Shown piece by piece: positions 1 through 64,000 of a stretch of 64,000 nt of DNA. The notes beneath the pieces were generated by a model, which was given only the letters and a program-made list of their open reading frames with translations, was not told the DNA's origin and ran no database searches. Position 1 is the first letter of the stretch. Each line of letters opens with the position of its first letter. This stretch comes from Candidatus Omnitrophota bacterium (GTDB taxonomy: Bacteria; Ratteibacteria; UBA8468; B48-G9; JAFGKM01), in contig JAMWDI010000002.1 in NCBI GenBank assembly GCA_023819375.1, positions 181,896 to 245,895 on the forward strand, given 5' to 3'. A program made the translations under genes and the position numbers.

Positions 1-236
1 GTCCAAGAGAAAGTTTAAATTTAAATTTAATTATTGAAAGTTTGAAAAAAATAAAAAAAATAAGTGATAAGCCAGTTGCTCTCGGTTTTGGAATATCTAA
101 TAAAGAACAAATAAAACAAATAAAAAGTTATGTTGATGGAATAATAGTTGGAAGTTCTTTTTTACAAAAATTGATTGAAAATGAAGACGAGGCAATTAAG
201 TTAATAAAAGAATTCAAAGAGGAATTAAGTTATTAA
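1..236 (+). CDS. trpA: Tryptophan synthase alpha subunit, C-terminal fragment; 5' end lies upstream of the window
   Basis: ORF ends at 236. The C-terminal motif PVALGFGIS...GIIVGSSF matches the TrpA C-terminus (GFGIS ... VGSA). The frame is open to the window start. Confidence 0.55.
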   Translation, partial: PRESLNLNLIIESLKKIKKISDKPVALGFGISNKEQIKQIKSYVDGIIVGSSFLQKLIENEDEAIKLIKEFKEELSY

Positions 237-301
237 AAAAAATTATTATAAATTTGAAAATAAAATTTGAAAAATGTAAAATTTATCAAAAAGGAAGAAA
301 A

Positions 302-1027
302 ATGAAGAAATTTTTAAAATTTATCAAAAAATTTTTGCTTTTGATTTTTATTATTGGAATAATAGGAGGCGGATGGTTTTATTATAACAAATATAAAACT
401 GAAAAATTGAAAAAATTAGCAGAAGAAGAAAAAAGGAAAAAAGAGGAACTTGAGAGAGAAAAGCAAAGAAAACTCCTTGAAGAAAAAAGAAAAGAATTTG
501 AAAATTTGATAGTTGAAATGGAAAACTTTTTTAAGAAAGGAGATTATACAAAAGTTAAAGAGTTATCTGAAAAAGGGTTTCTCCTTGGCAAAGAATATAA
601 CTTTTCTGTAGATAAAATTAAGGAAATTTTGTATAAAATTGAAGTTAACACATATCTTTCAAAATTAAGAAAACTCCAAAAGGAAAATGAGGATATTTAT
701 AAATTTTTCTATGTAAGAAAAGAAGTTATGAAAATCCCATCATTAAAAGAAATTGCAAGTTTGAAAAAAGAAATACTTGATAAAACTTTTGAAAATGAAT
801 ATAAAGTGAAACTTTTATGGGCCAAAAATACTCTTGAAAAACTTGAAGATGAAGGAATCCACAATTATTTCCTTAGCAAGAAAATACTTGATGATGCAAA
901 AAAGATAAGATTAGCAAGAAATATTGAAAAAGATAAACTTGAAGATCAAATAGAGATATTACAAAGTGAAGTTTATTTTGCCTTGAAGCAACTTCATGAA
1001 AATACAATTCCTAAATCTCTATATTAA
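302..1027 (+). CDS. Hypothetical membrane-anchored coiled-coil protein
   Basis: The ORF 254-1027 likely starts at the ATG at 302 (MKKFLKF), which follows a GGAAG RBS. It has an N-terminal hydrophobic helix followed by long K/E-rich coiled-coil-like sequence. No recognisable family. Confidence 0.45.
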   Translation: MKKFLKFIKKFLLLIFIIGIIGGGWFYYNKYKTEKLKKLAEEEKRKKEELEREKQRKLLEEKRKEFENLIVEMENFFKKGDYTKVKELSEKGFLLGKEYNFSVDKIKEILYKIEVNTYLSKLRKLQKENEDIYKFFYVRKEVMKIPSLKEIASLKKEILDKTFENEYKVKLLWAKNTLEKLEDEGIHNYFLSKKILDDAKKIRLARNIEKDKLEDQIEILQSEVYFALKQLHENTIPKSLY

Positions 1028-1029
1028 AA

Positions 1030-2322
1030 ATGAATAAAAAAATTGTAAATATTGGAGTTCTTGGATGTGGAACTGTTGGGTCAAGTTTTATCAATAATTT
1101 AATTTCAAAACAGAAAATAATAAAAAAAACTACAGGTATTGAATTAAACATTCTAAAGGTTTTTGATAAAGACAAATATAAACTTGAAAGGTATAAGAAT
1201 TTTGCAGTGAAAAATCCAGAAGAAATAATCAATGATGAAAATATTGATATTGTTGTTGAACTTATTGGAGGAATTGATTATGCCTATGAATTTATAATGA
1301 AATCTATAGAAAAAAGAAAATCAATTGTTACTGCCAATAAATATTTACTCTCAAAATATGGTGAAGAAATTTTCAAAAAAGCAAAAGAGAAAAAAGTATA
1401 TATTGGATTTGAAGGCAGTGTCGCAGGAGCAATTCCTGTTATTAAAGTGTTAAAGGAAAGTTTTATGGGAAATAAAATCACAAAAATTCTTGGTATTTTA
1501 AATGGAACAACTAATTTCATTCTTTCCGAAATGTTTTATAAAGGTATAAACTTTAAGGAAGGACTTGGAATGGCAAAAAAATTCGGTTATGCGGAAGCAA
1601 ATCCACATCTTGATATTTCAGGCTATGACACTGCACACAAAATATTAGTGTTATCCTGGATAACATGGGGACATCTTTTTTCTGTTGAAAAAATTTCAGT
1701 TGAAGGAATAGATAAAATCGAACCTATAGATATTAATTTTGCCAGTGAATTAGGTTATAGAATAAAACTTCTTGGTATAGGGAAAAAAGAAAACAATCAA
1801 ATAGAAATAAGGGTTCATCCAGTTCTTCTTCCCAGAACTCATTTACTCTCGCTTGTTGAAGGAGTTAACAATGCAGTTTATATTGAAGGAGATCTTATAG
1901 GAAAATCTCTTTTTTATGGAGAAGGAGCAGGAGGAAACGCAGCAAGTAGTTCTGTGATAAGTGATGTCATTGATATAAGTAAAAAGATAATATCAAAAGA
2001 ATATATTGAGGAAAACTTCTTATCTGAGAAAAAATTAAATTTAAAACCTTTTGATGAAATTGAAACAAAATATTATTTCAGATTTACTGCTATTGATAAA
2101 CCCGGGGTTCTTGCTAAAATATCAAAAATTCTTGGAGACAATAATATAAGTATTTTATCTGTCATACAAAAACAAGACAATCCTCAAAAAGCAGTTCCAA
2201 TCATTATGTTAACTCATAAAGCAAAAGAAAAAAATGTAAAAAAAGCAATAAGTTTGATAGATAAACTTGATGTAATAAAAAATCCGACTATAATTATCAG
2301 ACTTGAAGAAGAACTTATGTAA
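1030..2322 (+). CDS. hom: Homoserine dehydrogenase with C-terminal ACT domain
   Basis: The N-terminus has the NAD-binding motif GVLGCGTVGS. The central region (ANKYLL, VAGAIPVIK) and the ACT-like C-terminus fit homoserine dehydrogenase. Length 430 aa. Confidence 0.85.
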   Translation: MNKKIVNIGVLGCGTVGSSFINNLISKQKIIKKTTGIELNILKVFDKDKYKLERYKNFAVKNPEEIINDENIDIVVELIGGIDYAYEFIMKSIEKRKSIVTANKYLLSKYGEEIFKKAKEKKVYIGFEGSVAGAIPVIKVLKESFMGNKITKILGILNGTTNFILSEMFYKGINFKEGLGMAKKFGYAEANPHLDISGYDTAHKILVLSWITWGHLFSVEKISVEGIDKIEPIDINFASELGYRIKLLGIGKKENNQIEIRVHPVLLPRTHLLSLVEGVNNAVYIEGDLIGKSLFYGEGAGGNAASSSVISDVIDISKKIISKEYIEENFLSEKKLNLKPFDEIETKYYFRFTAIDKPGVLAKISKILGDNNISILSVIQKQDNPQKAVPIIMLTHKAKEKNVKKAISLIDKLDVIKNPTIIIRLEEELM

Positions 2323-3651
2323 TCAAACTTTTAAAAATATAAATCTAAGAATAAAGGCAATAGCAACAATAACTACAACAGGATTTAGTTCTTTATATCT
2401 TCCTGTTAAAAGTTTTAAAAAGAAATAAGATATAAAACCAAAAGCAATTCCTTCACCAATATTGTATGTTAAAGGAATGCCAACGAAGGATAAAAAAGCA
2501 GGGATTGCTTCTGTTGGATCTTCCCATCTAATTTTTTTAATGGTAGGAATAATTAAACTACCAACAACAATTAAAGCAGGTGCAGTAACAGGATATAGTG
2601 TTATACCTGAAGGATTGGGAATTCCTGTTCCAATCATTTTTACAAAAGGATAGAAAAACAGGGAAAGTAAAAATAAAACTGCAGTAATAATTGATGCAAA
2701 ACCTGTTCTACCCCCTACAGAAACTCCTGCTGCACTTTCAATATAACTTGTAACAGTACTTGTCCCTAAAACTGCTCCAACAACAGTTCCAACAGCATCA
2801 GAAAACAAAACTCTCTCAACCCTTGGAAATTTGCCATCCTTTATAAAACCACCTGCCTCTCCTATTCCAATTGCAGTTCCAACCGTATCAAAAAGATCCA
2901 TAAAAAGAAAAACAAAAATTACTGTAAATATACCACTTTTTAATGCTCCTATTATATCAAGTTTTAAAAATGTTGGTGAAATTGAAGGTATCTTACCTAT
3001 TATTCCTTCATATTTAATAACCCCCATACAAATTCCTATTATTGCTGTTATTATCATACCTATAAGAATATTCCCTTTTATTTTCCATGCCATTAAAGTT
3101 CCAATTATAATCAACCCAATTATTGACAATATTACTTCTTTTTGATACAAATTACCAATAGTTAAAACCACTCCACCCTTTTGAACAATTCCACTTTGTA
3201 TAAGACCAATAAATGTAATGAAAAGTCCAATTCCTCCTGCTATTCCAGATTGTAAAGAAGTTGGAACATTTTCAACAAGTTTTTCTCTAACTTTCCAGAT
3301 AGAAAGAATTATAAATAAAACTCCTGAAATAAAAACTGCTCCAAGAACCTTTTGCCATGCAATTCCCATTCCTAAAATTACTGTAAAAACAAAGTAAAAA
3401 TTTTCTCCCATTCCAGGAGCAAGTGCTATTGGATAATTAGCATAAAGTCCCATAATTAAAGTTGCTATTGCAGAAGAAAGGCAAGTAGCGACCATTACAG
3501 CCCCAAAATCCATACCACCTTGAGAAAGGACTGCAGGTTGAACAAATATTATATACGCCATAGTAACAAAAGTTGTAATCCCTGCTATTATTTCCGTTTT
3601 TAAATCAGCATTCTTTTCTTCAAATTTAAAATATTTCAAAATCTTTTTCAT
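2323..3651 (-). CDS. NCS2/AzgA-family purine (adenine/guanine/hypoxanthine) permease
   Basis: A 442-aa polytopic membrane protein. The N-terminus KTEIIAGITTFVTMAYIIFVQPAVLS...GMDFGAVMVATCLSSAIATLIMGLYANYPIALAPGMGENF is typical of AzgA/PbuG-type permeases. Confidence 0.8.
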   Translation of the reverse strand: MKKILKYFKFEEKNADLKTEIIAGITTFVTMAYIIFVQPAVLSQGGMDFGAVMVATCLSSAIATLIMGLYANYPIALAPGMGENFYFVFTVILGMGIAWQKVLGAVFISGVLFIILSIWKVREKLVENVPTSLQSGIAGGIGLFITFIGLIQSGIVQKGGVVLTIGNLYQKEVILSIIGLIIIGTLMAWKIKGNILIGMIITAIIGICMGVIKYEGIIGKIPSISPTFLKLDIIGALKSGIFTVIFVFLFMDLFDTVGTAIGIGEAGGFIKDGKFPRVERVLFSDAVGTVVGAVLGTSTVTSYIESAAGVSVGGRTGFASIITAVLFLLSLFFYPFVKMIGTGIPNPSGITLYPVTAPALIVVGSLIIPTIKKIRWEDPTEAIPAFLSFVGIPLTYNIGEGIAFGFISYFFLKLLTGRYKELNPVVVIVAIAFILRFIFLKV

Positions 3652-3664
3652 AACTTTATAAATT

Positions 3665-4156
3665 TTACCATTTTTCCCAGTGTAAAACTTCTTTTAATTC
3701 TCTCTTTTTAGGTTTTGGTTCTTCTGCAGGGTATCCAATTGAAATTAAACTGATTAATTTATATCCTTCAGGAACTTCAAGAATTTCCCTAATTTTTTCA
3801 GCATATGCTTTTTTGTCTCCTGCTACCCAACAACTACCAAGTCCATATCCTTTTGCAGCAAGTAATATATATGTTGTAGCAGCAGAACCATCTTCAAGAT
3901 AATATTTTGTATCTTTACAAAAAACTGCAACACAAACAGGTGCATCTTTTATGAATTTTCCATAATCAGTAATATCTGCTATTTTCTCTCTCATTTTTTC
4001 ATCAGTAATCACGATAAATTCCCAGGGTTGAATATTTATAGCAGTAGGAGCAAACCTTGCACAATCAATTATATCTTCAATAATATTTTTGGGAACTTCT
4101 TTTTTTTGATATTTTCTTATACTCCTTCTTTCTTTTAACACCTTTAATACTTCCAT
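3665..4156 (-). CDS. Nitroreductase-family protein
   Basis: The ERRSIRKY motif and general similarity fit NAD(P)H nitroreductases. The start is placed at the ATG at 4156, which is preceded by a GAGGGGGG RBS. The ORF-track start at 4189 has no RBS. Confidence 0.7.
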   Translation of the reverse strand: MEVLKVLKERRSIRKYQKKEVPKNIIEDIIDCARFAPTAINIQPWEFIVITDEKMREKIADITDYGKFIKDAPVCVAVFCKDTKYYLEDGSAATTYILLAAKGYGLGSCWVAGDKKAYAEKIREILEVPEGYKLISLISIGYPAEEPKPKKRELKEVLHWEKW

Positions 4157-4227
4157 TTTTACCCCCCTCTTTTTGTTAAAAATTTTCAAATCATTCTCAT
4201 CACTAATTTTTAATTTTTTTCCAAAAT

Positions 4228-5292
4228 TTAATATATTACTGGTTCATTATTTTCTGCTGATTTATAAATTCCTTCTATAATTTTTACTACACTTATTATT
4301 TCTTCCTTCTTTGTTATCGGATCTTTCCCTTCTTTTATACATTCAACAAAATGTTTAATTTCCTCAAAATAAACGTCTATTTTAGGTACTTCAGGTATGA
4401 TATCACTTAACACTCCGTTTGTCTCTGTATAAATTCTTACAGGATTTTTTGAATCTAAAGGATCTGGCAATTGGGCTCCTGCTTTTGTTCCAAATATACT
4501 TCCTTTAAGCCCTGTCTCTGAATTTCCAGCCCAACTTGCTTCAACAAATAAAACTTCTCCATTTTTAAATTTAACAAAACCACAAGATAAATCCTCAACT
4601 TCCATTTTTCCTGTTGGTTTGTCTCCTTTTCTTGTATCTACTGGAGGCCATCCACCATCTATTGCTTTATCTTTAAATTTTTCAAAAGTTGCTCCATAGA
4701 CAATTTTCGGCTCTGTTAATCCAGCAATATACAAAACCATATCAATCATATGAACTCCAATATCCATCATAGGGCCACCACCAGCAAGTTTTTTATTTGT
4801 AAACCATGTTCCAAGTCCAGGTATTCCTCTTCTTCTTAAATAACTTGCTTTCAAATAGTAAATTTCCCCAAAAAATCCATCATCTACAAGTTTTTTTAAA
4901 ATAATAGTTTCTCCTAAAAATCTTCTTGGAAAAGCCCCCATAAATATTTTTTTAGTTTTCTCAACAGTATCAAAAATTTGATATGCTTCTTCAACTGTCA
5001 AACAAATTGGTTTTTCACATAAAACATGTTTACCACTTTCCATTGCTTTTATTGACTGAATTGCGTGATAAGCATTTGGTGAGCATATCACAACAGCATC
5101 CAGATTTTCCTCAATTAACTCTTCCCAATTAGTAAATTTTTTAGGAATATTGAACTTATCTGCAACATAATTAAGTTTTTCCTTATTTATATCACAAATT
5201 GCTTCAACTTTTACACCTTCAATTTTCTGTAAATTTGGAATATGAGCAACCTGTGAAATTCCACCTGCTCCAATAATTCCTATTTTTATCAT
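4228..5292 (-). CDS. Gfo/Idh/MocA-family NAD(P)-dependent oxidoreductase
   Basis: N-terminal Rossmann motif IKIGIIGAGGISQVAHIPN. Length 354 aa and general family similarity. Confidence 0.8.
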   Translation of the reverse strand: MIKIGIIGAGGISQVAHIPNLQKIEGVKVEAICDINKEKLNYVADKFNIPKKFTNWEELIEENLDAVVICSPNAYHAIQSIKAMESGKHVLCEKPICLTVEEAYQIFDTVEKTKKIFMGAFPRRFLGETIILKKLVDDGFFGEIYYLKASYLRRRGIPGLGTWFTNKKLAGGGPMMDIGVHMIDMVLYIAGLTEPKIVYGATFEKFKDKAIDGGWPPVDTRKGDKPTGKMEVEDLSCGFVKFKNGEVLFVEASWAGNSETGLKGSIFGTKAGAQLPDPLDSKNPVRIYTETNGVLSDIIPEVPKIDVYFEEIKHFVECIKEGKDPITKKEEIISVVKIIEGIYKSAENNEPVIY

Positions 5293-5306
5293 TCAAGCCC
5301 TCCTTT

Positions 5307-6278
5307 TCAATATTTAATTTTCACAATCTTATTCTTTTCCATTGCTTCATTTGCACATAAAGTAAAAATAAGCGTTTTATAAGCATCTTCATAAGAGGAT
5401 TTTATAAGAGATTGATTTTTTGTCTTTACGGCTTCAATAAAGGCAGTGTCTTCCTTTAATATAAGATTTCCAGTTTCATAAATCTCCTCAATTTTACTTC
5501 CATAGTCTATTTTAACCTTTTGTCTTTCTGTATATTCAATTACTTTGTCTTTAAAGTAAAAATCAAGACCAACCTTCCCGTTGGTATTCAAAAAACACCC
5601 AGAAAAAATTACTCCAAAAACTCCATTTTCAAAATAAACACTGACAGCAGAGGCATCTTCAATATTATATCCTTCAATTTCTTTCATCAATCCTATCCTT
5701 TTAACTGAAAATACTTCAATAGGTTCTCCTATTAAGTACCTTGACATATCAAAAATATGTGTTGTTTGTTCTACTGCTTGTCCTCCTGATAATTCTTTTT
5801 TTCTCCACCAGTAAACACCTGGCATTCCATTTACCCACCAACCTGTAAAGAATCCCAGATTTCCTTCAGAAAAGAATGGTTTAATATAGGCAATGATGTC
5901 TTGGTATCTATCTTGATAACCAACAGCAGTAATTAGGTTTTTTTCTTTGATTTTTTCAACTATTTTTTTTGCTTTGTTTTTATTGAGATGAATTGGTTTT
6001 TCAATAAGAAAAGGGATATTTTTTTCTATACATAGTTCTTCCTGTCCTTCATGAGCAAAAGGTGGAAGACATATATAACAAGCATCTATTTCAATCTCAC
6101 TTAACATTTTTTTCCAATCTGTATAAACTTTACCACCATATTTATCACTTGCTGTTTTTGCCCTATTCTCATCAATATCACACATACCAACAAATTTAAC
6201 ATCTGAAAGTTGTGAAAGAGCAACCATATGGGCATTAGCAATACCACCACATCCTATAAAAGCAATTTTTATTTCCAT
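5307..6278 (-). CDS. Gfo/Idh/MocA-family oxidoreductase (second paralog)
   Basis: Interior start MEIKIAFIGCGGIANAHM at 6278 preceded by GGAGGAAGGAG. Using the track start at 6371 would overlap the next gene by 80 nt without an RBS. Confidence 0.75.
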   Translation of the reverse strand: MEIKIAFIGCGGIANAHMVALSQLSDVKFVGMCDIDENRAKTASDKYGGKVYTDWKKMLSEIEIDACYICLPPFAHEGQEELCIEKNIPFLIEKPIHLNKNKAKKIVEKIKEKNLITAVGYQDRYQDIIAYIKPFFSEGNLGFFTGWWVNGMPGVYWWRKKELSGGQAVEQTTHIFDMSRYLIGEPIEVFSVKRIGLMKEIEGYNIEDASAVSVYFENGVFGVIFSGCFLNTNGKVGLDFYFKDKVIEYTERQKVKIDYGSKIEEIYETGNLILKEDTAFIEAVKTKNQSLIKSSYEDAYKTLIFTLCANEAMEKNKIVKIKY

Positions 6279-6292
6279 CTCCTTCCTCCTTT

Positions 6293-7096
6293 CTAAATTT
6301 TTTGTAAAATATCCTTCATAAATTTCAAACTTTTTCTTAAGTTCTCTTCTTTTGGCTCTGGAACACCACATTCAAGTATCATATAGTCTTCAAAGTTGAT
6401 TCTTTTAAGTGCTTTAAAACAATTTTCAAAGTCAGTATGTCCTAAACCAGGTAAAATTCTATTACTATCAGCCAAATGAACATGAGCAATCCACTTACCT
6501 GCTTTTTCTATTGATTTACCAATATCTGCTTCTTCAATATTCATATGAAAGAAGTCAGCCATTATTTTTAAATATGGGCTATTAATTTTCTCACAATATT
6601 CAATTGCTTGTTCTAATCTGTTTAAAAAATGAGTTTCATATCTATTTAAAGGTTCAAGTAAAAGACAACATTTTGTCTTCTCAGCCTTCTCAATAATTTC
6701 TGGTAATTGAGAAAGCAACAACTCTTTTTCAAGTTCAATTGCATTTTTATAAGGAGTAAGGTCTGAAATCTGAGGTTTTCCAAAAATAGGTACTAAAATT
6801 AAACCAATTGCTTCAAGTTCACTTCCTATTTCCAATAATTTTTTAATATCCTCTCTTGAATTTTTTCTATTTTCTGGATCGCTTTCAAGTAAAAAATTTC
6901 TATATCCTGCACATATTGTTGAAATTTTAATCCCAATCTCTTTAGAAACTTTTTTATACTCTTTAACTTTTTCAGGTTCTTCAAGCAAAATCCTTCCCCA
7001 AACTTCAATTCCTTCAAAACCAATCCTTTTTGCTAATTCAAATTTTTCTTTAATACTATTCCCTGGCAGTATCATATCCTGACATCCTATTTTCAT
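6293..7096 (-). CDS. Sugar phosphate isomerase/epimerase (xylose-isomerase-like TIM barrel)
   Basis: 267-aa protein with the typical TIM-barrel sugar isomerase pattern (FEGIEVW ... HVHLADSN). GGAGG RBS upstream of the ATG at 7096. Forms a cluster with the two Gfo/Idh/MocA genes. Confidence 0.7.
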   Translation of the reverse strand: MKIGCQDMILPGNSIKEKFELAKRIGFEGIEVWGRILLEEPEKVKEYKKVSKEIGIKISTICAGYRNFLLESDPENRKNSREDIKKLLEIGSELEAIGLILVPIFGKPQISDLTPYKNAIELEKELLLSQLPEIIEKAEKTKCCLLLEPLNRYETHFLNRLEQAIEYCEKINSPYLKIMADFFHMNIEEADIGKSIEKAGKWIAHVHLADSNRILPGLGHTDFENCFKALKRINFEDYMILECGVPEPKEENLRKSLKFMKDILQKI

Positions 7097-7551
7097 TTTT
7101 TCCTCCTTTTAATCTTTTAATATATCAATTAATTTTCAAACAGTCAATTAATCAAATTACGTCATAATAATTCTATACGAAAACCAAGCGTGTATCAAAT
7201 AAAAATCTATAACAAAAATCTTTCTTTTTTAAAGAAAACAAAAAAGTAAAGTGAAAGGTTAATAATGGTAGAGAAGAAGAAAATAACAAAAAAAAAGTGC
7301 GAAGACATTAGAAAACAAGAAAAAAAGAAAAAGAGAAAAAGGAGGATTTATGGTGAAAAAGTATTGGTTGCATGAAGATATAGTATATTTTAGATTTTCC
7401 CGGTGATAAGAAATTTGGTAGATTATATAAAGGAGATGATTCCGCCTTAGAGAAACATAATGAAATAAAGTTAGACAATGAGCAAGGAAAAAAACTCTTT
7501 TATTAAAATAATTTTTGACCTGTCAGTGTTAAAGAAATAAAATTTTTTTTT

Positions 7552-8382
7552 ATGAAAATAGGGGCTCATCTTTGGATAGGAGAAGGACTTTTAAAAGTAT
7601 TAAATTATTGTGATTATTTGAAATGTGATTGTTTCCAGATATTTTTATCAAATCCAAGAAGTTGGAAAAGAAAAAAAAGAGATATAGAAGAAATAGAAAA
7701 ATTTATACAGGAAATTAAAAAAAGAAAAATTGAACCTTTTGTTGTCCATATGCCTTATATTTTGAATATCGCAGTAAATGATAAAAATTTAAGAAAGAAT
7801 TTGATTAATTTTTTAATTAAAGAGATTGAAGAAAGTGAAAAGATAGGTGCCAACTTTTATGTTATCCATCCTGGATTTCATAAAGGAACTGGAGAAAAAA
7901 TAGGGATAGAAAATGCAATAGAGGTTTTAAAAAATTTTAAAAATTCAAAGATAAAAATTCTACTTGAAAATACTGCAGGACAGGGAACTTCTCTTGGATC
8001 TGATTTTAAACAACTTGGCTATATATTAGACAAAATTAATGGAAATTTAGGAATTTGTTTTGACACCGCTCATGCTTTTCAAGCAGGTTTTAATATTATC
8101 AATTTTGAAAAAGTAAAAAAGAGTATTGAAAAATTTATTGATTTAAGTTATATTAAATTAATTCATGCAAATGATTCAAAAACTTTTTGTGGTTCTAAAA
8201 TAGACAGACACGAACATATAGGAAAAGGGAAAATAGGAATAAAGGGATTTGAAAATATTATTAAAGATGATTATTTTGGAAGTTTACCTTTTATAATTGA
8301 GACACCAAAATTGAGTTTAAAAGAAGATAAAGAAAATATAAAAATTTTAAAAAAAATAGGGGAAAAATATGGAAAAATATAA
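7552..8382 (+). CDS. nfo: Endonuclease IV (apurinic/apyrimidinic endonuclease)
   Basis: Motifs VVHMPYILN, IHPG, LENTAGQGTSLGS, CFDTAHAF and ANDSK...DRHEHIGKGKIG match the Nfo family. Confidence 0.8.
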   Translation: MKIGAHLWIGEGLLKVLNYCDYLKCDCFQIFLSNPRSWKRKKRDIEEIEKFIQEIKKRKIEPFVVHMPYILNIAVNDKNLRKNLINFLIKEIEESEKIGANFYVIHPGFHKGTGEKIGIENAIEVLKNFKNSKIKILLENTAGQGTSLGSDFKQLGYILDKINGNLGICFDTAHAFQAGFNIINFEKVKKSIEKFIDLSYIKLIHANDSKTFCGSKIDRHEHIGKGKIGIKGFENIIKDDYFGSLPFIIETPKLSLKEDKENIKILKKIGEKYGKI

Positions 8383-10816
8383 TCCTGAAGAATTAGAATT
8401 AAAATGGCAAAAAATCTGGGAAGAAAAAAAACTATTTGAAGCAAAGTATGAACAAGAGAAAAAAAAGTTTTATATACTTGAGATGTTTCCATATACCTCT
8501 GCTCAAATTCATATGGGACATGTAAGAAATTATACTATTGGAGATGTAGTCGCAAGATATAAAGCAATGAATGGATACAATATTTTACATCCCATTGGTT
8601 ACGATGCTTTTGGACTACCTGCAGAAAATGCAGCAATAAAACAAAACATTCATCCAAAAGAATGGACTTATAAAAACATTGAAACAATAAGAAGACAACT
8701 GAAACGCCTTGGAATTTCTTATTGTTGGGAAAGAGAAGTTATAACCTGTGATCCTGAATATTATAAATGGAATCAATATTTTTTCCTTCAGTTTTTCAAA
8801 AAAGGACTTGTTTATAAAAAACAGGCTCCTGCAAATTGGTGTCCTTCCTGTCAGACAGTTCTTGCTAATGAACAAGTAATTGATGGTAAATGCTGGAGAT
8901 GTGGAGAAATTGTTGAAACAAAAAATCTTGAACAGTGGTTTATAAAAATTACAGAATATGCTGAAAGATTGCTTGATTTCTCTGGTATTAAAAATTGGCC
9001 AGAAAGGGTTATAATAATGCAAAAAAACTGGATTGGAAAAAGCGAAGGGTGTGAAATTGATTTTTATATCCCACAAATTGGAGAAAATTTGAAAGTTTTC
9101 ACTACAAGAGCAGATACTTTATTTGGTGTAACTTATTTAGTCATTTCCCCATATCATCCATTTGTTGGAAAAATTAAAGAAGTTTCTCCAGTAAAAAATG
9201 AAATTGAAAAATTTATAAAGAAGACAACAAGGACAAGTCTAACTGTAAAGGATTTTTTGAGAGTTGAAAAAGAAGGAATTAACACAGGAATTTTTGCTAT
9301 CCATCCTATTACGCAGGAAAAAATATATGTTTGGATTGGAAACTACGTTCTAATGGAATATGGAACAGGTGCAATTATGGCTGTTCCGGCACATGACCAG
9401 AGAGATTTTGAATTTGCTCAAAAATATAATCTTCCAGTGAAGATAGTAATAAAAAATCCTGAATGGAAAGAAATACCTGAAAAACTTGAGAGTGCTTATG
9501 AAGATAAAGGCATTATGATAAATTCTGGTATTTTTGATGGTCTTGATAGTGAAAAAGGAAAAGAAGAAATAAGAAAATATCTTGAAAAAATAGGAAAAGG
9601 AAAAAAGGCAGTTTATTATAGATTAAAGGATTGGTGTATTTCAAGGCAGAGATATTGGGGAACTCCTATTCCTATAATTTATTGTAAAAAATGTGGCATT
9701 GTTCCTGAAAATGAAGAAAATTTACCTGTAAAGTTACCGGATGAAGTGAAAATTACTGGTAAAGGCGAATCTCCTTTAAAATATAGTGAAAAGTTTATTA
9801 AATGCAAATGTCCTTCCTGTGGAAATGAAGCAGAAAGAGAAACAGACACAATGGATACTTTTGTTGATTCTTCTTGGTATTTTTTAAGATATGCCTCTAA
9901 AGATTTAGAAAATAAACCATTTGATAAAGAAGAAGTAAATTATTGGATGCCAGTTGATCAATATATAGGTGGGATAGAACATGCTATCTTACATCTTTTA
10001 TACAGTAGATTCTTCGTTAAAGTTTTAAAAGATATGGGATTTGTTGATTTTGAAGAACCATTTGAAAATCTGTTATGTCAAGGAATGGTTATTAAGGATG
10101 GTGCCAAAATGTCAAAATCAAAAGGGAATGTTGTTGATCCAGAAGATATGATTAGAAAATATGGAGCAGATACTTTAAGGTTATTTATTTTATTTGCAGC
10201 ACCCCCAGAAGTTGATCTTGAATGGAGTGAAAAGGGTATTGAGGGTTGCTGGAGATTTTTGAATAGAATCTGGAGATTACATAATGAAATAAAAAATTAC
10301 TCTGAAATAAGTGATGAAAACAATGAAAAACTTAAAATTATGATAAACAAAACAATCAAAGGAGTAACAGAAGATATTGAAAAAGAATTTCAGTTTAATA
10401 CCGCAATCGCAAAGATGATGGAATTTATTAATTTTTTAAGTAAGGAAATAAATGAAAAGAAAGTTTCTAAAGATATTTTAATTGATTCGTGGAAAAAATT
10501 TATAAAAATCCTATCTCCTTTTACACCTCATATATGTGAGGAAATGTGGAATGATTTTGAAAAAGAAAAATTTTTATTTAGAGAAAACTGGCCTTCCTAT
10601 GAAGAAATTGAAACTTTTGAAGAAAAAATTAATATTGGTGTTCAAATAAATGGGAAAATAAAAGGAAATATTGACATTCCTGCCAATTATGACGTTGAAA
10701 AAATTTACAACCTTTTGATTAACAACGAAAAATTCAAAAAGTTTATTATCAATAAAAAAATTGTTAAAAAAATTTACATTCCTAAAAAATTAATTAATAT
10801 TGTAATTGAAGACTAA
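8369..10816 (+). CDS. leuS: Leucyl-tRNA synthetase
   Basis: 815 aa with the HMGH class I signature, the KMSKS region (KMSKSKGN) and characteristic LeuS N-terminal sequence. The start overlaps the nfo stop by 14 nt. Confidence 0.95.
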   Translation: MEKYNPEELELKWQKIWEEKKLFEAKYEQEKKKFYILEMFPYTSAQIHMGHVRNYTIGDVVARYKAMNGYNILHPIGYDAFGLPAENAAIKQNIHPKEWTYKNIETIRRQLKRLGISYCWEREVITCDPEYYKWNQYFFLQFFKKGLVYKKQAPANWCPSCQTVLANEQVIDGKCWRCGEIVETKNLEQWFIKITEYAERLLDFSGIKNWPERVIIMQKNWIGKSEGCEIDFYIPQIGENLKVFTTRADTLFGVTYLVISPYHPFVGKIKEVSPVKNEIEKFIKKTTRTSLTVKDFLRVEKEGINTGIFAIHPITQEKIYVWIGNYVLMEYGTGAIMAVPAHDQRDFEFAQKYNLPVKIVIKNPEWKEIPEKLESAYEDKGIMINSGIFDGLDSEKGKEEIRKYLEKIGKGKKAVYYRLKDWCISRQRYWGTPIPIIYCKKCGIVPENEENLPVKLPDEVKITGKGESPLKYSEKFIKCKCPSCGNEAERETDTMDTFVDSSWYFLRYASKDLENKPFDKEEVNYWMPVDQYIGGIEHAILHLLYSRFFVKVLKDMGFVDFEEPFENLLCQGMVIKDGAKMSKSKGNVVDPEDMIRKYGADTLRLFILFAAPPEVDLEWSEKGIEGCWRFLNRIWRLHNEIKNYSEISDENNEKLKIMINKTIKGVTEDIEKEFQFNTAIAKMMEFINFLSKEINEKKVSKDILIDSWKKFIKILSPFTPHICEEMWNDFEKEKFLFRENWPSYEEIETFEEKINIGVQINGKIKGNIDIPANYDVEKIYNLLINNEKFKKFIINKKIVKKIYIPKKLINIVIED

Positions 10817-11064
10817 CTTTCTTTTTTCTCCTCTTCTTTTGATTCTTCTTTCTTTTCCTTTTCTTCTTTTTCTTTTTCTCTCTTTTCTTCTATTCTATCT
10901 TTAATATCACTTATTCCTGCTGCAATAGCAATTATCCCTCCAAGTATTAAGAGAACAACTATTCCACCCCCTATAAACCATAAAGTGGCCTTACCAAGAG
11001 GACCAGGAACTGCAAGAAGTATTCCTACTGCTATCGCTATTATCCCACCTATAATTGCTGCCAT
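10813..11064 (-). CDS. Small membrane protein with a charged EK-rich tail
   Basis: 83 aa. Two near-identical Gly/Ile/Ala-rich hydrophobic segments (IIGGIIAIAVGIL and ILGGIIAIAAGI) are followed by a KE-rich C-terminus. No known family. Confidence 0.4.
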   Translation of the reverse strand: MAAIIGGIIAIAVGILLAVPGPLGKATLWFIGGGIVVLLILGGIIAIAAGISDIKDRIEEKREKEKEEKEKKEESKEEEKKES

Positions 11065-11144
11065 TTAAACCTCCTTTTTTAAAAAATAAACAGAATTAAT
11101 TTAAACATATATTAAAAAAAATGTCAACTATTAAAAAAATAAAT

Positions 11145-11218
11145 CGGGGCGTCCGGATTTGAACCGGAGACCTCTTGGTCCCGAACCAAGCGCTCTTAAC
11201 CTGACTGAGCCACGCCCC
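11145..11218 (-). tRNA. tRNA-Pro (anticodon CGG)
   Basis: Cloverleaf folded by hand from the reverse complement: GGGGCGT acceptor stem, TTCAAAT T-loop, anticodon loop TTCGGGA. No encoded CCA. Confidence 0.8.
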
Positions 11219-11224
11219 GAAAAT

Positions 11225-11297
11225 TGCGGCCAGCCCGACTTGAACGGGCAACTTTCGGGTCCGCAACCCGACGTTCTATCCATTGAACTATGGCCGC
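11225..11297 (-). tRNA. tRNA-Arg (anticodon reads GCG)
   Basis: Reverse complement GCGGCCATAGTTCAATGGATAGAAC... with an Arg-type D-loop. Anticodon stem TCGGG/CCCGA with loop TTGCGGA. Lies 6 nt from tRNA-Pro. Confidence 0.7.
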
Positions 11298-11306
11298 TTA
11301 ATCAAA

Positions 11307-11843
11307 TTATACCTTTATTTTATCAAAAAAATCATTACCAAAAATGTCAATTCCAACAATTGCAGGAAAATTTTCAACAATTAATTTATAAATTGCTTCC
11401 GGACCAAGTTCTTCAAAACAAACAAGTTCAATTTTTTTTACAAATTGACTTAAATAAGCACCACATCCGCCAAAAGTGATAAGATAAATAACTTTAAATC
11501 TTTTAAATGCTTTTACTATCTCTTTACTTCTTCCTCCTTTACCCATAGTTGCTTTTAAACCAAATTTCAAAAGCGGAATTGTTAATTCATCCATCCTCTT
11601 ACTTGTTGTTGGCCCTATTGAACCAACAATCTTACCATTTGGTGTTGGGGATGGCCCAGTATAGTAAATTAATGAATTTTTTAAATTTACAGGTAATTTT
11701 CTGCCTATTTTAATAATTTCAACTAATTTTCTGTGGGCTTCATCTCTCGCAGTTAAAATTTCACCATTAATTAAAACTTCATCACCAACTCTTATTTTTT
11801 CAAGTTCCTTTTCTTCTTTCAAAGGAAAATATAATTTTTTCAT
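11307..11843 (-). CDS. Fe-S hydro-lyase beta subunit (class I fumarate hydratase or tartrate dehydratase C-terminal domain)
   Basis: 178 aa matching the FumA/TtdB C-terminal catalytic domain pattern (GPSPT...GKGGRS). Confidence 0.7.
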   Translation of the reverse strand: MKKLYFPLKEEKELEKIRVGDEVLINGEILTARDEAHRKLVEIIKIGRKLPVNLKNSLIYYTGPSPTPNGKIVGSIGPTTSKRMDELTIPLLKFGLKATMGKGGRSKEIVKAFKRFKVIYLITFGGCGAYLSQFVKKIELVCFEELGPEAIYKLIVENFPAIVGIDIFGNDFFDKIKV

Positions 11844-12682
11844 AATTCAAAACTCCCAACTCTATGAGCCCAGCAACAGATATTTATTGCGACTGGAAGT
11901 CCTGCTATATGAGTAGGATAACTTTCTATTTTTAAATCAAAACATGTAATTTTACCTCCAAAACCACCAGGTCCAATTCCAAGTTTATTTATTTTTTCAA
12001 CAATTTTTTTCTCCCATTTTCTATATTCAGAATTTTCATTTCCAATTTTTGTTAATGCGTATTTTGACAAAATTGCTGATTTTTCAAAAGAACCACCTAT
12101 TCCAACTCCAATAAATAAAGGAGGGCAAGGTAAACTTCCACTTTCTTTTACAGTTTGGATTATAAAATTTTCAATTCCTTCTTTACCTTCTGTTGGATTT
12201 AACATTTTTATTCTACTTGCATTCTCTGAACCAAATCCTTTTGAAATTAAAGTAATTTTAAATTTTTCTTTAAACTCAGATATTAAAAAATGGATAATAG
12301 GCGGAGTATTAGTTTCTGTATTCTTTCTAGTAATAGGATCAACAACCGATTTTCTAAGAAATCCTTTTTGACTTCCCATTTTAACTCCTTCACTTATTAC
12401 TTCAACAAGATTTTTATAATTACCAAGTTCTATATTTACTTCCCCACCCAATTCAACAAAGACAATTGTCAACCCTGTATCTTGACATATAGGAATTTTG
12501 TTTTTTTCTGCATATTTTAAATTTTCAAGTATGATTTTAAGGTACTTTTTAGAGTACTTTTCTTTTTCAACAAAATATGCATCTTCTATATATTTTTTAA
12601 TTTCGTCGGGTAATTTATAATTTATCTCTATTAACTTCTCGCTCATTCTTTCAATTATTTCATTTGAATATATCTTTTTCAT
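11840..12682 (-). CDS. Fe-S hydro-lyase alpha subunit (class I fumarate hydratase or tartrate dehydratase N-terminal domain)
   Basis: Contains CQDTG and the conserved Cys pattern. Start placed at the ATG at 12682 with a GGTGGG RBS, because the track start is a TTG. Confidence 0.7.
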   Translation of the reverse strand: MKKIYSNEIIERMSEKLIEINYKLPDEIKKYIEDAYFVEKEKYSKKYLKIILENLKYAEKNKIPICQDTGLTIVFVELGGEVNIELGNYKNLVEVISEGVKMGSQKGFLRKSVVDPITRKNTETNTPPIIHFLISEFKEKFKITLISKGFGSENASRIKMLNPTEGKEGIENFIIQTVKESGSLPCPPLFIGVGIGGSFEKSAILSKYALTKIGNENSEYRKWEKKIVEKINKLGIGPGGFGGKITCFDLKIESYPTHIAGLPVAINICCWAHRVGSFEL

Positions 12683-13400
12683 TTTCCCACCATACAAAAT
12701 TTAAATTTGTGTGATAATACAAAACTAAATTACAAAGATAATTTATCTTCTCTGCTTCTTCCTTTTTAATCCTTAACACATCAAGATTTTTTAAATCCAC
12801 TTTTTTTATAAATTTTATTATTGAAAGTATTTTGTTTGATATTTTAACACAGTCTGGTTCAAGAATTCCACAGTTTTTACATACAACTCCACCACATTTA
12901 GGACTAAGAAAATTTAAATTTATTTTTATTCCACATTTAGTGCATCTATCAATTTTTATTCCATAACCAAGTATTTCTATGAATTTTATTTTAAATCCAA
13001 GAAAAACAAGATAATTTCTTTTGTTTGTCTGCAAACAATCAACCGTTTTTTGCAATAAAAAGAAGATACTTTCTTCTTTTTGAAATTCTGGAAGAAATGT
13101 GTCTATAAGATTTAAAATCAAAAAATAAATTTTTAAAAAGATTCTATCCTTAAATTCAAAAAAATTTATTAAATTCGGAGAACTTAAAAGATTCAATTCA
13201 TTTTTTTTCTTATAAACAAGGGTGAAAATATAGGCGCCAGGTGTAAAAGTAAGAGGTGAAATTTTACTTTTTTCACTTCTAACTCCCTTCAAAACACCTT
13301 TGATTTTTCCTAATTCTCTTGTAAACAACGTTAATATTACACTTGTTTCTCTAAAATTTACTTTTTTTAAAACAAACCCTTCAGTTTTTATTGGAGGCAT
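12660..13400 (-). CDS. recO: DNA repair protein RecO
   Basis: OB-fold N-terminus (FVLKKVNFRETSVILTLFT) and C-terminal CxxC...CxxC zinc ribbon (CTKCG...CKNCG). Start and end positions are approximate to within 1-3 nt. Confidence 0.65.
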   Translation of the reverse strand: MPPIKTEGFVLKKVNFRETSVILTLFTRELGKIKGVLKGVRSEKSKISPLTFTPGAYIFTLVYKKKNELNLLSSPNLINFFEFKDRIFLKIYFLILNLIDTFLPEFQKEESIFFLLQKTVDCLQTNKRNYLVFLGFKIKFIEILGYGIKIDRCTKCGIKINLNFLSPKCGGVVCKNCGILEPDCVKISNKILSIIKFIKKVDLKNLDVLRIKKEEAEKINYLCNLVLYYHTNLNFVWWENEKDIFK

Positions 13401-13956
13401 TTGAAGGCGTAAATAAACCCATTGAAATAACAATTTTTATTGCCTCTTCAACAGGGATATTCAATTTTTCAATTTTATTTTTAGGAACCATTAAAACAAT
13501 ACCTGTTGTTATATTTGGAACTGTTGGAATAAAAACAGAAAAATATCCCTCTTCAAATTCTCCTGTTAAAAAACCAATTGTATATGAATCATCTGGCATT
13601 TTAATTTTTACAACTCCCTTAAAAACATCTGTTTTCTTTTCGGTTATTCTCTTAACAAGATTTTTTACAAAATTAAAAATTTTGTTTAAAAAGGGAATAT
13701 TTTCAAAAAACATTTCAATAAATTCAAGAAGTTTTTTCCCGAAAAAATTATTTGCCAAAAATCCTATAATGAAAATTAAAAATATAAGTGAGATTAACCC
13801 AACCCCAGGAATATAAATATTAGGAAAAAATTTTTTAAAAAAATTGCCTAAAATATTCTCAAGGAAAATAAAAATTTTAAAAATAACCCAGACCGATAAA
13901 GCAACAGGAACTATAAAAATTATTCCTGAAATAAAATGTTTTTTAATTGTTTTCAT
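13381..13956 (-). CDS. DUF502-family membrane protein
   Basis: N-terminal TM helices followed by a soluble domain with VFIPTVPNITTG, typical of DUF502. Confidence 0.55.
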   Translation of the reverse strand: MKTIKKHFISGIIFIVPVALSVWVIFKIFIFLENILGNFFKKFFPNIYIPGVGLISLIFLIFIIGFLANNFFGKKLLEFIEMFFENIPFLNKIFNFVKNLVKRITEKKTDVFKGVVKIKMPDDSYTIGFLTGEFEEGYFSVFIPTVPNITTGIVLMVPKNKIEKLNIPVEEAIKIVISMGLFTPSNASNKN

Positions 13957-13960
13957 ATTT

Positions 13961-14677
13961 TTACCTCCAGAAAATCTGGAAGAGTAAAATTGTTACTATT
14001 ATTCCTAAAATTCCACCAATTATTACTTCTATAAGTTTATGAATTTCTTTTGTCAATCTACTCTGGGCAACCCAGAAAGCCAGCAAGAAAACAAGAGGAG
14101 ATATTACAGGATAATCTTTAAAGGTTAAAAAGGATATACCTGTCCAGATACTAAAAGCAATTCCTGCATGAATACTTGGCATTCCACCTGCAAGAGAAAA
14201 CTTTTTTTCTGTTATAAATTTAAGTAAAATAGAAAGGCCTGAAACGATTATAAGGATTATAAAAGTTAGATGCCAAGAAGAATTTCTTATATTTTCAAAT
14301 ATGTTTCTGAATCCTTCTGGGAAATATTTTATAAAGATCAAATATCCTCCAATAAAAGCAAAAATTGAAGAAACTAAAACTGCTGAAGCCGAGATATCTT
14401 TGATTATCTTTACAATATAAATTTTGTCATTTTCTATATGTTCGGAAAGAAACTCCATTGCAGTATTTATTATTTCGCAAACCATAACAAGGGAAATAAA
14501 TAAAAGAATTATTAAAAATTCAGCAATAGGTATATGCCAAAAAAGTGAGAAAAAAATTACAAAAATACTTATTAAAACATGAATTTTAAAATTTCTTTCA
14601 TTCTTAAACACGAAAAAAAGTCCATTAAAAGCAGAATTAAAACTCTCAAGTAAACTATGATTTCTTTTTTTTCTCAT
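13961..14677 (-). CDS. dgkA: Fusion of diacylglycerol/undecaprenol kinase (DgkA) and a PAP2-like phosphatase domain
   Basis: The N-terminal half matches DgkA (ERNFKIH...EIINTAMEF...ASAVL). The C-terminal half carries PAP2 motifs (GMPSIHAG; SRLTKEIHKLIE with D replaced by E). The position after phoH-ybeY matches the conserved dgkA position. Confidence 0.6.
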   Translation of the reverse strand: MRKKRNHSLLESFNSAFNGLFFVFKNERNFKIHVLISIFVIFFSLFWHIPIAEFLIILLFISLVMVCEIINTAMEFLSEHIENDKIYIVKIIKDISASAVLVSSIFAFIGGYLIFIKYFPEGFRNIFENIRNSSWHLTFIILIIVSGLSILLKFITEKKFSLAGGMPSIHAGIAFSIWTGISFLTFKDYPVISPLVFLLAFWVAQSRLTKEIHKLIEVIIGGILGIIVTILLFQIFWR

Positions 14678-15120
14678 TTTTCTCTAATAATTTTTTCAAA
14701 AATCTCATCCTGTTTCAAAAACATTTTTTCTCTTTCTTTTTCTGTATAATCAGTATAACCTTTCAAATGTAAAAGACCATGAATTATGACATATAAAATT
14801 TCATTTTCAAGGTTATTCCTATAAATTTGTGAATTTTTTTTACATTCATCAACTGAAATAATTAGTTCTCCGTAATTTTTAGAATATTTAAACGCTAAAA
14901 TGTCTGTATAAGAGTTAACATTTAAAAATTTTCTATTTAAATCTTTTATTTTCTTATTGTTCACCAAGTAAATTGAAACCTTTTTAGGAGGAGGCAAAAT
15001 ATACTTCTTTATTTCATCAACCATCATCTTAATGTAATCCTCATTTACTTTCACCTTTTTCTGTTTTTGAAATATTTCTATCTCTATCTCTTTTTTCATA
15101 ATATTTTTCATAAGCATCAA
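14674..15120 (-). CDS. ybeY: rRNA maturation endoribonuclease YbeY
   Basis: HGLLHLKGYTDY metal-binding motif. The true start is probably an internal Met at 15111 or 15099, because the track start overlaps phoH by 80 nt. Confidence 0.75.
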   Translation of the reverse strand: MMLMKNIMKKEIEIEIFQKQKKVKVNEDYIKMMVDEIKKYILPPPKKVSIYLVNNKKIKDLNRKFLNVNSYTDILAFKYSKNYGELIISVDECKKNSQIYRNNLENEILYVIIHGLLHLKGYTDYTEKEREKMFLKQDEIFEKIIREK

Positions 15121-16042
15121 TTATTTTTTTTACAAGGCTATGTCTTACAACATCTCTGTTAGAAAAATAAATAAATTTAATTCCTCTAATACCTTTAAGT
15201 ATTTTTTGAATTATAACAAGTCCTGACGTAGAAGAATCTAAGGGATAATCGATTTGGGTTATATCTCCTGTAATAACTATTTTAGAATCAAGCCCAAGAC
15301 GTGTTAAAAACATTTTCATCTGTGCAAAAGTAGTATTTTGTCCCTCATCAAGTATTATAAAAGCATTACTTAAAGTTCTTCCCCTCATATAAGCAAGTGG
15401 GACAATTTCAATTATCCTTCTCTCTTGCCATCTTTTCAATTCTTCATATTTAAGCAAATCAAAAAGGGCATCATAAATTGGCTGAAGATATGGCTTTATT
15501 TTTTCTTCAAGATCACCAGGTAAAAAACCCAATCTTTCACCTGCTTCAAGAGCAGGTCTTGTAAGAATTAGCCTTTGAAATTGTCCCTTTTTTACTGCTT
15601 CTATTCCACAAGCAACAGCAAGATAGGTCTTACCTGTTCCAGCAGGACCAATTCCTATCACCAGATCATATTTTCTTATTGCTTTAATATAGGCTTTCTG
15701 TTTTGGTGTTTTAGGGATTACATTTTTTCTTTTTGAATCTATAAATATTTCTTCTTCCTTTATTTTCTTTTCTTCTTTCTCTTCTTTTTCAAATTCACCT
15801 AAAGCAAGCAAAATATCATTTTTTGAAATACTTCTCTTTTTCCCTTTAAACTTTAAAATTTCATAAATCAAACTTATTGCCTTTTCTACCTTTTCATTTT
15901 CACCTTTAAAAGTTAAAAGATTTCCTCTTGCAAAAATTTCAATTCCAAATAGATTTTCAATAAATTCAAGATTTTCGTCTTTTATGCCATATAGAAATTG
16001 GGCTTCTTCGTTGGATATTTCTATTTCTCTTTTAATTAACAT
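15041..16042 (-). CDS. phoH: PhoH-family ATPase
   Basis: Walker A GPAGTGKTY, the ILDEGQN motif and PhoH-like overall architecture. Confidence 0.85.
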   Translation of the reverse strand: MLIKREIEISNEEAQFLYGIKDENLEFIENLFGIEIFARGNLLTFKGENEKVEKAISLIYEILKFKGKKRSISKNDILLALGEFEKEEKEEKKIKEEEIFIDSKRKNVIPKTPKQKAYIKAIRKYDLVIGIGPAGTGKTYLAVACGIEAVKKGQFQRLILTRPALEAGERLGFLPGDLEEKIKPYLQPIYDALFDLLKYEELKRWQERRIIEIVPLAYMRGRTLSNAFIILDEGQNTTFAQMKMFLTRLGLDSKIVITGDITQIDYPLDSSTSGLVIIQKILKGIRGIKFIYFSNRDVVRHSLVKKIIDAYEKYYEKRDRDRNISKTEKGESK

Positions 16043-16043
16043 T

Positions 16044-16709
16044 TTATGGGATGTAAATTTTTGTGCCAGGTTTTAATACGTTAGGATTTTTGATAATATG
16101 TTTGTTTATACTATAAATAAGTTCCCATTTATCAACAGTACCATAAAATTTATAAGATATTTTTTTAAGTGTATCTCCTTTTTGAATAACATAATATTTA
16201 CCAGTTTTAGGTTCTTCTTCAACAATTGGCTCTTCAGGTTTCGTTAAAATAGTTGCACGAACTCTATTTATTTCAGCAATTGTTTGGTTCGCCACTGCTA
16301 TTGCTCTCTCACTTGCTTTATTTGCCTCTTCTATTGCTTTATTTGCCGCCTCTATTGCTTTATCTCTTGCTTCATTAGATGCTTTTATTGCTTCTTGCGA
16401 TGCTTTATTTGCTGCGTCTATTGCTCTTTGAACTTCTCTTTCAGTAAATTTCCTTGTTTCATTCACTGCTTCAATTGCTTCATCTACTTTTTTAATTGCT
16501 TCTTCTGAATTTGCCTTTGCTTCGTTACTTGTATTTACTGCTTCAATAGCCAACTTTTCAGCATTTTTACTTATTTCCAAAGATGTTTCTGCTATAGAAA
16601 TTGCTTGTTTTAATTTCATATCAATTATCTCTTCTTTAATTGATGCAGTTTTATAAGTTGCACAACCAGTTAAAAAAATTCCACTTAAAATAAAAATTAA
16701 ATATCTTTT
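16044..16709 (-). CDS. Lipoprotein with an alanine/glutamate coiled-coil repeat region and C-terminal LysM domain
   Basis: Start at the ATG at 16709 (MKRYLIFILSGIFLTGC lipobox) preceded by GGAGG. The central region has AIEAANKA-type repeats. C-terminal LysM sequence YYVIQKGDTLKKIS... Confidence 0.55.
   Translation of the reverse strand, partial: KRYLIFILSGIFLTGCATYKTASIKEEIIDMKLKQAISIAETSLEISKNAEKLAIEAVNTSNEAKANSEEAIKKVDEAIEAVNETRKFTEREVQRAIDAANKASQEAIKASNEARDKAIEAANKAIEEANKASERAIAVANQTIAEINRVRATILTKPEEPIVEEEPKTGKYYVIQKGDTLKKISYKFYGTVDKWELIYSINKHIIKNPNVLKPGTKIYIP
16290..16530. repeat. Imperfect tandem DNA repeats of about 24 nt (gc[ct]tctattgctttatttgc..) inside the lipoprotein gene
   Basis: Repeated GCTTCTATTGCTTTATTTGC/GCCTCTATTGCTTTATCT units are visible by eye. 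They encode the AIEAANKA-like protein repeats on the minus strand. Confidence 0.5.
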
Positions 16710-16741
16710 CATTTCTAAACCTCCAATTTTAATATTTTTTA

Positions 16742-18508
16742 TCATAAATCCTTTTGAATGTCAATTTTAATCCTATTTTCTTTTAATAATTGCTCTTCAA
16801 CTTCATTTGGAGCATCAGTTAATAAACATACACCTTTTTGTGTTTTAGGAAAAGCAATGGTTTCTCTTATAGTTTCTTCTCCAAGAAGAATCATAACTAA
16901 CCTGTCAAGTCCAATTGCTATACCTCCATGAGGAGGAGCACCATATTCTAAACTTTCAAGTAAAAAACCAAACCTTTGTAAATATATGTTTTCATTTAAT
17001 CCTATGATTTTAAATATTTTTTCCTGTAAATTTCTCTTGTTAATTCTTATACTTCCTCCACCTATTTCAATTCCGTTTAAAACTATATCATACGCACGTG
17101 CTTTAACTTTCAAAGGTTCTTTATCAAGTAATTCAATGTCTTCCTCTCTTGGAGAAGTAAATGGATGATGAACTGACTGAATTCTCTGTTCTTCTTCATT
17201 GTATTCAAATAAAGGAAAATCCACAATCCAGACAAAAGAAAATTTGTTTTCTTCTATAAGTTTATTTTTCATCTTATCAATTAAGTTTTTAAGTGTTATA
17301 GTTACCCATTCTTTTTCTCCACCAAGAAAAAATAATATCCCTTTTGGAGAATAATAAGGTAATTCCCTTATATCATTCAGAATGTCTTCTTTTAAATATT
17401 TTTTAAAAGGACTCTGAATTTCTTCTCCTTTAAATTTTATCCATCCTATACCATTTCCACCTGAATTTTTAACAAAATCATTATATTCTTCAATATCTTT
17501 AAGTGATATTTTTTCTCCGTCTTTTACAAAAAACCCTTTAATTTTTCCCCCTTTATCTATAATTTCCTTCAAAATCATTACCCCACTCTTCTTAAATATC
17601 TCCGTTAAATCCATAAACTCAACGTTCATACGTAAATCAGGAGTATCTGTCCCATACTTATCAATTGCTTCCTCATATTTTATCCTTCTAAAAGGTATAT
17701 CTACCTTTATCTCAAAGGTTTTTTCTATTGAATATTTCAGTAAATTTTCTACAAGAGAAATAATGTCATTTTCATCTATAAAAGACATTTCAATGTCAAT
17801 CTGTGTAAATTCTGGTTGTCTATCCGCTCTCAAATCTTCATCTCTAAAACATTTTGCAATTTGATAATATCTATCAAAACCCCCTATCATAAGAATTTGT
17901 TTAAATAACTGTGGAGATTGAGGAAGAGCATAAAATTTCCCAGGATTAAGGCGTGAAGGAACAATAAAATCTCTTGCACCTTCTGGAGTACTTTTTGTCA
18001 AAATTGGAGTTTCAATTTCAACAAAATTATTATCTTTTAAAAATTCTCTAACAGCAAAAACAAAATCAGACCTTTTTATTAAATTTCTTTGGAAAGATTC
18101 CCTTCTCATATCAAGATATCTGTATTTCAGCCGTAAAGTTTCACTTATTTTTTCATTACTTCCTACATCAAAAGGTAAACTTTTACAATAATTTAAAATC
18201 TCAAAGGAAACAAGTTTCACCTCTATTTCTCCAGTGCTTATTTTTTTATTCACTGTTTCCTCAGGCCTTTTTACTACAATCCCCTCAAGTGAAATAACAT
18301 ATTCATTTTTAATCTCTTTCAATTTTTCCCAAACTTCTTCATTGACTTCCATAGGAGAACAAACAATTTGAGTAACTCCATATCTATCTCTTAAATCAAT
18401 AAATTTTAAATTTCCATGATCTCTTATAGAGTGAACCCAACCACATAATTTTACTTTTTGACCAACATTTTTAATATTCAATTCACCACAGGTATGCGTT
18501 CTTAACAT
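16742..18508 (-). CDS. aspS: Aspartyl-tRNA synthetase
   Basis: 588 aa. N-terminal anticodon-binding OB fold (LRTHTCGELN), class II motifs and a C-terminal GGIAIGLDRLVM. Confidence 0.95.
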   Translation of the reverse strand: MLRTHTCGELNIKNVGQKVKLCGWVHSIRDHGNLKFIDLRDRYGVTQIVCSPMEVNEEVWEKLKEIKNEYVISLEGIVVKRPEETVNKKISTGEIEVKLVSFEILNYCKSLPFDVGSNEKISETLRLKYRYLDMRRESFQRNLIKRSDFVFAVREFLKDNNFVEIETPILTKSTPEGARDFIVPSRLNPGKFYALPQSPQLFKQILMIGGFDRYYQIAKCFRDEDLRADRQPEFTQIDIEMSFIDENDIISLVENLLKYSIEKTFEIKVDIPFRRIKYEEAIDKYGTDTPDLRMNVEFMDLTEIFKKSGVMILKEIIDKGGKIKGFFVKDGEKISLKDIEEYNDFVKNSGGNGIGWIKFKGEEIQSPFKKYLKEDILNDIRELPYYSPKGILFFLGGEKEWVTITLKNLIDKMKNKLIEENKFSFVWIVDFPLFEYNEEEQRIQSVHHPFTSPREEDIELLDKEPLKVKARAYDIVLNGIEIGGGSIRINKRNLQEKIFKIIGLNENIYLQRFGFLLESLEYGAPPHGGIAIGLDRLVMILLGEETIRETIAFPKTQKGVCLLTDAPNEVEEQLLKENRIKIDIQKDL

Positions 18509-19755
18509 TTTGTTATCTCCTTTAATTTTTTTATAATTTCTTTTTCGTTAACCTCAATTTGATATCCATCTTTCATATTTTTCAAAATCATAATACCTTT
18601 TTCAATTTCATTATCACCCAAAATTAGACACCATTTTACACCTATTTTATTTGCTATTCTTAAATTATCACTTAAACTTCTTTCTTCATAATCAACTTCT
18701 ACCATTATTTTTTCTTTTATACATTCTTTCAAAATCTCTAAGCCTTTTAATTTTGCATTATTTCCAAGGAGAATAAAATAAACTGGTTTTTTTTCTTCTT
18801 TATCCTCTTTTTTAATGAATTGAACAATTCTATCAATACCTGCGGCAAACCCTACTGCAGGAATATCAGGACCTCCCATTTCCTCTACAAGATTATCATA
18901 TCTTCCACCTCCAGCAATAGCAATATCATCTTTTTCTGTAGATACTTCAAAAACTGTTCTGGTATAATAATCAAGCCCTCTTACAAGATTGGAGTTTATA
19001 CTAAAATTTATGTTAAATTTTAAAAGAAAATTAACAAAAGTATCAAAATGGTTTTTGCAATCATCGCATAAATAATTAAGAATAGATGGAACTTCTTTCA
19101 AATTTTCTTTACAGAAGGTATTTTTACAATCAAAAACTCTTAAAGGATTTTTTTCTATTCTAATTTTACAATCTTCACAAAATTTATCTATCTTTTCTTG
19201 CAAATTTTTTTTAATTTGTTCTACATATTTATTTTTACATATTCTGCAACCGAGAGAATTAACAATAAAGACAAAATTTTCTATACCAATTTTTTTCAAA
19301 GAAATATCAAGTATTTGAACAATTTCCCCATCAAAAAAAGGATGTTTACCACCAAATGTTTCAACTCCGAATTGATAAAACTGTCTATATCTCCCTTTTT
19401 GTGGTCTATCGTATCTAAACATTGGACCATAATAATAAAATCTTGCAATTTTTTTTGTAATATAAACTTTGTTTTCTATATAGGCTCTTACAACAGAAGC
19501 AGTTCCCTCCGGCCTTAAAGCAATTTCTCTACCTTTTTTGTCTTTAAATTCATACATTTCTTTCATAACTATATCACTGGTTGCTCCTATCCCTCTTACA
19601 AATAAATATTTATTTTCTAAAATTGGAGTTCTAATTTCTTTAAAACCAAATATTTCGCAAACTTCTATAAAAGCCTTTTCCACTCTTTGCCACAGTTCTA
19701 TTTCGTCTGGTAAAATATCTTTCATCCCTCTTAATTTTGTGAAATTACCATTCAT
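18502..19755 (-). CDS. hisS: Histidyl-tRNA synthetase (with a Cys-rich insertion)
   Basis: Start at the ATG at 19755 (MNGNFTKLRGMKD). Motifs 1-3 of class IIa HisRS, GGGRYD, and a C-terminal anticodon-binding domain. Confidence 0.9.
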   Translation of the reverse strand: MNGNFTKLRGMKDILPDEIELWQRVEKAFIEVCEIFGFKEIRTPILENKYLFVRGIGATSDIVMKEMYEFKDKKGREIALRPEGTASVVRAYIENKVYITKKIARFYYYGPMFRYDRPQKGRYRQFYQFGVETFGGKHPFFDGEIVQILDISLKKIGIENFVFIVNSLGCRICKNKYVEQIKKNLQEKIDKFCEDCKIRIEKNPLRVFDCKNTFCKENLKEVPSILNYLCDDCKNHFDTFVNFLLKFNINFSINSNLVRGLDYYTRTVFEVSTEKDDIAIAGGGRYDNLVEEMGGPDIPAVGFAAGIDRIVQFIKKEDKEEKKPVYFILLGNNAKLKGLEILKECIKEKIMVEVDYEERSLSDNLRIANKIGVKWCLILGDNEIEKGIMILKNMKDGYQIEVNEKEIIKKLKEITKC

Positions 19756-19802
19756 TTCAATTTTCCTTTTACAGATAATAAATTTACCATCAATTTTAAA
19801 AA

Positions 19803-19831
19803 TTGACAAAGTTTTTTTTTAGAAGTATAAT
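19803..19831 (+). promoter_or_regulatory. Sigma70-type promoter for rpsO-pnp, a perfect consensus
   Basis: TTGACA at 19803-19808, a 17-nt spacer, TATAAT at 19826-19831. It lies in the divergent hisS/rpsO intergenic region. Confidence 0.6.
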
Positions 19832-19859
19832 AATTAACCAAATTAAAAAGGAGAAAGAA

Positions 19860-20126
19860 ATGCTTGAAAGCGAAGTAAAAAAAGAAATAATAAATAAATT
19901 TAAAAGACACGAAAAAGACACAGGTTCTCCAGAAGTACAAATTGCTTTACTTACAAAAAGGATAGAAGCCTTGAATGAACATTTTAAAAAACATAGAAAA
20001 GATTTTAATTCAAGAAGAGGATTTTTAAAATTAATAGGAAGAAGAAGAAAATTATTAAGATATTTACAACAGACCGATCCAGAAAAATATATAAAGGTTA
20101 TAAGTGAATTAAATCTTAGAAAATGA
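19860..20126 (+). CDS. rpsO: 30S ribosomal protein S15
   Basis: Start at the ATG at 19860 with an AAGGAG RBS. Sequence [14 protein letters not shown]...LLRYL is classic S15. Confidence 0.9.
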
Positions 20127-22222
20127 AGCAAATTGTTATTCCTACCGGTAATAAAACAATTGAAATAGAAATAAATTCTGTTGCAAAACAAAGCAGTGGA
20201 TCAGCACTTGTTAAATGTGGTGAAACAATTGTTCTTGTTACTGCAGTTCAATCTGAAGAAGAAAAAGAAAATGTAGATTTTTTCCCTCTAATATGTGATT
20301 ATAGAGAACAAACCTCTGCTGCTGGAAAATTCCCTGGGGGTTTTTTTAAAAGAGAAGGAAAACCAAGTGAAAGAGAAGTAATTGTAAGTCGTTTAATAGA
20401 TAGATCAATAAGACCAGTTTTTCCATCAAATTTTCAAAAAGAAGTTCAGGTAATTTCATTTGTCCTCTCAGCAGATACAGAAAATGAACCAGATGTTCTT
20501 TCGGCAATTGGAGCTTCTGTTTCTCTACTTGTATCAAAAATACCCTTCTCTATTCCTGTTGGATGTGTCCGTGTAATTAAAAAAAATTCAGAATTCATTG
20601 TTAATCCTTCCATTTCTGATTTTGCAGAAAGTAATTTAAATCTTGTTATATCAGCAACTAAGGATGCAATATTAATGCTTGAAGGAATGGGAAATGAAAT
20701 TTCAGAGAAAGATTTTTTAAATGCAATTGAAATAGGATGGAATGAAATAAGAAAAATGATTGAAAGAATAGAAGATATTGTTAATCCAGATAAAGAAAAA
20801 TGTGAAATTGTTGCTAATGAAGAAATTTACAATCAAATTGTTGAATATTTAAAATTAAATCTTCAAAATGCCTATAATTATCCAGAAAAACAAAAAAGAA
20901 AAGAATTTTATAAACAGTTAAAAGATTCTTTTTTATCAAAATTTGAAGAAGAGGAAAAAAAGAAAGAAATTGAAAAAATTTATGATATTGTTTTTGAAAA
21001 AGAAATAAGAAATTTAATTTTAAATTCTCAAAAAAGACTTGATGGTAGAACTTTTAAGGAGATTAGACCTGTTGAATGTAAAATAGGCCTTTTACCAAGA
21101 ACACATGGTTCTGCATTATTTACAAGAGGACAAACCCAATGCCTTGCTTCTGTAACACTTGGAACAAGTATGGATCAACAAATAATTGACGGTCTTTATG
21201 AAGAGACAACCAAGAGATTTATGGTGCATTATAATTTCCCTCCTTTCTCTGTTGGAGAGGTTTCTCCTTTAAGAGCACCTACCAGAAGAGAGATAGGGCA
21301 TGGTTACCTTGCTGAAAGATCTCTTTTGCCATTAATTCCAGAAGAGAAAATTTTCCCATATACTATCAGAATAGTTGCTAACATACTTGAATCAAATGGC
21401 TCTTCTTCAATGGCTACTGTTTGTGCTGGAAGTTTATCTTTAATGGATGCAGGTGTTCCAATTTTAAAACATGTTGGCGGTGTATCTGTTGGTTTAATAA
21501 AAGAAGGAGAAAAATATGTTATCCTTACTGATATTGCAGGAGAAGAAGATCATTATGGAGATATGGATCTTAAAATTGCTGGAACAAAAGACGGAATTAC
21601 AGGATTTCAAATGGATGTTAAAATTACAGAAATTAATTTAGACATACTGGAAAAGGCTATTTTCCAATCAAAAGAAGCAAGAAGTGAAATTCTTGAAAAA
21701 ATGTATGGCACAATCTCTTCTCCAAAATCTAATTTATCTCCTTATGCTCCAAAATTCATTACAATAAAAATAAATCCAGAAAAAGTTGGTCTTGTAATTG
21801 GAACTGGTGGAAAGACAATTAAAAAAATTATTGAAGATACTGGTGTAAAAATAGACATACTTGAAGAAGGAGAAATAAGAATTTATTCTAATGATCTTGA
21901 AGCATGTAAAAAAGCAGCAAGTGAGATAAATAAAATAGCAGAAGAGCCAGAAATTGGTCAAATATATGAAGGGGTGGTAACAAAAATTTTCCCATTTGGT
22001 GCAGTTGTTAGATTTTTACCATCACAAGAAGGATTAATTCATATTTCTGAACTTGCACCCTATAGAGTAAAACGAGTTGAAGATATTGTCAAAATTGGTT
22101 CTCCTGTGAAAGTTAAAGTTATAGGTTTTGATGAACAGGGAAGAATTTTGTTAAGCAGAAAACAGGCATTAGAATTTGAAAAAGGAAACAATAAAAATGA
22201 ACAAACCAAAAAAGGCGGGTAA
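20123..22222 (+). CDS. pnp: Polynucleotide phosphorylase
   Basis: 699 aa: two RNase PH domains, KH and S1 ([18 protein letters not shown]). ATGA overlap with the rpsO stop. Confidence 0.95.
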
Positions 22223-23912
22223 AAACATTACTTCTCCAGTAAAAACACCTACAATAGGAGTATTCGCTCCATGCGATCCAAGGATTGATGAAATATCAAA
22301 GCAAAGAGTAAGGAATATAGTTGAAATGACTGCAAATTTATTAGCAGAAAGTATAAAACTTCCTGATGGTTCATATTGTAAGGTTGTCTTTAGCGATATT
22401 TTAATTGAAAGTGAAAAAGAGGCAGACATAGTTGCAAGACAGTTTGAAGATGAAAAAGTAAACATTTTAGTTGGTGTTCCAGATACTTGGGCGTTTCCTC
22501 AATTGACTTTAATTTCTTTTCTTAAACAATTTCCAGAAGATACTCCAATTAACCTAACTTGTGGAAACAGTGGGCCAAAACCCGGGGTTGTTTACACACA
22601 TGCATGTAGTGGTGCTATTTCTCAATATGGGAAACTAATCCATATAATAGTTGGCAATTGGCCTGATACAGGCTTAAATCCAGTTATGAGTGAAAATACT
22701 TTAAAACAATTAATAGATTGGTGTTATGCTGCCTTAACATATATTGGATTAAAAGGAAGAAGAGTTGTAATTTTTGGGCATGACTCAATGGGAATGGAAA
22801 CTGCTCTTGCCCATATCATTCCAACAAGAAAAATATTTGGTTTAGAAATTACAAGGTTGGATATGAAATTAGTTGCTGACATGTTAAACAAACAAGCATA
22901 CAGTAAAGATGAGTTAAAAGAATTGAGAAACTGGTTAGAAAAATATTCTGGTGGAATAGAATTAAGAAATGCAGATGATAGTAAAAGATTGGATCAATCA
23001 CTTGCTATGTATTTAATAGTAAGAGATATTATAAAAGAACTAAATGCTGTTGGTGGCGGTTTTATGAGTCAACTTGAATGGGGCTCTGATAAAAGAGGAA
23101 TACCACTACCTGTAGCAGATATAATGGAGTCCCTTTTTAATTCAAGTTTTGATCATAATGGAAAAAAGCCTCCTTTACCATTTGCCACTGAAGCAGATGT
23201 TCAGGGTCTCTTAACAATGTTATTTTTTACATACCTTTCAGGTGGAGCACCACCTTTATTTATGGATTTTAGAAAAGTATGGGAAGGTTGGGAAATCAAA
23301 GAACTGGCTCAGAAAATTGGAGTTAAAATTAATGAAGAGGAAATATGGGTCAAAAAAGGATTTGTTGATGGAACTAATTCTGGAAGTGCGTCATTTGATT
23401 GGGCTGGATATCCTGGTGAAGAACCGGAAAAAGTATTAAAAAGAATAAAATTCCCTCTTGCTGACGAATTTTATTTTCCAGGACTTGGTAATTCTGTTAA
23501 TTTTATTTCACCAGGAGGAATAAAAGGAATAGCAGGAAGGCTTGCCTATAGTTCATTAAACAACATATTTTCTCTTATTTGGGATGAAGCAGAAACAGTT
23601 GAACTACCTGAAAAACTTGCTGATGCTGTCTGTAGAATATCTACATACACCTGGCCACATACATTTGTTGTTCCAAAATATGCAACAATGGTAGAGTATA
23701 AACAATATGCCCCTGCAAATCATTTTCATATGATTTGGAATTTACCTGTTGCACGATTAGAATATTGGATGGATTTGGCAAATGTTTTATCTGTAAATAA
23801 CTGGAAAGAAAGGCCAAAATTTATAGAAGGAGTTGACAGACCTTTACCCTTACTCTACCTTATCAACGGTGGAGAAACAGAGACAAAACTCAAGATTGCT
23901 CAAAAATTTTAA
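22197..23912 (+). CDS. L-fucose isomerase-family protein
   Basis: Segments LFNSSFDHNGKKPPLPFATEADVQGLLTML and TYTWPHTFVVPK align with FucI blocks [22 protein letters not shown] and STWPTTWFAPR. The start is taken at the ATG at 22197, after a GGAAA RBS. Confidence 0.65.
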   Translation: MNKPKKAGKNITSPVKTPTIGVFAPCDPRIDEISKQRVRNIVEMTANLLAESIKLPDGSYCKVVFSDILIESEKEADIVARQFEDEKVNILVGVPDTWAFPQLTLISFLKQFPEDTPINLTCGNSGPKPGVVYTHACSGAISQYGKLIHIIVGNWPDTGLNPVMSENTLKQLIDWCYAALTYIGLKGRRVVIFGHDSMGMETALAHIIPTRKIFGLEITRLDMKLVADMLNKQAYSKDELKELRNWLEKYSGGIELRNADDSKRLDQSLAMYLIVRDIIKELNAVGGGFMSQLEWGSDKRGIPLPVADIMESLFNSSFDHNGKKPPLPFATEADVQGLLTMLFFTYLSGGAPPLFMDFRKVWEGWEIKELAQKIGVKINEEEIWVKKGFVDGTNSGSASFDWAGYPGEEPEKVLKRIKFPLADEFYFPGLGNSVNFISPGGIKGIAGRLAYSSLNNIFSLIWDEAETVELPEKLADAVCRISTYTWPHTFVVPKYATMVEYKQYAPANHFHMIWNLPVARLEYWMDLANVLSVNNWKERPKFIEGVDRPLPLLYLINGGETETKLKIAQKF

Positions 23913-23925
23913 CTTTTTACAAAAA

Positions 23926-23953
23926 TTGACATTAAAAATATTTTGCATATAAT
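23926..23953 (+). promoter_or_regulatory. Sigma70-type promoter upstream of tRNA-Glu
   Basis: TTGACA at 23926-23931, a 16-nt spacer, TATAAT at 23948-23953. The tRNA starts 22 nt downstream. Confidence 0.5.
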
Positions 23954-23975
23954 ATATTTATATGTTTTGGATTGT

Positions 23976-24048
23976 GCCCCCATCGACTAGCGGTCTAGGT
24001 CACCACTCTTTCAAGGTGGTAGCGCCGGTTCGAGTCCGGCTGGGGGCA
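23976..24048 (+). tRNA. tRNA-Glu (anticodon TTC)
   Basis: GCCCCCA/TGGGGGC acceptor stem, anticodon loop CTTTCAA, TTCGAGT T-loop. Followed by a TTTTTATT run. Confidence 0.85.
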
Positions 24049-24059
24049 TTTTTATTCAA

Positions 24060-24560
24060 ATGAAAAGAATAATAGCAGTTTGTGGTAGTAATGCAGGAGA
24101 TAAAAATTTATCAAAGGAAATTTTAAAAATTGCAGAAGAGGTTGGTAGATTAATTGCTGGAAAAGGCGGCATACTTCTCTGTGGAGGTCTGGGTGGTATA
24201 ATGGAAGCAGTAGCCAGAGGAGCAAAAGAAAAAGGTGGGATAACTGTTGGCATTCTTCCTTATGATAAATCAAAAGCAAATAGATACATTGATATACCTA
24301 TTGAAACAAACCTTGGATTTTATAGAAACTATATAATTGTTAATTCAGCAGATGTAATAATTGGAATATGTGGAAGATGGGGAACTTTAAATGAAATATC
24401 AATGGCTATGGCTCTTGGAAAACCAGTAATTTTAATATCTACATCAAAAGGGATATGTGAATTGTTAAGCAAAAAAGAAATTCTTGAATATTTTGAAGAA
24501 AAACCATACATAGTAGAAACACCAGAAGAAGCAGTTGAACTTGCTTTTAAAATAAAATGA
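24060..24560 (+). CDS. LOG/TIGR00725-family Rossmann-fold nucleotide-binding protein (SLOG-like)
   Basis: GGLGGIMEA and CGRWGTLNE correspond to the LOG-family GGxGxM and PGGxGTxxE motifs. The gene starts 11 nt after tRNA-Glu with no obvious SD. Its stop overlaps the next gene as ATGA. Confidence 0.7.
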   Translation: MKRIIAVCGSNAGDKNLSKEILKIAEEVGRLIAGKGGILLCGGLGGIMEAVARGAKEKGGITVGILPYDKSKANRYIDIPIETNLGFYRNYIIVNSADVIIGICGRWGTLNEISMAMALGKPVILISTSKGICELLSKKEILEYFEEKPYIVETPEEAVELAFKIK

Positions 24561-26080
24561 AAAGAGAAAAAAATATATATAAAGAAAAACAAGAAAAAAT
24601 TTTAACTAAAAAAAGTGGTTATGTTAAAGATTTTGGAACAGCACATTATATTTCAATAGAAAAACAAAGACGGGAATTTGGAATACATCTTACTTCAATA
24701 GACATTTTTAAAAAATTTATCCTACCAGAAATTAAAAATATTCTTTTTAAATATACTTGGGTTGATTTGTTTGCAGGGGAAGGAAACTTAATTTTACCAA
24801 TATTAGAAGAAATCCCAGAAAGAGAAAGAATAATTTTTTTTAAAGAACATATACTGCTTTTTGATATACAGAAAGAAATGGTTGATAAATGCATTAAAAA
24901 TGCTGGTAATTATGGAATTCCTTATGATATAGCAAAAACAAATATCCAGATAAGAGATACACTTGGAAACTATCCCAATTTAAAAAATCTAAAATATCCC
25001 CCTTACCATATAACAAATCCTCCATATCTTTATATAGGATATATTGTAAAAAACTCAGAAAGAAACTTAAAATATTTTTCTGGACATAATGAAGGATATC
25101 AAGATTTATATCAAATTGCTCTTATGAATGATTTAAGAAATAATCTTGAAAAAATGATTTATATAATTCCAACCAACTTTTTATTTGGATATTCAGTATC
25201 CAATAAAATTAGAAGAGATTTTTTACATTACTACAACATTAAAAAAGCAATCATTTTTGAAAGGAAAATATTTGAATTTACAGGAACCAATGTTTGCATA
25301 TGTTTTTTTGAGAGAAAAAAAGAGCCTTCACAAACTCCTATAATTTTTAAAGCATTGAAAATAAATGATAGAATTGTAGAAAAAGAATATAATTTATCCT
25401 TTAAAAATTTTTATAGAGCAGGTGGAGAATTTGACGAATTTATTAACGAATTTAGGCACCCCTCACCTTTAAAAATTAAATTTTATCTCACATTAGATGA
25501 AGTTAAAAAAAACAAAGGAGAAATAGAAGTTAAACTTTTGGATGTAAACAATTTTTCTAATGGTTATTTTAAATATAACACCTATTTTATTAATAAAAAA
25601 CTTTATAAAAAATTACAAAGTAATCCTTTATTTGTGAGAACTTTAGATACAGGAAGCTGGGAAGGAAGAGTTGGAATTTATAATGTAAAAGAAACATTTG
25701 GAGTTGATGGTATATTGGTAACAAAAGAAAAATATCGTACACATCCTATACAAATCTTTATAACTCCTGAACTTCCCAAAGAAGATTTAATTTTATTAAA
25801 AAATTATTTTAATTTAATGCTTGAATATTTTAGAGATATTACAGATAGCGAATTTTTGACTACTTTTAAATATTCTAATTCAAATTATATAAGAAAATAT
25901 TTAGGATTATCTCAAACGAAAAAATTGTTGGAAACTTTCCCAGTTCATCTGATGAAACCAAAAACAAAACACATATTAAAAATTTTAATTGAACAGAAAA
26001 ATATAGAAGGAATAAAAGAGATTTTGTCAAATTTAAATAAAAAAAACAAAGAGGAATTAACACTTTTTGACTATGAATAA
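24557..26080 (+). CDS. Gamma-class N6-adenine DNA methyltransferase-like protein (motif X-I-IV order, C-terminal target recognition domain)
   Basis: Motif I VDLFAGEGN, motif IV NPPY (YHITNPPYLY), and an upstream motif X-like GIHLTSIDIFKKFI. 507 aa with a long variable C-terminal half. Confidence 0.7.
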   Translation: MKREKNIYKEKQEKILTKKSGYVKDFGTAHYISIEKQRREFGIHLTSIDIFKKFILPEIKNILFKYTWVDLFAGEGNLILPILEEIPERERIIFFKEHILLFDIQKEMVDKCIKNAGNYGIPYDIAKTNIQIRDTLGNYPNLKNLKYPPYHITNPPYLYIGYIVKNSERNLKYFSGHNEGYQDLYQIALMNDLRNNLEKMIYIIPTNFLFGYSVSNKIRRDFLHYYNIKKAIIFERKIFEFTGTNVCICFFERKKEPSQTPIIFKALKINDRIVEKEYNLSFKNFYRAGGEFDEFINEFRHPSPLKIKFYLTLDEVKKNKGEIEVKLLDVNNFSNGYFKYNTYFINKKLYKKLQSNPLFVRTLDTGSWEGRVGIYNVKETFGVDGILVTKEKYRTHPIQIFITPELPKEDLILLKNYFNLMLEYFRDITDSEFLTTFKYSNSNYIRKYLGLSQTKKLLETFPVHLMKPKTKHILKILIEQKNIEGIKEILSNLNKKNKEELTLFDYE

Positions 26081-26870
26081 ATGGATTGAAAAAAGTATAA
26101 AATTAGCAAAAAGTGAAGGTTATTTGGATAAATTATTAGAAATATATCCACCTGAAGAAATTAAAAGAGGGAAAATTGTAGAAGATATATCTCCAAATCT
26201 TAAAACTTTTTTCCAAAATAAAGATTCTATTAATTTAATAAAAGAATTAGTTCATTTGAAAAAAGAGGGTTTTAAATTTCCAATTGAAAATCCATATATA
26301 AGTTTTTTATGCCATTATGAAGATGCAATTGATAAAAATCCTAAAACAATTGAAAAAATTTGTGAGAAGATTTTTGAAATGAACTATAATGAATTAAAAC
26401 AAAAATTAGAGTCGCCTAAAAAGGCAAGCAGAAGAATAGGTCCTATGTTTAAAGAATATCTTAAAAATAATTTTAAATTTGTAGATATTGAAGAATTTGA
26501 AAAATCCTATAATTTAGTTTTTCTAAAAGGTGGGGATAAATTTTTAAAAGAATATGCAAAAAATGTATTAAAATGTAAATTTAGTGAACCAAGTAAAGGT
26601 TTAGATTTTGTGGCAAAGATTAAAAATAGATATATAATAGGAACTGCTAAATTCATAACTGACTTTGGTGGCTCTCAAGATAATTCTTTTATGGAAGCAA
26701 TAAGGTTTGTTAAAGAAACAAAATGTCCAGAAAATGTAGTAAAAGTTGCAATTATTGATGGCGTGTATTTACGAAGTAAAATGTATGAACAACTTGAACT
26801 TGAAAATAACGAATTCTGTTTTAGTAGTTTATTATTGAATGAGTTTTTAATGAACTTTACAACATTATGA
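26073..26870 (+). CDS. Uncharacterised protein, candidate restriction endonuclease partner of the methyltransferase
   Basis: ATG at 26073 overlaps the MTase stop by 8 nt. 266 aa with no recognisable motifs beyond a possible D...(E/T)AK stretch (GLDFVAKIK...GTAKF). The call is inference from gene context. Confidence 0.4.
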   Translation: MNKWIEKSIKLAKSEGYLDKLLEIYPPEEIKRGKIVEDISPNLKTFFQNKDSINLIKELVHLKKEGFKFPIENPYISFLCHYEDAIDKNPKTIEKICEKIFEMNYNELKQKLESPKKASRRIGPMFKEYLKNNFKFVDIEEFEKSYNLVFLKGGDKFLKEYAKNVLKCKFSEPSKGLDFVAKIKNRYIIGTAKFITDFGGSQDNSFMEAIRFVKETKCPENVVKVAIIDGVYLRSKMYEQLELENNEFCFSSLLLNEFLMNFTTL

Positions 26871-27082
26871 ATTGAATAAAACCATTGGAAATTCTTAAAT
26901 TAATCACTCAATAATTGGCTCAAAAATCATTTTTATTTTTTCAAAAATCTCGTTATATTTTTTATTGTTGTTTTCTATCAAATCATCAAACCAGGATAAA
27001 ATAGTTGCAATACAGGACTGTTTAGAAAATTCCCGACCCTGTTCCATCTCCAAATGGCATATCAATCACCTTCCATTATTTT

Positions 27083-27307
27083 TCATTTTCCTGACTCAAG
27101 TTCTTTAATTCTTTTTTCTATTTCTTCAAGTCGTTTTCTTAAAAATTCTGCCTCTTTTTTCAAATATTCAATTTCTTCTTCTGGAGTAATTTCTAAAGGA
27201 GAATATCCACACCACCAACCAGGCCATGCACATCTTGGAAGTCCACCTCTTCCTATCCCAATGTAGGGATATGGAGGAGTAAAACCTTTAAATCCTCTTG
27301 ATCTCAT
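27083..27307 (-). CDS. DUF5320-family small protein (Gly/Pro-rich N-terminus plus coiled-coil C-terminus)
   Basis: Start at the ATG at 27307 with a GGAGGTG RBS. Its stop-start junction with padR is immediately adjacent. The N-terminus RSRGFKGFTPPYPYIGIGRGG and C-terminal heptad EEIEYLKKEAEFLRKRLEEIEKRIKEL fit DUF5320. Confidence 0.6.
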   Translation of the reverse strand: MRSRGFKGFTPPYPYIGIGRGGLPRCAWPGWWCGYSPLEITPEEEIEYLKKEAEFLRKRLEEIEKRIKELESGK

Positions 27308-27308
27308 A

Positions 27309-27689
27309 TTAATCACCTCCTTTCTTCTCCAAAATTTTTTCAATTTCTTCAATTATATTTTTAATAATCATAAAATCATTTTTTGCATGAATATACCAGT
27401 TTTCTAAATATTTTTTTCCATCTTCAGTAATCCTATAAACTCTTCTTGCTGGTCCTGAAGTTCCAATCTCCCAATTTGAAATTACTAAACCTTCAAGTTC
27501 AAGATTTCTTAAGTTTCTATAAACAATTGCAGGGTGTAAAAAAGATATATTTATTCCCAATTTTCCAATTTCTTCAATTAAAGAATATCCATAACTTTGT
27601 TTTTTAGACAAAATAATAAGAATTAAAACATCCAGTAAATTCCCTGAACCAAAAGTCAACCATTTCTTACATCTATGTCTCCACTTCAT
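27309..27689 (-). CDS. PadR-family transcriptional regulator
   Basis: Winged-helix PadR sequence LLDVLILIILSKKQSYGYSLIEEI...GLVISNWE...RRVYRITEDGKKYLENW. Confidence 0.8.
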   Translation of the reverse strand: MKWRHRCKKWLTFGSGNLLDVLILIILSKKQSYGYSLIEEIGKLGINISFLHPAIVYRNLRNLELEGLVISNWEIGTSGPARRVYRITEDGKKYLENWYIHAKNDFMIIKNIIEEIEKILEKKGGD

Positions 27690-27776
27690 TATTTTACACC
27701 TGTTTATATATATTTTACTTATTTATATACAAAATGTCAATAGATACAAATTATTAGAAAAATATAAAAATTTGAA

Positions 27777-28361
27777 TTACTTTTTAAACACTAAGAGAAA
27801 AAAATCTTCTTCATCAATTCCTTTTATATATCTAAAGCCAAATTTTTCTACAAAACACTTAAGTTTTTTAGTTGGAGGAATTATATCTTTGCTTACTTGA
27901 CATATTTTTTTGTGTAATTTATTAACAAATTTTCTTCCATGGGGATGTGAAATTACAAAAATTCCCTCTTTTTTCAATATTCTATATATTTCAAATAAGG
28001 CTTTTTCTTTATTTTCAAAATGTGGATAAGATGAATTTGCAATAATTCTATCAAAGAATTCATCTTCAAACTCTGTATTGTGAATATCCATAACAAATCC
28101 TTTTACATTTTTAGGAAAATTTTTCTCTCTGAACTTTTTCATCATTCCTTCAGAGTAGTCAATTCCATATATTTCAATATCTTTTTTTGTTTCAAGTAAA
28201 TATGGAATTAAAACTCCAGTTCCTGTTCCTACATCAAGTATTCTAAAACCATCTTCTATTTTGAGTTCTAAAACAATTTTTCTATACTTTTCAGAATTGA
28301 TTTTTTCGCTTTTATCCCACTTTTCAGCCATTTTATCAAAAAAAAGTCTTTTTTCATTCAT
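27777..28361 (-). CDS. Class I SAM-dependent methyltransferase
   Basis: SAM-binding motif ILDVGTGTGVL. 194 aa. Confidence 0.75.
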   Translation of the reverse strand: MNEKRLFFDKMAEKWDKSEKINSEKYRKIVLELKIEDGFRILDVGTGTGVLIPYLLETKKDIEIYGIDYSEGMMKKFREKNFPKNVKGFVMDIHNTEFEDEFFDRIIANSSYPHFENKEKALFEIYRILKKEGIFVISHPHGRKFVNKLHKKICQVSKDIIPPTKKLKCFVEKFGFRYIKGIDEEDFFLLVFKK

Positions 28362-29166
28362 TTCTAATTTTTCTTTTTGGAGAAAACAAAAAACATAAAC
28401 AGAATATAAAACTTGAAGTAATTACCATAGTTGCACTTGTTGGGGTATTAAATATTGTAGAGAAAATTAGTCCTGTGATTGTTGAAAGAATAGCAAATAA
28501 AACAGATAGAAAATACATTTTTTTTAAATTATAGGTTATCTGATATGAAGCAGATGCAGGATTGACTATTAAAGCATATAAAAGTAAACCACCAACTGTT
28601 TTTAAAATTCCACATATGGATAATCCAATTAAATAAAACAAAAGATAATAAAATATAGTTGAATGAATACCAAATGCTTTTGCTAACTCTTTGTTAAACA
28701 ATAGTGCCTTTATTTCTTTGAAAAATAAAATTGTTAAAATTGAAATTAAAAAAGTCAATATTAAGAGAAAATAAATATCTAAATTTTCCACTGTTAAAAT
28801 ACTTCCCCACATGTAATTTAAAGCCTGACTTTTACCTTCTGGAATTAAACCTAAAAATAAAAATGCTAATCCAAGAGTTAATGAAAACATTATGCCAGTT
28901 GAAGTTTCAGGATGTAATTGTGTTTTTTCTGAAAATGGTCCTAAAACTGAAGAAGTTATTAATGAAAAAAGGATAGAAAAAAAATGGGTTGATTTGTTTA
29001 TCAAAATGGCAAATAAGGCTCCAGCAAAAGAAGCATGGGATAATGCAACTCCTATAAATGAAATTCTCATAACTATTATCCAAACACCAATTATTCCACA
29101 AATAATTCCTGAAAGTAAACACGCAATAATTGCTTTTTGAAAAAAAGCATATTTAATTATTTCCAT
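28354..29166 (-). CDS. Metal (Zn/Mn) ABC transporter permease, ABC-3 family
   Basis: 270-aa polytopic membrane protein with ZnuB/MntB-like sequence. Overlaps the neighbouring ATPase gene. Confidence 0.8.
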   Translation of the reverse strand: MEIIKYAFFQKAIIACLLSGIICGIIGVWIIVMRISFIGVALSHASFAGALFAILINKSTHFFSILFSLITSSVLGPFSEKTQLHPETSTGIMFSLTLGLAFLFLGLIPEGKSQALNYMWGSILTVENLDIYFLLILTFLISILTILFFKEIKALLFNKELAKAFGIHSTIFYYLLFYLIGLSICGILKTVGGLLLYALIVNPASASYQITYNLKKMYFLSVLFAILSTITGLIFSTIFNTPTSATMVITSSFIFCLCFLFSPKRKIRNE

Positions 29167-29860
29167 TATTCTTCAATTTTTCTATTTTGTCATAAAAAAT
29201 AACATTACCATTTTCCATCCATATAATTTTATGACAAAGTTTTTCAAGAATGTAAAATTCATGAGAAACTATAAGAATTGTAATGTTTCTCTTTCTGTGA
29301 ATATCTTTAATTTTCTCTTTTAATTTTTCTGAACTTTTTTTATCAAGAAAAGTAAATGTCTCATCAAGTAATAAAATTTCTGGTTCTTTAATCAATGCAC
29401 TTGCTATTAAAACTTTTCTAATTTCTCCTCCTGATAAAAGTCCAAAAGGTTTCTTTAAAATTTCTTTTATTTCTAAAAAGTTAACAATCTCTTCATATTT
29501 TTCAAGATCTATTTTATTCATCCTTTTTAAAATACCCTTTTTTCCATATATTCCCATAAAAATTACATCCTCTGCCAAAAAGGGTAATTTTGGATCTAAT
29601 TCAATTATCTGAGGAACATATCCAATATTTCTTCTTAAAGTTGGGGCTGTAAAAGAATTTAAAGGAATATCATTAATAAAGACTGAACCTTTAATAATTC
29701 TTGCAAGCCCATTTATTCCACAAATAAAAGTTGTCTTGCCAGCACCATTTGGACCAAAAATGCCCACAATTTTTCCTTCTTCTATTGTAAGTGACAAATT
29801 TCTAATAATAGTTTGGTTAAGATAACCAATTGTTGCATTTATCAGTTTAATTTTTTCCAT
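29153..29860 (-). CDS. Metal ABC transporter ATP-binding protein
   Basis: Walker A GPNGAGKTT, signature LSGGE, Walker B LLLDE. Confidence 0.85.
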   Translation of the reverse strand: MEKIKLINATIGYLNQTIIRNLSLTIEEGKIVGIFGPNGAGKTTFICGINGLARIIKGSVFINDIPLNSFTAPTLRRNIGYVPQIIELDPKLPFLAEDVIFMGIYGKKGILKRMNKIDLEKYEEIVNFLEIKEILKKPFGLLSGGEIRKVLIASALIKEPEILLLDETFTFLDKKSSEKLKEKIKDIHRKRNITILIVSHEFYILEKLCHKIIWMENGNVIFYDKIEKLKNNGNN

Positions 29861-30681
29861 TTTTCAAGTGTATTTATAATAATTAAAAAATTTTTATAAA
29901 GAGTTTCTCTCATTGTTTCAGTATTCGGCAATGCGAGAGGGAAATTAGATATTACCACATGAGGAATTTTAAATTCATTTGTAAATATTTTCCCCGTATC
30001 TTTTCCTGACTGTAAATTATCAATCACTAAATCAATTCCTTCAATTTTAATTTTCCCAATCAATTCTTTTATTTTTAAAGGTGTAAGATCTTCTTTTCTT
30101 CCGTAAACATCAACTACTTCAAATCCAAAATGTTCAACAAGATCTTTTATATGGTTATTACATATCACCTTTTTCCCTTTTAATCTCTTAATCATTACCA
30201 TTTTTTTTATTTCATCATCAATCTTTTTTATCTGTTCTATCTTTTTTTCTAAATTTTTTAAAATAAATTCTCTATATTCTGGATAAATTTCAACCAACTT
30301 TCCACCAATCTTGTTATAAATTAAAATTTGATTTTCAGGAATAAGTGAATTTCCTTTTGTCTCAATCAGTATAATTTCAAATTTAGGATTTCTTATATTA
30401 TTTTTTATTTTTTCTAAATAAGGTTCAAAGCCATGAGCAAAAAGAAACCCATTTTTTTCAATTAATTTTAGATCATTTACTTTAATATCCACATGTCCAG
30501 GGCATATACCCGGAGGAACAATTGTTCTAACCTTTATCTTCCCTTCACTTATATCTTTTATAACTGAAGAAATAATAGAAGTTGTACAGACAACAGTATT
30601 AGTAAATCCTAAATTTGATAAAAAAACAAAAAATAAAAATTTTCTAAATTTTAATATGAAGTATCCCAATATTTCCTCCAA
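29842..30681 (-). CDS. Metal ABC transporter substrate-binding protein (ZnuA/TroA family)
   Basis: Signal peptide followed by [34 protein letters not shown], typical of the TroA-like fold. Start uncertain, since the track start overlaps the upstream gene by 31 nt. Confidence 0.7.
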
Positions 30682-31367
30682 TTTGGATATATTTCAGGAT
30701 TTGATGGTATTGGATTGCCGTTATCATCAATATCCTTTGTATTTGAATGATATTCTTCAGGTCTTTTCCATTCAACTCTTCCATCCCCAAAAAGTATATT
30801 ACTCCCACCAAAATGAACTCTACAAACAGCCCAATATGAGCCACTACCTCCTGATATCCATCCCGATGTAAAACTTGCAATAGGAGGGCCAGAAACACAT
30901 CCACCTTTACCATCTTTTATCCTTCCCCATTCAACAACAAGTATTTTCTCGCTTAAATTCCTTATTTGTCCTCCTTTTCTTCCAGCAAATCCGGGATAAA
31001 AATTACTATCTCTTGAAATATTACTTGGACAACCACAATTATAACCTTGACCATAATACCAATTTGAGTAAGAAATTGTTTTGCCATGCCTACTTGGACA
31101 ATATCCAATTTTATTTCTCATGCTTGGATTTACATAATAAAGCCATAAAATAGTCTTCCATTCTCTTTGAGGAGGATAGAAGTCATCATTATCATTTTTA
31201 TACATTTCAAAAGCAATTCCAAGTTGTCTTAAATTGTTTGCACATGAAATTTGTCTTGCTCTTTCTCTTGCCTTACCTAATGCAGGTAAAAGCAAACTTG
31301 CTAAAATTGAAATTATAGCAACTACCACAAGTAATTCAATCAGTGTGAAGCCAGTTTTTTTTGACAT
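30651..31367 (-). CDS. Prepilin-type N-terminal cleavage/methylation domain protein with DUF1559 (H-X9-DG) domain
   Basis: [30 protein letters not shown] is a type IV pilin/pseudopilin N-terminus. The body resembles DUF1559 proteins that are abundant in Planctomycetota, Verrucomicrobiota and Omnitrophota. Confidence 0.8.
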
Positions 31368-31492
31368 TTTAATCTCCTTTTTTTTAACTTTAGTGTTATT
31401 TTTTAAAAATTCGTGTTACTATTTTAAAACAAACCATTTTAATTGTCAAATTTGTAATTTTTAATATTGATAAAAGCAGTTATTTTTTAATG

Positions 31493-32102
31493 CTACTTTT
31501 GTTCAAATTTCTTTACTTGTGAAAACTTATCTATTAATCCATAAACACCTAAGGGCATTGGCATTGCAAGATATGTTTCTGTAGAAACAAAAATAACTGT
31601 GTTTTTTTCCTTCAAATGTCATTTCATAAAACATATTCATAGAGCAAAGTTGTAAAGCGACTGGATCTTCAGCATAGGTCTTTACTGCCTCCAACATTAA
31701 TTGGGCAGCCGCTTTTTCTGCTTCTGCTAATTCAACTCTTGCTTTTTTCCTTTTCTGCTACTTCTCTTGCAATTGCAATCTCAAGTTGTGAATCTACAAT
31801 AACTTCTCTAATTTCAACTGCAGTAACCTTAATTCCCCATTCATCTGTCATCCTATCAAGTGCCTGTTTTATTTCCTGAGCCAATCTTTCTCTTTCTCCT
31901 AAAAAAGTTGATCAAGTGTAAATTTGCCAATCATATCTCTTAGAATACTCTGAGCCCCAAGATGAGTTGCCATCTTATAATCCTGAACTTTCAGAACAGC
32001 AAGTGTAGGTTGTTGAACATAAAAATAAACGATAGCGTCAACAGTTGCAGGAACATTATCCTCTGAAATCTTTTCTTTCATTAATTTAAAATAAAAACAC
32101 AC
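31493..32102 (-). pseudogene. Decayed SPFH/band-7 (stomatin-like) gene: N-terminally truncated with at least three frameshifts
   Basis: Three minus-strand frames between them give KEKISEDNVPATVDAIVYFYVQQPTLAV...AQSILRDMIGKFTLDQLF, then ERERLAQEIKQALDRMTDEWGIKVTAVEIREVIVD, then QKRKKARVELAEAEKAAAQLMLEAV..., then NTVIFVSTETYLAMPMPLGVYGLIDKF. Frame changes fall at T6, A6 and A7 runs. Only 60 nt separate the fragment from the upstream gene, so about 100 N-terminal residues are absent. Confidence 0.6.
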
Positions 32103-32163
32103 CTTCGTATTAACATGTTTAATTTTACTTTTTTATTTTATTAAAGTTAATTTTTCCAATAGT

Positions 32164-33189
32164 TTAAAAATTTTTAAAAAGTAAAGACAAAAAATCAAAA
32201 TCATTAAATCTATTTTTTCTCTCAAATGTTAGATCTCCAAGTCGAACTATTACAAGTTTATAAGAAGGAACAATATATAATCTCTGCCCCCCTGCTCCAC
32301 AGGCAGCAATTAAATCTTTTGGGATAAAATCTGAATTTGTTATCTTATCCCATCCAATATCCTCTATAATTAAATTTGTAAAAATACTTGTATTTTTTTG
32401 ACTAATTTTGCCTATTAACCACCAGGTTAAACCATAAGCAGGAAAAACTTCACTCCCTTTAAAACATTCAGACAACAATTTGCTATCAACAATTTTTTTG
32501 CCATTTATAGTTCCACCAAGTTGTACAAACTCTCCAAATTTAGCCCAATCACGGCCAGTTATGCAAGCCCCTCCTGCTACTTGAGGATTACCATCTTTAA
32601 ATCTCATCTTATATTCAAGTTTAATACCTAATGGATCCAAAACTCTCTCCTTAAAGTAATCTTCAAATGTTTTATTTTTCAGTTTTAACTGCAAACAATA
32701 AGCAAAAATATTATGAGGTACACCACTATATTCAAATTTTTTCCCAGGGATTTCCTTTGCAGGTATAGACAAAAGGTCCTTCCATGTCAAATGATTAAAA
32801 TTTCTTATAATTCCTTCCGGCTTTAAACCACAGGTTAAATTCAAAAGATGTCTATAAGTAATTTGTGACTTTAAAGAATCTTTTTTCCATTTTTCTACTG
32901 TCTCGCAAACTTTATCGTCAAGATTAATTAAACCATCTTCAACAGCACAAATTGCAACAATTCCTACAAAACTTTTACTTCCACTTGCAAGGAATTGTAA
33001 TTTTTCTGGAAAACTATTTTTAGAATATTTTTCAAAAATAATATTTCCATCATACATTATAATCATACACTTTCCATTTTTATTTTTATGATAATCATAT
33101 GCTTTTTCTATCTTTTCTATTGAAAGTGGAATTTGACTAAAAACAATTTTGATAGAAACCAAAGGAACTACAAAAATTAATTTTTTCAT
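32164..33189 (-). CDS. Serine hydrolase of the beta-lactamase/esterase (PF00144-like) family, secreted
   Basis: Signal peptide and the SxxK active-site motif (ASGSKSF). 341 aa. Confidence 0.65.
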   Translation of the reverse strand: MKKLIFVVPLVSIKIVFSQIPLSIEKIEKAYDYHKNKNGKCMIIMYDGNIIFEKYSKNSFPEKLQFLASGSKSFVGIVAICAVEDGLINLDDKVCETVEKWKKDSLKSQITYRHLLNLTCGLKPEGIIRNFNHLTWKDLLSIPAKEIPGKKFEYSGVPHNIFAYCLQLKLKNKTFEDYFKERVLDPLGIKLEYKMRFKDGNPQVAGGACITGRDWAKFGEFVQLGGTINGKKIVDSKLLSECFKGSEVFPAYGLTWWLIGKISQKNTSIFTNLIIEDIGWDKITNSDFIPKDLIAACGAGGQRLYIVPSYKLVIVRLGDLTFERKNRFNDFDFLSLLFKNF

Positions 33190-33231
33190 TTTTTCTTCTT
33201 TTTATATTTAGACGATTTTTTTGATTTTTTA

Positions 33232-33385
33232 TTATCTAAATTCAACTTGATAAATAAGAAAATAAAAAAGGCAACCTGATTTATCCAAGGAACGATTATT
33301 ACTACTACATTTTGAAGAAACAATACAGGAAGGACAACCTATTTATAATTTAATACAATTTCATAAATAATTTTTATAACTCTAT
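33232..33385 (-). pseudogene. Displaced, degenerate copy of the 3' end (zinc-ribbon/DUF1998 C-terminus) of the MrfA-like helicase gene
   Basis: The minus-strand translation [41 protein letters not shown] matches the helicase C-terminus [40 protein letters not shown]. About 110 nt of DNA is roughly 85% identical to 35357-35470. Confidence 0.55.
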
Positions 33386-33399
33386 TCAAAAGTGGGAGA

Positions 33400-33891
33400 A
33401 GGAGTGCCACCAGTAAATTATTAAAAATTTTTAAATAATTAGAAATTACTTTTTCTGTCCTTTAGATTTTTCTTCTTTAGGTTTTTTCTCACAAATTTTC
33501 ATTAAAATTAATTCTCCTGATTTTTTCTCTTTATAATGAACTGTAACTTGTTTACCCACTTGAAGTTTTTTAATTTCTTCCTGCATCTTTGGAGTAGTTG
33601 CTTTTAAAGTAATTTCTGTTCCATCTTCTTTCTTTATCTTTACTGTATTCGCAGTCGTATCAACACTTAAAACCTCTCCAATAACTTTCTGAACATTTGG
33701 TTTAGACTTTTCAGAACTTGCAGGCTGAGCAGGTGTCGCTGGTTGTGCTGGTGTTGCAGGTTGTGTTGTTGATTTTCCTTTTTCATTTGCTGAAAAAGTA
33801 ATTCCAGAGGAAAGAATGAAACATATTAAAACTGTCAATATCTTTTTCATTTTTCTCACCTCCTTTCTTTTTTAATTCTGGTGGCACTCCT
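33400..33891. repeat. Perfect 14-bp inverted repeat (AGGAGTGCCACCAG / CTGGTGGCACTCCT) bracketing the PATPAQ gene
   Basis: Left arm 33400-33413, right arm 33878-33891. The arms lie in the 3' UTR and 5' UTR of the minus-strand gene. Confidence 0.6.
33446..33850 (-). CDS. Secreted hypothetical protein with PATPAQ tandem repeats
   Basis: Start at the ATG at 33850 with a GGAGGTG RBS. Signal peptide, then (PATPAQ)x2-3, then a beta-rich C-terminal domain. Flanked by a 14-bp inverted repeat. Confidence 0.5.
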   Translation of the reverse strand: MKKILTVLICFILSSGITFSANEKGKSTTQPATPAQPATPAQPASSEKSKPNVQKVIGEVLSVDTTANTVKIKKEDGTEITLKATTPKMQEEIKKLQVGKQVTVHYKEKKSGELILMKICEKKPKEEKSKGQKK

Positions 33892-33926
33892 TTTTAATTA
33901 TATGATGAACTAAATTTTCAAAAGGT

Positions 33927-34307
33927 TTACAGGTCTTCTATAAAAAACTCTTTATAAATCTGTCTTAAGTTTTCTCTTGTATCAAAGTCAAAATTTAAAA
34001 ATTCAACATAGTTTCTGAGTAAATTAGTTTTTTCTTCATTATTGAGTTTTATAAAGTTGTGGTAATTCTCAAAAAGTTCTTTTTTTTCCTTCTTGTAAAT
34101 TGAACAAAATTTTTTCCTGTTTTCCTCAAAAATTTCATTTAGTTCTATAATATTTTTTTCATGTGGCAAAAGAAAATAATCCCAAATATGTCTTTTTTTA
34201 ACTTCTATAAAATTATAAAGAGACATTAAAAGAACAAAAAAAGAAAAAACTAAAAAAATATTTAAACTTTTATGCCCATTAATCTTCACATTCATTTTCA
34301 TTTTCAC
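33927..34307 (-). CDS. Hypothetical membrane-anchored protein
   Basis: 126-aa ORF with one N-terminal TM helix and no known family. Overlaps the anti-sigma gene by about 29 nt, so its start is uncertain. Confidence 0.35.
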   Translation of the reverse strand: MKMKMNVKINGHKSLNIFLVFSFFVLLMSLYNFIEVKKRHIWDYFLLPHEKNIIELNEIFEENRKKFCSIYKKEKKELFENYHNFIKLNNEEKTNLLRNYVEFLNFDFDTRENLRQIYKEFFIEDL

Positions 34308-34713
34308 AAAAAACTAATTTCTTTAACTCTTCAAGATTTTTGACAATCTTATAATCCCTGTAAAAATGATAATATTTGGTTATATGTTGCACTTTTTCAA
34401 TTTTCACAAGATAATTAAGCACAAAAGAAAATATAAGTAAAAAAACTATCAATCCCTTTTTAAATTTAAGTTTTCTTATATTCCAAACTTGAATGTAATT
34501 TTCTATCCTGTTTATTATATTTTTCCTTAATTTTTCCCAGTAAAATTTATCTTTTTCAAATTTTTTATCTATAAGAAGTTCTTTCACAAAAATTAAATAT
34601 TCTCTACATCTATCGCAATTTTTTAAATGGTCATCTATTTTCTTTTTCTCTTCTTTTTTAAGTTTTTTTTCTAAATATAAGATTACAATTTCTTCAAATT
34701 TTTCACATTTCAT
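34279..34713 (-). CDS. Putative zinc-finger anti-sigma factor (zf-HC2-like) with one TM helix
   Basis: N-terminal HLKNCDRCREY Cys/His motif. A hydrophobic helix LIVFLLIFSFVLNYLV. Sits immediately downstream of an ECF sigma with an overlapping stop/start. Confidence 0.55.
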   Translation of the reverse strand: MKCEKFEEIVILYLEKKLKKEEKKKIDDHLKNCDRCREYLIFVKELLIDKKFEKDKFYWEKLRKNIINRIENYIQVWNIRKLKFKKGLIVFLLIFSFVLNYLVKIEKVQHITKYYHFYRDYKIVKNLEELKKLVFCENENECED

Positions 34714-35233
34714 TTTTTAGTATCTTTTTTAAGGAATTTACACCTCTAAAAATATGCACTTTAACAGTCCCTTCTTTACAATTTGTTATTTCTGAAATTT
34801 CTTTTATCTTTAATCCTTCAAAAAACTTCAATTCAATAACTTTCTTCTGCATAGGAGATAACCTTTCAAGCGCAACTCTAATCTTTTCTTTTATTTCTTC
34901 TTTGTTAAACTCCTCTATAATACTGGGCAATATAAATTTAACGTTTCCCAATCTGTTCAAAATATGTTTTTTTCTATATCTTTCTCTTAAATTTTTTCTT
35001 AAAAGATTTAGAGTTATTTTATATATCCAATTTGTAAGTGAATCGGAATTTCTCAAACTTTTCATTTTTCTAAAAGCGATCAGAAAAACCTCTTGTGTTA
35101 TATCTTCAGCATCCTGCGAATTATTTAAAAATCTATAAGCAATACCATAAACAAATCTCTCATATTTTTCAACTAATTCTTCAAAACTCTTTAATCCATT
35201 TTCAGCAAGTATTTTCTGTATTTCTTCTTCCAT
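34703..35233 (-). CDS. RNA polymerase ECF-type sigma-70 factor
   Basis: Region 2 (DAEDITQEVFLIAFRKM) and region 4 HTH (LKIKEISEITNCKEGTVKVHIFRGVNSLKKIL). Confidence 0.8.
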   Translation of the reverse strand: MEEEIQKILAENGLKSFEELVEKYERFVYGIAYRFLNNSQDAEDITQEVFLIAFRKMKSLRNSDSLTNWIYKITLNLLRKNLRERYRKKHILNRLGNVKFILPSIIEEFNKEEIKEKIRVALERLSPMQKKVIELKFFEGLKIKEISEITNCKEGTVKVHIFRGVNSLKKILKNEM

Positions 35234-35309
35234 TTTAATTATAAAAGATACAAATTAAATAAAAAAAGTTTACTCTGATTTTTAAATTTAACATTTAAAC
35301 CTTAACAAA

Positions 35310-37526
35310 TCAAAAATTTTCAATCAAATAGGAAAGTAAATATAAACAAGAAGATTTATCTAAAGGCCGGTTATTATTACCACATTTTGGAGAAACAATA
35401 CAGGAAGGACAACCCATTTCACATTTACAATTTAAAACAGTTTCATAAGCAGTTTTGATAATTTTTTCTACTCTTTCATATCCAAGTTTACTTATACCAA
35501 CTCCTCCAGGATAACCGTCATAAATAAAGATTGTTGCTTTTTGTGTTTGCAAATGGAAAGGAAAAGAATAGCCTCCTAAATCAAATCTATCACATGTAAC
35601 AGTAAGTGGAAAAATTCCTATCATAGAATGTTCTGCTGCATGAATACCTCCAGGGAAATCAAACTTCTTTTCTTTCATTTCAAAAACAACCTCATCTGGA
35701 ATTTCAATCCATAATGATTGTGTTTTAAATTTTTGAGGCGGCAAATTTAACATATAAGTCCCTATTAATGTTCTATCCCTTTCTTTTCTTTTTTCATAAC
35801 TTACGATTTGTTTGGTAACTTCTATATCTCCAAATTTTATTTTAAATTTATTACCCTTTTCTTTTTCAATATTTAAAATCTCTATTTTTTCCCACCAGTT
35901 TGGCTGAGTGTAATAATCAACAGCCACTTTTTCAACAACAACCATTTTTCTTTCAAAATTAATATATATAACCTCATATTTTTTCCCTTTATGTAAATAA
36001 ATTGCGCCAGGATGACATTCAAAAAAAACTTTATCTTCTTCAATTTCTCCAATTTGTTTTTCATCCTCTATTTCAAAAATTGAATAAATACTCCCTATAC
36101 TTCTTAAATTCAAATCCCAGTGAATAGGTCTTCCAAAATAATAGTATCTTCCATCTTTTGTTTTTGAAAATCTTTCTTTTTCAATTATTTTAATTAATAA
36201 ATCTCCATAAATCATCAAATCTTTCTCCAAATTTAATGGATACTCATAAGAAGCACATTTAAGATGATTACTGGATATTATTTCATTTTCAAAATTAATT
36301 ATCAAATCTTCAAACTGCCTTTTTATAAATTCATCTGGATTTCTTAGGAAATATTGATCAAGAGCATCTTCAAGTGCCATAAAAATTACAAGTCCTTCTC
36401 TTTTTCTTCCTACTCTTCCTATTCTCTGCCAAGCACTTATCATTGTGCCTGGATATCCAAATAAAATACACGTATCAAGATATCCAACATCAATACCAAG
36501 TTCAAGAGCACTTGTAGTGATTACACCTTTTAGTTCTCCTGTAAATAACTTTTTTTCTATTTCCCGTCTTTCTTCTGGTAAATAACCTGCTCTGTAAGAT
36601 GATATTAAATTTTCTATTTTTTTATCTTTTTTTATTATCCACATCTGTAATAATTCAGCAGATTTTCTACTATTTGTAAAAAGTATTGTTGACAACCCAT
36701 TTTCTATACTTTCTTTTAACAATTCAATTGCCTGTGTATAATATGACTCAAATTGAGAATCCCAGAAAATAATATATTTTTTAGGCTGAGGTGAGGAACT
36801 TTCATAAATAGTAAAAAATTCAACTCCAACAAGTTCTTTTGCAAATTTTTCTGGTTGATTTATTGTTGCTGAAAGCAAAATAAATTGAGGTTCACTTCCA
36901 TAAAGTTGACAAATCCTTCTTAATCTCCTTATCACATGACTTACATTACTTCCAAAAATACCTCTGTAAGTATGAATTTCATCTACAATTACAAACTTCA
37001 ATTTTGCAAAAAATCCTTTCCATTTTTCATGAAAAGGTAAAATTCCTGTATGAAGCATATCTGGATTTGTCAAAATTATATTAGGGAAATTTGCTCTTAT
37101 TTTTCTTCTTACATCTTCCGGTGTATCTCCATCATAAATTTCACTTCTCACAAATTCAAATTCTTTTAAATTTTTCAGTTGATCTTGAGTCAATGCTTTA
37201 GTTGGAAATATGTAAAGTGCTTTAATATGTGGATTTTTAAGTATTTCATTAAGTACAAAAATATTATAAATTAAAGTTTTCCCACTTCCAGTAGGAGTTG
37301 TAACTACTATATTTTTCCCCTCATTTAGTTTTTCAAGTCCTTCTTTTTGGTGTAAATATATCTTATTTATGTTTCTTTTATTTAATTGCTCTTTTAAAAA
37401 TGGAGAAATAAAGCTGGGGATAGAGAAAAACTCTCCTTCTTTTTCTTTTAACTCAATCACTTTGATAACATTTTTTTTATACTTTTGCTTAAGATATTCA
37501 ACAAATTCTTTAATTTTTTCTTCCAC
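35310..37526 (-). CDS. DEAD/DEAH-box helicase with C-terminal DUF1998 zinc ribbon (MrfA/YprA-like)
   Basis: Motif I TPTGSGKT, motif II DEIH, helicase C domain, C-terminal CKCEMGCPSCIVSPKCGNNN. Confidence 0.85.
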   Translation of the reverse strand: MEEKIKEFVEYLKQKYKKNVIKVIELKEKEGEFFSIPSFISPFLKEQLNKRNINKIYLHQKEGLEKLNEGKNIVVTTPTGSGKTLIYNIFVLNEILKNPHIKALYIFPTKALTQDQLKNLKEFEFVRSEIYDGDTPEDVRRKIRANFPNIILTNPDMLHTGILPFHEKWKGFFAKLKFVIVDEIHTYRGIFGSNVSHVIRRLRRICQLYGSEPQFILLSATINQPEKFAKELVGVEFFTIYESSSPQPKKYIIFWDSQFESYYTQAIELLKESIENGLSTILFTNSRKSAELLQMWIIKKDKKIENLISSYRAGYLPEERREIEKKLFTGELKGVITTSALELGIDVGYLDTCILFGYPGTMISAWQRIGRVGRKREGLVIFMALEDALDQYFLRNPDEFIKRQFEDLIINFENEIISSNHLKCASYEYPLNLEKDLMIYGDLLIKIIEKERFSKTKDGRYYYFGRPIHWDLNLRSIGSIYSIFEIEDEKQIGEIEEDKVFFECHPGAIYLHKGKKYEVIYINFERKMVVVEKVAVDYYTQPNWWEKIEILNIEKEKGNKFKIKFGDIEVTKQIVSYEKRKERDRTLIGTYMLNLPPQKFKTQSLWIEIPDEVVFEMKEKKFDFPGGIHAAEHSMIGIFPLTVTCDRFDLGGYSFPFHLQTQKATIFIYDGYPGGVGISKLGYERVEKIIKTAYETVLNCKCEMGCPSCIVSPKCGNNNRPLDKSSCLYLLSYLIENF

Positions 37527-37534
37527 ATTTTAAA

Positions 37535-38587
37535 TTATACAATAGATAAAAATGTATAAATATTTTCAATTAACTTTTCAACTATTTTTTCTTCAGGATA
37601 TGTCCCTATTATTTCTCCTTTCCTAAACAAGACCCATTTTTTATCACCACCTGCAATACCAATATCTGCTTGCTTTGCTTCACCTGGACCATTAACAGAA
37701 CAACCCATAACTGCTATTTTCAAATTTTTCACTTTTGGATGTTCTTTTTCTATTTTTTTTATTTCTTTTTTCACTTTCTCCAATATTTTATTTAAATTAA
37801 CTTTAATTCTACCGCATGTAGGACAGGATATAATTTCAGGTTCAAAAATTCTCAAATTAAGTGCTTGTAAAATAGATTTTGCAACTTTTATTTCCTCTTC
37901 AGGTGGTGCAGTTAAAGAAACCCTTATAGTATCTCCTATTCCTTCATTTAATAAAATCCCTATACCCAAAACTGATTTACTGATTCCAAGATAATCACTT
38001 CCTGCTTCTGTCACGCCAAGATGTAAAGGATAGTTATATTTTTCCGATATCTTTCTGTAACATTCAATCGTTTCCTTTACATAGGGAGTTTTCATAGAAA
38101 TAACAAGAGAAAAAAAGTTATTATCTTCAAAAAATTTAATTATCTCATCTGCAAATTTAACCATAGAAGAAACAATATCGTCTTTTATTTTAATAGAGCC
38201 AGAGTTTAATCCTATTCTTATAGGAATATTGAATTCTTTTGCAACCCTTATTATTTCTTTCAAATATTTTTTTTCAATATTACCTGGATTTATCCTTACT
38301 TTATCTATTCCTTTATTTATTGATAAAACTGCAAGTTTCCAATTAAAGTGAATATCAGCAATAAATGGAATATCAAATTCTTTTTTTAGAATAGGTATAA
38401 TATTCACATCTTTTTCCTCTATTACTGAAATTCTTACCATTTCAGCACCTTCTTTTATCATATTACTGATTTGTTTTTTTAAAGAAAGAATATTTGAAGT
38501 TGGAACCTTTGTCATTCCCTGAATTATTACAGGATTATCACCACCTATAAAAAGATTCCCTATTTTAACAATTTTGGTTTTTCTCAT
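37535..38587 (-). CDS. ispG: 4-hydroxy-3-methylbut-2-en-1-yl diphosphate synthase
   Basis: GGDNPVIIQGMT, CPTCGR and MGCSVNGPGEAKQADIGIAGG motifs. Confidence 0.9.
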   Translation of the reverse strand: MRKTKIVKIGNLFIGGDNPVIIQGMTKVPTSNILSLKKQISNMIKEGAEMVRISVIEEKDVNIIPILKKEFDIPFIADIHFNWKLAVLSINKGIDKVRINPGNIEKKYLKEIIRVAKEFNIPIRIGLNSGSIKIKDDIVSSMVKFADEIIKFFEDNNFFSLVISMKTPYVKETIECYRKISEKYNYPLHLGVTEAGSDYLGISKSVLGIGILLNEGIGDTIRVSLTAPPEEEIKVAKSILQALNLRIFEPEIISCPTCGRIKVNLNKILEKVKKEIKKIEKEHPKVKNLKIAVMGCSVNGPGEAKQADIGIAGGDKKWVLFRKGEIIGTYPEEKIVEKLIENIYTFLSIV

Positions 38588-39663
38588 TTAATTTTGGTCT
38601 TATATGTCTCAAATATTCTTTCTATATCCTGATATGTTATATAAATTGCAAAAAATATAAGAGAAATAATTCCTATATTTTGAATTACTTGAAGTACTTT
38701 TTGACTTGGCCTTTTTTTCCTTATCCTTTCAATCAAAAGACCAAAAATATGTCCCCCATCAAGGACTGGATGAGGTATCAAATTTATTATTCCAAGATTA
38801 ATACTTAAAATTGCCATAAATTGAAGATAACTTACCACTCCTATTTTCCAAACTTTAATTGCTATCTCTGATATTCCAATAGGACCTGCAAAATGTCTTA
38901 AAGAAAGTTTTTTTTGAAAAAGTAGTTTAAAGTATGTATAAATATTTTGGCAAATATTATAAAATTCAATTCCACTTTTTACTATCGCTTTATGAAACGG
39001 ATACCTTTCAAGTTTTTCTTTGGGAAGTATTCCTATTATATATTCTATTTCTTTTTTTCCATTTATTTCTACTTCATGAGGCATAGGTTTTATTTTGAAA
39101 ATTAAATGTTCTTCTTCTCTTTTAACTTTAAGAACAACTGGTTTATCTTTATTCTCTTTTGTAAAATTTTTTATCTTTATTATTACATCAACCCAGTTTT
39201 TACATTTTTCGCCATTTACTTCAACAATTTCATCACCAATTTTAAGTCCACTTTTTTCAGCAGGATATCCTTTCAAAAACTCACCTATTTTTGTTCCATC
39301 ATATGTAATAACTCCAATCATAAAAACTGGTATTAAAAGTAAATAACCAAAAATGAGATTATTTAGTGATCCAGCAAACAATATTTTACTTCTTATACCA
39401 GGACTCTTCCCCATATATTCCCAGTCCTCAAATTTTTCTTTATTTATCTCTTCTCCTGCAAGTTTAACATATCCTCCAAAAAGAATTATTGATATAACAT
39501 ATGTTGTATCTCCTTTTTTCTTTTCAAAAATCTTTGGTCCAAAACCTATGGCAAATTTTTCAACTTTAACTCCATTTTTTTTGGCAACTATAAAATGGCC
39601 AAATTCGTGAATTGTTATTAAAACTGAAAAAAGAACCAGTAATGCTAAAATTGAAGTAATCAT
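38584..39663 (-). CDS. rseP: RIP zinc metalloprotease RseP (site-2 protease) with PDZ domain
   Basis: HEFGHF zinc motif in the first TM, PDZ-like GDEIVEVNG, and a C-terminal LDGG motif. Confidence 0.85.
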   Translation of the reverse strand: MITSILALLVLFSVLITIHEFGHFIVAKKNGVKVEKFAIGFGPKIFEKKKGDTTYVISIILFGGYVKLAGEEINKEKFEDWEYMGKSPGIRSKILFAGSLNNLIFGYLLLIPVFMIGVITYDGTKIGEFLKGYPAEKSGLKIGDEIVEVNGEKCKNWVDVIIKIKNFTKENKDKPVVLKVKREEEHLIFKIKPMPHEVEINGKKEIEYIIGILPKEKLERYPFHKAIVKSGIEFYNICQNIYTYFKLLFQKKLSLRHFAGPIGISEIAIKVWKIGVVSYLQFMAILSINLGIINLIPHPVLDGGHIFGLLIERIRKKRPSQKVLQVIQNIGIISLIFFAIYITYQDIERIFETYKTKIK

Positions 39664-40790
39664 TTTTTCCCCTCCATTAGTTTGTCAACTTCTTTTCTTG
39701 CAAGATTATGAAAATAAAATATTTCTTCAAGATTGAGTTTTGCTTTATATTCACATTTTTCAAGGACCTTTTCAATAATGTTTATAATATTATAAAAGTC
39801 AATTTTACCTTCAAGGAAATATTCAACAACTCTTTCATTTGCACCATTTAAAACCACAGGAAAAGAACCTTTTTTTCTTATTGCTTCTTTTGCAAGAACT
39901 AACCACTTTGAATTTTCCTTTACTTTTTTAAAAGTCAAATTTGATATTTTCCCAAAATTTATTCTTTCAAAATCTGTCCAGACCCTTTCTGGATAATTTA
40001 GAACATAATTTATTGGGAATTTCATATCTGGTATAAAACCAACACATTTAAATGTCCCATCAATAAATTCAACCATCCCATGTATTATTGCCTCTGGATG
40101 AATAACAACATCTATTTGCTCTTCAGTAAGAGAAAAAAGATAATGTGCTTCTATAATTTCAAATGCCTTATTCATCATTGTTGCTGAATCTATAGTTATT
40201 TTTTTCCCCATTTTCCACACAGGATGAGCAAGAGCATCTTCAACTTTTATCTTTTTTTTTCTTTTACCTAAAAAAGGACCTCCAGAAGCAGTCAAGTATA
40301 TCTTCCTAATATTTTTGTTTTCATATTTCAAAATTTGAAAAATAGCATTGTGCTCACTATCAATAGGTAAAATTTCAAAATCATAATTTTTTCTTAAATC
40401 ATTAATTATTTCACCCCCTGAAACAAGTATTTCCTTTGTTGCAAGAGCAATTGTTTTTTTATTTTTAATACATTCTATAAAAGATGGAAGAGTTTTAATT
40501 CCAGGTATGGCAAAAATATAAAAATCACCTTCTTTTAAATTAGCAATTTCAATAAGTCCTTCTTCTCCATAGAAAAATTTAACTTTCTTAAATTTCTTTT
40601 CAAAATTCTTATCTTTTTCTTCAATATACGCATATTTGGGTTTAAACTCTTCAATTTGTTTTGAAAACAACTTTTTATTTTTTCTACAGGCAATACATAA
40701 AACATTAAATTTGTCTTTTTGTTTTCTTATAACTTCAAGTGCATTCTGTCCTATCGTACCTGTTGAACCAAGTATCACAACATTTTTCAT
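39660..40790 (-). CDS. dxr: 1-deoxy-D-xylulose 5-phosphate reductoisomerase
   Basis: N-terminal ILGSTGTIGQNALEV NADPH-binding motif and overall Dxr similarity. Confidence 0.9.
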   Translation of the reverse strand: MKNVVILGSTGTIGQNALEVIRKQKDKFNVLCIACRKNKKLFSKQIEEFKPKYAYIEEKDKNFEKKFKKVKFFYGEEGLIEIANLKEGDFYIFAIPGIKTLPSFIECIKNKKTIALATKEILVSGGEIINDLRKNYDFEILPIDSEHNAIFQILKYENKNIRKIYLTASGGPFLGKRKKKIKVEDALAHPVWKMGKKITIDSATMMNKAFEIIEAHYLFSLTEEQIDVVIHPEAIIHGMVEFIDGTFKCVGFIPDMKFPINYVLNYPERVWTDFERINFGKISNLTFKKVKENSKWLVLAKEAIRKKGSFPVVLNGANERVVEYFLEGKIDFYNIINIIEKVLEKCEYKAKLNLEEIFYFHNLARKEVDKLMEGKK

Positions 40791-41497
40791 TTTTTATATA
40801 TTACTCCTCCAAATTTCCTTTTCCTTTTTTGATAATCAAAAAGAGCTTTTAAAAATTCTTTTTCATCAAAATCAGGCCAAAGCACAGGAGTAAAATAAAA
40901 CTCTGAATAGGCAGATTGCCATAATAAAAAATTACTAATTCTCTTTTCCCCACTTGTTCTTATAATTAAGTCTGGCTCAGGAACATCTGGTAGATATAAA
41001 AATTTACTCATCAGTTCTTCATTTATTTCTTCGCTTCTATAGCCACTTTTTATAATTTCTTTTATCCCATCAATAATTTCTGCTCTTCCTCCATAGTTTA
41101 TAGCAAAAATTAAATTTAGACCTGTATTATTTTTTGTAAGATTTTCAACATACTCCATTGCTTCTATAAGTTTAGAAGGTAACTCCCATCTTCTTCCCGA
41201 AAATCTTACTCTTATATTATTTTTATGCAAATTTTCACCTTCTTTAATTAAATTCTTTTCCATTAGAGAAAAAAGAAATTCTATTTCTTCCTTTGGTCTC
41301 TTCCAGTTTTCTGTTGAAAAAGAATAAAGTGTGAGATACTTGATATTATATTTTACTGCTGATTGAACAGTCCTTCTTACTGCTTCTATTCCTTCTTGAT
41401 GACCTGCAATTCTTGGCAAATTCCTTTTTTCAGCCCATCTTCCATTACCATCCATAATAATCCCAATGTGAACAGGAATTATTTTTAATTCCTTCAT
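40787..41497 (-). CDS. uppS: Isoprenyl transferase (undecaprenyl diphosphate synthase)
   Basis: HIGIIMDGNGRWA signature. 236 aa. Confidence 0.9.
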   Translation of the reverse strand: MKELKIIPVHIGIIMDGNGRWAEKRNLPRIAGHQEGIEAVRRTVQSAVKYNIKYLTLYSFSTENWKRPKEEIEFLFSLMEKNLIKEGENLHKNNIRVRFSGRRWELPSKLIEAMEYVENLTKNNTGLNLIFAINYGGRAEIIDGIKEIIKSGYRSEEINEELMSKFLYLPDVPEPDLIIRTSGEKRISNFLLWQSAYSEFYFTPVLWPDFDEKEFLKALFDYQKRKRKFGGVIYKK

Positions 41498-41500
41498 TTT

Positions 41501-42217
41501 TTATAATTGAAATTTTTCCCCAAAATAGACATTTCTTGATTCAGGATGGTTAAGAATCTCATCAGGAGTCCCTTCTATTAAAATTTCTCCTTCATAAATC
41601 AAATATGCTCTATCTGTAATTCTTAAAGCATCCCTTACATTGTGGTCTGTTAAAAGAATTCCGATATTTTCTTTCTTTAAACCAATAACTATTTCTTGAA
41701 TTTCACTTATAGTTTTAGGATCTATTCCAGTAAAAGGCTCATCAAGTAAAAAAAATTTAGGAGAAAGTGTCAAACTTCTTGCAATTTCAAGCCGTCTTTT
41801 TTCTCCACCTGAAAGTTCTCCAGCAGTTTTATCTTTAAGATGATAAATCCCAAGTTTTTTTAAACTTTTTTCTATAATGTTTTTCCTCTCTTCAACATTT
41901 TTATAGTAACTTTCAAGAATAATTTCACAATTTTCTTCAACTGTTAATTTTTTAAATATTGAAACTTCTTGTGGAAGATAAGTTATACCTTCTCTCGCTC
42001 TTTTCCAGGTAGGTATAAAGGTTATATCTTTACTGTCTAAAAAAATATTTCCTGAATCAGGGAAAAGGAAACCCATGATTATTTCAAATGTTGTAGTTTT
42101 ACCTGCTCCATTAGGACCTAACAAACCAACAATTTCTCCTTTTTTGACATACATAGAAATTCCTTTTAAAACAACTTTATTTTTAAAAGATTTTCTAATA
42201 TTTTTTATCTCAAGCAT
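41501..42217 (-). CDS. lptB: LPS export ABC transporter ATP-binding protein LptB-like
   Basis: Walker A GPNGAGKTT, ITYLPQE, LSGGE, and the LptB-like C-terminus ITDHNVRDAL...YFGEKF. The start at the Met at 42217 avoids overlap with ruvB. Confidence 0.75.
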   Translation of the reverse strand: MLEIKNIRKSFKNKVVLKGISMYVKKGEIVGLLGPNGAGKTTTFEIIMGFLFPDSGNIFLDSKDITFIPTWKRAREGITYLPQEVSIFKKLTVEENCEIILESYYKNVEERKNIIEKSLKKLGIYHLKDKTAGELSGGEKRRLEIARSLTLSPKFFLLDEPFTGIDPKTISEIQEIVIGLKKENIGILLTDHNVRDALRITDRAYLIYEGEILIEGTPDEILNHPESRNVYFGEKFQL

Positions 42218-42221
42218 TTTT

Positions 42222-43241
42222 TTAAAGTAAGGTATCAAATTTTTCAGATTTTTTTTCAAATCCGAGATGTTTATATGCAAGTTCTGTTGCCACTCTACCC
42301 TGCGGTGTTTTTTTGATAAATCCCTTTCTTACAAGAAAACTTTCGTAAACCTCTTCTATTGTGCTAACTTCCTCCCCTACTGCAATTGATAAACTTTTTA
42401 CTCCAACAGGACCTCCATTAAATTTTGTTATTATAACTTCAAGAATTTTTTTGTCCATCTCATCTAAACCTTCTTCATCAACATCCATCTTATTCAATGC
42501 AATAACTGCTATTTTTTTATCAATAATTCCCTTCCCTTCAACCTCTGCATAATCTCTAACTCTTCTTAAAAGACGATTAGCAACTCTTGGAGTTCCTCTA
42601 GATCTTTTTGCGATTTCTTCAGCCCCACTATCATCAATTTTAATATTAAGAATTTTTGCAGATCTTAATATGATTTCCTTGATTTCCTCATTAGAATAAT
42701 AATCAAGTCGGTGCAATATCCCAAATCTATTTCTTAAAGGAGAAGTTAAAAGCCCTATCCTTGTTGTTGCTCCACATAAGGTAAATGGCTTCAAAGGAAT
42801 TTTCAAACTTCTTGCTTTTGGACCTTCTCCAATAACTATATCTATTCTAAATTCCTCCATAGCACTATAAAGAAATTCTTCAACATTTCGTGGCAGTCTA
42901 TGAATTTCGTCTATAAATAAAACATCTCCTTCTTCAAGATTTGTTAAAATACCTACTAAATCCCCTGTTTTTTCTATTACAGGCCCAGAAGTTGCTTTTA
43001 TATTTACTCCAAGTTCATTTGCAATAATGTAAGAAAGCGTCGTTTTACCTATCCCAGGAGGACCATAAAAAAGAACATGATCAAGAACCTCTTTTCTTTT
43101 TTTTGCTGCAGAAATGAAAACTCGTAGATTATCTTTTACTTTCTGTTGTCCAATAAACTCATCCAACGTTTTCGGTCTTACTGTATTTTCAAACTTTAAA
43201 TCTTCATTCTTAATTTCTGGTGAAGTTATCCTTTCTTCCAT
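42222..43241 (-). CDS. ruvB: Holliday junction branch migration ATPase RuvB
   Basis: AAA+ Walker [16 protein letters not shown], and a winged-helix C-terminus. Confidence 0.95.
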
Positions 43242-43828
43242 GACATTTTCTTTAAGGCTTCTTTTATTAACTCTTCAATTGTTAAACTCTTTTTATGATC
43301 TTTATAATCCTTAACTACTTCCATTACCACGTTTAACGCTTCTCTCCTTTTATATCCTAAGATTATTAATGCTTCAATAGCATTAGAAATAAGTTCTTTT
43401 TCTTTATAATTATCAACCAAAATAGGAATTTTTTCAACTTTTTGTTTAAGTTCCACTATCATCCTTTCAGCAGTTTTTTTACCAATTCCAGGGACATTTT
43501 TAAAAATATTAACATCTTCTGAAACTATACCATGATATATTTCTTCAGTAGTTAAACCTGAAAGAATTCTCAAGGCTACTTTTGGTCCAATCCCAGGAAC
43601 AGTAACAAGTAACTGAAATAATTCTCTTTCCTCTTTTTCTTTAAAGCCATAAAGATTAATTTTATCTTCAGAAACAAAATGACTCAAATAAAGCATTATT
43701 TCCTCACCCTCTTCAATTCTTTGAGATGTTTGAAGAGAAACTTCAACAAAATATCCCACTCCATTGTTTTCTATAATAACATAAGTGGGTGTTTTCAAAT
43801 AAATTTTACCTTTTATAAAGTAAAACAT
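43226..43828 (-). CDS. ruvA: Holliday junction DNA helicase RuvA
   Basis: N-terminal OB fold (VGYFVEVS), HhH motifs ([26 protein letters not shown]), and a C-terminal RuvB-interaction domain. Confidence 0.9.
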
Positions 43829-44286
43829 TTTTCTTTTAATTTAAATATTGCAGAAATTGCAGAAGCAGTAGCATCTGTTTCTTCAAAATTTTTAAAATTA
43901 TAAAAATTTGTTAGATTTTCAACCATAAATTTCACCTGTTCTTTTGTTGCAGAGCCCTTTCCAGTTATCATTTTTTTTATTTCACTCGGGGGTATTAAAA
44001 AAAACTTAATATTGTAAGATAAAATTACTGATATAATTCCCCCAACTAAAATTCCCATATTTAAAGCAGTTTTAACATTTTTGGCAACATAAACTTCTTC
44101 TATTGAAACAATGTCTGGTAGATATTTTTCAAGAATTTTTTTGAAATTTTTTAGGATAAATTCAATTTTTTCTTCAAAAGTTAATTTTGAGGGTGGTTTC
44201 AAAATTCCACATTCAAGTATTTTAAAATTTTCAATTACGGAATAACCAAGTTTATTAATTCCGGGATCTATTCCTATCACTTTCAA
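43813..44286 (-). CDS. ruvC: Crossover junction endodeoxyribonuclease RuvC
   Basis: VIGIDPG N-terminus and RNase H-like fold. 157 aa. Confidence 0.9.
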   Translation of the reverse strand: MKVIGIDPGINKLGYSVIENFKILECGILKPPSKLTFEEKIEFILKNFKKILEKYLPDIVSIEEVYVAKNVKTALNMGILVGGIISVILSYNIKFFLIPPSEIKKMITGKGSATKEQVKFMVENLTNFYNFKNFEETDATASAISAIFKLKEKCFTL

Positions 44287-44291
44287 TTTTA

Positions 44292-45041
44292 TTATTTTGA
44301 TATTTTTTCAAGTAATTCGTCTGAAATGTCAAAATTTGCATAGACATTTTGAACATCTTCGGATTCTTCAAGTTCATCAAGTAATTTTAATAGTTGTTCT
44401 GCTTCTTTCCCTTCAAGTCTAACAGTATTTTTAGGAATATAAGTTATGCTTGCATTTTCAATAGGAATATTATTCTTCTCTATAGCTTTCTTAACAGATT
44501 CAAAATTTTCAACTGTTGTTATTATATCATAAGTATCCTTCTCACTTTTCATATCTTCTGCACCTGCTTCTATAACAATTCCCATAAGACTATCTTCATC
44601 AATTACATCCTTTTTGACACTTATAAGTCCTTTCCTTTCAAAAATCCAAGAAACACTTCCTGCTCCTGCTAAATTACCATTATGTCTTGAAAATATTGAT
44701 CTTATCTCTGATGCACTTCTATTTTTATTATCTGTCAAAACTTCCACAAATATAGCAACTCCACCAGGACCATAACCTTCATAGGTAACCTGTTCATAAG
44801 CAACTCCACCTTCTTCACCTGTCCCTTTTCTTATGGCTCTTTGAATATTTTCATTAGGCATATTTACACTTTTTGCTTTCTCAATTGCAAGTCTCAATCT
44901 TGGATTTGTTTCTGGATTTGGTCCCCCCATTTTAGTTGCAACCATTATTTCTCTTATTATTTTTGTAAATATTTTACCCCTTCTTGCATCCATTGCCATT
45001 TTTTTATGTTTTATACTATGCCATTTTGAATGTCCAGACAT
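44292..45041 (-). CDS. YebC/PmpR-family transcriptional regulator
   Basis: MSGHSKWHSIKHKK N-terminus. 249 aa. Confidence 0.9.
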   Translation of the reverse strand: MSGHSKWHSIKHKKMAMDARRGKIFTKIIREIMVATKMGGPNPETNPRLRLAIEKAKSVNMPNENIQRAIRKGTGEEGGVAYEQVTYEGYGPGGVAIFVEVLTDNKNRSASEIRSIFSRHNGNLAGAGSVSWIFERKGLISVKKDVIDEDSLMGIVIEAGAEDMKSEKDTYDIITTVENFESVKKAIEKNNIPIENASITYIPKNTVRLEGKEAEQLLKLLDELEESEDVQNVYANFDISDELLEKISK

Positions 45042-45054
45042 TTTTTCCCTCCTT

Positions 45055-45582
45055 CTATTCCTCTTTTATTCTTTTCCAGAATTCTTTTGCACTTAAATTT
45101 TCAATTATCCTTCTAAATTCTTCCACTTCTTTTTTATCTATAGGCTTATCAAGTTTATTTGACTGTAAAAAGTCCTTACTGTCATAATATTTTATAATAT
45201 CTGGACTTTCAAGTAAATCTTCTGAAGCAAAAATAGGTGCTCCAAATCTTAAAGCAAGAGCAATACCATCGCTTGGTCTGCAATCAACTTTTTCTATTTT
45301 GCCTTCAACTTCAATTACAAGATTTGCATAATAAATATTATCTTTTAAAGTATAAATTTCTAGACGTTGCATTTTTCCTTTTAAAACTTCTATAATAATT
45401 TTCATAAGATCATGAGTTAAGGGACGTGGAAATTCTGCTTTCTCAAGAACAAGAAGAATTGATTGTGCTTCAAATATTCCTATAACTATCGGAAGAACCT
45501 CCCCTTCATCACTTCTTAATATTACTATTGGTGTGTTATTTAAAATATTCAAAACAACTCTTTCAACATAAACTTTTTTCAT
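45055..45582 (-). CDS. Bifunctional nuclease (DUF151/BFN) family protein
   Basis: Start at the internal Met at 45582. Sequence PIVILRSDEGEVLPIVIG...RPLTHDL...RPSDGIALA matches the BFN domain. Confidence 0.6.
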   Translation of the reverse strand: MKKVYVERVVLNILNNTPIVILRSDEGEVLPIVIGIFEAQSILLVLEKAEFPRPLTHDLMKIIIEVLKGKMQRLEIYTLKDNIYYANLVIEVEGKIEKVDCRPSDGIALALRFGAPIFASEDLLESPDIIKYYDSKDFLQSNKLDKPIDKKEVEEFRRIIENLSAKEFWKRIKEE

Positions 45583-45586
45583 ACTT

Positions 45587-47599
45587 TTACGTTTTTGCCT
45601 CCTTTTCTTTTTTCCTCTGTTCAATTATTTTTGATGCTATATGAGGAGGAACTTCCTCATAATGAGAAAATTCCATAGAAAAAGTTCCCTTCCCACTTGT
45701 TATTGATCTCAACTCATTAGTATAATTTAACATTTCTGCAAGTGGAACCTGGGCTTTTATTATTTGAAAATTACTGCTTGAAATCAAATCAATAACTTTT
45801 CCTCTTTTTGAATTTATCGTTCCTATTACGTCTCCAACAAATTCAGATGGAACTCTAATTTCAACGTTAACAATAGGTTCAAGTAAAATTGGATTTGCCT
45901 GACTGACTGCTTTTTGAAGTGCCATTGACCCTGCAATCTGGAAGGCGATGTCAGAAGAGTCAACAACATGATAACTACCATCATAAAGTATTACTCTTAT
46001 ATCAACTATAGGATAATTTGCAAGAACACCTTTTTTCATTGCTTCACGTACACCTTTTTCAACAGAGGGTATAAAATTTCTTGGAATTACTCCACCAACA
46101 ATTTGATCAACAAATTCAAAACCAGCACCTCTTGGCAATGGTTCAACCTTTATAAAACAATGACCATATTGTCCTCTCCCACCTGTCTGCCTCTTATATT
46201 TTCCTTCTGCAGTTGTACTTGTTGTTATTGTCTCTTTATAAGCAATTTTAGGAATTCCTCTTTCAACTTCAACTCCAAATTTATTTTTAAACTTATTCAC
46301 TGTAATATCAATGTGTAAATCTCCCATTCCTGAAATAATTGTTTCTCCTGTTTCTTCATCCCTGTAGATTCTTATTGTAAGGTCCTCTTCTGCAATTCTT
46401 CCGATAGCATTACCAAGTTTATCCTCTGTTCCTTTAATCTTTGGAGCAATAGAATAAGAAACTGCTCCTTCTGGAATATGAGGTTTTTCAAATACAACAA
46501 ATGTATTTAAATCACATATAGTATCAAATGTATTTGAATTTAATTTTGCAGCAGTTACTATTTCTCCTGGCCCAACAACATCAACAGGTTCTTGTTTTCT
46601 TCCTTGCATTCTATATATTTGCCCAACTCTTTCTTTAGTGTTCTTTGTTGCATTTAAAAATTGGTAATTTGAAGAAAATTTACCACTTAAAACTTTTATA
46701 TATGAAAGTCTTCCAGCATAAGGGTCAAAAATTGTTTTAAAAATTATTCCTGTAAATGGCTGATTTATATTTCTCTCCACATATATTTCTTGTCCATCTT
46801 GATTTTTACCTTTTATTGAAGGTAATTCTTCTGTGGAAGGAGCAAAGTTAATTAAAAAATCAACTAACTCTTCAATTCCAATTAGGTTTATTCCTGAACC
46901 AAAAAGAACTGGAAAAATTTTTCTTTCAAGAATTCCTTTTTTTAAAAATTTTGATATTTCTTTTTCAGTTAATTTCACACCTTCAAGATATTTTTCCATT
47001 ATAGCATCATCAAGTTCTGCAATAGTATCTAATGATTTCTGAATATACTCTCCAAATTCACCTACATTTTCTAAACTATCTGAAAAAATATTCTGGATTT
47101 TAATTTTTCCATCTTCAAACACAGGAAAGTTTGCAATGACTACTTTATTTCCAAAAAAAGAATAAATTTCTCCAATGATTTTTTTAATATTTACTTCTGG
47201 CAAATCTATTTTATTGATAAAGATAATAGTTGGAAGACCTTTTTTTGTTATCATCTCCCATATCTTTTCAGTTCCAACCTCAATACCTTCACTTGCTGAA
47301 ATATTCAAAATTGCAATATCTGCTGCCTCAACTCCAGAAATCTGTTCTCCTAAAAAGTCAATATAACCTGGAACATCTAATAAATAAATGAAGTTATCAT
47401 TTTTCTTAAAATAACCTACTGAAAGATTTATGCTCATTAACCTCATTTTTTCTTCTTCATCAAAATCAAAAGTAGTATTTCCCTGATTAATATCCCCCAT
47501 TCTTGAAATCATACCAGTTTTAAAAAGAATACTTTCACCAAGAATTGTTTTTCCTGATTTAGAACTGCCAAAAATACCAACTGTAAAAATTTTTCCCAT
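45587..47599 (-). CDS. Elongation factor G-like GTPase paralog (EF-G2-type, divergent G motifs)
   Basis: 670 aa with five EF-G-like domains. G1 GSSKSGKT, G3 DVPGYIDF, G4 NKID. Divergent from canonical AHIDAGKTT/DTPGHVDF. Confidence 0.75.
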   Translation of the reverse strand: MGKIFTVGIFGSSKSGKTILGESILFKTGMISRMGDINQGNTTFDFDEEEKMRLMSINLSVGYFKKNDNFIYLLDVPGYIDFLGEQISGVEAADIAILNISASEGIEVGTEKIWEMITKKGLPTIIFINKIDLPEVNIKKIIGEIYSFFGNKVVIANFPVFEDGKIKIQNIFSDSLENVGEFGEYIQKSLDTIAELDDAIMEKYLEGVKLTEKEISKFLKKGILERKIFPVLFGSGINLIGIEELVDFLINFAPSTEELPSIKGKNQDGQEIYVERNINQPFTGIIFKTIFDPYAGRLSYIKVLSGKFSSNYQFLNATKNTKERVGQIYRMQGRKQEPVDVVGPGEIVTAAKLNSNTFDTICDLNTFVVFEKPHIPEGAVSYSIAPKIKGTEDKLGNAIGRIAEEDLTIRIYRDEETGETIISGMGDLHIDITVNKFKNKFGVEVERGIPKIAYKETITTSTTAEGKYKRQTGGRGQYGHCFIKVEPLPRGAGFEFVDQIVGGVIPRNFIPSVEKGVREAMKKGVLANYPIVDIRVILYDGSYHVVDSSDIAFQIAGSMALQKAVSQANPILLEPIVNVEIRVPSEFVGDVIGTINSKRGKVIDLISSSNFQIIKAQVPLAEMLNYTNELRSITSGKGTFSMEFSHYEEVPPHIASKIIEQRKKEKEAKT

Positions 47600-47660
47600 T
47601 TTAAAATCTCCTTCCTTTTTATATTATTATACTATAAAAATTGGGAAAAATAAAAATGTC

Positions 47661-47776
47661 CCTGGCAACACCTACTCTCCCACCCGCTCTCGCAGGCAGT
47701 ACCATCGGCGTCGGGAGGCTTAACGACCGTGTTCGGGATGGGAACGGGTGTTACCCTCCCGCCATGGTTGCCAGGG
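47661..47776 (-). rRNA. rrf: 5S ribosomal RNA, stand-alone with no 16S/23S in the window
   Basis: The reverse complement CCTGGCAACCATGGCGGGAGGG...CCCATCCCGAACACGG..GTTAAGC..GGTACTG..GGGAGAGTAGGTGTTGCCAGG has all hallmark 5S blocks and a helix I closing pair. Confidence 0.85.
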
Positions 47777-47783
47777 ACTTTTA

Positions 47784-47813
47784 ATTATACCTTTAATTTT
47801 TATATTTTGTCAA
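47784..47813 (-). promoter_or_regulatory. Sigma70 consensus promoter driving the 5S gene
   Basis: On the minus strand: TTGACA at 47813-47808, an 18-nt spacer, TATAAT at 47789-47784. The 5S 5' end lies about 7 nt downstream. Confidence 0.5.
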
Positions 47814-47877
47814 GAGATGTTTTAAAAACTCTAAGAAGTCAGGATTAAAAGATGAGAAATGATAGAAGGAATTTTAT

Positions 47878-48861
47878 TTAAAGGCAAATTTTTAAGGGAC
47901 TTACTGTATAATTACATATAACTGGATCTGGTTTATTTAATCCATTCCAGAATAAAAAGGAATAAAATTTACATCCTCCTTTACAATTTTTTTCACAGAT
48001 AAAACATTCAGGAGGTGAATAATTTATAAATTTATTTTCTTCTATCCTTAACAAAATTTTCTCAATCTCTTCTTCAAAAATATTACCCAAATAAAATTCT
48101 TTATTATATCTAAAATGACCACACGGGACAACATTTCCATCAATTAAAATTGAGATTTGATTTTTGCCAGCCGAACATTCTTTTCCACTTATTGAATCTT
48201 CAACTATAAAATCAATTTCTTTAGAATAATGGTTTATTTTTTCATTTATAAACCTCAAAACAGTTTTCCATTCTTTTACATTCATATCTAACTTCTCTTC
48301 ATTTATTTTCCCTCTTCCAACAGGAATAAATCTATCTACATAAATTTTATTTACCCCAAGTTTTTTCGCTAAATTAATGTAATCTTCAAAATCCTTCCAG
48401 TTTAATTTATTAACAACAAATAGAAGAACTACATCAAAAGAATTTTCAATCAATCTATTAATTCCATCTATCGTTTTTTTGTAATTCCCATTGCCTCTGA
48501 TTAAATCATTTATTTCAGGATCTGAACCGTCAAGAGAAACACCAACTTTTACAAAAGGATTTGCTTCTTTAAGTTTTTTAATAATTTCTTTTGTTATTAG
48601 AGTTCCATTTGTGTTGACCATAGTATTTAGATCTATTCTCTTTGCAAATTCTAACATTTCAAAAATATATGGATATAAAAATGGTTCTCCACCAATAATG
48701 TCAAAAATACAAATATTCAACTTTTTTAATTTCAACATTAAATTTTTGACTAATTCCAAATCCATATTCATTCCTTTTTCTCCACTGTGGTTGTAGCAAT
48801 GTTTACACCTTAAATTACACAATGTTGTTATTTCAATATCAACCAAAAAAGGAGTCCTCAT
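47878..48861 (-). CDS. Radical SAM protein with C-terminal SPASM/twitch Cys cluster
   Basis: CNLRCKHCYN CxxxCxxC motif. C-terminal Cys-rich region (CGHF...CFICEKNCKGGCKF). 327 aa. AAGGAG RBS. Confidence 0.8.
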   Translation of the reverse strand: MRTPFLVDIEITTLCNLRCKHCYNHSGEKGMNMDLELVKNLMLKLKKLNICIFDIIGGEPFLYPYIFEMLEFAKRIDLNTMVNTNGTLITKEIIKKLKEANPFVKVGVSLDGSDPEINDLIRGNGNYKKTIDGINRLIENSFDVVLLFVVNKLNWKDFEDYINLAKKLGVNKIYVDRFIPVGRGKINEEKLDMNVKEWKTVLRFINEKINHYSKEIDFIVEDSISGKECSAGKNQISILIDGNVVPCGHFRYNKEFYLGNIFEEEIEKILLRIEENKFINYSPPECFICEKNCKGGCKFYSFLFWNGLNKPDPVICNYTVSPLKICL

Positions 48862-49003
48862 AAAAACTCCTTTTTTACAACAAGTAGATTTTTAAAAAGA
48901 TTTTAGTAAAAATTTGGTTTTTTATAATTATAATACCCGTTTATGTTAAGGAATGTAAATATTTGAAAGGTAATAAAAGAACTTTACAATGACCTTTTAA
49001 TTT

Positions 49004-50137
49004 CTAAAATCCTGTTTCTGCTTCTATCTTTTTCTTCATTTCTTCGGAAAACATTTTAAGTATTCCCAATTCTTTTGTAGGATTATATTTCAAAACAATT
49101 GAAGTAATATTCCCTTCCCAAATCCACTCTTCTTCATTTTTCTTTACTCCTTCCCCAAACATTTCAAAAGTAGCCTCTTTCAAATTTTCAAAATTTTCTT
49201 TTCCTTTAACTTCAATAGATATACTTTCAAGTCGGTCTTTATAAAAAGAATATAAAATTTTTTCAAGTTTTGCCTTCTTAATTTGTAAAACATCATCTAC
49301 CTTTATACATTCTTTATAATTCCCTTCTGATTTAATAATTTTTAAATTTCCAACAGAAGAAATAAGTGTTCCCCATTTTATTCCTCTAAAACCTTCTGGT
49401 TCATTTTTATACCCTTTTTTACTTTTTTCCTCTCCATATCTATAATACTCTTCTGGAACTAATCTACTAATTTCCCTAACTGCATTGTCAATCATTATTC
49501 TAACCGCTTCCTCTGTCGGTGTATTTTTATATTTTTCAAAACCACCTCCAAGAATAATACCTCCTGCATAACCTCCACCAACTACACCTGTTTTTGTCTT
49601 TGATGCTTTACCTTCTACAGTTGTTGAATTTATTACTCTTCTTGTTCTTACATCAATTAACCTTATGGTCGCCTGAATATATGCTTCTTCTTTCTTTACA
49701 GCAATACCCCCTCCAAAAGGAAGAGGAATTATTACACCACCCCCAGCAGTTCCTTCTGCATGTGGTTCAAACCCTGTTATTGCTCCTACAACTATTATAT
49801 CAGCAGTCTCAAATGTTCCTTTTGCTGGTCCTTTTTGACTCCAACCAGTTTCTTTAAAAGCAAATTCCTCTTCAAGATCTTTTAATGTTTCTCCCTTTTC
49901 AAGAACTATAAATTTTCCCACTTTAAAAAGAGCATCAATAAGCATATCTCTAATTCCTTCTCCCATCTCCCATGTAGCCTTGGGAGATTTTACGTCAAAT
50001 CTTGCAACTGCTATTCTTGCTTTCGGTCCTTCATATTTTAAAACTTCTCCAATAGTAGGACCACCTGTTTTCACTTCTGTCTTTACTTGAGAAAACAAAG
50101 GAAAAGTTAAAAATATAAAAATTAAAAATTTTTTCAT
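49004..50137 (-). CDS. CsgG/HfaB-family lipoprotein (putative outer-membrane secretion channel component)
   Basis: Start at the Met at 50137 (MKKFLIFIFLTFPLFS signal). ARIAVARFDVKS...GIRDMLIDALFKVGKFIVLE matches the CsgG family N-terminal motif. Confidence 0.55.
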   Translation of the reverse strand: MKKFLIFIFLTFPLFSQVKTEVKTGGPTIGEVLKYEGPKARIAVARFDVKSPKATWEMGEGIRDMLIDALFKVGKFIVLEKGETLKDLEEEFAFKETGWSQKGPAKGTFETADIIVVGAITGFEPHAEGTAGGGVIIPLPFGGGIAVKKEEAYIQATIRLIDVRTRRVINSTTVEGKASKTKTGVVGGGYAGGIILGGGFEKYKNTPTEEAVRIMIDNAVREISRLVPEEYYRYGEEKSKKGYKNEPEGFRGIKWGTLISSVGNLKIIKSEGNYKECIKVDDVLQIKKAKLEKILYSFYKDRLESISIEVKGKENFENLKEATFEMFGEGVKKNEEEWIWEGNITSIVLKYNPTKELGILKMFSEEMKKKIEAETGF

Positions 50138-50202
50138 TTTACCCCCTTTTTCAATCACAATTTTAGTTTATAAAATTCTTTTTTAAATGTCAACTTTATA
50201 AA

Positions 50203-51282
50203 TCAAATAACTTCTGATATAAAACCTCCTCCAATTGTTTCGTCATTTTTATAAAAAACTACTGCTTGTCCTGGAGTAGGTGCTCTCTGGGGTTTTTCAA
50301 ATGTAACAATTATTTTATTATCTTTAATTGATTTTATAATCGCCTTGGCTGGTGTATGTTTATATCTTATCTTTGCCTCTACTTCCATTTCTCCTTCAAG
50401 TTTTTCAAACGATATAAAATTAACTTTTTCTGCAATAAGTTGTTTTTTATATAAATCCTCTTCTGTCCCAACAATAATCTTATTTTCTTTTTCATCTATA
50501 GAAATAACATACAGAGGTTCACCTTTTGCAATTCCAAGACCTTTTCTTTGTCCAATTGTATAATATATTATCCCTTTATGTCTCCCAAGGACTCTTCCAT
50601 TTTTATCTACAATCTCTCCTTCTTTTGTAATTCCATTAAAAAGAAAAAATCTATCCCCTTTAATAAAATCCTGACTCTCTGCCTTATCTACCATTGGAAA
50701 ATTATATTTCCTGCCTATTTCTCTAACTTTATCCTTTGTATATGTTCCAAGTGGAAAAATAATTTTTGACAGTTGTTCTTGAGTTAAAAGAAATAAAAAA
50801 TAACTTTGATCTTTTTCTTTGTCTAATCCTTTTTTCAAAATATATCTTCTTCTATTCTCATCATATTCAACTCTTGCATAATGACCAGTAGCAAAAAAAT
50901 TAAACTCAATTCCCAATGATAATGCCTTTTTTATTAAAATATCAAATTTCAAAAATCTATTACATATTACACATGGATTAGGAGTTTTTCCTTTCAAATA
51001 TTCTTCTTTAAAATAATTTAGGACAATTTCCTTGTACTCATTTTTTAAATCTACAACATATAAAGGAATTCCTAAAATTTTACAAACTTTTTTTACATCT
51101 TCAAGATCCTTTTCTTCCGGTCCATAACATCCTCCAGATGCCAAAAATATGTTTTTATCTTTCTCATCAAATATTTTCATAAAAACACCCATAACATCAT
51201 ATCCTTTTTCCTTTAAAAGAAGTGCACTTACAGAAGAATCAATACCACCTGATAAACCAACTAGAACTTTTGTTTTTCTCAT
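50203..51282 (-). CDS. mnmA: tRNA-specific 2-thiouridylase MnmA
   Basis: PP-loop SGGIDSS motif and overall MnmA architecture. 359 aa. Confidence 0.9.
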   Translation of the reverse strand: MRKTKVLVGLSGGIDSSVSALLLKEKGYDVMGVFMKIFDEKDKNIFLASGGCYGPEEKDLEDVKKVCKILGIPLYVVDLKNEYKEIVLNYFKEEYLKGKTPNPCVICNRFLKFDILIKKALSLGIEFNFFATGHYARVEYDENRRRYILKKGLDKEKDQSYFLFLLTQEQLSKIIFPLGTYTKDKVREIGRKYNFPMVDKAESQDFIKGDRFFLFNGITKEGEIVDKNGRVLGRHKGIIYYTIGQRKGLGIAKGEPLYVISIDEKENKIIVGTEEDLYKKQLIAEKVNFISFEKLEGEMEVEAKIRYKHTPAKAIIKSIKDNKIIVTFEKPQRAPTPGQAVVFYKNDETIGGGFISEVI

Positions 51283-51286
51283 TATT

Positions 51287-52333
51287 TTATGGTGTAATAA
51301 TTACTCCTAAACATTCTTCAGGATGTTCAATAAGTTTTTCACAGGCATATGAAATTTCAGTAAGAGGAAATTTATGAGTAATAAGTGATTTAACATTTAA
51401 TCTTCTTTCTTTTATTAAAATCAATATTTCTTCAAGATTCCTTTTTGTATTCCATTGAACAAAAACTTCTGGGTAATCTTTCCCGTACTCCCAATTTTCA
51501 TCATGATAACCTGGCCCTGTTCTTGAAGAAGGATAAATATTTATATTACCAAGAAAGGTTGGGAACGATATATTTAACTTAACGCCCCCAATAATTACAA
51601 TTTTACCCATTTTATGAGTATCTGGGGCTGTTTTCATGGTTTCAACAAGCAATTCAAATGTCTTTGTTCCTTCTCCACCAAAACATATAAATCCAGTATC
51701 TATCCCATAATTCCTTGAAAATTTTTTTGTTTTTTCAACTACATTTTCTTTTTCTATATTTACAACCTCATCTGCTCCATTTTCTTTTGCTTTTTTCAAT
51801 CTCAAATCATATCTATCCCAACCAATTACATGACATCCAGATATTTTGGAAAGTTGACAAATTAATTGCCCTATAATCCCAAGTCCAACTACTGCAACAT
51901 TTTCTCCTATTTCAAGTTTACCTCTTCTTATTCCCCATAAAGATGTTGCTCCTAAATGACAAAAACTTCCTTCTTCAAAACTTAATTCTTCGGGCAAATG
52001 AACACATAAATTTTGAGGAATACAGGCATAATTAGCATGTAAAGCATAATTTGCTCCCATACAGGCAACTCTATCTCCAATTTTAAAATTCTTACAACCC
52101 TTTCCAACTTCAATTACAACTCCTGAATTGGAATAACCAAAAGGCTTTTTTTCAAATTTTGTAGGATTTGGGTTTTTTCTTAACCATCTAATATTTCCTA
52201 TTTCAGTTCCAGAACTTATCAAACTTGCATAAACTTTCACAAGAATTTCTCCATCTTTTAATTTTGGAATTGGTTCTTCTTCTATAAATACTTCTCCTTT
52301 ATAGTTATAAAAAGCGCATATTCTTTTTTCCAT
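51287..52333 (-). CDS. Zinc-binding medium-chain alcohol/polyol dehydrogenase family protein
   Basis: GroES-like N-terminus with a Zn ligand pattern, and a Rossmann GLGIIGQL motif. Confidence 0.7.
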   Translation of the reverse strand: MEKRICAFYNYKGEVFIEEEPIPKLKDGEILVKVYASLISSGTEIGNIRWLRKNPNPTKFEKKPFGYSNSGVVIEVGKGCKNFKIGDRVACMGANYALHANYACIPQNLCVHLPEELSFEEGSFCHLGATSLWGIRRGKLEIGENVAVVGLGIIGQLICQLSKISGCHVIGWDRYDLRLKKAKENGADEVVNIEKENVVEKTKKFSRNYGIDTGFICFGGEGTKTFELLVETMKTAPDTHKMGKIVIIGGVKLNISFPTFLGNINIYPSSRTGPGYHDENWEYGKDYPEVFVQWNTKRNLEEILILIKERRLNVKSLITHKFPLTEISYACEKLIEHPEECLGVIITP

Positions 52334-52759
52334 TGGAAAAAACCTCCTTTGTTTTTAAAGTAAAATGATTCTCTTTAATAATTATAACCCCTCTATGCCT
52401 GCAAAAAATAAACTGACTCTTTTGACATACTTTCTATCCTGTCTCGCCGATTAACTTTAAAATTTTTTTCTAACACACGAAAAAAACTTGACAATTAAAA
52501 AAACATTAAAATGTCAGCCAACATAATGGTAGTTGTCAAAAGTTCAATACCAAACAGCAAATAGGTTCCAAGCATTAAAACTGACATCTTTTGTTTTTTA
52601 CCTTTTTGGTATATATTGTTCCTGTTAACACCATTATAAAAGAACAAGAAGAACAAAATATTGCAAGTAATTGTAAAATCCCCCTATATCTATCCTTGAA
52701 ATTTTAAATAACCATTTCATAACAACAAATAAAGTAAAAAGAGATTTAAAATTCCTTTT

Positions 52760-53806
52760 TTATATACTGCCAAGAAATCTTAAAATATCAAAGAATATAA
52801 CAAGAAATCCTATCCCTCCAACTATGCTACTGTAAATAACAATTATAAATTTCAAATCTGGTTTATATACCTTTGTTGGAACTTTAGCTCTATCAAGAAC
52901 TTGCACAACAGGAGTATCTCTTGTTTCTTCTATTTTGGCTTCTTCTATTTTAGAGGTAAGAAAACTGTAAAGTGATTCTTGAACTTTTAATTCTCTTAAA
53001 ATTCTTGTTAATTCATCCTGACAACTCAATAATTTTTGTAAAGAATCTTGAATTTCCTTAATTTCATTTTTCAACATTATTATTTTAGGATCATTATCAT
53101 TTAATATTTGTTTTTCTTTCTCAAGTTCAAGTTGTTTATTTATAAGTTTTTCCATCAATCTCCCTCCAGTCTCTGATATTTGAGTTAAACTGGGATCTAC
53201 AACAAGTTTGTTTGTATTTTGCAACTCTGTCAATCTCTTTTCAAGTTGCTCAATAAGTTCTGTTGTTTCTTTAAGCCTCTTTTCAATAAATATTCTATTT
53301 TGTTTTGCAGTTGTTATTGTCAATTCTTTTATTATTTTGTCAAGATTTTCAGTAAAAAAATTAGCAATTCCTGCCGCAATCTCCGGATTTCTATCAACAA
53401 CATCTATCTGAATGACTTTATCCTTGGTCAAGTAAATTTTTACAAGTTTATCAAGAATTTCTATTGCTTCATCATCTGTAGAAACATGGTAATGCTTTTT
53501 GAGATCAAAGTTTTTTATTAGATCATCCTTCATTCTTCTACTATTTAAAATAGAAAAGAAAAGTTCTGTATTTGTTCTTATAAGAGATATCGGTTCTTTT
53601 GAAAATTTTGTTGATTGTGGAGAACTTGCAATTTCTGTCTCTGGGGGTTGTAATATTGAAGCAGTAGCTTTATAGTATTTTGGAGCAATTAAATAAAAAA
53701 GAATTGTAATATTTAAACCAGCAATGTAAGTAAGGATGAATAAAACTATGTGTTTTTTAATAAAATTTCCTTTCAGTATCCCATTTTTTATTTTTTCTTT
53801 ATTCAT
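52760..53806 (-). CDS. Polysaccharide chain-length determinant (Wzz/GumC-like) protein
   Basis: N- and C-terminal TM helices flank a long coiled-coil periplasmic region. Adjacent to a Wza-like exporter. Confidence 0.55.
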   Translation of the reverse strand: MNKEKIKNGILKGNFIKKHIVLFILTYIAGLNITILFYLIAPKYYKATASILQPPETEIASSPQSTKFSKEPISLIRTNTELFFSILNSRRMKDDLIKNFDLKKHYHVSTDDEAIEILDKLVKIYLTKDKVIQIDVVDRNPEIAAGIANFFTENLDKIIKELTITTAKQNRIFIEKRLKETTELIEQLEKRLTELQNTNKLVVDPSLTQISETGGRLMEKLINKQLELEKEKQILNDNDPKIIMLKNEIKEIQDSLQKLLSCQDELTRILRELKVQESLYSFLTSKIEEAKIEETRDTPVVQVLDRAKVPTKVYKPDLKFIIVIYSSIVGGIGFLVIFFDILRFLGSI

Positions 53807-55641
53807 TTTATAAGAACTCCAACTCCAACTGCTATTTGGTAAAACATTTGAACAATATCTCTTACAACTTTAGGTGTTCTTTCCTTTGGTTCAAATGGAA
53901 CTACGATTGTATCTCCTGGTTCAATTTTCTCAAAATTTCTATCACTTGTTCCATCAACTCTTACAATAAATATATTCTTTTTATCTGCATCCTTCGTAAA
54001 TCCACCTGTTTTAGAAATATAATCCTTTATTGTTAAATTTTCATCATAAAGAATATTTGCCGGATTATTTACTTCACCAAAAACAGATACATAAACTGGT
54101 TTTTTGGGTATATAAATTATATCTCCGTCTTCCAGAGGTATATCATATAATCCATTTTCAAATTTTTCAAAATTCTCCATTTTTATAACAATTCTTCCAG
54201 AAGGTTTTAAACTTGCTATTTTCTCAAGTGAAATCATTGCCTTTTCTATCAATTGTTTTTCTTCTTCTGTCGAAGTTTTTAAAATTGTCTCAAGTAAGTT
54301 TCTTTTTTCTTTAACAAATTTTTCAATTTCCTCTTCTTTTTGTTTTTTTATGCTTTCCCTTAAAAAAATTATTCCTTTTGGATAAGCAAATGGAGAAAAA
54401 CCTCCTGCTCTTTTAATAATACTACTTAACTTTTCACCGCTTCCAATTATATATTCTCCAGGGAATTTCACTTCTCCCTGAATAACAACCTTTTTTTCTG
54501 GCTTTTCCTTTGAATATATGACAATCTTATCCTGAGGCAATAAATAAAAATCCTCTGAGGCAATCCCAGAAAAAACTTTTTCTGGTGAGAATTTTATAAT
54601 TTCTCTAAATCCTTCTTTTATTCGTATAACTTCTCCCACTTCTTTTTCTGCAAATGGTAATAAATCTTCTTTTTTTAAAACATCACTTATTTTCATTCCC
54701 TCTCTCCAGCCATATATTTTAGGAACCTTTACTGCTCCTGTAATATAAACCTGATAAAAAGAATAAGAACTTAAAACTGGAACTTTAAGTACATCATAAT
54801 TTTTAAGTTGAAAATTATCAAATTCTTCATTTTTCACTTCTATTAAAATCTTCCCTTTTTCTTTATCAATCCTTTCAATCTGAATATAAGACATATCTGC
54901 ATTTGGTAAAAATCCTCCTGAAAGTTCAATTATTTCTTTTATTTTCATTTCCTTTAATTCATAAATTGCTGGTCTTTTAACAGGACCTACGATTCCAACA
55001 ATATCTTTCACAGGATGAACAAATATTATATCTCCTTCCTGAAATTGAAAAATTTTTATTTTTTCTCCTTTTAAAATTAAAGGATAAATATCAATAAGTT
55101 CTTTTTCACCATTGTGATGAATTATTTCTATCTGCCTTAAACTGCCATTTACAGTGATACCACCTGCCATTGAAAGTATATCTATAATATTAAAAAGTGG
55201 CAAAATTTCATACATACCAGGCTTTTTTACCTCACCTAAAATAAAAACACTTATTGTTCTCATTTTTCCACAGGAAACAGAAACATTTATATTTTTATAC
55301 TTTTTGTAAAATTTATCACTTATTATTTTCTTAACTTCTCCTAATTTACGTCCAGCAACATAAACTTTACCAATTCCAGAAATAAAAATACTTCCATCAA
55401 TTTCTACTTCTTTTTGTAAATCCTCTTCCCAAAATCCCCAAACGTTTATAATAATTAGGTCTCCAGGACCAATAATATAATCATCACTTATAGGTAATTT
55501 TAAGGTTTTAAAGGTAGGAATATAGTTTTCAAAAAATTCTAATCCAAATAACTTCAAATCAGGATATTCTGGAAATATACTTGCAGTTAAAACCTTAATT
55601 AAAAATATTAAAAAAACAGAGAAATATTTAATTTTTCCCAT
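53803..55641 (-). CDS. Polysaccharide export protein (Wza-like, multiple SLBB domains)
   Basis: Poly_export N-terminal motif (IGPGDLIIINVWG...) and repeated soluble-ligand-binding beta-grasp (SLBB) modules. 612 aa. Confidence 0.75.
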   Translation of the reverse strand: MGKIKYFSVFLIFLIKVLTASIFPEYPDLKLFGLEFFENYIPTFKTLKLPISDDYIIGPGDLIIINVWGFWEEDLQKEVEIDGSIFISGIGKVYVAGRKLGEVKKIISDKFYKKYKNINVSVSCGKMRTISVFILGEVKKPGMYEILPLFNIIDILSMAGGITVNGSLRQIEIIHHNGEKELIDIYPLILKGEKIKIFQFQEGDIIFVHPVKDIVGIVGPVKRPAIYELKEMKIKEIIELSGGFLPNADMSYIQIERIDKEKGKILIEVKNEEFDNFQLKNYDVLKVPVLSSYSFYQVYITGAVKVPKIYGWREGMKISDVLKKEDLLPFAEKEVGEVIRIKEGFREIIKFSPEKVFSGIASEDFYLLPQDKIVIYSKEKPEKKVVIQGEVKFPGEYIIGSGEKLSSIIKRAGGFSPFAYPKGIIFLRESIKKQKEEEIEKFVKEKRNLLETILKTSTEEEKQLIEKAMISLEKIASLKPSGRIVIKMENFEKFENGLYDIPLEDGDIIYIPKKPVYVSVFGEVNNPANILYDENLTIKDYISKTGGFTKDADKKNIFIVRVDGTSDRNFEKIEPGDTIVVPFEPKERTPKVVRDIVQMFYQIAVGVGVLIK

Positions 55642-55684
55642 AGGTAATAAGTTAACATACTATTTTCAATTTTGCAATTAACTA

Positions 55685-55713
55685 TTGACATTATTATAAT
55701 TTTTTCGTATAAT
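55685..55713 (+). promoter_or_regulatory. Sigma70 perfect-consensus promoter for tRNA-Ala
   Basis: TTGACA at 55685-55690, a 17-nt spacer, TATAAT at 55708-55713. The tRNA begins 10 nt downstream. Confidence 0.6.
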
Positions 55714-55723
55714 ATTTCAAGTT

Positions 55724-55795
55724 GGGGATATAGCTCAATGGGAGAGCGTCCGCCTTGCACGCGGAAGGTTGCCGGTTCAAGTCCGGCTATCTCCA
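55724..55795 (+). tRNA. tRNA-Ala (anticodon TGC)
   Basis: Acceptor stem GGGGATA with the G3:U70 identity pair, anticodon loop CTTGCAC, and a TTCAAGT T-loop. Confidence 0.85.
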
Positions 55796-55867
55796 CTTAA
55801 AAAGCCATTTCCTATTATTAATTTTCTAAGATTGACAATCCTTTTAATTTTTTTTAAAATTTCATAT

Positions 55868-56491
55868 ATGAAAAAAGTTGATGAATTAATAAAAAAACTT
55901 GAAAAACTATATCCTGAAGCAAAAACTGCTTTACATTTTGAAAATCCCTTCCAACTATTAATTGCAACAATCCTTTCTGCTCAAACAACTGATGAAAGAG
56001 TAAATAAAGTCACAAAAAAACTTTTTGAAAAATTTAAAACTCCACATGATTTTGCATCTGCTAATGTTAAAGAAATAATGAAATATATAAAATCTGTCAA
56101 CTTCTATAGAAATAAAGCAAAAAATATAAAAAAACTTTGTGAAATACTTACAAAAGAATACAATGGAAAAGTCCCTGATAAAATGGAAGAACTTTTAAAG
56201 TTACCAGGAGTAGCAAGAAAAACAGCAAATGTTGTTCTTTCACAAGGATTTAGAAAAAGTGAAGGTATTGTGGTTGATACACATGTAAAAAGAGTTTCTT
56301 ATAGACTTGGATTGACTAAAAATACTGATCCTGAAAAAGTGGAAAAAGATTTAATGAAAATTTTGCCAAAAGAAAAATGGATTGACTTCCCTTTTAGGCT
56401 AATTCTTTTTGGAAGAAACATATGTAAAGCAAAAAATCCTGATTGTGAAAATTGTCCATTTAACAAAATTTGTGTAAAAAAACCAAAATGA
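55868..56491 (+). CDS. nth: Endonuclease III (DNA glycosylase/AP lyase)
   Basis: Start at the ATG at 55868. HhH-GPD motif LPGVARKTANVV and C-terminal 4Fe-4S CxxxxxxCxxCxxxxxC (CKAKNPDCENCPFNKIC). Confidence 0.85.
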   Translation: MKKVDELIKKLEKLYPEAKTALHFENPFQLLIATILSAQTTDERVNKVTKKLFEKFKTPHDFASANVKEIMKYIKSVNFYRNKAKNIKKLCEILTKEYNGKVPDKMEELLKLPGVARKTANVVLSQGFRKSEGIVVDTHVKRVSYRLGLTKNTDPEKVEKDLMKILPKEKWIDFPFRLILFGRNICKAKNPDCENCPFNKICVKKPK

Positions 56492-57234
56492 ATTTGTTTA
56501 AAAAATTAGAAATAAGTTTTCTTATTTTTCTAATTTCAGGATGTACAATTTCAGTTGCAACTAAACCACAAAAAGAAATTTACACATACCATATTGTGAA
56601 AAAAGGTGAAAATTTATTTCGTATTTCAAAATATTATTATGAAGAAGAAAATGTTGAAAAAATTAAAGAAGGTGTTGAAAAAATTAAAAAGGCTAACAAT
56701 TTAAAAGATGAAAATATTTATGAAGGGCAAAAATTGTTAATACCTGACACTAAAAAAACACAACCATCATATGCACTTTTACCACCATCAGATCCAAAAA
56801 TAACACAGTTTTCAATTGAAGAAAAAAAAGATAAAAATATATCTATTATTAAAGAAAGTCCTTTTATATGGCCTGTTGAGGGTAAAATAATATGTAAGTT
56901 TGGCGAACTTGGAAATAAAGGTATAGATTTAATGGTTGAACCTGGTAGTTATGTCGTTTCTTCAGCAGATGGAGAAGTTGTTTTCTCTGGTAAAACAAAA
57001 AAATATGATGAAACAATAATTATAAAACACCCTTTCAATTTTTATACAGTTTATGCTCATGATATTGATATAAAAGTTAAAAATGGAGATAAAGTAAAAC
57101 AAGGAGATATAATTGCCCGTGTTAAATCTGGAACCCAAAAAAAAAGATATATACATTTTGAAATTATAAAAGAAAATACTTACATTAATCCTTTAGAATA
57201 TTTACCCCTTAAAAATGGAAAAACAGGATATTGA
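56488..57234 (+). CDS. LysM-domain lipoprotein with M23 family peptidase domain (NlpD-like)
   Basis: Lipobox LISGC. LysM sequence YHIVKKGENLFRIS. An M23 domain, with the HxH pattern at IIIKHPFNFYTVYAHD. Confidence 0.75.
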   Translation: MNLFKKLEISFLIFLISGCTISVATKPQKEIYTYHIVKKGENLFRISKYYYEEENVEKIKEGVEKIKKANNLKDENIYEGQKLLIPDTKKTQPSYALLPPSDPKITQFSIEEKKDKNISIIKESPFIWPVEGKIICKFGELGNKGIDLMVEPGSYVVSSADGEVVFSGKTKKYDETIIIKHPFNFYTVYAHDIDIKVKNGDKVKQGDIIARVKSGTQKKRYIHFEIIKENTYINPLEYLPLKNGKTGY

Positions 57235-58369
57235 AAAAAGAGAAGAAAGCATTTTAGAGAAATATGCAGTTTTCAGTTATAAAACTCTTGGAAGAAAATA
57301 TGAAGAAGAGGAACACTTTTTAAGAACCCCCTTTCAAAGGGATAGAGATAGAATTATTCATTCAACTGCCTTTAGACGCCTTGAATATAAAACACAGGTT
57401 TTTATATATCATGAAGGAGATTATTATAGAAATCGCTTAACACATACACTTGAAGTTCAACAAATAGCAAGAACTATTGCAAGAGAATTAAGAGTTAATG
57501 AGGACCTTGTTGAGGCAATTTCACTGGCTCATGATCTTGGACATACTCCTTTTGGACACAAAGGAGAAATGGTTTTAAATGAAATAATGAAATCCTTTGG
57601 TTTGCCTGGTTTTGAACATAACAGACAAGGATTGAGAATAGTTGATATTCTTGAAGAAAGATATCCTGATTTTCCTGGTTTAAATCTTACGTATGAAGTT
57701 AGAGAAGGAATAATAAGACATACAACAAGTTATGATATCCCACTAATTGAAAAAGAATATGAAGAATTTACAAAATATAAATCCCCAACACTTGAAGCCC
57801 AAATAGTTAATGTTGCAGATGAAATAGCATATACCTGCCACGATTTAGATGATGGAATTAAATCTGGAATAATTAACTATGAAGAATTAAGGGATGTAAG
57901 ATTATGGAAAGAAATAGAAGAAATAAGTGAGATTGAGAAAAAACCAAAAAGACACATACGCCATATCATGATAAGAAATTTAATTAATTATCTTGTCCTT
58001 GACCTTATAAAAGAAACTAAAAAGAATTTAAATCAATTGAAACCAAAATCTGTAGAAGAAGTTAGAAATTTAGATATAATTGTTAAAAACTCAGAAGATG
58101 TGAAAATGAAACATATAGAATTAAGAAAATTTTTAGAAGAAAAAATGTATGCACACACAAAAGTAATAAGAATGACAGAAAAAGGGGGAAGAATTATAAA
58201 AGAACTTTTTTATGCTTATTATAATGAGCCAAGGCAATTACCTTTACATATTCAAGCAAAAATGAAAAAAGAACCAAAAGAAATTGTTGTGTGTGATTAC
58301 ATTGCAGGAATGACAGATAGATTTGCTATAAGTGAATATCAAAAACTTTTTGATCCTGCAACTTTTTAA
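57215..58369 (+). CDS. dgt: dGTP triphosphohydrolase-like HD-domain protein
   Basis: HD motif RLTHTLEV...AHDLGHTPFGH and overall Dgt-like family. 384 aa. Confidence 0.8.
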   Translation: MEKQDIEKREESILEKYAVFSYKTLGRKYEEEEHFLRTPFQRDRDRIIHSTAFRRLEYKTQVFIYHEGDYYRNRLTHTLEVQQIARTIARELRVNEDLVEAISLAHDLGHTPFGHKGEMVLNEIMKSFGLPGFEHNRQGLRIVDILEERYPDFPGLNLTYEVREGIIRHTTSYDIPLIEKEYEEFTKYKSPTLEAQIVNVADEIAYTCHDLDDGIKSGIINYEELRDVRLWKEIEEISEIEKKPKRHIRHIMIRNLINYLVLDLIKETKKNLNQLKPKSVEEVRNLDIIVKNSEDVKMKHIELRKFLEEKMYAHTKVIRMTEKGGRIIKELFYAYYNEPRQLPLHIQAKMKKEPKEIVVCDYIAGMTDRFAISEYQKLFDPATF

Positions 58370-58371
58370 AA

Positions 58372-59436
58372 ATGAATGAAAATATATACTGGATTGCTTT
58401 AAGTCTTATAGGTATTTCCCCTTTAAAAGTGAAAATGTTAATGGAGAGATTTAAAGATATAAAGGAAATTTTTTCACTTTCTGTAAATGATTTAGTTCAA
58501 CTGGGAATAACTGAAAAAATAGCAGAAAAGATATCAAAGTGGGAAAATTTACCTTTAGAAAAAGAAATAGATTATATTGAAAAAGAAGGTATAAATGTTA
58601 TTACAATTAAAGATAAGAATTACCCTGATTTATTAAAAGAAATTTATGATCCCCCCTTCTTACTTTATGTAAAGGGAAATTTGAATTTCAATGAATTTTC
58701 TATAAGCATAGTTGGGACAAGAAATCCTTCTCATTATGGACTTAAAATGGCTGAAAAGTTTGCTTCAGAACTTGCCTCTATAGGTTTTACAATTGTCAGT
58801 GGACTTGCACGAGGAATAGACACCTCTGCTCATATAGGAGCATTGAGAGTCAATGGAGTAACAGTTGGTGTTCTTGGTTCAGGTTTTAACTATTTTTATC
58901 CACCCGAAAATAAGAGAATTGAAAAAGAAATTATAAAAAAGGGAGCGATAATAACTGAATTTCCCTCTTTGGTTCCTCCTGAAAAATATAATTTTCCTAA
59001 AAGAAACAGGATTATTTCGGGTCTTTCAAAAGCAACAATTGTAATTGAAGCAGGTCCAAAAAGTGGAGCCCTTATTACAGCAAATTTTGCTCTGGAACAA
59101 GGTAGAGAAGTATTTGCTCTTCCAGGAAGAATAGACACAGTTTACTCTAAAGGAACACATAAACTTTTAAAAGATGGAGCAATTTTAATTGAAAATGTCC
59201 AGGATATACTGGAAGCATTGAATATCAAAGTTGAAAAAAAAGAAAAACATATGGAACTTGAAGCAAATGAAGAGAATATAATTTTAAAAATTTTAGATAG
59301 ACCATTACATATTGAAGAGATAATGGTAAAAACAAAAATTAAACCTGAAAATTTATTTTCTATTCTCACAAAACTTCAAATAGAAGATAAAATTGAAGAA
59401 TTACCGGGAAAGATATATAGAAAAAAGAATTTTTGA
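58372..59436 (+). CDS. dprA: DNA processing protein DprA (Smf)
   Basis: Rossmann-like DprA core IVGTRNPSHYG...SGLARGIDTSAH, with a C-terminal winged-helix-like extension. Confidence 0.85.
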   Translation: MNENIYWIALSLIGISPLKVKMLMERFKDIKEIFSLSVNDLVQLGITEKIAEKISKWENLPLEKEIDYIEKEGINVITIKDKNYPDLLKEIYDPPFLLYVKGNLNFNEFSISIVGTRNPSHYGLKMAEKFASELASIGFTIVSGLARGIDTSAHIGALRVNGVTVGVLGSGFNYFYPPENKRIEKEIIKKGAIITEFPSLVPPEKYNFPKRNRIISGLSKATIVIEAGPKSGALITANFALEQGREVFALPGRIDTVYSKGTHKLLKDGAILIENVQDILEALNIKVEKKEKHMELEANEENIILKILDRPLHIEEIMVKTKIKPENLFSILTKLQIEDKIEELPGKIYRKKNF

Positions 59437-59485
59437 TTTTTTTTAAAAATTGTATAATAAAAAATTATAAAAATAAGGGGCAAAT

Positions 59486-60631
59486 ATGAAATGGAGTAAA
59501 TATTTTATTCCGACACAAAAAGAAGATCCAAAAGAAGCAGAAACAATAAGTCATAAACTTCTTATAAGAGCGGGAATGATTGATAAACTTGCATCAGGTG
59601 TTTATACTTATCTTCCTCTTGGATTAAGAGTTTTAAAAAAAGTAGAAAATATTGTTAGAGAAGAGATGAATAAAGCAGGATGTATTGAACTACTGATGCC
59701 TTCTCTGCAACCTGCAAATCTATGGAAGGAAACTGGAAGATTTGAAAAAATGGGGAAAGATATGATTACTTTTATTGATAGACATAATAGAGAAATGATT
59801 TTTGGACCAACACATGAAGAAGTTATAACAGATATAGTAAGAAGATATATAAGATCATGGAAACAGTTGCCGATAATACTATATCAAATACAAACAAAAT
59901 TCAGAGATGAAATAAGACCAAGATTTGCAATAATAAGAGCAAGAGAATTTTTAATGAAAGATGCATATAGTTTTGACGTAGATGAAAGGGGTCTTGACAA
60001 TTCTTATAATCTTATGAAAGAAACTTATAAAAAAATTTTTGAAAGATGTGGTTTAAAATTTACAACAAGAGAGGCTGACAGTGGTGTAATCGGTGGGAAA
60101 TTTTCAGAAGAATTTGTTGCTGATGGGGAATGTAGTGAACTTGAAGTAGGTCATATATTTAAACTTGGTATTGAATACAGTCTATCAATGAGGGCTTTTT
60201 TTGTTGACAAAGATGGAAAAGAGAAACCTATTTATATGGGCTGTTATGGTATAGGTGTAAGTAGAATAGTTGCTGCAATTATTGAGGGAAATTATGACAA
60301 GGATGGAATTATCTGGCCTATTTCTGTTGCTCCTTTTCTGGTTGACATTATTCCAACAAATTTATCTGAACTGGATATTGTAAATATATGCGAGAAAATA
60401 TACAAAGATTTAGTTGAAAACGAAATTGAAGTTATCTTTGATGACAGGAATGAAAGTGCAGGATTTAAATTTAAAGATGCCGATCTCTGTGGTTTCCCTT
60501 TGCAAGTAATAGTGGGCAAAAAATTGAGAGATGGAAAAGTTGAGGTCAAGATAAGGAAGAATAACGAAATTAAAGAAATTTCTGTTGAAAAAGTTGTTGA
60601 TTATGTAAAAAATTATATAAAGGAGAATTAA
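59486..60631 (+). CDS. proS: Prolyl-tRNA synthetase, bacterial-type catalytic core lacking the INS editing domain
   Basis: The N-terminus KYFIPTQKEDPKEAETISHKLLIRAGMI is the ProRS start. Motif 2 (FRDEIRPRF...REFLMKDAYSF) runs almost directly into motif 3 (GCYGIGVSRIVAAIIE), followed by the anticodon-binding domain. Only 381 aa. Confidence 0.8.
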   Translation: MKWSKYFIPTQKEDPKEAETISHKLLIRAGMIDKLASGVYTYLPLGLRVLKKVENIVREEMNKAGCIELLMPSLQPANLWKETGRFEKMGKDMITFIDRHNREMIFGPTHEEVITDIVRRYIRSWKQLPIILYQIQTKFRDEIRPRFAIIRAREFLMKDAYSFDVDERGLDNSYNLMKETYKKIFERCGLKFTTREADSGVIGGKFSEEFVADGECSELEVGHIFKLGIEYSLSMRAFFVDKDGKEKPIYMGCYGIGVSRIVAAIIEGNYDKDGIIWPISVAPFLVDIIPTNLSELDIVNICEKIYKDLVENEIEVIFDDRNESAGFKFKDADLCGFPLQVIVGKKLRDGKVEVKIRKNNEIKEISVEKVVDYVKNYIKEN

Positions 60632-60634
60632 AAA

Positions 60635-60982
60635 ATGAGAATTGTTGCAAGATGTAAAATTAAAGGTGGTAAAGTAACTGATAAAAATTTATATTATGAA
60701 GGAAGTATTACAATTGATAAAAAAATTATAAAAGAAGCAGATATTATTCCAGGAGAAATGGTTTATGTTTTAAATTTAAATAATGGAGCAAGAATTTTTA
60801 CATATGTTATTGAAGGCCAAGAAAATTCAGGCATTATTTGCTTAAATGGTCCATCTGCAAGATTTTTTGAAATTGGAGATGAAGTGATAATTCTTGGGAT
60901 TTCGTTTTTAGAGGAAGAAGAACTAAAAAATTTTAAAATGAGAATAATTGAACTTGGAGAAGGGAATAAAGTTAAAAAATAA
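60635..60982 (+). CDS. panD: Aspartate 1-decarboxylase (pyruvoyl-dependent)
   Basis: The GS self-cleavage site in YEGSITID, and PanD-like length and sequence. Confidence 0.9.
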   Translation: MRIVARCKIKGGKVTDKNLYYEGSITIDKKIIKEADIIPGEMVYVLNLNNGARIFTYVIEGQENSGIICLNGPSARFFEIGDEVIILGISFLEEEELKNFKMRIIELGEGNKVKK

Positions 60983-62408
60983 TTTTATTTTATATCTTTT
61001 TATCGCTTTTTTATCTTCTGTTTTGTTATATTTTTCTTATCCACCTTATGGTTTGTGGTATTTTGCTTTTTTTGCTTTTATCCCCCTACTTTTAATTTCA
61101 GAAAAAAGAGCATTTTTGGGTTTTTTTGCAGGTTTTCTTTCTGGATTTTTCTTTTTTTCTATTTCTTTATATTTTCTCAAATATGTTGCTGGTTTTATCT
61201 ACTTACTTCTTGCTTTATATCTTGCCCTTTACTGGGGAATTTTTTTCTCTCTAATTTTTTCTTTTGATAAAAAAAAGATAATATTTCTTGGTGGATGTAT
61301 TTATTTTTTTCTTGAAATAATAATGGCAAATTTTCTTACAGGTTTTCCTTGGCTTCCTCTTGGGTTAACTCAATATAATAATTTTCATATTTTAAAAATC
61401 GCAAAATTTACTGGAATTTTTGGGTTATCCTTTATTTTAATCACTTTCAACCTTTTTTTATATACATTGATAAAGAGAATCTTCTCTTTTCAACAAATAT
61501 TTTTTATTTTCTTTTTATTAACTTTATTTTTCTTAACAAAAATCCCTGAAAGAAAAATTTTAAAGGGAAAGTTAAACATTTTGCTTTTACAACCCAATTT
61601 TATACCTGAAAAAATTACCTCTTACGAAAATAAGGAAAAAATTCTATCCCTTTTAAAAAAATATGTTTCTTATAAAAAAGTTGATATTGTAATTTTACCA
61701 GAAGGGGTTTTTGAAGGAAATATATTAAAAGAAAAAGAATTTCTTGAAGAATTAAAAAATTTTTCTAAATTTAAAAAGTGTGCCATTTTAATTGGAAGTT
61801 TTACTGGAGATGACGAAAATTTATACAATTCAAGTATTTTTATAAATGGTGACAAAATAGAAATTTATAATAAAATCCGTCTTGTTCCATATGGTGAATT
61901 TATACTTGGTGGAAAATTTAAAGTTATTAAAAATTTATATGTTAAAATAGCAGGATATGAACCTTATCTTAAAAGCGGGAAGGAATATAAAATTTTTGAA
62001 TATAAAGGAATAAAATTTTCAACACCTATTTGTTATGAGAATATTTTTCCAAATTTGATAGAAAATTTTTTAAATCATGGAAGCGATTTTTTTGTTGTAA
62101 TAACTAACGATTCTTGGTTTCAAAATTCAATAGGCCCTTATCAACATTTTTATCATAATATTTTCAGAAGTGTAGAAACAGGAAGATATTTCTTACAGGC
62201 AGGGCTCACAGGTATCACTGGTATAGTTAAGCCAGAAGGGAAAATAGAAAAGATATTAGAGAAAAATGGAAAAAAATTATTTTTTGAGGGTAACTTATTT
62301 CATTCTTTGAATGTCTATATATACAAAACATTTTATTCAAATTTTGGTATTTACCCTTTTTCTCTTTTTACTATAATTTTAACAGGAGTTTTATTATGCA
62401 AAAATTAG
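60948..62408 (+). CDS. lnt: Apolipoprotein N-acyltransferase
   Basis: A multi-TM N-terminal half and C-terminal CN-hydrolase domain (VDIVILPEG ... ICYENIFP). Confidence 0.8.
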   Translation: MNLEKGIKLKNNFILYLFIAFLSSVLLYFSYPPYGLWYFAFFAFIPLLLISEKRAFLGFFAGFLSGFFFFSISLYFLKYVAGFIYLLLALYLALYWGIFFSLIFSFDKKKIIFLGGCIYFFLEIIMANFLTGFPWLPLGLTQYNNFHILKIAKFTGIFGLSFILITFNLFLYTLIKRIFSFQQIFFIFFLLTLFFLTKIPERKILKGKLNILLLQPNFIPEKITSYENKEKILSLLKKYVSYKKVDIVILPEGVFEGNILKEKEFLEELKNFSKFKKCAILIGSFTGDDENLYNSSIFINGDKIEIYNKIRLVPYGEFILGGKFKVIKNLYVKIAGYEPYLKSGKEYKIFEYKGIKFSTPICYENIFPNLIENFLNHGSDFFVVITNDSWFQNSIGPYQHFYHNIFRSVETGRYFLQAGLTGITGIVKPEGKIEKILEKNGKKLFFEGNLFHSLNVYIYKTFYSNFGIYPFSLFTIILTGVLLCKN

Positions 62409-63031
62409 AAAAATTGATAAAGTATAGTTTCAAAAACAAAAAATTACTTGAAAAAGCATTAACACATCCTTCTTTTTCTCAAAAGGATTCTTATGAAAGA
62501 CTTGAATTTCTTGGAGATCTAATTCTTGATGTTATTGTTGGCATTTATCTTTATAAAAAATATAAAAATGAAGATGTAGAATTCCTGACAAATTTGAAAT
62601 CAGCATATGTAAACAAAAGGTATTTAAAAAAAATAGCAGATAAAATTGGATTGATTAAATTTTCAAAATATAAAGGAGGAATTATTCAAAGAACTGATAA
62701 GTTTCTGGAAGCCTTGATTGGAGCAATATATTTAGATAGTGGATGGAAAAATGTTGAGAAATTTATAAAAAAATTCATTCTTAATGAAGAACTAGAGCCA
62801 TTAAAGGACTATAAAAATTTAATTTTTGATTATGCAATAAAAACTGGAAAAAATCCTCCTGAATATAAGATATCAAAAATAGAAGGACCTCCTCATAAGA
62901 GAAAGTTTGAAGTTAAAGTCAAAATAAAGGGAATAAGAAAGATAGGTAAAGGGATAGGACAAAGTATTAAGGAAGCAGAAATAGAAGCAGCAAAATCCCT
63001 TTATAAAAAAATTTTTGAAATGAAAAATTAA
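62396..63031 (+). CDS. rnc: Ribonuclease III
   Basis: RNase III signature ERLEFLGDLILD. C-terminal dsRBD with GKGIGQSIKEAEIEAAKSL. Confidence 0.9.
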   Translation: MQKLEKLIKYSFKNKKLLEKALTHPSFSQKDSYERLEFLGDLILDVIVGIYLYKKYKNEDVEFLTNLKSAYVNKRYLKKIADKIGLIKFSKYKGGIIQRTDKFLEALIGAIYLDSGWKNVEKFIKKFILNEELEPLKDYKNLIFDYAIKTGKNPPEYKISKIEGPPHKRKFEVKVKIKGIRKIGKGIGQSIKEAEIEAAKSLYKKIFEMKN

Positions 63032-63052
63032 AAATTATATAATGAAAAAAGC

Positions 63053-64000
63053 ATGAATTTAAAAAAATTGGGATTTTTATTTTTCTTTTTAATTCTAAAT
63101 TCAGGATACCCTCAAAATGATATACCACTTTCTGTTCAGGAAAAAGTTTTAAAAGTAATCTCAAAAATTACTCCTTCACTTGTAAGAATTTATGCAATTT
63201 TACCAAATTTCTTTCAAGGAAGAGAGAATAAAGTAGAAGTTTCTGGAAGTGGAACTGTTATAACAGAAGATGGTTTTGTTATAACAAACTATCATGTGGC
63301 TGGAAATGCAAGATTTGTTAGATGTAAATTTTTAAATGGAGAAGAATATGATGGATATTATTATGCTGGAGATCCATTAACAGATATAGCGATTATTAAA
63401 ATTAAAGGCAAAAGAAAAAAGTTTACTTCTCTTAAATTTGGCGACTCTTCAAAATTAAAACTTGGAGAATGGGTAATTGCTGCTGGAAGTCCTTATGGTG
63501 TTTCTCCTTCTATAACTATTGGTGTTATAAGTAATCTTTCTGTTGTAATCCCAGACTTATGGGGTCCTTTTTATAAATTTAAAATTGATGGAGAAAATGT
63601 TGGAAGTCATGTTTGCTGGATTGCTCATGATGCTCCGATTTATTCTGGAAATTCAGGAGGACCACTTTTAAATTTGAATGGAGAAATAATCGGAATAAAT
63701 GAAATTAAATTAGGACTTTCGGGAGCAATTCCGGGAAACCTTGCTAAAAAGGTGGCATTAGAGTTGATAAAAAATAAGAAAGTTAAAAGGGCATGGTTTG
63801 GAATAGAAATACAACCATTATTGAAATCTTTAGATATCAAAAATGGTGTTCTTATTTCAAATGTAATAAAGGATTCACCCGCTTACAAAGCAGGTTTAAA
63901 ACAAGGAGACATAATTCTTGAAATAGAAAACAAAAAAGTTAATGTTGAAAAACCTGAAGATATTCCAATTTTTAATCAGTTCATTTCAGAATTACCAATA
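63053..64000 (+). CDS. HtrA/DegP-family serine protease (trypsin-like plus PDZ); 3' end beyond the window
   Basis: Hand-translated open frame from the ATG at 63053 to the window end. Signal peptide, catalytic His context (ITNYHVAG), and catalytic Ser motif GNSGGPL. A PDZ domain is beginning at the window end. Confidence 0.75.
   Translation, partial: MNLKKLGFLFFFLILNSGYPQNDIPLSVQEKVLKVISKITPSLVRIYAILPNFFQGRENKVEVSGSGTVITEDGFVITNYHVAGNARFVRCKFLNGEEYDGYYYAGDPLTDIAIIKIKGKRKKFTSLKFGDSSKLKLGEWVIAAGSPYGVSPSITIGVISNLSVVIPDLWGPFYKFKIDGENVGSHVCWIAHDAPIYSGNSGGPLLNLNGEIIGINEIKLGLSGAIPGNLAKKVALELIKNKKVKRAWFGIEIQPLLKSLDIKNGVLISNVIKDSPAYKAGLKQGDIILEIENKKVNVEKPEDIPIFNQFISELPI

What the first reader, a model, noticed from the sequence alone, without database searches (positions are those of the whole stretch)
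24049..26870. tRNA-Glu-adjacent, translationally coupled triad: LOG/SLOG-like Rossmann protein, gamma-class N6A methyltransferase, and an unknown 267-aa protein. Candidate novel LOG-associated R-M or defence module
The three ORFs overlap stop-to-start (ATGA at 24557; 8-nt ATGAATAA overlap at 26073) and so form a tight operon. The operon begins only 11 nt past the 3' end of tRNA-Glu, a classic island insertion point. The middle gene carries the DNA N6-adenine MTase motifs X, I (VDLFAGEGN) and IV (NPPY) in gamma order, plus a long variable TRD-like C-terminus. The downstream 267-aa protein has no recognisable family and sits where a cognate restriction endonuclease would be. The upstream gene has LOG-family motifs (GGxGxM and a variant PGGxGTxxE). 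LOG and SLOG domains are nucleotide or N-glycoside binding modules that serve as signal sensors in defence systems such as Thoeris ThsA, but they are not a known component of ordinary type II R-M systems. A LOG-like gene coupled to an MTase and a putative nuclease therefore suggests either a nucleotide-sensing regulatory layer on an R-M system or a base-modification/excision activity. Region 24-35 kb is otherwise accessory-looking.
Basis: partly seen in the sequence, partly recalled or inferred. Interest (0 to 1): 0.72.

Follow-up and report, generated by a model that had tools for sequence, protein, structure and literature searches.

The report
Ordinary restriction-modification cassette beside SLOG gene
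The "triad" is two unrelated things side by side: a conserved housekeeping-type SLOG (TIGR00725) gene that always follows tRNA-Glu in this lineage, and an ordinary two-gene Tsp45I-family type II restriction-modification cassette that recently replaced a neighbouring gene in this one strain, so there is no new LOG-linked defence system here.

Summary
The ORFs, overlaps, tRNA and MTase motifs are real.

- **REase:** the "unknown 267-aa protein" is a full-length Tsp45I-family type II restriction endonuclease (PF06300, E 7e-63). Its confident model looks most like BstEII and other PD-(D/E)XK REases.
- **MTase:** a gamma-class N6-adenine DNA MTase with its own TRD. Its fold resembles CamA, M.BseCI and M.TaqI.
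- **M-R linkage:** the M-then-R pair recurs as a two-gene cassette in dozens of unrelated genomic contexts and never with a SLOG gene (0 of 86 loci).
- **SLOG linkage:** none of 90 SLOG loci carries this MTase or REase, and SLOG's neighbours are miscellaneous housekeeping genes.
- **Sister-strain comparison:** contigs that are 99.8% identical carry tRNA-Glu, SLOG, then a minus-strand MBL-fold gene, then DUF5320 and PadR. In the window a 2.48-kb segment (24552-27034) replaces the MBL gene.
- **The overlap:** the left breakpoint lies inside the last two SLOG codons (AFK-IK* versus AFK-LP*). The insertion therefore created the ATGA "translational coupling".
- **The tRNA:** it is not the insertion point. 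The tRNA-Glu/SLOG adjacency is conserved in relatives that lack the R-M.

Verdict: a new, uncharacterised member of a known type II R-M family, next to a core gene. Low interest.

The parts
23926..23953 (+). Promoter-like site (TTGACA-16 nt-TATAAT, 12/12 match) upstream of tRNA-Glu. It is the only strong candidate promoter for tRNA-Glu/SLOG and, by read-through, for the inserted M-R genes. This is inferred, not shown.
   Evidence: The total number of promoter-like hits in the region is not above shuffles, so this is a lead only.
23975..24049 (+). tRNA-Glu (UUC). It belongs to the conserved core unit tRNA-Glu then SLOG and is not an island attachment site here.
   Evidence: The same tRNA directly precedes the SLOG orthologue in L001, L006, L007 and L008.
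24060..24560 (+). SLOG cluster-4 / TIGR00725 family protein (166 aa). It is a core gene of this lineage and not part of the R-M cassette. Its last two codons and its stop codon come from the inserted DNA.
   Evidence: PF18306 E 9e-43 and TIGR00725 above cut-off. Orthologues at 84-99% identity sit in R-M-less contexts. Closest solved relatives are 1rcu, 6y01 and 2iz5, the Moco carrier protein.
24552..27034 (.). Strain-specific 2483-bp segment holding M, R and a 164-bp non-coding tail. It replaces 897 bp of the sister strain that carry a minus-strand MBL-fold gene. The imported tract probably extends further right, to about 27390.
   Evidence: Window 16060-24551 equals L001 1-8492 at 99.8%, and 27035-32497 equals L001 9390-14838 at 98.8%. 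Junctions are shown. No MBL remnant survives. Differences cluster at 27035-27390. The right junction was assembled independently in L098.
24557..26080 (+). Gamma-class N6-adenine DNA methyltransferase with a built-in C-terminal target-recognition domain (507 aa). It is the modification half of the R-M pair.
26073..26870 (+). Tsp45I-family type II restriction endonuclease (265 aa from ATG 26073) with a PD-(D/E)XK fold. The candidate core is D155, D178 and T191-A192-K193.
26871..27034 (.). Non-coding tail of the inserted segment. It matches nothing in the sister strain or in other M-R loci.
27083..27689 (-). Right-flank core genes DUF5320 (27083-27352) and PadR (27309-27689). They are syntenic with the sister strain and with more distant relatives. 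Their first ~350 bp are more diverged (~93%) than the rest of the flank.

Best explanation
The region juxtaposes two independent units.

(1) A core unit. tRNA-Glu(UUC) is followed 10 nt later by a TIGR00725 / SLOG cluster-4 gene. This is a small stand-alone Rossmannoid ligand-binding or nucleotide-processing protein of unknown cellular role. It is conserved at this position in the Ratteibacteria/Omnitrophota-like lineage.

(2) A horizontally acquired two-gene type II restriction-modification cassette. It consists of a monomeric gamma-class N6-adenine DNA methyltransferase with its own TRD, followed by a Tsp45I-family PD-(D/E)XK endonuclease.

In this strain the cassette replaced an MBL-fold hydrolase gene that lies between SLOG and DUF5320/PadR in sister strains and in more distant relatives. 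The left breakpoint falls in the last two codons of SLOG, which produced the ATGA stop/start overlap by accident of insertion.

Inferred mechanism: the MTase methylates an adenine in a short palindromic site, probably of the GTSAC/GTNAC type, and the REase cleaves unmethylated copies of that site in incoming DNA. The M-before-R order and the 8-nt M/R overlap give coupled expression. Having no obvious promoter of its own, the cassette is probably transcribed by read-through from the tRNA-Glu/SLOG promoter. SLOG plays no part in restriction.
For: What is shown:
- Both proteins gave usable models (pLDDT 91.9 for the REase, 78.3 for the MTase). The REase model is closest to BstEII and other type II REases. 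The MTase model is closest to CamA, M.BseCI, MmeI and M.TaqI over 320-350 residues including the TRD, while RNA MTases match only the ~165-residue core.
- In sister strain L001, with L002-L005 from five SRA runs, both flanks are 99.8% and 98.8% identical and an MBL gene sits in place of M-R.
- The breakpoint lies inside the SLOG stop region, AFKIK* versus AFKLP*.
- The ancestral order SLOG, MBL, DUF5320, PadR is also present in relatives with 86% SLOG identity (L007-L010).
- tRNA-Glu/SLOG adjacency is conserved without any R-M.
- The M-R pair recurs in five unrelated contexts. It is also present in 23 of 23 metagenome loci whose REase is at least 48% identical and that have enough upstream sequence.
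- 29 of 73 REase clusters share an exact contig length with MTase hits.
- No SLOG gene occurs in 86 REase loci, and no MTase or REase occurs in 90 SLOG loci.
- No family recurs in more than 5 of ~70 SLOG neighbours, and no DNA MTase or REase family is among the 25 listed on either side.
- The M and R genes are 24% GC against 32% for SLOG and 28% for the window.
- The nearest REase relatives are only ~70% identical and come from WOR-3, Aenigmatarchaeota, Hydrogenedentes, Kryptonia and Thermoplasmata. This patchy, HGT-type distribution is also noted for PF06300 in PMC3424549.
- In L014 and L015 the cassette likewise abuts or overlaps unrelated host genes (RadC, rmlC), so tight abutment is a property of the cassette and not evidence of partnership.

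What is inferred: the recognition site, methylation and cleavage activity, and read-through transcription.
Against: - No biochemical or methylome data exist, so the activity and specificity of M and R are unproven.
- In this REase clade the canonical acidic residue of the (D/E)xK motif is Thr (G-T-A-K, where distant members have G-E-A-K). The catalytic acid must therefore lie elsewhere, or the enzyme could be impaired.
- GTSAC is depleted (6 observed against 18 expected, 0.3% of Markov-3 simulations reach this low). GTWAC is depleted too (36 against 66), and the R-M-less sister strain has the same sequence. The depletion therefore neither pins down the specificity nor reflects this acquisition.
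- The left junction is supported only by the window's own assembly.
- Because the three genes are now physically fused into one probable transcript, a newly arisen regulatory dependence cannot be formally excluded.
Confidence: 0.9

Rival explanations
1. One reading: SLOG, MTase and nuclease form one functional three-gene module. SLOG would add a nucleotide-sensing or base-modifying layer to an R-M or defence system.
For: The genes are co-oriented with stop/start overlaps and are probably co-transcribed. SLOG domains act as sensors in some defence systems (background in PMC6459960). There is a weak PADLOC hit of SLOG residues 13-69 to PsyrA (E 6e-5).
Against: - No co-occurrence in 90 SLOG loci or 86 REase loci.
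- Sister strains keep SLOG without M-R.
- The overlap is an insertion scar.
- SLOG is a 166-aa stand-alone protein with no effector domain, unlike ThsA-type proteins.
- SLOG's GC content (32%) is well above that of M and R (24%) and closer to the flanking core genes PNPase and FucI-like (31-34%).
- The M-R pair is complete and self-sufficient elsewhere.
Confidence: 0.03
2. The cassette is a decaying or partly inactive R-M: an active orphan-like MTase with a catalytically compromised REase, retained only for methylation or as an addiction remnant.
For: The ExK glutamate is replaced by Thr in the window protein. No activity data exist. GTSAC depletion is not specific.
Against: - The T-A-K variant is shared by the whole clade of at least 49% identical REases. 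These remain full-length, keep 25 invariant positions including D19, D155, D178, K193 and D229, and stay paired with the MTase.
- Both ORFs are intact, and the REase is 100% identical in an independent sample.
- Migration of acidic catalytic residues is well known in the PD-(D/E)XK superfamily (established knowledge; superfamily review PMC3424549).
Confidence: 0.07
3. The SLOG/MTase junction is a metagenome-assembly chimera, and the three genes are not contiguous in any real genome.
For: The left junction could not be found in any independent contig. Two sister-strain contigs (L003, L004) end ~100 nt after SLOG, as often happens at strain-variable points.
Against: - The right junction is reproduced at 100% identity in an independent assembly from another run (L098).
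- The window comes from a 348-kb contig.
- The junction gives clean, full-length ORFs on both sides.
- The divergence gradient on the right flank is what real homologous recombination would leave.
Confidence: 0.03

Closest known systems
Tsp45I type II restriction-modification system (Thermus sp. YS45, plasmid-borne; Wayne, Holden and Xu 1997, as cited in PMC3424549); Pfam PF06300
   Same: The REase matches the family profile end to end (E 7e-63). It has a PD-(D/E)XK fold and is paired with an N6-adenine MTase in a compact two-gene unit with a patchy, HGT-like distribution.
   Different: The recognition site (GTSAC in Tsp45I) is unverified. This clade has T in place of E in the ExK motif. The cassette is chromosomal and sits in a candidate-phylum MAG.
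BstEII restriction endonuclease (PDB 9ibq); recognises GGTNACC (own knowledge, REBASE/NEB)
Monomeric gamma-class N6-adenine DNA MTases with C-terminal TRD: CamA (7lni), M.BseCI (7qw5), M.TaqI (1aqi)
   Different: Only 11-17% identity and no HMM-level hit to any solved chain. CamA is an orphan MTase, whereas this one has a cognate REase.
TIGR00725 / SLOG cluster-4 proteins: T. maritima TM1055 (1rcu), cyanobacterial 6y01, Chlamydomonas Moco carrier protein (2iz5)
   Same: The first ORF passes the TIGR00725 and PF18306 cut-offs. It hits these chains at E 7e-25 to 3e-19 over nearly its full length.
   Different: The function of the bacterial and archaeal members is unknown, and Moco binding has not been shown for this clade. 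It has no link to the R-M cassette.
SLOG-domain defence proteins (e.g. Thoeris ThsA) and canonical LOG cytokinin phosphoribohydrolases
   Same: Same superfamily Rossmannoid fold and Gly-rich motifs.
   Different: There is no fused effector domain and no conserved defence neighbourhood. The protein scores below the cut-offs of the LOG models. The only PADLOC hit is weak and partial.

Membership tests
Tsp45I-family type II restriction endonuclease (PF06300) | Full-length match to the family profile above the curated threshold | tested here: met
   213 bits against a cut-off of 25; residues 4-262 on profile positions 1-258 of 260. PADLOC REase_II E 6e-50.
Tsp45I-family type II restriction endonuclease (PF06300) | PD-(D/E)XK nuclease fold | tested here: met
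Tsp45I-family type II restriction endonuclease (PF06300) | Complete catalytic D...(D/E)xK signature | tested here: inconclusive
   D178 and K193 are invariant, but position 191 is T in this clade (E in distant members). D155 and D229 are invariant candidates for a relocated acid.
Tsp45I-family type II restriction endonuclease (PF06300) | Site-specific cleavage (GTSAC for the prototype) | not testable with these tools
   Only indirect evidence: GTSAC 6 observed against 18 expected, but GTWAC is also depleted.
Type II R-M system (cognate M + R pair) | Conserved adjacency of MTase and REase across independent contexts | tested here: met
   All 6 loci L011-L016. 23 of 23 close metagenome loci with upstream room. 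Contig co-occurrence in 29 of 73 REase clusters.
Gamma-class N6-adenine DNA methyltransferase | Motif order X, I (FxGxG), IV (NPPY), then a C-terminal TRD | tested here: met
   Read directly from the sequence. The motifs are invariant in 29 homologues. PF02384 scores 45.4 bits against a cut-off of 20.4.
Gamma-class N6-adenine DNA methyltransferase | Two-domain fold of DNA (not RNA or protein) adenine MTases | tested here: met
Gamma-class N6-adenine DNA methyltransferase | m6A formation in a defined DNA site | not testable with these tools
   Needs a methylome or an in-vitro assay.
SLOG cluster-4 / TIGR00725 | Score above the curated cut-offs of PF18306 and TIGR00725 | tested here: met
   146 bits against 26.3, and 152.8 bits against 106.9.
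Canonical LOG (cytokinin riboside 5'-monophosphate phosphoribohydrolase; TIGR00730, PF03641) | Score above the curated cut-offs; PGGxGTxxE motif | tested here: not met
   TIGR00730 55.6 against 96.35. NF058542 40.7 against 300. PF03641 19.8 against 27. The motif is GRWGTLNE rather than PGGxGTxxE.
SLOG-based defence system (Thoeris ThsA-like or other SLOG conflict systems) | SLOG fused to or conserved next to an effector or signal-generating gene | tested here: not met
   It is a 166-aa single-domain protein. No family recurs in more than 5 of ~70 flanking genes, and no defence, MTase or REase family is among the 25 listed per side. None of 90 SLOG loci has M or R. The PADLOC hit is weak and partial only.
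tRNA-targeted genomic island | Insertion boundary at the tRNA 3' end, an integrase, and a direct repeat of the tRNA end | tested here: not met
   The boundary is at 24551/24552, 500 bp downstream of the tRNA. tRNA-Glu/SLOG is conserved without an island. There are no flanking repeats and no integrase among the neighbours.

The most novel reading that the evidence does not exclude
The most novel reading still open is about the cassette and not about LOG. This Tsp45I-family M-R pair may be a promoterless, mobility-gene-free cassette. It would spread by inserting precisely at the 3' ends of, or inside, host transcription units. Examples here are the SLOG stop codon (this window), the RadC stop codon in L014, and a position between rmlC and rmlA in L015. 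The cassette would then live off host read-through transcription, in this strain from a consensus tRNA promoter. Once at a locus it would move between strains by homologous recombination of the flanks, which fits the divergence gradient at 27035-27390. A still less likely variant is that fusion to the tRNA-Glu/SLOG transcript has created a new regulatory dependence of restriction on SLOG or on tRNA-Glu expression.
Probability: 0.15. Interest if true: 0.35.

Novelty: new member of a known kind. Interest (0 to 1): 0.1.

Why it matters
It matters little as biology. The window holds an uncharacterised orthologue of a known type II R-M family in a candidate-phylum (Ratteibacteria/Omnitrophota-like) MAG, next to a conserved gene of unknown function.

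Its value is mainly cautionary. Stop/start overlaps and proximity to a tRNA looked like evidence for a tight, novel three-gene defence operon. A single empty-site comparison with a sister strain showed that the overlap is an insertion scar.

It also gives a clean natural example of R-M gain by gene replacement within a population, since both alleles occur in the same SRA series. The cassette's mode of spread and its specificity could be followed up cheaply if anyone cares about GTNAC-type enzymes from uncultivated thermophile-like lineages.

Tried and rejected
- Exact-sequence look-ups of the window's SLOG and MTase proteins found nothing on record, probably because of start-codon or terminal differences. 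Only the REase (P0121) was found.
- An exact 47-nt search for the left junction in JGI metagenomes found nothing, so that junction has no independent support.
- Sequence and profile searches of the REase and MTase against PDB chains gave nothing useful. Fold comparison was needed instead.
It was redone with alignment A6.
- The paper defining SLOG families (Burroughs et al. 2015) is not held. 'TIGR00725' occurs in no held paper, and an 'SLOG'/'LDcluster4' word search returned mostly noise. Background on SLOG therefore rests on PMC6459960 and on Pfam and NCBIfam names.
- No BstEII structure paper was found.
- Flanking direct or inverted repeats that would indicate transposition or site-specific integration: none convincing.
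- Promoter and terminator scans: counts are not above shuffles. The only 'terminator' between tRNA and SLOG is the tRNA's own T-arm/acceptor stem.
- GTSAC avoidance as a read-out of specificity was rejected as decisive. GTWAC is equally depleted and the R-M-less sister strain shares the sequence.
- A type I or type IIG assignment of the MTase (suggested by weak PADLOC hits and by source names such as 'type I ... methylase subunit') was rejected. There is no HsdS or HsdR and no fused nuclease. The MTase has its own TRD and a constant Tsp45I-type partner.
- A search of plasmids found only distant (29-31%) REase relatives. One, on a Campylobacter conjugative plasmid, is annotated as a type II REase next to a DNA MTase in R-then-M order.
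Full report
**1. Observation.**

- ARAGORN finds tRNA-Glu(UUC) at 23975-24049.
- Three co-oriented ORFs follow: 24060-24560 (166 aa), 24557-26080 (507 aa) and 26067/26073-26870 (267 or 265 aa).
- The ATGA overlap at 24557 and the ATGAATAA overlap at 26073-26080 can be read directly.
- The MTase motifs are present in the order X, I, IV. They are G42/T46-S47/I50-F51, then D70-L-F-x-G-E-G-N77, then N154-P-P-Y157. All are invariant in 29 homologues.

Two points of the description are wrong.
- The third protein is not an orphan. It matches Pfam PF06300, 'Tsp45I type II restriction enzyme', end to end (E 7e-63, 213 bits against a cut-off of 25) and PADLOC REase_II (E 6e-50).
- Its start is almost certainly the ATG at 26073. 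The identical database protein P0121 and all homologues begin MNKW....

The first ORF belongs to the SLOG superfamily. It passes PF18306 (SLOG cluster 4) and TIGR00725 but falls below the cut-offs of the canonical LOG models.

**2. What the R-M genes are.**

*REase.*
- A 41-sequence alignment gave an AlphaFold model with mean pLDDT 91.9.
- This agrees with the published assignment of the Tsp45I family to that superfamily (PMC3424549).
- Invariant residues include D155, D178 and K193. The expected acidic residue two positions before K193 is Thr throughout this clade and Glu in distant members. The exact catalytic constellation is therefore unresolved.

*MTase.*
- It passes PF02384.
- RNA MTases align only over the ~165-residue Rossmann core, with Z no higher than 13.6.
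- It is therefore a monomeric gamma-class N6-adenine DNA MTase.

**3. Is the SLOG gene linked to the R-M pair? No, by three independent tests.**

*(a) Empty-site comparison.*
- The SLOG protein's closest relative (P0001, 99%) lies on contigs from five SRA runs.
- Window 16060-24551 aligns to L001 1-8492 at 99.8%, and window 27035-32497 aligns to L001 9390-14838 at 98.8%.
- In between, the window has 2483 bp (M, R and a 164-bp tail). L001 has 897 bp carrying a minus-strand MBL-fold (Lactamase_B) gene.
- All five sister contigs carry the identical MBL-side sequence, and no MBL remnant is left in the window.
- The left breakpoint is inside the last two SLOG codons...GCT TTT AAA | ATA AAA TGA (AFK-IK*) in the window against ...AAA | TTG CCT TAA (AFK-LP*) in L001. 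The ATGA overlap therefore arrived with the inserted DNA.
- More distant relatives (SLOG 86% identical, L007-L010) also have SLOG, then MBL, DUF5320 and PadR on the opposite strand. That order is ancestral.
- tRNA-Glu directly precedes SLOG in L001, L006, L007 and L008 even where the upstream genes differ. The tRNA is part of a conserved core unit and is not an island attachment site.

*(b) From the SLOG side.*
- tblastn finds no relative of the MTase or REase in 90 SLOG loci: 10 from look-ups and 80 from a scan of GTDB species genomes covering many bacterial and archaeal phyla.
- A Pfam census covered the genes immediately downstream (68) and upstream (71) of SLOG. No family occurs in more than 5 loci.
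- The families listed are Peptidase_M23, acylphosphatase, GGDEF, enolase, topoisomerase, RLI/ribosome-biogenesis proteins and the like. None of the 25 families listed on either side is a DNA MTase or a REase.

*(c) From the R-M side.*
- In five different contexts a ~500-aa N6_Mtase precedes the REase homologue on the same strand. The contexts are PGA_cap/peptidase; GidA with a ParE/Phd pair; RadC; inside an rml operon; and a short contig.
- MTase identity tracks REase identity (78% with 70%; 67% with 49%).
- In 80 further metagenome loci there is no SLOG hit. All 23 loci with a REase at least 48% identical and at least 1.6 kb of upstream sequence have the MTase directly upstream, with a gap of 3-120 nt in 22 of them and 385 nt in one.
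- 29 of 73 REase clusters share an exact contig length with one of the 120 listed MTase hits.
- The cassette DNA aligns to L011-L014 at 78% only across the two coding regions.
- In L014 the MTase start overlaps the RadC stop. In L015 the cassette sits between rmlC and rmlA with a 2-nt gap and a 4-nt overlap. Tight abutment to unrelated host genes is therefore typical of this cassette.

**4. Supporting features.**
- M and R are 24% GC, against 32% for SLOG and 28% for the window.
- The nearest REase relatives are ~70% identical and come from unrelated phyla, including archaea.
- The identical REase and the right junction occur on an independently assembled contig from SRR21619497, which equals window 25724-27067 at 100%. 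That run belongs to the same series that yielded MBL-allele contigs, so both alleles coexist in the sampled populations.
- Differences from the sister strain on the right flank cluster at 27035-27390: 26 differing alignment columns, 8 of them gap columns (7 from a single 7-nt indel), about 93% identity. The next 1.7 kb has almost none. The left flank is uniformly 99.8% identical up to the breakpoint.
- This pattern suggests that the cassette entered by recombination with a diverged relative that already carried it next to DUF5320. This is an inference.
- No flanking repeats or integrase were found.

**5. Mechanism (inferred).**
- The MTase N6-methylates adenine in a short palindrome.
- The REase, probably a homodimer like other type IIP PD-(D/E)XK enzymes, cleaves unmodified sites.
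- The M-before-R order and the 8-nt overlap couple their expression.
- No convincing promoter lies between SLOG and M. A perfect TTGACA-16-TATAAT lies at 23926-23953 upstream of the tRNA. Read-through transcription from the tRNA-Glu/SLOG unit is therefore plausible but untested.
- Specificity is unknown. The family prototype cuts GTSAC and the best structural match, BstEII, cuts GGTNACC (own knowledge).
- GTSAC is depleted in the window. There are 6 sites against 18 expected from a Markov-3 model and 47 from base composition, and 0.3% of simulations reach this low.
- GTWAC is depleted too (36 against 66), and the R-M-less sister strain shares the sequence. This is not diagnostic.

**6. The SLOG gene itself.**
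- It is a 166-aa stand-alone TIGR00725 protein. Invariant motifs are CGGxxGxM and GRWGTxxE.
- It is closest to T. maritima TM1055 (1rcu), 6y01 and the Chlamydomonas Moco carrier protein (2iz5).
- The family is widespread in archaea and in anaerobic or thermophilic bacteria, with no conserved neighbourhood.
- Its role remains unknown. It is probably a small-molecule or nucleotide binding or processing protein. Nothing ties it to defence here.

**7. Comparison with known systems, and novelty.**
- The M-R pair meets every testable criterion for a Tsp45I-family type II R-M system. The exceptions are the canonical ExK glutamate (inconclusive) and biochemical activity (not testable here).
- It is a new, uncharacterised member of a known kind.
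- The only mildly novel residue is the cassette's habit of inserting at or inside host transcription units without mobility genes. That phenomenon is already described in general terms for R-M systems (own knowledge of the mobile R-M literature; not checked here).

**8. Verdict.**
- Observation: partly confirmed.
- Interpretation: partly supported. The R-M call is right and the LOG linkage is not.
- Interest: 0.1.

Noticed in passing
L001 8558-9307 (-); L007-L010 8506-9219 (-); absent from the window (replaced by 24552-27034): An MBL-fold hydrolase gene (Lactamase_B, HxHxDH motif, weak similarity to the anti-Pycsar Apyc1 family) lies convergent to the SLOG gene. It is conserved in the sister strain and in relatives with 86% SLOG identity. 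This SLOG/MBL pairing, not SLOG/MTase, is the locally conserved neighbourhood, and it was destroyed in the window's strain.
   Followed up: partly
window 23926-24060; L001, L006, L007, L008 around 7912-8001: tRNA-Glu(UUC) and the TIGR00725 gene stay adjacent (10-16 nt apart) across relatives whose upstream genes differ (fucose-isomerase-like versus QueG or glutamate dehydrogenase). A perfect sigma-70 consensus promoter lies upstream of the tRNA. A protein gene apparently co-transcribed with a tRNA is unusual and unexplained.
   Followed up: partly
window 27035-27390 versus L001 9390-9740: The first ~350 bp right of the insertion (the small ORF start and the DUF5320 gene) are ~93% identical to the sister strain, including a 7-nt indel. 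The next 1.7 kb is ~100% identical. This looks like the edge of a recombination tract imported together with the R-M cassette.
   Followed up: partly
L015 768-3081 (GCA_028697565.1, Ca. Ratteibacteria); L014 4468: The same M-R cassette sits inside an rml (dTDP-rhamnose) operon between rmlC-like and rmlA-like genes, with a 2-nt gap and a 4-nt overlap. In L014 its ATG overlaps the stop codon of a RadC gene. This hints at promoterless insertion into host transcription units.
   Followed up: partly
L007/L008 9927-16128: In relatives, a type I R-M (HsdR, HsdS) with YgjP-like, HEPN_Cthe2314 and NYN genes lies just beyond the PadR gene. This neighbourhood is therefore a recurrent landing place for defence genes in the lineage.
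   Followed up: no
window 26073-26870, residues 190-193 (G-T-A-K): The whole clade of REases at least 49% identical has Thr where the PD-(D/E)XK motif normally has Glu. More distant family members have G-E-A-K. D155 and D229 are invariant and may supply the missing acid.
   Followed up: partly
L131-L139, L146, L156: Some loci combine a REase only 40-44% identical to the window's with an MTase 75-80% identical. In this family the REase evolves, or is exchanged, much faster than its MTase.
   Followed up: no
whole window (64 kb): GTNAC words are depleted 2-3 fold against a 3rd-order Markov expectation (GTSAC 6 against 18; GTWAC 36 against 66). One of the six GTSAC sites lies inside tRNA-Glu (23999). 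The most avoided 5-mers overall are CAAAG/CTTTG, CAAGG/CCTTG and GAATC/GATTC.
   Followed up: partly
window 26904-27065 (-): A 53-aa ORF spans the right junction and was also called in L098. It starts in sequence shared with the sister strain and continues into the inserted tail. In another frame a short peptide starting MPFGDGTG (a DUF5320-like N-terminus) is truncated differently in the two alleles. Both are probably non-functional by-products of the junction.
   Followed up: no
L097 4001-5913 (Campylobacter armoricus plasmid pCA639-2): A distant (31%) Tsp45I-family REase on a conjugative plasmid is followed, not preceded, by a different 'site-specific DNA-methyltransferase'. Gene order and MTase partner therefore vary across the wider family.
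   Followed up: no
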